From assembly GCA_036867785.1 (NCBI GenBank), contig CP145426.1, forward strand, positions 186,001 through 250,000: 64,000 nt of DNA, in the 5' to 3' direction. This stretch comes from Plasmodiophora brassicae. Its lineage: Eukaryota. The translations under genes and the position numbers were made by a program. Position 1 is the first letter of the stretch. Each line of letters opens with the position of its first letter. The notes under the pieces are model-generated. The model searched no databases and was not told the origin of the DNA. It was given only the letters and a program-made list of their open reading frames with translations. Positions 1 to 64,000 of this stretch are shown here, piece by piece.

Positions 1-529
1 CAAGACTCCCGAATTACAAGGTCGCGGCCGCACCGCTTGCGGCGGTCGGTGCAGGAATATTGGTGAGCAATGTCCAGCGGCGACCAGCTGCCCGGGTGGG
101 ACCGCCCGTAACGATGCGCACGAGAGCGTTGGTGCTATCCGGCGCCGGTATGGGCACACTTGCTGCATTAGCAATGTCCTACCGTGATGCCCGATCGTTT
201 TCGCGCCATCGAGCCGACCCAGCTGCCCCATCGCCCTCCGGTGCTGCTAGCGTGTCGGTGCCGCCCCGCACCGCCTTCGACACGCTCGTCCTAGCCGCCA
301 CGGTACTGTCGTGGGCGTTCGTTTCGCTTTGAAGCATGCGAGTACAGTTCAGCGGTGGGTGGTGCTATTTCGGAATCATCAACGGGCGCAGCCAGGCCAG
401 TTTGCGGAGTAGCGCCCGGCCGGAGAGCTGCACTGCGGACTGCGCGGGGACGGCCCCGCGGCTGGTACTGTATCGTGCGGGGCGGGGGTAGGAGCACGGA
501 ACAGGGCACGCACACCGTACTGCTGCGCC

Positions 530-2677
530 ATGGGCAGGTACGCCGCTGGGCTACAGTGGCTGATCGGGTCCGCACTGCTCTGCGCCCGCCTTAGCGCTGT
601 CACGCTCGAGTCCAGCGACGGGGTCGCCCTCCACGTCGACACCAAGCGTGCGGTGGCCCATTCCGGACGGCTGCGCAGGCTGGTGGCCGGCGACCTTGGA
701 CGCCAGGGCGGCGCCAGTGTTGTCGTGGGGGGTGCCACCCGCGTCGAGTTAGGGCTGATCGTGGACTACATGAACAGGTTCGAGCCGGACCAGGACGCCG
801 ATCGCGCCATGGAATGGGTCCAGCACTGGTCCGGGACGGCCGACCTCACCGTAGAGAGCCGACTGCTGACGGCCGCCCACTACCTCCAGATGCGTTCGCT
901 CTTGGTCGCGATCGCGTCGACGAAGCGCACCTGGGTGGACATCGTGGCGCTGCGCGACCTGGTGCCCAGTGACACCATGCACGTTGTCGTGAACAACGCG
1001 CCCGGCGTCGTCCGCCTTCTGCAACTTGCCCGCACGAACCTGCTCAAGCCTGAGCTTGTCATCCATTTATACAACCTGCTCCTCACAGCTGGTGGCGTTC
1101 CTGAAGGCACGCGAAAGGCGCCCATCGAGGTTCGCCAGCGCCTGGCCACCGCGTACGCCGCCGAGCTTGTCGACGGTCTACTGGTCTTCGCCGCCGCCCA
1201 TGGCGAGCGTCTGGTCGTCGAGCTGCTGGTGACGGCGCCGTGCATCGACGTCAACCATCGTCACGGCCGCAGCAGGACGACCGCCCTGCATCGTGCCGCC
1301 AATCAAGGGTTCCTGGACATCGTCAACGTTCTGCTGCACGCGCCGGGGATCGACGTTAACGCCCGCGATGGGCACCGCATGACAGCGCTTCACCGCTGCC
1401 TGATGCACCAGGGCCGGTACGACATCATCGCGCTGCTGGTGCGTTTCCCCGGGATCGACGTCAACGCGCGTGAGACGCAACACGACTGGGCGCCCCTGCA
1501 CCGCGCCGTCGTGAACGGAGACGGCGACGCCGTCGCACGGCTGCTGGAGGTGCCCGCGATCGACGTCAACGCGGCCGACAGGTTCGGGCGGACGCCTCTG
1601 CACTGGGCCGCGTCCACCGGATGCGCTCGCATCGTCGCGATGCTGCTGCGCGCCCCCGGGGTGAACGTGAACGCGCGCGACCGGTCCCAGGCGTCGGCGT
1701 TGCACATGGCCGCGCGTGACGGCCACGCGCACGTCGCGAAGATGCTGCTGCTCAGGGCTGACGTCAACGCCCAGCAGGACTACATGCACTGGACGCCCCT
1801 GCACGTGGCCGTTCAGTACGGTTCCGCTGGAGTCGTCGACGTCCTGTTAGGCGTCGACGGTGTCGACGTGAACGCGCGCGACGTCAGGCGCAACACCCCG
1901 CTGCGCTTAGCGGTGACTGAGCGTCACGTGCATATCGTCGAATCGCTGCTGAAGGGGGCCTCTGAGGTCGACGTCAACGCGCGTGGCCTGGACGACTGGA
2001 CGGCGCTGCATGCGGCGGCCGATTCGGGGCATGCCGGCATCGTCAGGTTGCTGCTGGAGGCGCCCGGTGTTGCCGTTAATGCACCGGGTGACAGCAGCGC
2101 CAGGACAGCCCTGCACTGCGCTGCGAACCGAGGGCACGAGGTCGTCGTCGGGTTGCTGTTGAACGCCACCGGCACTGACGTCAACGCCTGCGACGCCGTC
2201 GGGAAGACGCCTCTGCATGACGCGGCGATTCGTGGCCATCGCCACGTTGTTGAATTGCTTCTGAACGCCCGTGGCGTCGACGTCAGCGTTGAAGACACGG
2301 CGACCGGGCGAACGGCGTCGGAGTCAGCCCGGGAGAACGGCCATGAGGACGTCGCGCTGATGCTGGACGACTACGCCAGGACGCTGTCGATGAAACAGGC
2401 GTCGGTGACCGGTACCTCGTCAAGCGGCATGGCGCGCGCGTACCACGACTACAGGAACAGGAGGGGCCCGCCGAATATGGTATCTCGCAAGTCATGGTTC
2501 CATGGCGAGGCCCGGTACCCAGCAACGTCGACGTATCGTACTGGGTGGGCGCCACATCTAGTTCGTCCCAGGTCGTCCATGCTGCTCCAGGTCCTTCGTT
2601 CCCCGCGATCGTCCCGCGTGTCGCTCCCTGCTGTTGTCCCCACCTTGTCATTCAGTTCGCAAATCGGCATGCGTTGA
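530..2677 (+). CDS. Secreted ankyrin-repeat protein with N-terminal Skp1/BTB-POZ-like domain (candidate effector)
   Basis: Hydrophobic N-terminus (LQWLIGSALLCARLSA). VTLESSDG...LLTAAHYLQMRSLL resembles Skp1 motifs. About 10 TPLH/TALH..A....G...V..LL...GIDVNARD repeats. The true 3' end may be spliced differently. Confidence 0.85.
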   Translation: MGRYAAGLQWLIGSALLCARLSAVTLESSDGVALHVDTKRAVAHSGRLRRLVAGDLGRQGGASVVVGGATRVELGLIVDYMNRFEPDQDADRAMEWVQHWSGTADLTVESRLLTAAHYLQMRSLLVAIASTKRTWVDIVALRDLVPSDTMHVVVNNAPGVVRLLQLARTNLLKPELVIHLYNLLLTAGGVPEGTRKAPIEVRQRLATAYAAELVDGLLVFAAAHGERLVVELLVTAPCIDVNHRHGRSRTTALHRAANQGFLDIVNVLLHAPGIDVNARDGHRMTALHRCLMHQGRYDIIALLVRFPGIDVNARETQHDWAPLHRAVVNGDGDAVARLLEVPAIDVNAADRFGRTPLHWAASTGCARIVAMLLRAPGVNVNARDRSQASALHMAARDGHAHVAKMLLLRADVNAQQDYMHWTPLHVAVQYGSAGVVDVLLGVDGVDVNARDVRRNTPLRLAVTERHVHIVESLLKGASEVDVNARGLDDWTALHAAADSGHAGIVRLLLEAPGVAVNAPGDSSARTALHCAANRGHEVVVGLLLNATGTDVNACDAVGKTPLHDAAIRGHRHVVELLLNARGVDVSVEDTATGRTASESARENGHEDVALMLDDYARTLSMKQASVTGTSSSGMARAYHDYRNRRGPPNMVSRKSWFHGEARYPATSTYRTGWAPHLVRPRSSMLLQVLRSPRSSRVSLPAVVPTLSFSSQIGMR

Positions 2678-2879
2678 CATTCATCATCCCCAGCTGCCTG
2701 TATATCAGTACTGTCGTGGGCCCATACAATGAATATCTGTCTGTTCCGCGCCCTGACACCGAGTGATCGACACTCAGCTTGCGCTCAGAATGCATTCCGT
2801 ACAGACGTTCCCTGAGCCCTATGGCTACCGCATCAGGGGCGGTGCTGCGAATGGAACCGAGTCGCCCAGAAATAGATTG

Positions 2880-3051
2880 CCTGGAAGCGAAGACGCAGGA
2901 GACTGCATTGCATTATGCCGTTCAAACGTTTCGTGGCCGGGCTTGTACCACGAAAGTTTTACTGAACGCCACCGCGATTAAGGTCGGCGCTCAAGATGTC
3001 GTCCACCAACAGACGCCCCTGGATCTTACCAGAGCTGAGAGCACTAGATGA
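2880..3051 (+). pseudogene. Ankyrin-repeat gene fragment or extra exon
   Basis: ETALHYAVQ...VLLNATAIKVGAQD...QTPLDL matches the repeat style of the neighbouring ankyrin genes; no clear start codon. Confidence 0.5.
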
Positions 3052-3178
3052 TCACTACCCCGAAATCGTGGCACTGCTGAGAGCAAGCCTGACATGGTGG
3101 GAAACATGCCTCGTTGCATTCCAGAGTCTGATCGGGCGTCAGTAAAGTTTGTTTGTCGAATAGCCCCACGTTCGCTAC

Positions 3179-3701
3179 CGATGGCGGCCGAGGCGTGCGA
3201 AGCCTGCCGGCCGCGGATGGCGGGAAACACGACGTCTCCCGCCCATTGGAGACGACGCCGAATGTCCTCGTAGGTGACGACGGCGTCTTGAGTGCCTGTG
3301 TGGTCAGTGATCAGGTCGGCACGACGCGTAAACATGACGGAGAAGGCGTCCGAGCCGAGGATCGTCGCCTCCTTAATGTCGTAGTAGAGTTGAGCAGCGG
3401 GGACATACCGGTCCCATGCACGGTCGTCTGCTCAAGAAACTCCTCGATGCAGAAGACGGTTCATGGGACCGGTATGTCCCCGCTGCTCAACTCTACTACG
3501 ACATTAAGGAGGCGACGATCCTCGGCTCGGACGCCTTCTCCGTCATGTTTACGCGTCGTGCCAACCTGCTCACTGACCACACAGGCACTCAAGACGCTGT
3601 CGTCACCTACGAGGACATTCGACGTCGTCTTCAATGGGCGGGAGACGTCGTGTTTCCCGCCGTCCGCGGCCGGCAGGCTTCGCACGCCTCGGCCGCCATC
3701 G
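3179..3701. repeat. Long near-perfect inverted repeat (253-bp arms, 17-nt loop) made of gypsy integrase sequence
   Basis: 3179-3431 is the reverse complement of 3449-3701 with scattered mismatches. Both strands encode MFTRRA.L.TDHTGTQDAVVTYEDIRRRLQWAGD. Confidence 0.95.
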
Positions 3702-4979
3702 CTCAGTTTGCGCGTCGTCACCGCATCCTGCCTGACGACCCGTTCCCCCATCGGCACCATGGCCATGATGAAGGACCATACGCGCAGTGACAAGATGGCG
3801 CCTCAGTATGGGGGCCCGTTCCGCGTTCTGCGCCTCCTTCTTCTTGAGCGCCTTGAGTGTATGGCAGTCAGCCGTGTTGTGGCCAGAGCTAGCTCTCGTG
3901 GTGGGCGCACCATTTCTTGGCGGTGTTCGTGGCGCCTGCGTTGGTGCTGGATGTAGCGCTCGCCTTTGGATCCTTGCCTGTCGTGGCGCCGACCGCTTGC
4001 CCTTGCACCCCTTGGTGCTCGTCGGCGTGCAACGTTGTGAGCGCGTTCACGATGGCGCGCTCTGAGCGGACCGACTCTGGTCGTGCGCACTTCAGGACCT
4101 TCAGGTTGTCCTGGGTCTTGGCAGGCAGTCGCAGCGTGAAGTGCTTCACGCGGCTTCGTGCGTCAGGGTCCTGCTCAGCGAGGCGCATGACCTTCAGGTA
4201 CCGGTCCGCGAACGCCAACACGCTCTCCTTCACCCCCATCGCGATGCTCTCATACGCCTCCTGGTGCAGGGCGAGGATGTCGGAGTCCAGGTAGTGGCCG
4301 AGGAAGCGCTCGCGCGCCTCGCTCCACGTCAGGTCTGCGTCTGACGACGCATTGAGTGCCTGTACGTAGCGCGCCTTGGGGTACCCGGCCGTGGGCTTCG
4401 AGGCGGTCCTCGAACTGCGCGACCATGTCGTGAGCGGATTGGTCGTCCGGCGCTTGAACGTCGGCAGGTTGCTGGGCATCGAGACCGGCCTGGTGGCCTG
4501 GGTTGCTTCCGCGAATTCGCGGAAGCAAGCGCCACCGCGTTGCATGCGTCCCGCACGCTGGCGAGCAAATCTTTCAGCTACTCGATCTCCCTCTTGAGGG
4601 ACGTAATGGCGCTCGCAGGCGGCGTCACGTCGTCGTCGGCGAACAGCTCGTTCAGCCGGCGGAGCTTGTGGTGATCCGTCGCTCGAGTGTTGCGAGGGGT
4701 GCCCGTCACCGGGACGGGGCTTCTGCTGCCTGACGCGGATTCAGGGCTTGACGAGCTTGGCGAGGCCAACTCGGGATCAGCGCCGCCAGCGGGTTCCACT
4801 GGTGGAAGCTCGGGCGTGCCAGACATCGGACTTGTGACACTGTGACGTGACTCTGTGCGGATCTGGGCACACGATCAGGAACGCGTGCTGGGTGCGCTCG
4901 GCATGACAGCATGACTATATATATCGAAGCCAATGGTGACCCGTCTGCAGCTGGCGGCGCACGGCCCGCTCACGAAACA
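3179..4979. mobile_element. Rearranged, degenerate Ty3/gypsy LTR retrotransposon relic
   Basis: + strand carries an integrase C-terminus (WDRYVPAAQLYY...FSVMF, ...KMAPQYGGPFRV GPF motif). - strand carries a disrupted gag at 4826->3840 (TWSEARERFLGHY..., KWCAHH knuckle) with a stop and frameshifts. Possible TG..CA LTR with a TATA at 4833-4979. Confidence 0.75.
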
Positions 4980-5612
4980 GGACAGTGGTGATTTCCGTTT
5001 CGAAATCGAAGCTAGCCGTGGTGCCAGAAATGCTACAGTACGGTTCTGACGGACGCGCTGACCTTCTCATTACAAAGAGTCGCTCCAAGTGCCTCCGACG
5101 ATCTCCTCCTTAGCGGACGTCGTGGTCAGTGGGGTTCTGGTCTCCATGCCGTTGGATTCCACATCGGAGTCAATCTTCTTCCGTTTCTGCTTGCAGGTGA
5201 CTCCTTTCGCGACGCAGCAAAATCGTTCGCAGATAGCGAATGCAGGGCTTAATTAAAGCGACGAGCCTCTCGAGCGGGTATGTATCTCCCGGGAATGGGC
5301 GGGTGCGCGCGTGCGGCCATACGCTAGATTCGTCCGAAGCAGGAAGGGTGCGCAACTGCTGTCAGCTGTGCGGCACGCGCGCACAAAGGTCCCCGTGACT
5401 GTAGAGACAATTATTGCGTCTCCCCGCCACTGGTAAGAAATGCCGTGGTTTTGCAGCCAAACCGCTACTCGCGTCCTGCGTCCACGCCCTGGCGAAATGC
5501 GCAGTGAACGTACTGCGGACTGCACGCCGCCGGCCGGGCTGCGTTCCTGAGATTGCCAGTCTCCTAGCGCGCGACAGCTGCAGACCGCGACGACGACCGC
5601 AAACGATCAAAG

Positions 5613-7129
5613 ATGTCCATCGGCAACTTGATTCCGTCCAGCACGATACTGCTACTGCTGATCAACGTCGCGCGCGTCTGTCGCGTCGGCGAAGCTGCAG
5701 GGCCTCAGGCGCCCGATACCGGGGGCTTCGGCTCGTCAAACCACGGCAACGGTACCACCCTGGCGCTGCAGCCCTTCCTGGACGTCATTGAGAAAATCGG
5801 ATTCGGTGGGGTAGGGATGCCCATAACGTATGCCGTACCTAAACCAGTATCATTGACTTGTCGCAATAGGCCGCTGATTGCAGAGTCGACGGAGCCGGGC
5901 GGAGTACTGTCCAGACGGCGGATACGTATGCAGAGCGCGGTCGAATGCTGACCACTGCTCTGGCGAAGGTCATCGAATTGTCGAATCGTATGGGAGGCGG
6001 TGCCGACGCCGCCAAGAGCATCGGCAGCATTGCAGCCCGCATCATCACGGAAAAGACAAACGTTCCTGTGGAGGCGGTTCTGCTCTCGGCCATTCTCGAC
6101 AAAGACGAAGCGGTTGTCGAGGCTTTGGCGAGGGCACCCGGAATCGACGTGAACAGGCGTGCACATCGTTTCGACAGGAAAACGCTCCTGCATTACGCGT
6201 TCGAGCAGGGCAGCCCGAAGATCTTCAGGTCATTGCTGAATGCGCCCGGTATTGACGTCAATGCTTGTGACAGGGACCTGGAAACGGTCCTACATTACTG
6301 GAGCAAACAAGGGCGGCTTGACGAAACGGCCATGGCTTTGCTTAACGCCACCGGACTGGACATCAACGCCCGTGCCGAGCACCTGAACTGGACTGCGTTG
6401 CACTCCCTCGTGCACAGTGGGAGCACTAGCGCGGTCAAGGCCATATTGACGCACCCGGGAATCGATGTCAACGCGCCCGATGAGTTTGGGTACACCCCCA
6501 TGCACTGGGCCGCCCTCCAAGGACACGAGCAAATCGTGGCGATGCTGCTGAACGCCACAGGCATCGACGTCCACCCGCGATGCAATTTCCAGTCTCCGTT
6601 GCGTAAAGCAGTCGAACGTCGCCGGATCCCGGTCATCAAATTGCTTCTGGCGCACCCGGACACCCGCGTCAACGCCCTCGAGGACGGGTTTTCGTGTCTC
6701 TATGTGGCCGTCAGGAAAGGATATCACGACGTCGTCGAGCTGCTGCTCAACGCTACCGGAATTGACGTCAACATTGCTTCCCGCGGGACCAAAGAGACGG
6801 CGATGCATGTCGCCGCGTCCACTGGGCGCCTTAGCATGATCAAGACCCTGCTCGCTGCACCTGGCATCAAGGTCAACGCACGCGACAGGCGCCTGTGGTC
6901 GCCACTACATCATGCGGTGCATTCTGACCGGCTTACTATTGTCCAAGCTCTCCTGGAAGATCGCCGCGTCAACTCGAATGCGAAAGACATGTACGGGCGC
7001 AAGCCAGCAGCCCTGGCCAGGCAGGGCCGAAATCACGCGATCGCAGAGATGCTGGATGCCCATGCGATGGCTACCTGGTCGCTGCGGTCGTGCTGGAACA
7101 CCTGGTGGAATCCTGCCGCCGACCGCTGA
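5613..7129 (+). CDS. Secreted ankyrin-repeat protein (2 exons)
   Basis: Signal-like TILLLLINVARVC. GT-AG intron 5811-5869 joins exon 1 in frame to the 5945-7129 ORF. About 9 ankyrin repeats (LLNATGIDVN). Confidence 0.85.
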
Positions 7130-7624
7130 GTTTCCTTTCATGTGTGCTGGTCAAATAAACAGACCAGCGAATCGGGTTGTCATCCAGTTTGTTAAATTGC
7201 GACTGTAGAAATTGCGATACCCAGCACGCCTAAACCTAAGCCAGCTGGTGCAGTACGCTCAGGAGTCTGTGGTGCGTTTCGAACGGCAGAACGTCTCCTC
7301 GAGGCTCTATTGCGAGACGACCGGGCATCATTGCGAGATGACGACAATGCGGGTCATCGTGGGCTACCTACCCTTCGCAGTCACCGCAGGGCCACCAGCA
7401 GTTAGAGCGGTCTACCGGAATGGGCCTGCAACCATATATCCGTGTTCCACGTGGTTGAGGGCCCGTCCCAAGCGCGCCGTGTCGTCGTGTCTTTGTCCCG
7501 GTCCGCAGCAACAACAGCAGGGGCAGGCGCCACTAACCCATCGCCGTCAAGGCGGGCGTTGATGCGGGCGAAGGCGGGCCCGGTCGTCATGGGTGCGGAT
7601 GCCCTTCATTGAATACGCACGCCG

Positions 7625-7840
7625 TCATGGTTGAACATCGGCGATAGCGGCCAGGTACATGAGGTTGTCCAGCGCGCGCTCCTGGTACCGGGCCGCCTCC
7701 ATCAGCGCGCCCTTGTTCTGCAGGTCGACGACCGCCTCGATCAGCAGCGCGTTCTCGTCCAGGTACTGCTGGATCAGGTCCCGGGTCAGCGGCGTCGATG
7801 GGCGCAGCGTCTTTGCCGGCGCCGGCGCACCCGCGTTCAT
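7625..7840 (-). CDS. SSXT/SNH-domain protein (SS18 / plant GIF family), domain-only, 71 aa
   Basis: IQQYLDEN..LI......QN.G...E...YQ.....NLMYLAAIAD.QP is the SSXT signature. Confidence 0.88.
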   Translation of the reverse strand: MNAGAPAPAKTLRPSTPLTRDLIQQYLDENALLIEAVVDLQNKGALMEAARYQERALDNLMYLAAIADVQP

Positions 7841-8073
7841 CAGTCACGCGCACCCCGCCGTCCAGGACCCCGTGACTGACGTCTCTGCAGCCGCGGCCAC
7901 TGATTATTTATGGAACTCGCCGCTGTACGCGGGAGCTACACATCCGGCACAGTGACACAGTGACTACTGTAACGCGAACGCGTCCTGTCCCCCCGCCCCG
8001 CCCCCGTTTTGGTCACGCAGCCGACGTGGAACTGCATCGCCGCGCCATTCGTTTTTCGTCACTGGACGACCTG

Positions 8074-9052
8074 ATGGTGCGGCGTGCGGGTGACGTCGCC
8101 GAGTGCGGCAGCGCCGACGCGCTGGAGCGGTGCGTCGTCAGGCTGGGGCGGTACGCGGGCGACGCCGACGGCGGTGCCGTACGGGAGCGGGTGACGAGGG
8201 ATGCGCTGGCGATGGCGGCGCTGTCGCGCGGCGACGGTCTGCCTCGGGCGTTGCTGCGGGCCCAGTCGCTCGTGCGAACGCGGCGGTCCGGCGAGCCGAT
8301 GTCGAACGACGCGCTGGCGCTATCGGCGTTCTGCCTGGCGTGTCTGCTGCACGGCGTGGCCGAGGTTGCTGATTGCGCTGTCGCGCGGGAAAACGGCGAC
8401 GCTGAGGAGGTGCGGTGCACGATCCTGACGGAGGTGGCGTTCGCCTGGTGGTGCCACCCCGGTGTGAACCCCGACTCAATCGTCAGCCTGCACGCGGTCT
8501 GCACGTTGCTGCGCATGGGCTCGCCCGCGCGTGCCGTTGCTTCCGAGATTGTGTACGGACGGTGGCGTATGCGACCGGTGCACTGATGCGGGGAGCGCTC
8601 ATGTGTCGCTGATCAGGATGAACATCGAACGGGAAGGGCTTCGAGGACGGCACTCGCCACACAGCCTGGCGGCGGTCGCTGTGATCCGCACCTGCGAACT
8701 TCTCTGCCTGCACCCGACCATGACGCAGCAGCAATTCTGCAACCTGCTCGATGGTTCGTCGCATCCTTGTCGCATCCAGGCCTATCTCGCTGACTGGTCG
8801 CCAGTGACGGATAACACCATCCGGGGGATCCTGAGGACGTTGTCGTCCAAGTGGGAGCGTCTGGACCCAGAGCGTTTGCGATTACCAAAGCCAATCTGGC
8901 TACGCGAGTACCCACGCCCGTCTCGTGTCCTGTCCCGAGGCGGACACGTGATTGCGCCTGCCGTCCCCGAAATCGTTCGCCCTGCATTCACGTTCGAGGA
9001 CGCCATCGCGTTCCACCACCGCACGCGGCAGCATCTGCCCCCGTCGTCGTAA
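8074..9052 (+). CDS. Hypothetical protein (probably 2 exons)
   Basis: Overlapping ORFs 7960-8586 and 8531-9052 with protein-like composition; no family recognised; start uncertain. Confidence 0.45.
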
Positions 9053-9167
9053 CAACAGGATGGCGTCGGTTCCGCCCAAAGCAATGCATCGCTGGCTTGT
9101 CGTAGACGGAGGTGGCTCACAGTCGAACGAGCGCCTCAAAAACGGACCCCTACGTTGCCGCGGCCAC

Positions 9168-10648
9168 ATGGTTGGCTGGAGAATGTCGAGGAGGTGGATG
9201 TCGTCGGTTACCGGTCGCGCCGCGGGTTCGATGGAAGAGCTGCGGCGCGTTCTACCGATCACGCTCGATATTCACCGCCTCCGGGGCCTGCCAGCGTCAG
9301 CGATCCCGTCGGTCGCGTATCACCCCGAGTAAGCGCTTCACGCGATGATGATTGCGACCCGAAGCCCGAGTTTCACGTTGTGTCAGCGCTCCCGAACGGT
9401 CGTCGTTAGCATCCCGAATCCGTGTTCGGCTGCCCTTGTCCACATCGCCTGAGCTCCGCGAGCAGTATGCCCTGTTCGGGAGCCCACACTTGCTGCGGCT
9501 CGGGCGCGTTCTCGAGGATCTTGATGGCATTGCTGGTAAGCGCACGTCGACAGATTCGTGGCGTCGTTCATTTGGGCGCCGGCAGGTGATATCGCATACC
9601 GTCACGCGGGCCAGGGTTCGTCATCGATCGTGACCGCCTGCATGGACCGGATGGCGCTGTTCCACCGTATGTCGACGAACGACGACCTGGAGATCGACGG
9701 CGCCGTCACGTGGGTCGGCACGACGTCGCTCAATATCGACCTGGTCGTTCGCTCCGTCTGCGCCGACAGAGCAGCGACACCGTTAGGTGGCCCTCGCCGA
9801 GTCGTCGCCCGGACACAGATCTATGGGGGCTGACGATCCGCGCGTAGCGAAATCGTCGTTTCTGATGGTCAGCCGCACCAAGGAGCAGAACAACGGCGTC
9901 CCCGTACCGAAGCTGGTCCCGGCCGATGCTGAGGAATCGGAACGGTTCCGCCAGGTGCAGCAGCGTCGTTCCCATCGAGGCAGGCCAGTAAGTCGTACTA
10001 GGACCCGACGTGCTCGGCTGTGCCCGTCTGCAGATTCGTAACGCGCGTCTCACAGGCGCGGGCCTGTGCCCCGGGTCTGTCTGGTCCCGAAGCCGCCCTG
10101 ATCGATGAACTTCACAAGTCCCGCCTCGAATCACCGGACGGGTTCGTCTGGCAACGCGACGCGTCGGACGCCAGGACGCTGCTGATGCACAGCCAGTCTC
10201 GGAACATGCACGTGCCGAACGCCGTTTGCACACTCAGCCGTATGGCCTAACACGTCGCTCTCGGTCCAGATACGGGCGCATCTTTGGCGGATACCTGATG
10301 GCGCAGGCCTACGAACTCGCATGGCTGACGACCTACAAGCTGGCGAGGGCCATGCCGACCCCGACGTTCATCGACGACGTCACGTTCATCCGCCCCGTCG
10401 AGATCGCCTCGGTCGTGACGATGAACGCCCGAGTCGTGTACGCGTCGACGACCGAGGCGCTCGTCGACGTCGAGGCCATCGTCCAGCAGCCGGCCACCGG
10501 CGAATCCGTCCTGACGAACACGTTCCATTTCGGATTCGACGTCGGGCCCCGCTGCCGCCCGGTCGTCCCCGACTCGTACCGCGAAATCCTGAGCTTCGCC
10601 GAAGGCAGGCGCCGGTTCCAGCAGTGCCAGGCGGGATTGTCGTCGTGA
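9168..10648 (+). CDS. ACOT9: Acyl-CoA thioesterase, double hot-dog fold (ACOT9-like), multi-exon
   Basis: Exon peptides LRLGRVLEDLDGIAG, IVTACMDRM, GAVTWVGTTSL, QSRNMH, GRIFGGYLMAQAYELAW, IDDVTFIRPVEI, TNTFHF. Start approximate. Confidence 0.85.
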
Positions 10649-10745
10649 AATGCACACCCCCACCCCATCCCCCCGTTTGCCGGCGTCGTCCCGGGCGTCG
10701 TTCGCCGCGCTGCTGCGATACGTCGTATACGCCCGCCATATCCGC

Positions 10746-11586
10746 ATGGTGATGCGCGCGGCGGCCGTACGCGTCGTCCGGATCAGCGAGCGGCGCGGGC
10801 GCGGGCTGGTGGCCGCCCGGGCGGTCCGGGCCGGCGACGTCGTCGTCGAGGATCGGCCGATCGCGATCGGGGCGGACATCGCCGCGCCGCGCTGCGGGAC
10901 CTGCGCCGGCGTCCACGACGACGACGACGCCGGGCGGCGCGCCTGCGAATCGGACAATGCCGGGCGGCGCTGGCTGGCCGGCATCGACTGGACGTCGGGG
11001 CCGCTGTTCCCCGCCATGGCCGGCGAGTTGCAGATCGCGCGCATCCTCGGCCGCATCAACCGGGTGTGGGACGAGGGCCTGTCCCGCCTGTGCCACGCGA
11101 CGATCGCGGACGACCACGACGGCGTCCGCGACGATTGGCGCAAGGTCGTCGCCCGCGTCACGTCGCTCATGTCGCGGGGCACCGCCGAGGACATCCTCCC
11201 GTTCGACACGTTCCGCCGCCTGCTCGGCGTCCTGCACCTGAACTGCCTGGCCGTCGGCGACGCCGACCGCCACGTCGGCACGGTCCTGATGGGCACCCTG
11301 TCGTTCGTCAACCATTCGTGCTGCCCGAACGCCAAGGTCGGATGGGGGCGGCGGCGCCGCCGCTCTGCCATGCTGACGTTGTCGACAGGTCGGGGCGGAT
11401 TTCGACCGGCGCGGGCGCCTGCCGCTGCTGGCCGTCGACGACATCGCCGAGGGCGACGAGCTGACGATCGCGTACGTCGACCCGACGATGCCGGTCGATC
11501 GGCGACGGCGTCATCTGCAGTGGGCGTACGGCTTCGAATGCGACTGTCGCCTGTGCCGCCAACAGCTGTCGTCGTCCAAGCCGTGA
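10746..11586 (+). CDS. SET-domain (SMYD-like) methyltransferase
   Basis: RGRGLVAARAVRAGDVV, SFVNHSCCPNA, then after an intron DIAEGDELTIAYVD...YGFECDCRLC (post-SET). Confidence 0.88.
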
Positions 11587-11617
11587 CCAATGTACGTACG
11601 GCGGCGCGCCCGTGTGT

Positions 11618-12148
11618 CTATTCGTCGGCGGTGCCGTCCAGGTGCATGAGGAACGTCCGGTAGATGCCGGCGAGGCGGCTGGAGCCGTCGGTGGCGGGTC
11701 GCGAGCGTCCCGTCATGGACCGGTGCAGCATTGCCCATTGGCGCCGGCGCCGGACGGCCCTGTACCCGCCCAGGCTGTGGACCTTGACGTACAGGTCGAA
11801 CAGGTCGACCTGGCGCCTGGCCAGCGTGGGCGGGCGCGGCGCCGGCCCGCCCCGTTCCTGGTACGACCGGCGCCACGCGTCCTGGAACAGCGGGCGGGCG
11901 CGCTCGGCCGCCATCGTGCGCATCTGCTCGGGCAGCGTCGTCGTCGTCGCCTGCTGCTGTTGCTGCGACGGGACGATCGGCGCGAACGGAACGTGCTTCG
12001 CCCGTGCGGCGCGCTGGTCGTCGCCCATCCCCGTTCCGCGTTTGCCGTCGTCGTGCGATCCCTCGTCGGTGGCGGACACGCGGTCAATGGCGTCCAGCAG
12101 GGCGTCCATGCGAGCCGTCTGCCCGGCAGCGAGCGCCAGCGCGTCCAT
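11618..12148 (-). CDS. ARID/BRIGHT DNA-binding domain protein
   Basis: PTLARRQVDLFDLYVKVHSLGGYRAV....QW......L..IY..FL; start uncertain. Confidence 0.8.
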   Translation of the reverse strand: MDALALAAGQTARMDALLDAIDRVSATDEGSHDDGKRGTGMGDDQRAARAKHVPFAPIVPSQQQQQATTTTLPEQMRTMAAERARPLFQDAWRRSYQERGGPAPRPPTLARRQVDLFDLYVKVHSLGGYRAVRRRRQWAMLHRSMTGRSRPATDGSSRLAGIYRTFLMHLDGTADE

Positions 12149-24589: not shown

Positions 24590-25160
24590 CTTCCAGAAAA
24601 CGGGAGCTGGGAACAAGGACAGAGGCCTGACGCCTCGCTCGCTGGCCGTTAAGTCGTCGTAGGCGTCGCGGAAAACTTTGCGAATCAAACTGATACGATA
24701 GGTCGATGTTGGAGGTGTTTTCGGGTGAAACGCTCGTCGACTAATGGGTTGAGACCAGGCACTGGTGCCTTTTCCGTCCATCGCACGGAGAGTCGCTTGC
24801 CGTCGTATTCAGGACGAAGAAGCTGAAGTGCCCTGTGACTCTCTTCCAGCTCTTCTTTCATCGACCGGAGCGCCACCCTGAAAGTCTGCGATGCCTCGTG
24901 CAACACCGTTGCCCGCCTCGTGGTCGTTGCAACCGTCATGCCCGTTATGCTGTTTGGACTGGGATCATTGTACGCGAAGTTCATGACGCGATTTTGAACG
25001 TGCTTCCACAGCGCCGCCGTTGTAGGTGCTTCATGTTCCAGATAGACGGCCAGTTCCGGAGCCGCTGATGTTCCGTCGGCTGCTGTGAGAATGCACTGGA
25101 AGGCACATGACAAACGCACCATGGAGATACAGTCGATAAAAGAGCATTCACCGCCAGAAC
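24590..25160 (-). pseudogene. 5'-truncated, internally deleted paralogue of the 20188-22254 nucleotidyltransferase
   Basis: LWKHVQN...AYN.PSPN...LSVRWTE...PLVD.RFT.KHL is fused near 24705, out of frame, to TYRISLIRKVF.DAYDDLT...LSLFPAPV. The catalytic region is missing. Confidence 0.9.
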
Positions 25161-25229
25161 GGTGTGTGGTCGCCGGCTTGGCAGGCAATGGTCCCGCCTG
25201 CAGTGCGCCGTCACGAATTAGAGCGGTCC

Positions 25230-26756
25230 TTAGGCATTTATCGACAACCAGTTGTTCGTGGGATACAGCAGACTCTGCAACGATGGGAGAACCTGCGACT
25301 CCAGGATGCGATCATGGTCAAACGCCAGCGGCACTGTTAGACAGCCGTCGTCGGACGCGTGGTCGCTACTCGATGTGGTCGTGGAGATCGTGTCCTCACC
25401 GAATATGTCAAGCGTCTCTTGCCCTCCATCATCGATGCAGTCGGAACGTATGGGGAACCAAGCTAGCGCTTTCGCGTCATCCGGTAAGGTAGGCTGCACC
25501 TCGGTCATATCAACGACACTTGTGAACACAAACGTTGCCGTGGGACCACGAGGATCGCGCCGGGTATTGACGCTGTATCCGGCCGGTTGCAGGTCCACAT
25601 CGGTCAACGACATTTCATCGCCCAGCTTGCGTTGGGCGGCATGCTTCACTTGTTCGCCGTCACTCGCATGAACGAAAACGCCAGGCAACGCCCTGTATTA
25701 CAGTCAATGTCAATGCCGCGACTCTCAGGTCAAACGCTTCAACGCTACCAGTATTTTTCAAACGGGCTAAAACGGCGCTTGACAAGCAGGATATGAGGAA
25801 TGCCGCCCTTTAACCCAAGGACGCAGATGTCCACGATCAGTAAAGACATGCCAGACAGGTCGTGCGACGAGCGACCGACGTCTGGAACTGACCCTGGGGC
25901 ATTGCCCTCGAATTCGATCACATCCTTGAAAGATTCGGGTTTAACATGGGCCTGAAACGGATGAAGCGCGTCTTTCCCAAACAAGTTCCAGAAAACAGGA
26001 CGCCATCCAGTGGGTGGAGGGATTGTGAGGAAGCCCTCTCGGATCTCATTCTGCAGAATGTCGAAATGGTCGAAAGCCATAGGGATACCGCCGATGCCAG
26101 CTGCGAGCACAGGTATACCGGGTTGTGCGTTGATCGACATAGGAAGCTCACGTTCACCAAGGACGGGAACCCGTCTGCCCGCCGAGTACGCCACCAGGGA
26201 ATTGACAGGGAACCATGCCTCCCTGACGGAGCGACTAGCGAGGTGCGAAACGCGGTCCATGTCGACATGGCTCATGAAGAGGAACGTTGCCGTGTACCCC
26301 CTCGGATCCCGTTCCGCACTGGCGCGATACCCGATCGGTTGCAGGTTGAGACCTGCCTCGTTGCGGCTTAACGATGTCTGATTCTCGAGGGATCGATACG
26401 CTGCATCGATGAGCGGCTCGTCCGCACTGACGTTGACAGAGCCACCTGAGAACGCCCTGTAACAAGGCTAGTTGAAGGTATAGATTCCTAAAGAAGCATG
26501 CACCATACCAATGGTTCTGGAAAGGTCCAGCAGCGCGCTCAATCAGGAGGACGTGTGGGATACCGGCCCGCAACCCAACGATACATACGTCTACCATGAG
26601 GTGGGCCATTGCGAACCCGTACCGTAACATTCCTTCAGCCTGTACGCGGCGAGGCGTCGACGTCGCTGGGGCACCCTTGACTAATTCGACCTCGTCGCAG
26701 GCAGACGCCACGGCCGCGACCATGAAGATCAGCCAGATCGAATGCGCCCGAGGCAT
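25230..26756 (-). CDS. Secreted double-Nudix protein B (3 exons; both Nudix boxes degenerate)
   Basis: Signal IWLIFMVAAVASA-CD; same exon structure as copy A; boxes read AAYRSLENQT and AAQRKLGDEM. Confidence 0.85.
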
Positions 26757-26967
26757 TCGGGACGAGGTCATTGACGCCCCGGTATCCAACCAATACGGCA
26801 ATGGAAAGTGCGGGCCTTCACCGGTGGTGGTCCAGCGGACCGCAAAGTCGAGCGAACCGGCAGGACGCTGCCGCTTCTATTCAGAGACGCTAGCAGGTAG
26901 GAGTAGTGTTCCGCCAGCAGTACGTGCTAATTGATGGAACTGGGAACACGACATGGCGGCAGTACAT

Positions 26968-27960
26968 TTACACAGTTCGTCTTCTGCGGCGGAACCTGAA
27001 CGCAGTCATGACGGCCATAGCAGCACTTAACGAGAACCTGATATGGGCGGGGCCACGGTTACAACAAAGCAAAGCGCGAAAACACGACAATACGCGCACC
27101 ATGTGAACGCGTATGCTGAGTGCGTTAGCGGCGACGTGGGGAACTGAACGTAATCTTCGAGAGACCGACGAAACGGACCGTCGGTTTCGCCCCCGACGAG
27201 GTCGACAACGCGACCCAGCGACAAGGTATTCTGCTTCAGGCCGAGATGCGAGCAAATCGCACCTCCATCAACGCGAATCCATACGCCTAACACCGATCTG
27301 GGAACCGCGGCCCGCTGGACGTTCAAACGGTATAGGGATACCTTCACCAAGATTGCCCGACGGTGCTGTTTGTGCACCTCCAGCCGATTCATCAGGTCGA
27401 ACGACGCCGCAGGCGTTCCCGTTGACCGAATCGTCGAGGCGACTGATCATTTGTTCTACGTCGACTCGTCAGTCGGTACCATCGTTTCGAACACGGTGTC
27501 CAACCTGCGAAACGCATCGGAACCCAGCCCCGGTTCACCAGTACGACCGACCCGTCCGACATTTCCAGCGGCGCTGAATCGACAGGCAATTAGGAACGCT
27601 TCATGCATCCGAAGCATCGCGTACGATACCGATGACGTAGTAGCCGAGGCCACCAGCGGAAATGCCGCCAGACCCACTGGCGCCCGTCCCAACCACACGT
27701 GCCGGCCCACCCCGTGGTCCAACAAGCGACGGCTTCAGGAACCGCCCAGCTGGAAGCCGCACCGGCGTCCAGTCGCGTGCGACCTCGTCCAGTTGCCGCG
27801 GCGCCTGCTCCAACGACAGGCGCCGGGCCTCGATCATCTCGACCTTCTGCTGCCGTCGTTGGACCTGCCAGACACCCAGCCCCGCGGCAACGGCGCTCAT
27901 CGTCGCAAACACCGCCATCCCGCCGGCATCGCGACGCGACCAGGGCAACGCCAGCGCCAT
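26968..27960 (-). CDS. SURF1: SURF1/Shy1 cytochrome c oxidase assembly protein
   Basis: GLGVWQVQRRQQK, VGPR, GYYVI, VLVNRGWVP, GVVR, H.AYAFTW-FSLSA. Confidence 0.92.
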
Positions 27961-28185
27961 CGGCAACCCGCCGACTCCCCGAACGGCAGCTGAAAGTCGA
28001 GAACCGTGCTGCAATTTTTGGAGCGACGTCTCCCTCATCTGACGACGAATAATTGATTAATGGCTGATGGCCGTGTTGCATGCAAGCCCGCCCACGTACG
28101 AACGTTTTTTGTGGGAGGTGGTGGCCGGTGGGACCGCTCACCAGTGCGGCTGCAGCTTTGTGTCATTTGGAAACCGGGTCGGTTG

Positions 28186-28710
28186 ATGGCGGGTGCGCGG
28201 CGTTCGTCGCGGCGGCGTTCTGGGACGTCGCCAGGGCCGCCAGCGTCGTCGGTGGCGGCGCCCGGCGATGGTGTGCCGGACAACGCGGCGATGGACGACG
28301 GGTACCGAGCGTACCTGCGGGCGCAGGCGGCGAGCGAGTCCGGGTCGCTGCTGGAGGAACTGGAGAAACGGCTGGAGAGCACGATCGACACGCTGTGGCA
28401 GAGTGCCGTGTGTGTGGAGGATTTCAAGGACGCGGCCCAGGAGCCGGTTCTGCATGCGAATATTGCACAGTTTATGGAGGACCTGAATGCGGTCTCTTCG
28501 ATTGCGTCCCAGATTGACGTCGATGTGCCTGTTCGCGTGCTCGAAAAGGTCGACAGCGGCGGGAATCCTGATTCCGTCACTAAGGAGTTCGTCGAGCTGT
28601 GCCGCGCCAAGAACGCTGAGATACGCGGGCGTGTGTTCGCGACCAGACTGTTCTGCGAGATGTTCAATGCGAAGCTCGGCCGATGGAACGAACTCGTCCC
28701 TATCAATTAA
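28186..28710 (+). CDS. MED10: Mediator subunit 10 (Nut2)
   Basis: LESTIDTLWQ...V.DF...VPVRVLEKVDSGGNPD..TKEFVE.C..KN...RG; start may be at 28291. Confidence 0.88.
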   Translation: MAGARRSSRRRSGTSPGPPASSVAAPGDGVPDNAAMDDGYRAYLRAQAASESGSLLEELEKRLESTIDTLWQSAVCVEDFKDAAQEPVLHANIAQFMEDLNAVSSIASQIDVDVPVRVLEKVDSGGNPDSVTKEFVELCRAKNAEIRGRVFATRLFCEMFNAKLGRWNELVPIN

Positions 28711-28913
28711 TATTGTACAGCTCGTGTTTTCCCATTCGTGCCTACCTTTGTGGTGACCTTCTCACCGCAGGGCCAGATGGAGCGTGTTTCAAGTAATGAC
28801 CGAATCATGAAACGTCGCCAGAAGGTCACAGGGAGGGTATCTTGTACCGTAAGGTCCCGGTTGGGAACGATTTCGACACGGAGATGGACGAATCGCGCAC
28901 AACACAGGTCGCG

Positions 28914-30213
28914 CTACTCGATGACGCTGTCTTTATCGATTTGAATGGTTGGATGTCGGGCAGACTTGGCCAGGACAGTATGTGCGAAATCGAGAACGGC
29001 GGCCTCACTGGCATCGGAACGAATACGGACGTGCAACGTGCCGACTAGGTCGCCAGGTACGAGCGACCAGAAGTTGGCTGTCCGGCACTCCAGCACCCCA
29101 TCGAACGCAGAGATCTGACAAATGATGAGCGACTCTGCCATGAATATAAATGAGAACGCTTACGTCGCGAATGCATCGTCTGAGGGCGTCAGCTTCTTCA
29201 GTCGGACGCGCTTGCAGCAACGTCAATGACGTGTGGATAAACACGGGCCACACGAGATAAATAGCAACGCAGGCATTACAAATGGCAGACAACTAAAAGC
29301 CATGATCAGCAAACTGCCGGATATGGTCAAGTGGGCTACAACCAGGTACGACAGAGACGACTCAGGGAAGAACGCGAGGAACAGAAACACGATTCTGCTC
29401 AAGGCATCGCATAGAATGTACAGGTAGACACAGTGCAGATTAGCTTGCCTAGCACCGCTACGCGTGACACCTAAACACAGTATTGGGTAGACCTTCCGGA
29501 AACACGCGACTGAACAAATTTACCTTCACCGAGGCGACCGCAGGTGAACCTGTAGGCGCCGAACGCGTTGACAACGAGGCCGATGACTTCGAAAACAACA
29601 CGGCGATGCATTGAAATCGGCGCGTTAGTCAACAGCACGTGTAACGACTCCATGCACGTAAAGAAGGCGTTGAAGAGCAGGAAGCACGAGGTCGTGAAAC
29701 TCGCCAGTACTTCAAAGCGTCCGTACCCGAACGAGAACGCGGAATCAGGAGGGCGCTTTGAAACCATCATTGCCGCCAGCGACGCTACAAGCACAGTCGA
29801 ATCGAACAGCTTTGTCAACGACACCGCAACGAGGCCTAGGCAGCAGACTGTCATCTCGTCAGCATGAAACGGGCAATCTCGCAGCCAATACCGATATTCC
29901 AGAGCATGCATCCAGACAGGAATTGTACTGCCATCACCGAATACGTCATGACCAGGTATAGAGCGAGACTCTTGGAATCGTCATCATTGAGGGCGGTCCG
30001 CGAGAACCTCGCCAGTGACACCTGGTCGTGGCCGAGCACGCGTCGTGCCAGCGCCTGCACCGCGCGCGTCCATCGCAGGACTATCCGCTGACGGCGCACG
30101 GCGCCACCGTTCCAGGTCGACGACCCCGTTTCCGTCGTCGCCGGCGACGACGACGACCTGGACGAGGTCAGCGACGGGAACGGCACCGAATCGGCCGCGC
30201 TTGAACCGAGCAT
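28914..30213 (-). CDS. Cation diffusion facilitator (ZnT/MTP-like) transporter, multi-exon
   Basis: FSFGYGRFEVLASF, GLVVN.FG, NLHCVYLYILCDAL, LLQ..P, GVLEC....FWSL..G..VGTLHV. Confidence 0.85.
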
Positions 30214-33200
30214 TTTTGCGGCTCTGGGGTTCTCAGCCAGCATCACGCTACAAATAGTGCAATTTCTGCGCCTCAACTTTGCGCGCAGCAGCTCAGGAGT
30301 CGACAACTACCTCGGTACTCCACTGCACGAGACGTCAGCGGACATCAAACAGCTGCAGGTTGCGTAGCTGACTGGACGATTAAAATTATCAAGAGCGGGG
30401 TTCCATCATGAGGCTGTTTTCCGTCTCGCGTGCTAAGAGTTCGAGAGGAACGCCCGTGTCTGGTCGACGATCAGGGGGTACGCGCGCAGCGGCGCCGGAG
30501 CGGCATACCAGGCTGGTTGAGGTCCTGCAGCGGGCACAGGCCGGGTGATGCCTCACGTACTTGCGCTGGAACGAGGAACTGGTGCTGCGGGTTCGAGCGG
30601 CGGGCCCAGCGACGTCCAGGCAACACAACCAATTAGGCAAACGGATCCCCGATCTACAATTCGATCTTAGGCAGCGCCAGAAAGCATATATGACAACAAA
30701 CTCAGTGCGCAAATGCCGTGGCGATGACGACGTCGAGCGGAGGGCGGTGCAGCGAGGACAAGCGTGAACGACAAGGGTGCCGCGGCGAGGTAGCGCGGCG
30801 CTGGGTCCGTGACCCATGGGGCGCTGACACCATAGTGGAAGCCCCCCGTCGCGCCCGCCTGGCGTGGAAAACCAGGCGGCTCGCCGCACGCTGGGTCTAT
30901 GACCCGGCCGCACCCACCGGATTGGGCCGTGCCCTCTCCGACACCCTGACGGTCTGTGACCTGAAGGGCACCCTGACGGTCTGTGACCAGAAGGGCCCAG
31001 CCAAGGGAAGTTGCCCGAGGCTCAACCTGGGTTTCCGTGAAACTCAGGTCATGGGAGGCGCCTGTGGCGCCTACTCAGCCAAACTGGCGAACAACACACC
31101 AAAAACCGAAATACCGAAAACCGACATAACCGAAATACCAAACACCACACTCAGTATCACGCCCGCTGACCTCCGAGGTGCCTTGAGATCAGCACGTGTA
31201 CGATGCCCATATCCTAAAAGAGCTAGCTCGCCCACCGTATACGCCAATCTCCTAACGCATGACAGACCCCCGCCCTCGGACACGGCTGCCAAGTCCGTGA
31301 CGCACTTCTCTGGACCCCCCTCGGCGCGTCGAGACAGGCCCAACCCCGCAGTGATGGACCGAGTCCCGCACACCACCGACAACATCCAACTCACTCTAAC
31401 CACTAGCAGAACTGAAACCACAGGCTCCCCAGAAGCTCGGAGAGCCTCGCGCGAAAGACTGTCCGGCATAAGAAATACCCATAACAGAGATAGAACTCAT
31501 AGGGGCACACTCGACCTAACCTATAACAGAACCTCAACGACGTCCGTGACACACTGCTCTTGCTCATCCGACACCAGTGATCACAATGACATGCACAGCA
31601 CCCGAAGAACGCCGAATCTAGAAAACGAAAAGACAGGAACAAACCCACCCTACAACAAGAGATTGGAAGAATCGCGTGACGCAATATACAGAATCCCCCC
31701 ACCAGGCAATGGAACCAGGAACAAACATAACGCTAGACAGACCTCTATACTGGAGTACATCCAAAATAACGCAGAGCTGAACGACCTCAACCTACAGGAT
31801 TCAAATCCACAAGACGCTGACCAGAACCGGGTAAACATCGAACAGTGGAACGCCCGAACACTGACTAAACTCAAAGCTGAACGACTGGCAGAATTCGCGA
31901 AACTGAACAAAATCCACGTACTATGTATATCTGAACTAGGCTCCAGAAGGAAAATTGCTCACTTCCCCAACTACGACTACTCGGACCTGAATACCCAGTC
32001 GGGAATATTCTGGACAAAGAACATAAACGCAAAACGAATTAAAGCGGAGCAACTACAGCAATTTGAAAACAAAAGGATCACAACACAAATGGTCCTAATC
32101 AATGGCGAAACGCTACTCATTCACCCCTACATCCCCCCTGACGTTAAGCAGCGAACACGCAAAGCATACTGGAACGAAATAGAACGGTTTGTCACAAGTG
32201 AAAACAGACCTACAATCATCACAGGCGACCTCAACACACGGGACCGCCGACTAGATGCCTCGGTTAGAGCACGAAGACCCTACCTAGACCCAATCCTTAT
32301 TGAGTTCGAAGTCCTGAACGATATCACGCAGCCCACTAGATACGACCCCGCAAACGAGGAAAAAGGGAGCGTGCTTGACATTGCCATGTGCACTAGTGAC
32401 GCGCGCGAAAACATCCTTGCATGGAGGCTAGGTCCCGACTTGGATAGCGACCACAAAATCACGATTATAGAAACTGCACTAACAATCACCGAACCCGAAT
32501 CACTTTTCGATGGAAATGACCACAAGTCGACAGTCGACATCAACCTTACGACCGAGAACATCACCTTATGGCTTGAATACGAAAACATCGCCGAAGCGAG
32601 CCTGAGCAAACTAAGCAGCATAATCAGAAATAGCATTGCTTATAAAGAAACACCCAGAGAAAACCACAGATTCTGGACTACAGCCCTCCGAGACGCCTGT
32701 CGCAGGAAAGAACAGGCGAAAGAAGCACTCCAAAAAGCGCGACGAGACCAAAAACCTGAGGCCTACATGGAGGCCCTGAAAACAACGCTCCGTAATGAGA
32801 GCATTGAAGTATTGAGAGAATACAAAACAGCCAAGGTACAACGATACACTGAACTGGCAGAGACAGCGGTTGCTGACTCCACAGGCGCCACGACATGGAA
32901 GCTAATAAGAGAGATCAACCCTGAACTAAACAGCAAACGAACGCCACGAACAATCAAATCCAAAAGAGCCGATGAGGAGGCTGAAGAAATAGCAACAAAA
33001 TTTGCCAGCATCTACGACGATAACGACCTTGAAACGACAGAGAAAGAAAGGATGGAACACGACGCATTAATTAAAGCTCTCCAAACAGAGAAAGAAAGCA
33101 ATAGGCCAACACCTATCACTCGAAGAGAACTTGAAAAAGCCCTGAAGCGAGCCAAAATTCGTTCCGCCGGAGGAGTGGACGGCATTACAAACGTGCTCCT

Positions 33201-33687
33201 CAAAAGGGCATGCGAAGAAGAAACAACAGCGGAATATATCCTGGCAGCCATCAACAACGACATCGTCAAAGATGGAAAAATCCCAGACGACTTAAAAATC
33301 GCCAAAGTCCGGCCCCTACCGAAGGCAAAGCCAGGCGAATTCCGACCGATAGCCCTCCTGTCTAACTTAGCCAAACTAGTCGAATCGATAATTGAAACCC
33401 GATTACGCCACCAAGCCGAAAAACACCTACCACCAAACCAGACAGGGGGTAGGGAGGCCCACAACACGTCCCAGGCGATGATACGCCTACTTCAAATCGG
33501 GACACTGGTGCGACCTCGAGTCCGCAGAGTGCCTTAGATCAGCAATCATAGGGCGCCTCCCACATATACCGCGCAACACTGCCGTACGGCGTCCGTGGCG
33601 CACCAATCATACATTCTGCTATCTGGCCTTGTCTGGTCTTGTCCGTGTCCTGCGTGCTAATTGGTTTTGGGCCCATCCCAAGCCTTA

Positions 33688-33735
33688 CCCCTGTCCCTGT
33701 CCCCGTCCCTGTCCCCGTCCCTGTCCCTGTCCCTG
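33688..33735. repeat. (CCCTGT/CCCCGT)n hexamer repeat in the retrotransposon leader
   Basis: cccctgtccctgtccccgtccctgtccccgtccctgtccctgtccctg. Confidence 0.9.
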
Positions 33736-33853
33736 CCCCAGTTCCCGTGTCCCGTGTCCCAGCCCGTGTCGCGATCCAGTTCGCGTTGTGACCGCCGCGC
33801 CCCACGCTCGGTTTGTACCCGTCCCTGTCCCCCTGCTCCCGCCGCCCGCCATA

Positions 33854-34798
33854 ATGGCGGAGGACTGGAACCAGCTCGTCACAAACCTGAACTCTCAGAT
33901 CCAGCACTTGCAACAGCAACAACAGCAACAGCAGCAGCTTCTACAGCAACAGCACGATCAACTGCTACAACAGCAACAACTACTGCAGCAGCAACCAATC
34001 CCACAGCAGCACGGTGGCGCCCGCGAACCAAAAGTCAAGCTACCGCCGGCCTATAACGGCAGCCTGTCGGAGCTTCGGGGTTTCCTTAACCAGGTCAAAC
34101 TGGTTATTACCCAGCAGCCCAACACATACGCGACCGACGCTCAGAAGGTTGCATTGGTGGGCCAGCTGTTGGGTGGCGACGCCCTAAAGTGGTTTAACCC
34201 ACTGTTCGAGAGGAATGACGACCTGATGAAGGACTTCAGCGCCTTCGTCTCCGCAATCAAGAGCAGATTCGGGGACCCGAACCTCGCAGAGACCGCGGCC
34301 CGCAAGCTCCAGCACCTGCGTCAGGGTCGAGGCACCGTCGCCCGCTTCGCCACAGAATTCCAGAACTTGGCGGCGGACGCGGGGTTCAACGACTCAGCCT
34401 GCCGACACATGTTCCGCGCAGCCCTGTCTCGGGACGTACAGTTCCTCCTGCTGTCCTTGCCTGTCGCGAAAACACTCGACGAGCTCGTCCAGCAGGCGAT
34501 TCGCTGCGACAACCGTCTCTCCGAGCACAGATCGAACACCATGGTCCCAGCACCAGCTGTTCCTGCCGTCGTCTCCGCATCAGCTGCCCCTCCCGTTGCC
34601 GCAACACCCCCGGCCGCCGCGATCGGGCCGGTTCCCATGATCATCGACGCTGTGACCGGTGGCCCCCGCGCCTCGCTGACTGCCGAAGAGAAAGACCGCC
34701 GACGCCGTGAGGGCCTGTGCCTATACTGTGGAATGCCTGGCCATATCGCGTCGACCTGTCCTGTGCGTCCACAGGGAAACGTCCCTCGACGTGGCTGA
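33854..34798 (+). CDS. gag: Gag (Ty3/gypsy chromovirus/PEG10-like) with poly-Q and CCHC knuckle
   Basis: EPKVKLPPAYNG...RGFLNQ...DAQKVA...L.GDALKW, LRQG..TV..FATEF, PMIID, EEKDRRRREGLCLYCG.PGHIA.TCP. Confidence 0.9.
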   Translation: MAEDWNQLVTNLNSQIQHLQQQQQQQQQLLQQQHDQLLQQQQLLQQQPIPQQHGGAREPKVKLPPAYNGSLSELRGFLNQVKLVITQQPNTYATDAQKVALVGQLLGGDALKWFNPLFERNDDLMKDFSAFVSAIKSRFGDPNLAETAARKLQHLRQGRGTVARFATEFQNLAADAGFNDSACRHMFRAALSRDVQFLLLSLPVAKTLDELVQQAIRCDNRLSEHRSNTMVPAPAVPAVVSASAAPPVAATPPAAAIGPVPMIIDAVTGGPRASLTAEEKDRRRREGLCLYCGMPGHIASTCPVRPQGNVPRRG

Positions 34799-34874
34799 TG
34801 ACCCGGTCGGTCGCCACGTCTCTCGCGAATACACAACGCGTTCCCCTCCAAAACTCCGACCGATTCCCACATGA

Positions 34875-37800
34875 AGTAATGATCTCTGCGCGTCCACCAT
34901 TCCTCCAGAGCGCCCCGACCTTGTCCTAAGCATTGATGTGTCCCTGCTGCTCGACAACGGCAGGACTGTGCAGACGAAGGCACTCATCGACTCTGGAGCA
35001 ACGAACGACTTCATTCACCGCGATCTCGTCCACTTGCACAATGTACCCCTCGTTGAGAAACCTGCACCAGTTGACTTGGAGGTAATTGACGGGCGACGGC
35101 TGCCGAAAGTGTCAATGGAAACCGTCCCAGTTAGCCTCCGCATCGGCAACCACTCCTACTCGATCGTGCTGAACGTGATTGACTCCCCGCGATTCCCAGT
35201 CATACTCGGCATGACCTGGCTCACCAAACACAACCCGAGCATCAACTGGGCACACAGGACAATCGAGTTCCTCCGCACGCCCGACAACGAGTCAAGCGAA
35301 TCCTCGACTCCAACCTCCGAAGGCACCATCACAACACTAACCCTGCACGATGTCGACACAACACCCGAACGACCCGAATCCACTTCAGTCCCAGGAGCCT
35401 CGCCAACCGAACAGACACCGCCACCAGCAAACGCCAAGCGACGCCGCAAGTGGAAGCCCGAGATCCACGCCGATAACGACAAGGTACCTTACGCCGTTCC
35501 GCTTCCCGGGGATTGGAACCAAGCCCAGAGTCTCAAGCGGTGGCACCACCGCCTCGGCCACCGTAACCTGCGTGACGTCATCCTGATGGCAAATCATGAC
35601 CTTACCGAGTCCATGGAGATCCTGGCACAGAAGGTTGACAGGTTCTGCGAAGGGTGCGCTATCGCGAAAGCCAAGGAACGTCCTTTCCCCTCGGAGTCCA
35701 AAGAAAAACAGTGGAACGTGCTCGAGAGAATCGACGTCGACGAATGCGGACCGCTTCCCGTCGCCTCACTCAAAGGGGAGCGATACTTTATCACGTTCAC
35801 GGAATTTGCAACCAGGATGAAATTTACCTTCCTGTTGCACCACAAGAACCAGGCGCTGACCAAGTTCAAGGAGCTCAAGACTCGAATTGAGAATCGCCTG
35901 GAGAAATCCATTAAGATCCTCTTCGGCGACAACGATGGGGTATTCATCAACAACGAGTTCAAGGCGTTCTTGCAGGACAACGGGATCGAGTGGAGATCAA
36001 CGGTGGAGTATTCCTCCAAGCAGAACGGTGTCTCCGAACGGGGACACCTGACGCTTATGGACTCCGGTCGCGCAATGCTCGTACACGCAAGGCTCCCCAA
36101 GCAGTTCTGGGGACCCGCAATTCTGACTGCCAGCCACGTCCATAATCTCTGCCCCCACCCACGCGATCCCTCGACCACGCCCCATGAAATGCTGTCGCGC
36201 TCGAAACCTGATATCCGCTATCTTAGAACGTTCGGGTGCGACGCATATGGCTACGTCCCGTCCAGCCAGAGAACGAAGCTGGACCCACGCGCCGTGAAAG
36301 GCATCTTCATCGGGTATGCAGACCACCAGAAAGGGTACGTCCTCTATCACCCTTCGTCCGGCCTGATCAAGGTGTACCGCAGCGTGACGTTCAGCGAAGA
36401 CAGCTTCGGCGGCCGCAGTGCGGACGACGCCCTCGCCGATCCCGAGGAACCTGAGTCTGGATACGACAGCGACTACGTTCCCTCCGGTGACGAACCCGCT
36501 GTCGAGGGGGCGCAGTCCGCCGCAGGCCCCAGTGAGGATCCGCGACCTCCCACCGAACGAGCCCGGCGTCTCTCCCGCAAGCCAGACCGTTTAGGAGATC
36601 CCGTCCACCACGCCTGGATCGCGTCCCTGCAACCTACCAACGACGATCCTATTCACCACATGTGGATAGGTTCCACACATCAATGCGACGACGACGATGA
36701 CGCCGCGCTCAATGCAGATGACCCCGACACTCCAAACACATATGAAGACGCCATGGCAAGTCCCGAGGCAGAGTTCTGGACTAAGGCGATGGCCGATGAA
36801 TTGAAGAGCCTGAAACAGCACAAGACATGGGAAGCTGTGGAGCGACTACCCGTCGGGGCACGCCCCATCGGATGCCGCTGGGTCTACAAGCGCAAGATCA
36901 CCAAGTCAAGTCAGATCCCGCCGGACACCACCTGGGTTCTCCGCCATGACCCCGACGGTGTCACCTCCTACCGGTACAAGGCTCGACTATGCATACTCGG
37001 CTACAGACAGCGCCAGGGGATCGACTACACGAACACCTATGCGCCAGTCGTCCGGAGCGACATCCTCCGTCTAGTACTAGCCATGTCGGTCCAAGACAAG
37101 GAGATCATCGCCGAGCAGATGGATGTGATGACCGCATTCCTCAACGCCCATCTCACCGAAGAGATCTACATGGACTCCCCGAAAGGGATGAAGGCCAGAA
37201 CCCGTTTCGTCAAGCTCCTACGATCGATCTATGGCCTGAAACAGGCCCCAAGAGAATGGTTCAAGGTCATCGACGCCTTCCTCGTTAACGAATGCGGGTT
37301 CCAACGAGCCAAGTCCGCATCGTGCTTGTACTTCAAACGTGGTCCAACTGGACGGCTCGTCATTGTTGGGGTCTACGTCGATGATATTCCCATCGTCGGA
37401 CATCCCGAACTCGTACAGGAAACCAAGTCAGCCCTCTCGAAGAGATTCAAGATGTCGGACATGGGAGAGCTTCAATCAGTCATTGGCTTCGACGTCGATA
37501 GACAAGGTGGATCGGTGTTCCTGTCGCAGGAACGCTACACGAAAACTATCCTCGACACCTACGGCATGGCCGAATCGCGCCCCGTCTCGACACCGGCAGA
37601 TGCGAACTTGAAGTTATCCACATCACTGTGCCCGCAGAACCAGGCCGATCGCGAACTTGCCGCCTTAGAAGGCCAGCGCATCAACTATCGAGCAGCGGTA
37701 GGTCACCTAATGTGGCTGCTGCACACCCGGCCAGACATCGCCTATGCGGTGAACGAGGTCTCCCGATACGTGCAAGACCCAGGGCCAGCGCACTTCGTCG

Positions 37801-38444
37801 CGCTGAAGCGAGTCTTCAGGTACCTCAACGGCACTCGCAACTACGGCCTCCTGTTCGAAGGAGGTGGGGAAACGGCCACACCGCTCCTGGTCGGCTACTC
37901 CGATTCTGATTGGGGTGGAGACCTCGACACACGACGATCGACTTCGGGGTGCGTGTTCCTTCTGAATGGCTGCCCGGTTTCATTTCGCTCTAAGAAGCAG
38001 ACCACGGTCGCGTTATCGTCGTGCGAGGCGGAGACGGTGGCGTCAACACTCGCGGCAACAGAAGGCGTCTGGTTGCGCAATGTGCTGGACGAACTAGGTT
38101 TTCCACAAGCTCAGCCTACACCTCTACACGTAGACAATCAGGGGGCGATCGCGTTCGCCAACAGCGAAATCAACCACAGCAAGATGAAACATCTCGCGCT
38201 CAAGGACCACTTCGTCAGAGAACTGGTGGCATCCAACCAGATCAAGGTGCACTACGTCCGCTCGTGCGAGAACCTCGCCGACATCTTCACGAAACCGCTC
38301 GGAAAGCACAAGTTCGTAGAATTCCGTGCGGCCCTCAAGTGCGTACCGCATCCCCACATGAACTTGGACTCTCAGGTCGAGGGGGGGAATCGGGACACTG
38401 GTGCGACCTCGAGTCCGCAGAGTGCCTTAGATCAGCAATCATAG
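34875..38444 (+). CDS. pol: Pol: retropepsin - GAG-pre-integrase - integrase - copia RT - RNase H
   Basis: ALIDSGA...ILGMTWL.KHNPSINW; WHHRLGH, CEGC, QNGVSER, TKLDPRA; YKARL...QG.DY..TYAPV, QMDV.TAFLN, YGLKQAPR.W, YVDD; GYSDSDW...RRSTSG, ADIFTK. The frame is open from 34875. Confidence 0.93.
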   Translation, partial: SNDLCASTIPPERPDLVLSIDVSLLLDNGRTVQTKALIDSGATNDFIHRDLVHLHNVPLVEKPAPVDLEVIDGRRLPKVSMETVPVSLRIGNHSYSIVLNVIDSPRFPVILGMTWLTKHNPSINWAHRTIEFLRTPDNESSESSTPTSEGTITTLTLHDVDTTPERPESTSVPGASPTEQTPPPANAKRRRKWKPEIHADNDKVPYAVPLPGDWNQAQSLKRWHHRLGHRNLRDVILMANHDLTESMEILAQKVDRFCEGCAIAKAKERPFPSESKEKQWNVLERIDVDECGPLPVASLKGERYFITFTEFATRMKFTFLLHHKNQALTKFKELKTRIENRLEKSIKILFGDNDGVFINNEFKAFLQDNGIEWRSTVEYSSKQNGVSERGHLTLMDSGRAMLVHARLPKQFWGPAILTASHVHNLCPHPRDPSTTPHEMLSRSKPDIRYLRTFGCDAYGYVPSSQRTKLDPRAVKGIFIGYADHQKGYVLYHPSSGLIKVYRSVTFSEDSFGGRSADDALADPEEPESGYDSDYVPSGDEPAVEGAQSAAGPSEDPRPPTERARRLSRKPDRLGDPVHHAWIASLQPTNDDPIHHMWIGSTHQCDDDDDAALNADDPDTPNTYEDAMASPEAEFWTKAMADELKSLKQHKTWEAVERLPVGARPIGCRWVYKRKITKSSQIPPDTTWVLRHDPDGVTSYRYKARLCILGYRQRQGIDYTNTYAPVVRSDILRLVLAMSVQDKEIIAEQMDVMTAFLNAHLTEEIYMDSPKGMKARTRFVKLLRSIYGLKQAPREWFKVIDAFLVNECGFQRAKSASCLYFKRGPTGRLVIVGVYVDDIPIVGHPELVQETKSALSKRFKMSDMGELQSVIGFDVDRQGGSVFLSQERYTKTILDTYGMAESRPVSTPADANLKLSTSLCPQNQADRELAALEGQRINYRAAVGHLMWLLHTRPDIAYAVNEVSRYVQDPGPAHFVALKRVFRYLNGTRNYGLLFEGGGETATPLLVGYSDSDWGGDLDTRRSTSGCVFLLNGCPVSFRSKKQTTVALSSCEAETVASTLAATEGVWLRNVLDELGFPQAQPTPLHVDNQGAIAFANSEINHSKMKHLALKDHFVRELVASNQIKVHYVRSCENLADIFTKPLGKHKFVEFRAALKCVPHPHMNLDSQVEGGNRDTGATSSPQSALDQQS

Positions 38445-38694
38445 GGCGCCTCCCACATATACCGCGCAACACTGCCGTACGGCGTCCGTGGCGCACCAAT
38501 CATACATTCTGCTATCTGGCCTTGTCTGGTCTTGTCCGTGTCCTGCGTGCTAATTCTTCACCACGCGGGGTGCGCGGCAGCTAAAGACAAACAGTTCGCA
38601 ACCATATTCTATGACTTCACAAAGGCATTCGACAGAGTGAAACATGTTAAGCTAATCGAAAAGATGCGAAGGATGCAAATTGACCCCTACCTAA

Positions 38695-39042
38695 GAGCAT
38701 CTCCACCGGTGATCCATATCCATATCTTTAACCGCGCAATTTATGGATTCCAGATTTGGTGAAAGGTAGGGGTTTCCCCAGCGGTGGCCGGGACACCAGT
38801 CAGTCTTTAAACGGGAGGGGTTGTCCGACGCCGGCGCGCAGTCCGTGGTGCGCTGTTCGCGGCGCGCTGTCCGCCATTTTGCTGTCCTCAAATCCGTTCC
38901 AGATCTGTTCAAATCTGCGACGGATTTAATGACGATCCATATCCGTTTATAGATATGGACAACGAGTGGGGTACAGATTCTCTATCATTATCATTAAATT
39001 TGCGGATATATATATGGATATGGATCACCGGTGGAGATGCTC
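38695..39042. mobile_element. PIF/Harbinger-type (Tourist-like) MITE, 348 bp
   Basis: 31-bp TIRs GAGCATCTCCACCGGTGATCCATATCCATAT; TAA TSD; excision restores LINE RT sequence DPYLILIIDEWL. Confidence 0.93.
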
Positions 39043-39946
39043 TAATACTGATAATCGACGAATGGCTCTCAAACAGGAAATTTGAAGTATCACACCGCGG
39101 AACCACGTCCAGACAACGAAAGCAAACGAGCGGGATCCCACAAGGGTGAAGTCTGAGTGTACTCCTATGGGCAATTTATGTATATGATGCTCCCCTTGAA
39201 GAAGACACTAGCAACATCTACGTTGATGACATCGCCACTTGGGCAACCGGACAAACAAAGAAACAGGTGAAACGCATCTTGCGTAGGAAGAACGCAGCCT
39301 TAATGAAATGGTGTGAAGACAACCACATCAAAATCAACTGGGACAAAACGGTGATACTTTTCAATGAGTATAACCCAGATGACTGCCTAAAGACGAACAA
39401 AACCAGAATTACGACGGCCCCAGAAGTTAAGTACCTGGGAATCACGTTGCGCGCAAATGAGGAAGACAGAAGCGGGATGATGATGATCGACCTCACAGGC
39501 ATAGCAGCCAATATCAGGCAAAGGTGCAGAGCAGTCAGGTCACTCCTAAAATACAATTTTCCCATCAAGACATACCATCAAATATGCAAAGGATTCATTG
39601 GGGGAAACTAAACTACTACCTGCCGATACTAGGAGCCGAAACTGGGAAAGAAATGAAAAGCGTTCTTCGCCCGTTAGAAATTGCATACAATGAGTACATG
39701 AGAGCATATGCTGGTGCGTTCTGCTCCACACCAACACCTCTGCTGCACGCAATGACAGGATGATTCAAGCAGTTCGAAGCGCTTAGGAAAGTGAAAGTCC
39801 CCAGTGTATCTAACGTGGGGGAAGCCGACGTCCCCATGACGTCGCACACACAGTGGCACGGTCGCCACTGTGCACCAGTTGCGTCACGTCGTCGTGACTC
39901 ATGGGTCGGCCACTGTCGCTAGCCTTCCCATTATGAATCAGCCGCC

Positions 39947-42900
39947 CTAAGGCGCCAGCGACAGGTCCACCCGACCCATCCCGGCCGCCCTCTTCATGAC
40001 CTCCACAGGTTCACGAGTGGTCGGCTTGGTGAGCGCGTCCGCCGGATTGTTCTTTGACGCCACGCGCTCGAACCGGAGCAGTCCCTCCTGGACGCACTCT
40101 CGCACATAGTGCCATTTCACCCGAATGTGCTTGTTCCGGTCCGTGACCCCGAGCGTCTTCACCATCTGCTCGGCAGCCGTGTTGTCCTCCAGCACAATCG
40201 ACGGGTCCGTCAGAGTGAACCCGATGTCGGTGAGGAGCATCCGGACCCACACTACTTCACGCGCCAGCTCGCTGGCCGCCACGTACTCCGCGTGCGCTGA
40301 GGAGGTCGCCACCAGGCTTTGCTGCTTCGATCGCCAGCTCACAGCTGCGTCCATCAGCGTGACGATGAATCCCGTGACCGACTTGGATGTGTCCGGGTCC
40401 ATCGCAAAGTCCGAGTCGACCGCCGCCCGGGGCTCCGACTCCTTCACGTTGTCTTTGTTCAGTGCCATCGGGTCGAATTCAGTCGCCGGTGTCTTGCTCT
40501 TCGCGTAGATGATGCCGACATCCGTGTTGTTCTGGACATATCGCAGCACGTGGAGCATCGCCTCGAAATGCTCCCGACCCGGGTTGTTCAGGTGACGCGA
40601 CAGCTGCGACACCGCGTGCGTGATTGTCGGCATCGTGCCGATCGACAGATGCGCCAGGCAACCAACGCCCTCGCGGTACCGCTCATGCTGGTGCGGAACA
40701 CCGTCGGTTCGCCGGGGCATAATCTGCCCGACAGGCAGAGCCGTGGCCGGCGCGCGCAAGCGGCGCCCGGCGGCTGCCTCGTCGATGTCGGTCTGGAACC
40801 GCGCGACCACCTCCTTGGCGTACTGCTGTTGGTCGATCGTGATGCGCGTTGCCTCCTGCTTGATGCGCATCCCCAGGATCCATCTCGCGATGCCGAGGTC
40901 CTTCATCTTGAACTTCTTGCCCAACGCTGCCTTGACGTACTCGATGACGTCGGGATCCGTGCCAAACATCATAAAGTCGTCCACGAACACCCCGAGGATC
41001 GTGATCTGTCTGCGGCCGTCCTTCGTCGTGAACATAACGAACAGGCACGGGTCGCCGGTCACCCTTGTGAAGCCGATTTCGAACAGAACTGATACGAGCT
41101 TATCGTACCAGAGCTTCGGCGCCTCGACCAGGCCGTACAGCGCCTTCAGGAGCTTCATCACCTTGCCGCGTCCTCCGACCACGAAGTTCTTCGGCTGTTC
41201 ACAGTAGATCGGGTACGGCAGGTCTCCATTCAGGAACGCCGTCTTAACGTCCAGCTGGTGGATGACCACGCCCAGCATGGCCGCCAGCGCCACCATGATG
41301 CGCAACGTCGCATACCGGAGCGTCGGCGAGTACGTCTCCTTCTGGCCCTTGAACTTGTCGCAGCATCCCTTGACGCAGAAGCGGGCCTTGTGGCGCGTGA
41401 TCTCCCCGTCCTCGTCGCGCTTCGTCGTGTGCACGAACATTGTTGGCAGCACTTGAGCGTCGGTCGGGCGGTCCACGATCTCATACGTGCCCGCTTCCTT
41501 CAGCGACTGCATCTCCTCGACCTGCGCCGCCAGGTACTTGTCCCGGTCAGGCCCGTTCTCGGCCTCGTACTCAGTGAGGAACGCGTTGCCAGCGTCCTCC
41601 TCCTCCAGGTAGCTGTCCTCGTTCTCGAGCGCCTCGTCCTGGTTGACCTGGTCCTCGTTGTCCGGGTCGTCGTTGGCCTCGTTGTCGTGGTCGACAGCAT
41701 CTGCTGCTGCCGCCTGGTCGACGTTGTCGGCAGCCCCTGCTGCCGCCCTGGCGCTGGCCGCCCTCTGGCGCCGCGCTTCGCCGTCGTAGTCCACGTCGGC
41801 AAACCGAGCGGGCGCTCCTCTGATGCGCGTCGACCGCCTCGGTTCAGGGACGCCTTGAGCAGCAGGTCCTCGATCCCCGCCGCCCTGAGCTGCTTGCTCA
41901 TCGCGTCCGTCATGCCGGTCTTCACCGGCACCTGCGAGTTCCCTGGCACGGTCGTCCCCGCCGCCGCCTCGCTGAATGGCGCGGCCATCCTGGCCGCCGC
42001 CCTGTTGTTGACCGACGCGACCTTCTCGATCGCCGTCGTCTTGTCGTGCGACGCGATCGTCCCGACCGCCGTCGTCTTCTTGCCCATGACGATCGTCTTG
42101 ACCGCCATCGCCGCCTCCTTGCAGCTGGGCTTGCGCCGTCTCTTGGCGCTTGCGGGTCTCCTCTCCGCGGGAGCCGCTGTCATCCTTGAACGGGAATTCG
42201 TTGGGGAAGAAGACCACGTCCGAAGACTCGATCATCTTGCGGCTGTGCCACAGCAGCAGCCGGTACGCCTTCTTGTCGATGCACACCCCCATGTGGACCG
42301 CGCGCTCGGCCCTGGCGTCCAGCTTGCACTTCTTTTGCCGCCGGATCCTGACCCACGCCTCGCAACCGAATGGCATCGCCCTCGACAGGTCTGCTTGTTC
42401 CCCCGTCAGTTCCTCGATTGGCGTCGTCCGGTGGCCGTGTCGTTGGAGCGGCACGCGGTTGGCTACCCACGTCTGATGCCGCCCGTTCTCGGTCCAGTAC
42501 TTGCGCGGGACGCCTGACTGGACACGAGCTGCGCGCATCATCTTGACAATCTTGCCACCGAACGTCTCCGCGAGACCGTTCTGGTGCGGGCGGTCCGTGT
42601 CGCTGAACTCCTGTGCGATTCCCCGCTCGCGCAGCAGCTTCGCCAGGCGCGTCGAGGTGAACTCGCCGCCCTGGTCGGCGCGGAACGTGTCGACGCGTGT
42701 GCCGCCCATGACCTCGAGCCGGGTCAGCACGTCCATGACGACTTGCTCCTGGTCACCCTTATTTGCCAGGTTGACCGTGGCACCGACACCAGTCGCGTGG
42801 TCAACGTAGCACGCCATGTACGTCTTTCCGTCATGCGACCTGGTGTCGAACGTCTGCAGGTCCGCCCCGACGATCTGCAGCTTCGAGAGCACCGTCCGTG

Positions 42901-43228
42901 TCCGTCTCCGCGGGATCGCCGTTCGGTTGAGGTTGGCCTCGATGCACACCTTGCACCTGGGCACCTCGTCGCTCGCCAGGTCGGCCTCGTCGATGTTGAG
43001 ACCGGTGATTGCCCCGTTCTTGACTGCCTTTCTGATCGTGATCGTGGACAGGTGGCCGCACCTCGCGTGCGCCTCCGCCAATGATATCGTTCTGTCGCGC
43101 TTTACGTCCGCGGGCTTGCGCGTTTCCTTCTTCTCGGCCGGCTCCTCCTTGCTCGGGCTCTTGTTTTCTGGCTGGTTTGGATGATCGTGATCGGGGGCGG
43201 CCAGCGCCACCCCCGCTACTCGAAATCC
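39947..43228 (-). CDS. pol: Copia ORF2: integrase - RT - RNase H (no own ATG; -1 frame relative to ORF1)
   Basis: HARCGH, CKVC, RADQGGEF, QNGLAE, KLDARA; KARFCVKG, HQLDVKTAFLNG, LYGL, FVDD; DSDF, SWRSKQQ, KHI, ADALTK. Confidence 0.92.
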   Translation of the reverse strand, partial: GFRVAGVALAAPDHDHPNQPENKSPSKEEPAEKKETRKPADVKRDRTISLAEAHARCGHLSTITIRKAVKNGAITGLNIDEADLASDEVPRCKVCIEANLNRTAIPRRRTRTVLSKLQIVGADLQTFDTRSHDGKTYMACYVDHATGVGATVNLANKGDQEQVVMDVLTRLEVMGGTRVDTFRADQGGEFTSTRLAKLLRERGIAQEFSDTDRPHQNGLAETFGGKIVKMMRAARVQSGVPRKYWTENGRHQTWVANRVPLQRHGHRTTPIEELTGEQADLSRAMPFGCEAWVRIRRQKKCKLDARAERAVHMGVCIDKKAYRLLLWHSRKMIESSDVVFFPNEFPFKDDSGSRGEETRKRQETAQAQLQGGGDGGQDDRHGQEDDGGRDDRVARQDDGDREGRVGQQQGGGQDGRAIQRGGGGDDRARELAGAGEDRHDGRDEQAAQGGGDRGPAAQGVPEPRRSTRIRGAPARFADVDYDGEARRQRAASARAAAGAADNVDQAAAADAVDHDNEANDDPDNEDQVNQDEALENEDSYLEEEDAGNAFLTEYEAENGPDRDKYLAAQVEEMQSLKEAGTYEIVDRPTDAQVLPTMFVHTTKRDEDGEITRHKARFCVKGCCDKFKGQKETYSPTLRYATLRIMVALAAMLGVVIHQLDVKTAFLNGDLPYPIYCEQPKNFVVGGRGKVMKLLKALYGLVEAPKLWYDKLVSVLFEIGFTRVTGDPCLFVMFTTKDGRRQITILGVFVDDFMMFGTDPDVIEYVKAALGKKFKMKDLGIARWILGMRIKQEATRITIDQQQYAKEVVARFQTDIDEAAAGRRLRAPATALPVGQIMPRRTDGVPHQHERYREGVGCLAHLSIGTMPTITHAVSQLSRHLNNPGREHFEAMLHVLRYVQNNTDVGIIYAKSKTPATEFDPMALNKDNVKESEPRAAVDSDFAMDPDTSKSVTGFIVTLMDAAVSWRSKQQSLVATSSAHAEYVAASELAREVVWVRMLLTDIGFTLTDPSIVLEDNTAAEQMVKTLGVTDRNKHIRVKWHYVRECVQEGLLRFERVASKNNPADALTKPTTREPVEVMKRAAGMGRVDLSLAP

Positions 43229-44685
43229 TGGACCTTGTGCAGATCCAGGTAGTACAGGCCCTTGCGGACCGTACTGGTCACGATCGTCCTTCCGGCCCCG
43301 TCCAGGAGCCGGGCTGAGCGCGTCTGCTCATGGTGCTCCGCGCCCGTCTTGCCGTCCTTGCCGAGCTGCAGGAGTGCCGAACGCACCGCGAAGATGTTCG
43401 CGGATGCATCTGGCGCGTACGCGACGTTTGTCAGCGTGATCGACTTGCCGTTAGCCAGCTTGAGGCGGACGTTGCCCCTGGCATGGACCTTGATTCGCTG
43501 CGGGCCGATGCCGCCGATCGTCGGCCGGTCCTTGTCGGCGATGAAGTCCAGCTCCTCGAAGTGCGCCTTGTGGGTGGACACGTGGCCGCACGTCGCCGCG
43601 TTGTCGACGATGAAGTCGCGGATGCCCTTCCGCGGCGCGTCCTCGACGCCCGCCAGGCTCGTCAGGAGCGCGATCGACGCCGAACCGCCTTCCTCTTTGC
43701 CCCCCTTCCGCTTGCCGTTCCTGGCCTTGCCGCGCTCGGCGTTGCCGGTCTTCTTGCGGCTACGGCAGTCGGCCGCCCTGTGTCCAGCCTTTCCACAGTT
43801 GAAGCACTTGCCGGAGAACCCCGTCGTCGTCATGGCCGCCGAGGAGCCGCTGTCGTCGTCGCCGCGCTCTATCGCTCCCCGCTTGTACTGAGCGAGCACT
43901 TCTGCGCGGACCTTGCTTTGCGTCAGCTCTCCGATGGGACCGCGCAGCATCGCGTTGACTAAGTCCTTGTACTCGGTGTATGGCAGCGAGATAAGGACCT
44001 TCGTCGCCATGTCCGACTCAGTCTTCGTCCGATTCGGATCCGCCCGGGCCAGGTTGATGCCCAGGTCGCGCATCGCCGTCAGGTGCGCCTTGGTCTCCGT
44101 GAGGTCGGCGCCCGCCTTAAGCTTTGTTGTTGACAGAAGAATGTCGAACATCGCCAGGTCCGTGCCCGTTTGGCCGGAATACTCCGTCTGGATGGCGCTC
44201 CACGCCAGGTCCGGACGGTCGTCGGGTATGTCGAGTATCAAGGGAAGTTCGTCTTCATGCACGTTCTTCTTGATAGCGTACATTGCGTGGAGCCTCTCTT
44301 GCTCCGACGCCGGCTCTTCGTTGTGCCCGCGCGTCGCGGGCTCCACGGCCTTTTGCAGGCCCGACTTCTTGAGCATCGTCGTCATCGACGACGCCCAGAC
44401 CAGGTAATTGTCCTTGCCCTTCAGCTGGACGGAGATCTTGATGCCGGACTCCTTCAGGCCCGTCAGCCTTTCCTTCTGCGCAGCTTCCAGCCGCGCCAGA
44501 CGATCCTTGAGCGCCGCGTTCTCGCGCTGGCCGGTCCCGCTCCCGGCCGCCGCTGCTTGCAGACGTTCAACCTCCGCCTCCAGCCGATCCTGCTGCCGCT
44601 GGGCCTCGGACAGCGCAGCGCTTATCTGGGCGATCACGGCCTCTGCTTGGGCCAGGTCGGCTGGGATGCTTGGGATCGTCGCCAT
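43216..44685 (-). CDS. gag: Copia ORF1: Gag + CCHC knuckle + aspartic protease
   Basis: LKG.DNY.VW, LISLP..EY, CFNCGKAGHRAADC, FIVDNAAT..HV, G.V.L, LTNVAYAP, GLYYL. Confidence 0.88.
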   Translation of the reverse strand: MATIPSIPADLAQAEAVIAQISAALSEAQRQQDRLEAEVERLQAAAAGSGTGQRENAALKDRLARLEAAQKERLTGLKESGIKISVQLKGKDNYLVWASSMTTMLKKSGLQKAVEPATRGHNEEPASEQERLHAMYAIKKNVHEDELPLILDIPDDRPDLAWSAIQTEYSGQTGTDLAMFDILLSTTKLKAGADLTETKAHLTAMRDLGINLARADPNRTKTESDMATKVLISLPYTEYKDLVNAMLRGPIGELTQSKVRAEVLAQYKRGAIERGDDDSGSSAAMTTTGFSGKCFNCGKAGHRAADCRSRKKTGNAERGKARNGKRKGGKEEGGSASIALLTSLAGVEDAPRKGIRDFIVDNAATCGHVSTHKAHFEELDFIADKDRPTIGGIGPQRIKVHARGNVRLKLANGKSITLTNVAYAPDASANIFAVRSALLQLGKDGKTGAEHHEQTRSARLLDGAGRTIVTSTVRKGLYYLDLHKVQDFE

Positions 44686-47546
44686 CAGAGAGTGGGACTC
44701 TTAATCTGATTCAAGCAGTTCGAAGCGCTTAGGAAAGTGAAAGTCCCCAGTGTATCTAACGTGGGGGAAGCCGACGTCCCCATGACGTCGCACACACAGT
44801 GGCACGGTCGCCACTGTGCACCAGTTGCGTCACGTCGTCGTGACTCATGGGTCGGCCACTGTCGCTAGCCTTCCCATTATGAATCACAGGATTTCCGTTA
44901 CTACGAGATGCCATATGCACAAGTACAACTACGGCGGTACTATCGGCAATTGCTAACGACACCCTATTAGGACAAGAGTACGACACATGGGATGGGGAGG
45001 GCGATGGCTGGACCCCCCTCGGATTAGTGGAAAAGACCCTCTCTGAATACATGCCCAGAGCGTACACGGACGTCCACCCAAAAGTAAAAATCGACGAGCA
45101 GATACTAGAAAACCTCTACCGAGTCCAATTCCACACAAGTTCTAGAGCAGAGGCTATAGACAAACACCTTGCAGGGGAACTACTACCGCAAGAAGCTCCA
45201 GTAGAAATATGGACTGACGGAAGCCTTACACCGGGAGAAAATGCAGGGGCAGCCGCCCTGTATATTGATAACAGGACCGACCCGCCTACAGAGGAAGTAA
45301 GGGAAACTGCACTTAGCTCCATCATAGTGCAATCCAGTTACGAGACGGAACTCATTGCACTAGGATGTGGCCTGGACACAGCCGCCGAACAAGACGTCAA
45401 AGACACCAAAGTACACATATTTTCGGACTCTTTATCGTGGATCAAACAACTACAGGCCCTCCCAACAAGACCCAAAAGGGTACATGACGAGGTGGCAGCC
45501 TGCGCAGATAAACTGGCCCAACTGGTAGCGAACAACAATGAGGTACACGTACACTTCATCCCTAGCCACGTCCCATTACCGAAAGACGAGCCAGCTCCGA
45601 GCAGCAAGATGGAAAGCGAAACCACGGACGACACCGAAGCACAAAGCGACTGCGGAAGCACACAAGACCTGAGCCCAGTGCGGAAACAAAACCATAACCG
45701 AGAACCACCTGTAGAAAACCGCAAGGACCTATCGGAAGCAGACGGTGAAAAAATGAATGACTGTACCAACTCGCAACCCCTGTATCTTACACTGAAAGAA
45801 ATCCAAAACCAGACACCGCCCTCTCCTACCAACTACGACCATACCGACACGGACAGTAGCAGTGAGAATCTAATACCCGCCTACGTAGACAAAACCCACC
45901 CCATCCAAATAGAGCCCAGCGAGCCCAACGACTCTGATTGCAGCAGCGACGATGACTCAGACTCGGACTCCGCCACCCCCCGCAGAAGGAAATTCCTTGA
46001 AATAGGGCACAGCGAAGAAATCGACAAACTAGCCAAACGGGCGGCCAAGAAAGGTATATGCGGAGTTGAACACTCCCCATTCATATCCTCCTACAAACTC
46101 CATTTGAGACGCATGGCAGCCGACCGATTAGAAGATCATCTAAAGAACAACATCAAAGAAAGCAAATGGGAAGACTATCCCAACCGACAACGATATCGAG
46201 ACGACGCAAAAAACATAGCATACGACAGCAGAAAAATCCATACTCACCCCCTGCTGAATCGCGCCCGCTCGGGACACTGCGGCGCACGGCAGCACCTCTA
46301 TAACATCAGCCAAGACTTGGCCGGAGAGTCATCTCAATGCCGGCACTGCGGGAACGCAGCCGAAACCATCGAGCATCAACTCTTGCACTGCACCGCATTA
46401 CATCACAAACTACAACAAGAACGCGACGCATACGCGAGACTGTGGAAAAACTCCTTCACAGAAGCCCTCTGGAAATATGAAGACGAGATGACTAACATTC
46501 TCAAGTCTGCAAAGAACAAAAAGTGCCTATACATCTAACAAACACGCCAAGACCACAACACCACCCAGAACGAAGAACAAAGCCGTGCTGATATGCGACC
46601 AACGAGATCTCGCGGTGCAGGTTACCCTGCCCCGCCAAGGCCACAGGGCCTAAATGTTATGGGTGCCCGACAGCCCAGTAAGTGTCGTTTAGGAGTTTTC
46701 TTAGGGGATCACTTGAGCAGGTTGGAAGGCGAAGGGGCGCCTGTAAAACAGGTGACCACCTCCCACGTGGGGGTGGATGTCGTCAGTAGTGCAGCCAGAT
46801 CTACCACAGTGAGGAAGATCAAAGTCTACGAACCTGTGGGGTGCTCTTTGAGCCCTCAGACTCGCCCCGGAGTCGCCAACCTGCGAGATCCCAGCACAAA
46901 GGTGACAGGCCGGCACTGCCAGGCCGGGAGAAGCTGCCGTTCTGGAAGCGATCCTACGGTCCTCGGAACCGAAACCGAGGCGCCTGCCTGAAAAGCGCGA
47001 AACACAAATAAACTAAACTAAACTAAACTAAATATATGACAACCCGTCTCCCTCCAAATGGCAGCCTATCACAACCAGTCTACCTTTTATTGGGTTCGTC
47101 CAGCTGGCCTGGCTCGGTTTCTTGGTAAACGTACGTAGTTGGAAAGCGTTATAAGTGGGCATATATATAATGCTTCACAGTTGGGGCAACTGGCATGGTT
47201 CGTAAGCTTGAAATTGGCAGAATGTGTGTACCGACATCATCTGTCCATTTACCTCCTCGTGTCGCTACTACTGGAGCAATGGTACGAGAAGCAGAAGGTC
47301 GGGAAGTTCCACAGGCGATCCACAACCGTCAGGAAGACGTCCGCGCGCAGGATGGAGCGACCACTGACCATGTAGTTCAGATCTCTAGACTCACTGAGCA
47401 GGGTGCACTGGTTGCAGGGGGAGGTACGCACGTACCCGCAACGCGCGAGGACAGCATTCGAACATGAGTTCGCAACGGGAGTTGGTATTCTACTGTTTTG
47501 TAGTATATGGCAGATGTATTGCCGAACGGTCGGGATCTCGATTCCA

Positions 47547-48920
47547 TTAGAGGTCCGGCAGACTCAGCAAACTAACGATGACATCGTATCCCAGGAAACG
47601 TGCCAAATCCACCGGAGTTAGATTGTAGATGTCTGGCTGACAGGTGTTGATCCCGGGACGGCTCAGCAACCGTTCGACGACAACGGTATTGTTTTCAACA
47701 ACAGCCCAGTGCAGAGGTGCCCGCCGATGTTCCTTGTCAATAGCATTAACCTGAACATCACCGATCGCAATGAGATGGTCCACGATGCGGCGATTGTTGT
47801 TCAGCACGGCAATGTGCAACGGTGTGAACATGTTCTGGTCCACGGCATCGGCTTCAGCGCCGTGCTTCAGCAGCTAATTCTTGAAGAGGCGAATGTCTCC
47901 CCTTGCCGCGACACGATGCAGTGCTGTACCACGATCATCTGCTGCATTGATTTCAGTTCGTCCGTCCTCCAACAGCAACTCGAAGGCGGCACTGTGCCCC
48001 TGATCTAGGGCTCGGAGCAGTGGCGTCCTGCCTGATTTATCAACCGCATTGACCTCAAGCCAAGGGCATAACAGCAACAACTGGATGACACGAAGGTGTC
48101 CAAATTCTGCCGCCAGATGCAGGGGCGTGGACCCACCAATGTTGTCGCCCTCGTTGACTTGAACCTCGGGGCCATTCCTCAGTAACTCAACAATAGAATC
48201 TTCTCCATTGCGTGCCGCCCAGTGGAGCAAGGTCTGGCCAAAGTTGTCCCAAGGGACGTTATGAACAACGAGCCCCACATTACCTTCGTATGCAAGGTGG
48301 CTGTAAATGCTATCGACGATCTCCTGCTGTCTTTCGTCGATCGCTACCTGATAAAGCCGCACAATGCCAGGGACGTTTCCAACCACATCATTGATGGCCT
48401 CCAGGGACAGCATGCCACGTATGGCGGCGACATCGCCGCAAGTGCGTTTGGAGGATCCAATAAACGTCACGAGAATGCAAACGTCGAGGTCTCTTGCGGC
48501 TGTGAACACACGGGCCTGGGCCTCTGATCTGGTTCCATCGTTGTCAGTTGCACGTTCGAATTCCACATAGCCACATCGAAACGTGGAACGCCGTCAACCT
48601 ATTGTACGTCCGTTAGTTGCCACCAGTAATAATAATCAATAATGTGGAAATACCGTGCCCAAATACGGGACTGTGTTGATGAAGTTGACCAACACGATCA
48701 GTTCGGCGTTGGCGACGGTCTCAAGGAACAGATGACCTTCTTCTTGTTTGCGACGACGTTCTAGATACCCTGAGAGAGCAACGCCACGCGACGTGTCGAC
48801 CTCATGGCATACGTTGCCGTCGGAGGGGCATAACGTGAACGAGTGATCAGTAGCGCCGCCACTGACTGCAGCGAGCGCAACTATGAACGCTATCAGGGTG
48901 CGAGTTTCCTTGGCCGTCAT
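47547..48920 (-). pseudogene. Disrupted secreted Skp1/BTB-like + ankyrin gene, paralogue of 530-2677
   Basis: Signal LIAFIVALAAVSGGA; FTLCPSDG..HEVDT; RVFTAARDL...SKRT...GNVPGIVRL aligns with the first gene; ankyrin repeats; apparent frameshift near 48570 and in-frame TAG at 47874-47876. Confidence 0.75.
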
Positions 48921-50559
48921 CGGCATCCTATTCGTGAAGGCTGCAACGATACTCTTGCGTGGTTCTTGATGACGATTGAGGCCTGTTGTAGGTCTTCGGA
49001 GTTCGCATGACGCCAACCCGTAGTCCGGGACTGGCTGCGCGGGGCGCAGAAACATTAAGGCGATGGTCCCTATACAGACATCCTATTCTTAGAATCGTCA
49101 CCCAACATGTTTCTGTAAATCATCGCCCATCGGCATCGTTCCGATGGTCAAAACGGGTGTTCTGCGCTACCTTGTGCGTTCTCAGGAGCGTCCATTGCCA
49201 ACGACGGGGGTTTTGACACGACGCTTTCCAAATGGAACAGGTTCGCTACTAATTAACTGGACGTTGATGAGGGAGGAGGAAGCTGCGGTGCAAGTAATTT
49301 CATCAACGTTTAGATTTGCATGTACGTGTATCGTATGTACAGCATATACAGCAGCACCTATGATGTTGTTCGCGGTCATCACCCCAGTCTTGACGCAGCC
49401 CGCCAAGTTTACGGATCCGTTCCGGACAAGCACAGCCAACTGTCCCGCCAGACCAGTCGTGTGCTTCCAAGAATAGATCGCGGACTTCCGGACTCTGGAG
49501 ACCGTCAGGGACTCCGGAGACGCAGTGGTGTGAGGACTGTCGTGCAGTGCAATACACGGATAACAACCGCGACGGACTCGCCAGCCCGTCAGTGACAAGT
49601 GGAGGGCGTAAAGCCAGACGGCCCGAAAACCAGACAGGCAATCAGCAAGAGAGACAGACTTCAGAGAGACAGCAGCCAGCTTCTGAATTACGCGAACGTC
49701 TCGAAGTTTGAACGACGACGTGACAGCTAGCATGAATCCAAAGGGTTACAAATATGATGACGACATGGTACGTTGCAACGAGGTTGTCTAGGTAAGCAGG
49801 AATTCCATGGTCCTCGAATCCTACGATGGAGCACGCGAAGAGCTAGCTGTTACTGTGTACAGCGTGGCCCTGCTGAACGAAAGCGTCACGCGGAACTACA
49901 CGCCTTGCGGAATGACAACGCTGCATTGGCAGTCAACGGTCACTGTAAATTCAAGTTTCGTTGGTGCATATGTGCTTGCTTTCAATTTGGCTTCTGGTGA
50001 TATCGACGCGAGGCACGCCACGCAAGAATCAACGTTGCACGATCAAGCAGGTGCACTGGATAACACAGGCGCAGTTCACTACTTCATTGCTTGTTGTCGA
50101 AACCGCAGTTAATTCACAACGATCAGCCCATGTGGAGGGCGGTGTAAAACAGTGAAGCAATCTTGCAATCCAACCAGAAATTCAATCTTGGCGGACGCGA
50201 CGATCGCCAGACGGTTTACTTACTGAATAGTACACTCATGGCATGGGGGTGTCGGCGTCGGCCGGTGATCACACATCGATCAGTACCCACGCTGCCAGCG
50301 GACCGTCGTTCATGGCCGAACTGACCGCGATCGTCGTCGTGATTCCAGGGTGCAGAATCCGGACATCCTGTTGGCGTCGAACTATACGCCCACCTGCTCC
50401 AGAAGGACGCCCACCTGGTCTTCGCGGTAACGGCCTCTGGAAGTTTGTTGCAATTCGCTGACATGACGATGCCGAAGGTCGTTGCAATTCGCTGACGTAA
50501 CGATGACGAAAGTTGTCGAGCAAGTGGCCAAAAGACCGACAGGGGACGTCCGGTCGCGG

Positions 50560-51030
50560 AAGGATGGCAACCGTTACGACGGTTTGCTGTCGTCAGCGGC
50601 CTGGAGGAATAAGGCCCGCATCCGACTCCATCGACATGTTCGCCTAACTCATTGAGGTCTTTGCAGACCGCATCGTACGACATGTGCGACTACGCGTTCG
50701 TGCGTATCTGCTATGCCCCGTCGTGCTGTACGTCTGGGATCAGTGAATCTTGTCCCGATGGCAGATGCGCTTTAGCCCTGCGCCGCGGTCGTCGTGTGCC
50801 TGCGCTCAACGCTCCGCAAGGTCCACGTCTGGCGCTCCGCCTGCATCGAGATACCCTAACGGGAGAGTGTGCCGGCCAGTGTCCATAGCCGGCTGCAAGT
50901 TCGCGAGCAATCAAGAGCATGGGCCCATATTTGCAGCAGCGTGCGTTCCAACAGGCGGTTTCGTTGCTGCACCCAATGTCGCGACGAGCACCGGCGTTGC
51001 TCGACGGCCTGGCCGGCATTCTGCCCTCCC
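50560..51030 (+). pseudogene. Degenerate duplicate of 56820-57290
   Basis: Shared QPLRRFAVVSGLE, DMCDYAFV.IC.AP and MGP.LQQRAFQ.AVSLL.P, with frameshifts in this copy. Confidence 0.75.
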
Positions 51031-51452
51031 AGCCCGCGATCGAAAACAACCCGAAGTACCTGACGGTTCTAAGCAAATTCGACAGCGACGACGGCGCGCG
51101 TAACGTCAAAATGGACACATGGAGGCGGCTTGTGCAACACGTTGGCCTTTGGGTCCAGTTCATCCGCCGTCGTTTCCATCATTTGCCGGCCGCGGCACTC
51201 GGTACTGACGGTCGGGCGTCGTCGGCCGCGACTACGATTTCGTCGGCCAGTCCACGCGTACGTGCTTCACCCTTGTTCGGATTCCAGCGCCGACTGTGTC
51301 GTGCTCGCCGCGCGCCCGTCGACAGGTAAACATTACAAACTCGACGTCGCCTGGTTGGTCGTCGGGCGGTAGTGACGACTGCTATAATGTCTACCACTGC
51401 GTTTCATCTCAATTAGTCCCATCGTGCAATGTACTTCGAAAGTAAAGTCCTA

Positions 51453-52506
51453 CAGTGATTACCGTAATTAGTCTGTATGCGCAATTAGTGTTAGTTCATA
51501 ATTAGTGTGATACACACTATTCAGGGTCGGGTGCTCTTGGCACACCTCAGTATATATAGTACAACACTGGTAAATACATGCGAAATGTACCATGAAAATT
51601 CAAATTTCATTATGTAAGTACATTAAGGAACGACTTCGCCTTCAAAATGGTTGCGATGTTTTGCAACAATCGCCTGGAGCTCGGGTGATAGCTGCTGGAT
51701 GCGCCATTCGCCGGTGACATCCTTGGACAAACCGCACCGGATCATCGCCTTGCGAGCATACTTGAGCCCATTCGCATCGCGACAGGAGTCCACGTACTTG
51801 ACCGAATCAGCAGCAAGTTTGAGAAAGAACGTTTTGCCCGGATTCTTGAGTGCCCCCGACACCCGTTGCCTGCTGTTCGCATTGGGCTGGACCTGAACTC
51901 GTTGGGAAACATGCGAATCGTCCGAGCGAACAGGCCTGGCTTTCGTCGTCGATCATCCACTTCACGACCCTGATTCTTGACTGCTGGGTACAGAGGTGCT
52001 GCAGTTTTCTCTTACGTGCCGAATCGTTGCGGGCATTCGCATCATCATCTTCAATCCTAACCTCCTCTTCGGCGCCGTCGCCTTGCTGCTGTTCCGGTTC
52101 TCGTGGCACTTGATCATGCGGCTGCCGATGCTGCTGATGCAGCTGCGATCGAGCAAACGCGGCAGCAAGAGGTGACGCAGAGAAGACAGACAACGCTTGT
52201 GACGATGACGTCGCTGGAGCCATCCGCGTATCTCACGTGAACAAACAGAGTGCAATCATTTCCGGGTCCCTGCGGGCTCAGCGGCCAGCACGTGCGGCGT
52301 CCGTGGGGACTGGCTCGCACTGCGGCGCTGCGTATGCCTATACACACTAATTACGTGTGAAAATAAATAGTGTGTATCACAGTATTCATGCCAGCACCTA
52401 TATAGTGTTAATTCGCATTTAGTGTTATACACACTAATCAAGGGTTGAGCCTCTAAAATCGCTAACACCTAATTAGTCTGATACAGACTAATTACGGTAA
52501 TCACTG
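51453..52506 (-). mobile_element. Tc1/mariner-superfamily (pogo-like) non-autonomous TIR element with deleted coding remnant
   Basis: 26-bp TIRs CAGTGATTACCGTAATTAGTCTGTAT; TA TSD; subterminal TAATTAGT motifs; - strand ORF pieces (RIRVVKWM...; ARKAMIRCGLS...QQLSPELQ). Confidence 0.88.
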
Positions 52507-52584
52507 TAGCTTCGTGAATCTATCACCAGACCACACTGTTATCAGTCAAGCAACGTATATCACCAGTCCAGGCTGAAGTCGTTA

Positions 52585-55053
52585 TCAGCGACGGTCGAGG
52601 AATTCAAGCAGTGACGACTGACTGAACGATCTGCAATGCTGCCGGATGAACGCGGTCATGCGGTTGATGCTTATGGCCACGATACCGCGGTAGAGGATAC
52701 TAATTGAGTCGTGATTGCGGGCGAAGTAGAAGTCGTGTCCGAATTGGGCACGTTGCAGTATGTCAACGAATGTGTCCTTGGAGAGATAATCACGCGTGCT
52801 CACCAGCCGGCAAAAGGCGTCCACTGACGGCAACCTGGCGGCCAGGGTGACCACTATCTGGAACAGCATCTCCAACTGCCCCCTCAAGCGGTGACGGTAC
52901 CGATTCCGTTGAGTCAAGAATATTGCGGTGGACATCTCCTCGGCGGCGCAGCGTAGCCAATGGATAACGTTAATCGCAGCCGTATGCAGGATCGTCCACC
53001 GAGCAGGAACGTCGCGGTGCACAACAACCTCAGTAAGAATACCCAGGCGTTGCGCTTGCTCCATGACAATCTCTACAGCAGTCAGATCCATCATGACAGC
53101 CCAGTGGATCGGTGACAACCCGTCATAAAGCTCGAGAAGGAACGCCTGAAGGGCACTGTCGCCTTCGAGAGCGCGGATCGAGTTCAGCATTGGGCCGAGC
53201 GGTTGGACGCCGATCTTCGACTTCATGAGGTCCGCGTGATGAGGTTTCATTCGCAATACGCGGCGACGTGCTAGATGGCCGATGGTCAAGGTCATCGAAG
53301 CCGGCCATGTCAACAACGCAACTATGCCTCGAGGACTGCCCGCGCAGGCCATCACCGCGACTTCGTAGGCAGACATGGTTCCATTGGCGGCGGCCACGAG
53401 GTTCGTGAGGATGGACATGACGGGTTTGTCGTCGCAGGGATTCCGTTGGCGTAACCAGTGTTCGATACAGGATGCACCAGAAGCTGAACGGTTCAGTGCT
53501 CCCCAGACCCAGTCCAGGTTTGATGCACGGAGCAGGATCCAATGTACGATATCGCCGGTCATGCAGTTCTTGTGGAAGACAGTGTACCCGTGTTCGTTAA
53601 CGTGACGCAGAGCCGCCTGGACGTTGGCGTCGGTGGCGTGTCGCGCTAGATGATCCAAGGTACTGACGGGATGGCGAACACGGCAGACGTCGACATTGGT
53701 GAGGGCGGCGACACCGGAGCCACTGAGGATCACAGCGCCGTCATCGAACATGGTCAGAGGCATTTCGCTAGGGACCCATGGATCATCGACGCTAATCGCA
53801 CGGATCAGGACACGTCGCTTCCAATCACACTCGTCGAATTGCGCGCCGTATCGTCGACGAAGTGCGTTCAAACAGGGCTTCAGCAGCATGGGGTTCTTGT
53901 CATCAGCCATTCCGAAATGCTGCCGGTACGATTCGAATTTGTACCATATCGTCAGGTAGATATCGTCCAGGTCCTCGTAATAAGGATGAAACGTCATAAT
54001 TTGCTTCGCGAGTGTAGACGCTTCGTGCTTGTCCGGATTCAGGCGTGCGGCAGATATTTCCATTCTAAACAACGTTCCAGACCCCAGCGTGATGAGCAGG
54101 TTGGCCGTGTGGAAGTCATCTGCAGCGACCGCTTCACTCAGGAGTATATCGAAGCGATCTTTCTCGGGTATGGCGACGCCGAGAGTTCGATCTGTATAAT
54201 ACCTACAAAGATCCGTTCCATGTGCCACCATGACCTTCAGTAGGTCATCGTCCAAGTTGCGATTCCGTCCCGGTAGCTTGATCAGAGTGTAGATATTGCG
54301 GAACGCCAGACCTGATAGGGACACCCGTACCAGGTCGCGGTGGTGTTCAGGAAGCAATTTCAACAGGGCAGCCGTAATCTCATCTCGTTCATCGTACGGG
54401 ACGGGGTATACGTTATTCGCAGCAAATATTCTGGATGCTGTTGCCACGTAACTGTCAAAGCCTGCGACATCATGGAACGCGACGTGATGCTGGCGAAGGA
54501 ATCGAAAGGCATACAGAGCTCGTTTCCGGTGCTGGGCGTCGTCGTACAGTTGCGATGTGTGTCGTATAGCAACTCCAAGGGCATACCCGTCAGCCAATCG
54601 CCAATCGACCGCCATCGCCTTGAGCATCATTTCGAAACGGCCCGCAGCAATATCATGTCCAATATTGAACAACTGGTCAAGGAGTAGGATCTGGGGACGC
54701 AACGGCACCCGGTGACGAAGATATCTGCGCGCCCATTCACCCGATACATAGCGAAGTCGGCAGGGATCCTCGAAGCAGGAGAGAAGTGTGTCCAGACAGG
54801 CTTCTGGTTCGAACAGCGTTTTCCACTGGCGTCGAATGCGCAAAGCGTCCCGAGCGCTAGAAGACAGGACCAGGCTGTTCGACACTTGTGTCAGGTTGCG
54901 AACGTCGGTGTCGTCAAGGTTCGAAAGGAGCCTTGGTATCAGGTCGTCTGCAGGACATTTCGCAAATAGATCATCAGGGTTATTACGAGACGCGCGCCCA
55001 GTTGCCAGCAGAGTGCATGCAAGGACGACAACGGTGACGGAAACCGACGCCAT
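52585..55053 (-). CDS. Secreted protein with F-box-like motif and degenerate ankyrin-like repeats (intronless)
   Basis: Signal VTVVVLACTLLATGRA; LFAKCPADDLIPRLLSNLDDTDVRNLTQVS; GYTVFH, GLSPIHWAV, WTILHTAA. Confidence 0.7.
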   Translation of the reverse strand: MASVSVTVVVLACTLLATGRASRNNPDDLFAKCPADDLIPRLLSNLDDTDVRNLTQVSNSLVLSSSARDALRIRRQWKTLFEPEACLDTLLSCFEDPCRLRYVSGEWARRYLRHRVPLRPQILLLDQLFNIGHDIAAGRFEMMLKAMAVDWRLADGYALGVAIRHTSQLYDDAQHRKRALYAFRFLRQHHVAFHDVAGFDSYVATASRIFAANNVYPVPYDERDEITAALLKLLPEHHRDLVRVSLSGLAFRNIYTLIKLPGRNRNLDDDLLKVMVAHGTDLCRYYTDRTLGVAIPEKDRFDILLSEAVAADDFHTANLLITLGSGTLFRMEISAARLNPDKHEASTLAKQIMTFHPYYEDLDDIYLTIWYKFESYRQHFGMADDKNPMLLKPCLNALRRRYGAQFDECDWKRRVLIRAISVDDPWVPSEMPLTMFDDGAVILSGSGVAALTNVDVCRVRHPVSTLDHLARHATDANVQAALRHVNEHGYTVFHKNCMTGDIVHWILLRASNLDWVWGALNRSASGASCIEHWLRQRNPCDDKPVMSILTNLVAAANGTMSAYEVAVMACAGSPRGIVALLTWPASMTLTIGHLARRRVLRMKPHHADLMKSKIGVQPLGPMLNSIRALEGDSALQAFLLELYDGLSPIHWAVMMDLTAVEIVMEQAQRLGILTEVVVHRDVPARWTILHTAAINVIHWLRCAAEEMSTAIFLTQRNRYRHRLRGQLEMLFQIVVTLAARLPSVDAFCRLVSTRDYLSKDTFVDILQRAQFGHDFYFARNHDSISILYRGIVAISINRMTAFIRQHCRSFSQSSLLEFLDRR

Positions 55054-55549
55054 CCGGAACGAAGTCACCTGCTTTCGCCGACGTGCAGACGTTAGGGTCG
55101 GTTGAAATCTGCGCGATATTTATATCGACCGGTCGGGCGGGTCAAGGACGTGTCGAGTCGGGTCTGAACCAGGTCGTTCCTTGAGGCCCACGACGGGTCT
55201 GACTTCGATTAGACCCGGGTCAAGCATGTATGCTCGGCGTCTGTCGAAGAATCAGTCCCAGAAGACATTGGAACTCGACGTCGTCTTAAAGGAATACGTC
55301 CCCTGGATGATTGTATTGTAAGAAGGACTGCAATTCGAAGATGTCGGTGACTGCTGTGTCGATCAGGCGTGATTGGCGTTCGTTAATTGGTAGACCTGAG
55401 AAAACAAAGTTCGCCGGGACCCGATGTTGACATCGACCCGGCTCCTTGAAGTCAGGCGCCATCATCGTGCGGCCAGTTGAAATACTGCTCGTTGTCCTGG
55501 AACCACATGTAAACATCGGCTAGGCTCTGCTGCATTGACATTCAACGGT

Positions 55550-64000: not shown

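What the first reader, a model, noticed from the sequence alone, without database searches (positions are those of the whole stretch)
33495..38555. Gypsy-Copia chimeric LTR retrotransposon that has transposed as a unit
Seen: Gag (EPKVKLP..YNG, PMIID, EEKDRRRREGLCLYCG) and protease (ALIDSGA...ILGMTWL.KHNPSINW) have Ty3/gypsy chromovirus/PEG10-type signatures. The same Pol ORF continues through an S/T/P-rich linker into WHHRLGH pre-integrase, integrase, copia-type RT and RNase H (ADIFTK), in the copia IN-RT-RH order. The LTRs are identical and flanked by a 5-bp TSD. Established: the two superfamilies are normally distinct lineages with their own gag/protease types. Inference: an inter-superfamily recombinant pairing a gypsy capsid/protease with copia replication enzymes, inserted recently. 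I cannot verify that it is undescribed.
Basis: partly seen in the sequence, partly recalled or inferred. Interest (0 to 1): 0.9.

Follow-up and report, generated by a model that had tools for sequence, protein, structure and literature searches.

The report
Copia retrotransposon with gypsy capsid and protease
This is a recently inserted jumping gene whose copying enzymes are of the copia type but whose shell protein and protease come from a gypsy-type element, and it belongs to an older, wider family built the same way that we could not find described.

Summary
Window 33495-38555 is a complete LTR retrotransposon: identical 168-bp LTRs, a 5-bp target duplication (CTTCA), and an empty site seen in reads.

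- **Gag and protease:** both match Ty3/gypsy-chromovirus models. They are collinear with a true chromovirus polyprotein at 45% (gag) and 40% (protease) identity.
- **Rest of pol:** the same ORF continues into copia-type integrase, RT (RVT_2) and RNase H.
- **Control:** a canonical copia 1.2 kb away gives copia-type gag and protease hits instead.

It is not a one-off. At least seven other elements from environmental assemblies share the architecture at 44-62% identity. One contig (L001) carries gag, protease and copia pol together. In integrase-RT-RNase H trees they form one clade nested among canonical copia. Their proteases fall with gypsy proteases (100/100).

L001 and the window both have the slippery heptamer G GGA AAC 15-16 nt before the gag stop, with pol in the -1 frame.

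The window's copy carries two extra bases (34888-34889) that near-identical copies in other runs lack. These break the -1 frame, so this copy probably cannot make its own Pol.

Eight literature searches found no description. Repbase, Dfam and GyDB could not be searched.

The parts
33490..33494 (+). Left copy of the 5-bp target site duplication (CTTCA)
   Evidence: The empty-site joint 33489->38556 with 5 shared letters appears in runs X1 and X7.
33495..33662 (+). 5' LTR, 168 bp, with non-canonical termini AA...TT
   Evidence: 100% identical to 38388-38555. Boundaries are fixed by the empty-site joint.
33663..33675 (+). Putative primer binding site (GGTTTTGGGCCCA) directly after the LTR
   Evidence: It resembles GGTTATGAGCCCA upstream of gag in L001. 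The L001 14-mer GGTTATGAGCCCAA is complementary at 13 of 14 positions to positions 28-41 (anticodon stem-loop) of an initiator tRNA stand-in. The window's own motif did not pass that test, so this part is inferred.
33854..34798 (+). gag ORF (314 aa + stop): Ty3/gypsy-type capsid plus CCHC knuckle (34718-34759)
   Evidence: Pfam Retrotrans_gag 4e-14, DUF4939 7.5e-11, Ty3_capsid 2e-9. 45% identical to gag of chromovirus P0003, E 4e-62.
34774..34780 (+). Slippery heptamer G GGA AAC in gag register, the proposed -1 frameshift site
   Evidence: The same heptamer sits in the same register 15 nt before the gag stop of L001. The -1 frame is open from here.
34788..34820 (+). Hairpin 7 nt downstream of the heptamer
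   Evidence: strand folding: -22.7 kcal/mol, z = -2.0, 6 of 200 shuffles fold as well.
34888..34889 (+). Two bases (within GCGCG) absent from near-identical copies; they interrupt the -1 frame, which stops at 34927-34929 in this copy
   Evidence: table 4: absent in X1 at 494.6 of 2304.2 depth, X6 at 10.2 of 10.2, X17 at 67.4 of 67.4, X7 at 0 of 478.4.
34875..38444 (+). pol open frame (1189 codons + stop): PR-linker-IN-RT-RH
34971..35279 (+). Gypsy/chromovirus-type aspartic protease (DSGA at 34989; ILGMTWL..NPSINW at 35202-35249)
   Evidence: RVP_2 3.5e-9. 40% identical to the protease of P0003. Falls on the gypsy side of a 100/100 split in the protease tree.
35280..35525 (+). S/T/P-rich linker holding the inter-superfamily junction
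   Evidence: Homology to the chromovirus ends at aa 125. The copia gag_pre-integrs match starts at aa 218. The linker is variable among family members.
35526..36407 (+). Copia-type integrase (gag_pre-integrs, rve, SH3_retrovirus)
36924..37598 (+). Copia-type reverse transcriptase (RVT_2; YVDD at 37374)
   Evidence: RVT_2 3e-59. Falls inside the copia clade (100/100) in a tree rooted on gypsy RTs.
37902..38294 (+). RNase H region (DSDW ... ADIFTK)
   Evidence: No Pfam model matched; the motif assignment rests on recalled knowledge.
38377..38389 (+). Polypurine tract (GAGGGGGGGAA) abutting the 3' LTR and read as VEGGN at the end of pol
   Evidence: VE(G/R)G(N/S) is conserved at the C-terminus in 5 of 5 full-length family proteins.
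38388..38555 (+). 3' LTR
38556..38560 (+). Right copy of the target site duplication (CTTCA)

Best explanation
The element belongs to an established lineage of LTR retrotransposons with a Ty1/copia backbone: integrase-RT-RNase H in copia order, a 5-bp TSD and probably copia-style priming. In this lineage the original gag and protease were replaced by the gag, frameshift site and protease of a Ty3/gypsy chromovirus.

Proposed working, with each step marked:
- The LTR-driven RNA is translated into a Ty3-like Gag (shown: the ORF and its family).
- At the heptamer G GGA AAC, followed by a hairpin, a fraction of ribosomes slip to the -1 frame and make Gag-PR-IN-RT-RH (inferred from a conserved heptamer, its register and the frame layout in two distant members).
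- The chromovirus-type protease cuts the polyprotein, and copia-type RT and IN copy and insert the element (inferred).

This particular copy inserted recently into a LINE-like element. It carries two extra bases at 34888-34889 that break the -1 frame, so it most likely depends on Pol from intact sister copies or mutated after insertion.
For: **Domain split.** Gag hits PF03732, Ty3_capsid and DUF4939. The protease hits RVP_2. The rest of pol hits gag_pre-integrs, rve, SH3_retrovirus and RVT_2. No copia gag or Pol_BBD hit appears at E <= 0.01. The neighbouring canonical copia gives Retrotran_gag_2 and Pol_BBD and no PF03732.

**Collinearity with a true chromovirus.** P0003 (1455 aa; RVT_1, chromodomain) matches gag at 45% (E 4e-62) and the protease at 40% (E 3e-18). 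Homology stops at NPSINW. Nothing downstream matches better than E 1.2.

**Protease relatives.** 3861 library proteins match at E <= 1e-3. Of the 150 listed, I scanned the 38 that are at least 400 aa. 17 carry RVT_1, 0 carry RVT_2 and 1 carries gag_pre-integrs. BLAST of the copia part against all 153 proteins held at that point (the 150 listed hits plus P0001-P0003) found it only in P0029 and P0006.

**Family.**
- P0154-P0157 (1086-1126 aa, ENA/JGI) have an N-terminal protease of this type plus a copia pol. Pfam hits there are RVP_2 in P0154 and P0155, gag-asp_proteas in P0157, and only a weak Asp_protease_2 hit (E 7e-4) in P0156.
- L001 has a PF03732/Ty3_capsid gag 37% identical to the window's, followed by PR-IN-RT-RH in the -1 frame.

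**Trees.**
- IN-RT-RH: 6 chimeras plus P0160 (identical to part of L001) form one clade (SH-aLRT 99). It is sister to the canonical copia P0158 (100), then P0161.
- RT rooted on 6 gypsy RTs: the chimeras lie inside copia (100/100) and group with P0158 (90/93).
- Protease: 9 copia rows against 17 gypsy plus 7 chimera rows, split 100/100. The gypsy labels were checked by Pfam for 9 rows.

**Frameshift site.** The same heptamer in the same register sits 16 nt (window) and 15 nt (L001) before the gag stop, with pol in the -1 frame. A hairpin lies 7 nt downstream in the window, z -2.0.

**Insertion as a unit.** Identical LTRs, a TSD, and an empty-site joint in X1 and X7. At least 5 other sequences follow the LTR end in X6 and X17 (table 7).

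**Two-base difference.** See, table 4.
Against: - In the rows shown for the four laid runs, no contig lies 31 nt or more on both sides of 35490-35519. Contigs stop at 35519 and restart at 35490. Short-read contigs are therefore compatible with the PR-IN junction of this copy but do not bridge it. Support comes from the open frame and from relatives with the same join.
- In the protease tree only 5 of 7 chimeras form a clade (100/97). The window's protease and P0155's are unresolved, so a single acquisition is not shown by the protease alone.
- The IN-RT-RH tree is a quick LG+G4 tree with SH-aLRT only, because the careful search did not finish.
- The L001 hairpin is not better than shuffles (z -0.57, 59 of 200). 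Frameshifting itself is untested.
- The window's form with the two extra bases makes up most of the depth in X1 and all of it in X7. This is unexpected if it is merely a dead copy.
- The window's PBS motif did not match the stand-in initiator tRNA at <= 1 mismatch over 8 nt or more.
- The host taxa of all family members are unknown.
Confidence: 0.85

Rival explanations
1. A one-off, recent recombinant formed in this genome between a resident chromovirus and a resident copia.
For: The LTRs are identical. Reads show a roughly 90%-identical relative of the copia part whose sequence differs upstream of 35480: X7 record 27 with 64 differences over 35480-36152, and loose ends in X1 and X7. That relative could be a parent.
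Against: Seven other elements from other assemblies share the architecture at only 44-62% identity, and they cluster as one clade in the IN-RT-RH tree. L001 shares even the frameshift heptamer. The linker is hypervariable in the family, so the 35480 break may simply mark a diverged subfamily.
Confidence: 0.05
2. An artefact: either a misassembly at a shared 30-mer, or a nested insertion of a gypsy fragment into a copia element.
For: All laid contigs break at 35490-35519. Published surveys treat mixed-domain elements as mispredictions or nested insertions (passages in PMC6317226; PMC3248453).
Against: - One frame stays open for 1189 codons across the join.
- No internal LTR or second repeat pair lies inside the element.
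- A copia-type protease is absent rather than merely displaced.
- The stretch coded by 35490-35519 (AVPLPGDWNQ) is conserved in P0154 and P0155, and P0155 has the gypsy-type protease upstream in the same protein; P0154 is truncated at its N-terminus (no DSG motif) and keeps only the C-terminal part of that protease.
- L001 is one contig from gag to RNase H.
Confidence: 0.03
3. Ancestral retention or convergence. On this view the lineage is a deep copia branch that kept an ancient gag and protease which only look gypsy-like.
For: In an unrooted tree the chimeras are one side of a single branch, so gain cannot formally be told from loss. Capsids of all LTR elements are distantly homologous (recalled: Krupovic and Koonin 2017, seen only as a reference).
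Against: Gag is 45% and the protease 40% identical to a chromovirus, while the rest of the two polyproteins shows no significant similarity. With gypsy RTs as outgroup the chimeras sit inside copia next to P0158, which has Retrotran_gag_2 and Pol_BBD.
Confidence: 0.05

Closest known systems
Canonical Ty1/copia (Pseudoviridae) elements, for example the neighbour at 39761-44886 and protein P0158
   Same: Pol order PR-IN-RT-RH, RVT_2 reverse transcriptase, gag_pre-integrs/rve/SH3_retrovirus integrase, ADIFTK-type RNase H end, and a 5-bp TSD.
   Different: Gag is PF03732/Ty3_capsid rather than Retrotran_gag_2. The protease is RVP_2 rather than Pol_BBD. Gag and pol are linked by a -1 frame with G GGA AAC. 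LTR ends are AA...TT rather than TG...CA.
Chromoviruses (Ty3/gypsy, Metaviridae; Tf2-like), for example P0003 and P0001
   Same: Gag (capsid plus CCHC) and protease are collinear at 45% and 40% identity. Protease hits are dominated by RVT_1/chromodomain elements.
   Different: There is no RVT_1, no RT_RNaseH, no Integrase_H2C2 and no chromodomain. The integrase precedes the RT.
Gmr1-like gypsy elements with copia-like pol order (Goodwin and Poulter 2002; seen only as a reference in PMC2774666)
   Same: Integrase lies upstream of RT in an element with a gypsy-type gag and protease (recalled).
   Different: In Gmr1 the RT and IN are gypsy-type and only the order changed (recalled). Here RT and IN are copia-type by Pfam and by tree.
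PyRE1G1 of Porphyra yezoensis, a copia-like element with a gypsy-like integrase (Peddigari et al. 2008; seen only as a reference title in PMC5445492)
   Same: It is a precedent for a domain of one superfamily sitting in an element of the other.
   Different: The module exchanged is different: integrase there, gag plus protease here. I did not read the paper.
Hemiviruses (copia, Ty5, Osser, 1731), which prime with a half-tRNA
   Same: L001's motif after the presumed LTR is complementary to an initiator tRNA anticodon stem-loop at 13 of 14 positions. The concept comes from passages in PMC1181622.
   Different: The window's motif differs at two positions from L001's and failed the stand-in test. 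The host tRNA is not known.

Membership tests
Ty1/copia (Pseudoviridae) | Pol domain order PR-IN-RT-RH | tested here: met
   Pfam positions along the 1189-aa frame: PR 33-135, IN 218-511, RT 684-908.
Ty1/copia (Pseudoviridae) | RT of the copia type (RVT_2) that groups with copia RTs | tested here: met
   RVT_2 3e-59. Inside the copia clade at 100/100 with a gypsy outgroup.
Ty1/copia (Pseudoviridae) | Copia-type integrase (gag_pre-integrs + rve + SH3_retrovirus) | tested here: met
Ty1/copia (Pseudoviridae) | Copia-type gag (Retrotran_gag_2 / UBN2 families) | tested here: not met
   No such hit at E <= 0.01. PF03732, Ty3_capsid and DUF4939 hit instead. The control copia hits PF14223.
Ty1/copia (Pseudoviridae) | Copia-type protease (Pol_BBD) | tested here: not met
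   RVP_2 hits instead. The protease falls on the gypsy side of a 100/100 split.
Ty1/copia (Pseudoviridae) | 5-bp target site duplication | tested here: met
   CTTCA on both sides.
Ty3/gypsy chromovirus (Metaviridae) | Gag of the Ty3 capsid type and a gypsy-type protease | tested here: met
Ty3/gypsy chromovirus (Metaviridae) | RVT_1 reverse transcriptase followed by RNase H and then integrase | tested here: not met
   RVT_2, with the integrase upstream of the RT.
Ty3/gypsy chromovirus (Metaviridae) | C-terminal chromodomain | tested here: not met
   No Chromo hit in pol. Verified chromovirus rows do have it.
Gmr1-like gypsy | Gypsy-type RT and IN arranged in copia order | tested here: not met
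   RT and IN are copia-type.
Elements using -1 programmed ribosomal frameshifting | An X XXY YYZ heptamer in gag register, pol open in the -1 frame, and a downstream structure | tested here: inconclusive
   The heptamer and register are conserved in the window and L001. The hairpin has z -2.0 in the window and -0.57 in L001. In this copy the -1 frame stops at 34927. Frameshifting was not measured.
Hemivirus-type half-tRNA priming | A PBS complementary to the anticodon stem-loop of initiator tRNA-Met | tested here: inconclusive
   L001 matches at 13 of 14 positions against E. coli metZ used as a stand-in. The window has no match. No tRNA gene was found in the window or in the 60 loci scanned.

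The most novel reading that the evidence does not exclude
This is an undescribed, evolutionarily stable lineage of LTR retrotransposons born from recombination between the two great superfamilies. It pairs a chromovirus gag, -1 frameshift signal and protease with a copia integrase-RT-RNase H. The lineage is still active and spread over several unidentified eukaryotes. It would show that the capsid/protease module and the replication module of Metaviridae and Pseudoviridae are interchangeable in nature.
Probability: 0.5. Interest if true: 0.7.

Novelty: new variant of a known kind. Interest (0 to 1): 0.62.

Why it matters
LTR retrotransposon classification treats copia and gypsy as separate lineages whose genes travel together. 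A family that swapped its whole structural and protease module across that boundary and then diversified is a natural test of two compatibilities. One is whether a Ty3-type capsid can package copia-type RT and IN with their primer. The other is whether a gypsy-type protease can process a copia-type polyprotein.

It also has a practical side. Domain-based pipelines discard mixed-domain elements as mispredictions (PMC6317226; PMC5445492). Families like this one may therefore be undercounted systematically.

Tried and rejected
- **Whole-genome search for more copies:** no genome is held for this window.
- **Other copies in the window:** none. Only the neighbouring canonical copia appears, at 23-30% identity.
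- **Earlier findings:** five look-ups gave nothing relevant.
- **ESM Atlas:** only canonical copia clusters, best score 0.89.
- **IMG/VR scan:** 46 pattern matches, 0 relatives.
- **Metagenome scan:** Only 1 of 80 kept loci (L001) is of the chimeric type. Six other loci (L031, L037, L068, L032, L078, L062) have weak gypsy gag or protease hits on the other strand or more than 3 kb from the copia match, which I read as separate elements.
- **RNA evidence:** no RNA holder is listed. X6 and X17 are only guessed to be RNA, so I draw nothing on expression.
- **Splicing to join gag and pol:** I checked GT...AG pairs by eye. No joint inside the element is listed in table 5.
- **tRNA genes to test the PBS:** 0 in the window and 0 in the 60 loci scanned. 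The Ty5 primer paper is not held.
- **First mixture-model tree:** did not finish.
- **First protease tree:** had one mis-cut row, P0003. I redid it without P0171, P0216, P0201, the neighbour copia, P0002 and P0273. P0154 was left out of both protease trees because its N-terminus lacks the DSG motif.
- **Literature:** eight searches and passages of ten papers found no such family.

Full report
**1. What is there**

Window 33495-38555 is bounded by two 168-nt direct repeats that are 100% identical. They are flanked by CTTCA on both sides.

Contigs of two DNA runs join 33489 directly to 38556 with five shared letters (table 5). This is the empty site expected if 5061 bp plus a 5-bp duplication were inserted. 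The host sequence is a LINE-like element with an endonuclease and an RVT_1 reverse transcriptase, and its other copies lack the insertion.

The LTR ends are AA...TT, not TG...CA. A polypurine run GAGGGGGGGAA abuts the 3' LTR.

Inside lie two reading frames:
- Gag: ATG at 33854, stop at 34796, 314 aa, CCHC knuckle at 34718-34759.
- Pol: an open frame of 1189 codons, 34875-38441.

**2. The two halves belong to different superfamilies**

Pfam places gag in Retrotrans_gag (4e-14), DUF4939 (7.5e-11) and Ty3_capsid (2e-9). The first 135 residues of pol fall in RVP_2 (3.5e-9). The rest falls in gag_pre-integrs, rve, SH3_retrovirus and RVT_2 (3e-59).

As a control, the LTR element 1.2 kb downstream (39761-44886, minus strand) is a canonical copia. 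It has identical 180-bp LTRs, TG...CA ends and a CAGGA TSD. It gives Retrotran_gag_2 and Pol_BBD for gag and protease, with the same RVT_2, rve and SH3 for pol.

A true chromovirus polyprotein, P0003, carries RVT_1, RT_RNaseH, Integrase_H2C2 and a chromodomain. It is collinear with the window's gag (45% identity, E 4e-62) and protease (40%, E 3e-18). The similarity ends at NPSINW, pol residue 125, and nothing further matches better than E 1.2.

An exhaustive profile-free search with the protease found 3861 proteins at E <= 1e-3. Of the 150 best hits I scanned the 38 that are at least 400 aa. 17 carry RVT_1, none carries RVT_2 and one carries gag_pre-integrs. Nine of the long ones were checked individually and are gypsy/chromovirus-type: 8 of the 9 carry RVT_1, and P0056 shows gypsy-type integrase domains and a chromodomain but no RT hit at the 1e-5 cut-off.

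**3. It is a family, not a single accident**

BLAST of the copia part against all proteins fetched showed that two protease hits, P0029 and P0006, continue into a copia integrase.

A search with pol residues 1-520 returned four full-length proteins of 1086-1126 aa: P0154 to P0157. They come from ENA and JGI assemblies and are 46-62% identical over that region. All four have an N-terminal protease region of this type followed by gag_pre-integrs, rve, SH3_retrovirus and RVT_2. By Pfam the protease evidence is uneven: RVP_2 in P0154 and P0155, gag-asp_proteas in P0157, and only a weak Asp_protease_2 hit (E 7e-4) in P0156. The next hit, P0158, is a canonical copia with Retrotran_gag_2 and Pol_BBD.

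One metagenome contig, L001 (4769 bp), carries the whole set. Its gag at 637-1560 hits PF03732 and Ty3_capsid and is 37% identical to the window's gag. It is followed by PR-IN-RT-RH in the -1 frame. It was the only one of the 80 loci kept with this layout.

**4. Trees**

| Tree | Data and method | Result |
|---|---|---|
| IN-RT-RH | 35 rows, 999 columns; quick LG+G4 tree with SH-aLRT only, because the careful search did not finish | 6 chimeras plus P0160 (identical to part of L001) form one clade (99), sister to P0158 (100), then P0161 (99) |
| RT only | Rooted on six gypsy RTs | Chimeras lie inside the copia clade (100/100), next to P0158 (90/93) |
| Protease | 33 rows, mixture model | 9 copia proteases split from 17 gypsy plus 7 chimeric proteases at 100/100. 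Five chimeras form a clade (100/97); the window's and P0155's are unresolved |

An earlier run of the protease tree gave the same main split (100/99) but contained one mis-cut row.

Taken together, a copia lineage replaced its gag and protease with those of a chromovirus. The direction rests on the outgroup-rooted RT tree and on the large gap between 45% and 40% identity in gag and protease and no detectable similarity elsewhere.

**5. How gag and pol are linked**

In L001 pol is in the -1 frame relative to gag. The heptamer G GGA AAC lies in gag register 15 nt before the gag stop. The window has the same heptamer in the same register at 34774-34780, 16 nt before its stop.

A hairpin starts 7 nt downstream in the window (-22.7 kcal/mol, z -2.0). 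In L001 one starts 5 nt downstream, but it is no better than shuffles (z -0.57).

From the heptamer the window's -1 frame is open for 51 codons and then stops at 34927. Read laying explains this. Near-identical contigs (one other difference in 1128 nt) lack two bases at 34888-34889. This holds for X6 (10.2 of 10.2 depth), X17 (67.4 of 67.4) and part of X1 (494.6 of 2304.2), but not for X7 (0 of 478.4) (tables 4 and 8). Without those two bases the -1 frame runs on into the protease frame.

The family layout is therefore gag, then a -1 shift, then PR-IN-RT-RH. The window's copy is out of register. Whether that form is copied in trans or merely sits in the sampled strains cannot be told from contig depths.

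**6. Priming**

Directly after the 5' LTR stands GGTTTTGGGCCCA (33663-33675). L001 has GGTTATGAGCCCA upstream of gag. The L001 14-mer GGTTATGAGCCCAA is complementary at 13 of 14 positions to positions 28-41, the anticodon stem-loop, of an initiator tRNA. I used E. coli metZ as a stand-in, and the conservation of this loop among initiator tRNAs is recalled. The window's motif did not pass the same test.

Half-tRNA priming from that loop is the mark of copia, Ty5 and their kin (passages of PMC1181622). This step is a lead, not a result.

**7. Support from reads, and its limits**

20 of the 24 listed runs, from 10 studies, hold half or more of the element's sampled words.

Contigs run from gag across the protease and the linker to 35519 in X7 (34405-35519, no difference), X17 and X6 (table 8). 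In the rows shown, all contigs stop at 35519 and new ones start at 35490. No contig bridges that 30-mer by 31 nt on both sides.

A relative about 90% identical (64 differences over 35480-36152) has other sequence upstream of 35480 (tables 7 and 8). It could be a diverged subfamily or a copia parent.

The junction in this copy therefore rests on three things. The frame is open across it. The residues coded by 35490-35519 are conserved in P0154 and P0155, and P0155 carries the gypsy-type protease upstream in the same protein (P0154 is truncated at its N-terminus and keeps only the C-terminal part of it). L001 is a single contig from gag to RNase H.

At least five different sequences follow the LTR end in X6 and X17 (table 7). 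These are further insertions or solo LTRs.

**8. Known or new**

Eight full-text searches and passages of ten papers gave no description of a copia element with a gypsy gag and protease.

Related precedents appeared only as reference titles:
- Gmr1-like gypsy elements with copia domain order.
- A Porphyra copia-like element with a gypsy-like integrase.

Two surveys state that they removed elements of chimeric appearance as mispredictions (PMC6317226; PMC5445492). The 'complex transposons' of PMC3248453 are nested insertions.

Repbase, Dfam and GyDB cannot be searched here, and supplements are closed. I therefore rate the finding a new variant of a known kind, with about even odds that the family is undescribed.

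**9. Verdict**

Two points are added: the chimera is an old, diversified lineage with a conserved -1 frameshift site, and the window's copy has its pol out of frame.

Confidence in this reading is 0.85. Interest is 0.62.

Noticed in passing
window 39761-44886 (minus strand): A second, canonical copia element sits 1.2 kb downstream in the same LINE-like host element. It has identical 180-bp LTRs, TG...CA ends and a CAGGA TSD. Its gag-PR ORF (43216-44700) and pol ORF (39947-43327) overlap in different frames. Its pol is only 23-30% identical to the target's pol.
   Followed up: partly
window 30694-33489, 38561-39760 and 44887-46538: A LINE-like non-LTR retrotransposon (endonuclease plus RVT_1) is split by both LTR insertions. 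Reads show other copies without the first insertion.
   Followed up: partly
window 35480-36152: Runs X1 and X7 hold a relative about 90% identical (64 differences in 673 nt) whose sequence upstream of 35480 is unrelated to the window. It could be a diverged subfamily or a copia parent of the chimera (tables 7 and 8).
   Followed up: no
window 33495-33662 / 38388-38555: The LTR bin has about 7 times the summed contig depth of the internal bins in X1, and several different flanks follow the LTR end. This suggests solo LTRs or LTR sharing, though depth is no copy number. The LTR termini are AA...TT rather than TG...CA.
   Followed up: partly
window 33677-33749 and 33896-34013: A CCCTGT/CCCCGT-like short repeat lies in the 5' untranslated leader, where reads were flagged as cut. 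A CAG/CAA run codes a poly-Q stretch near the gag N-terminus.
   Followed up: no
window 23801-23957 and 26184-26340: A pair of 157-nt direct repeats, 74% identical and 2.4 kb apart, may be the LTRs of an old small element.
   Followed up: no
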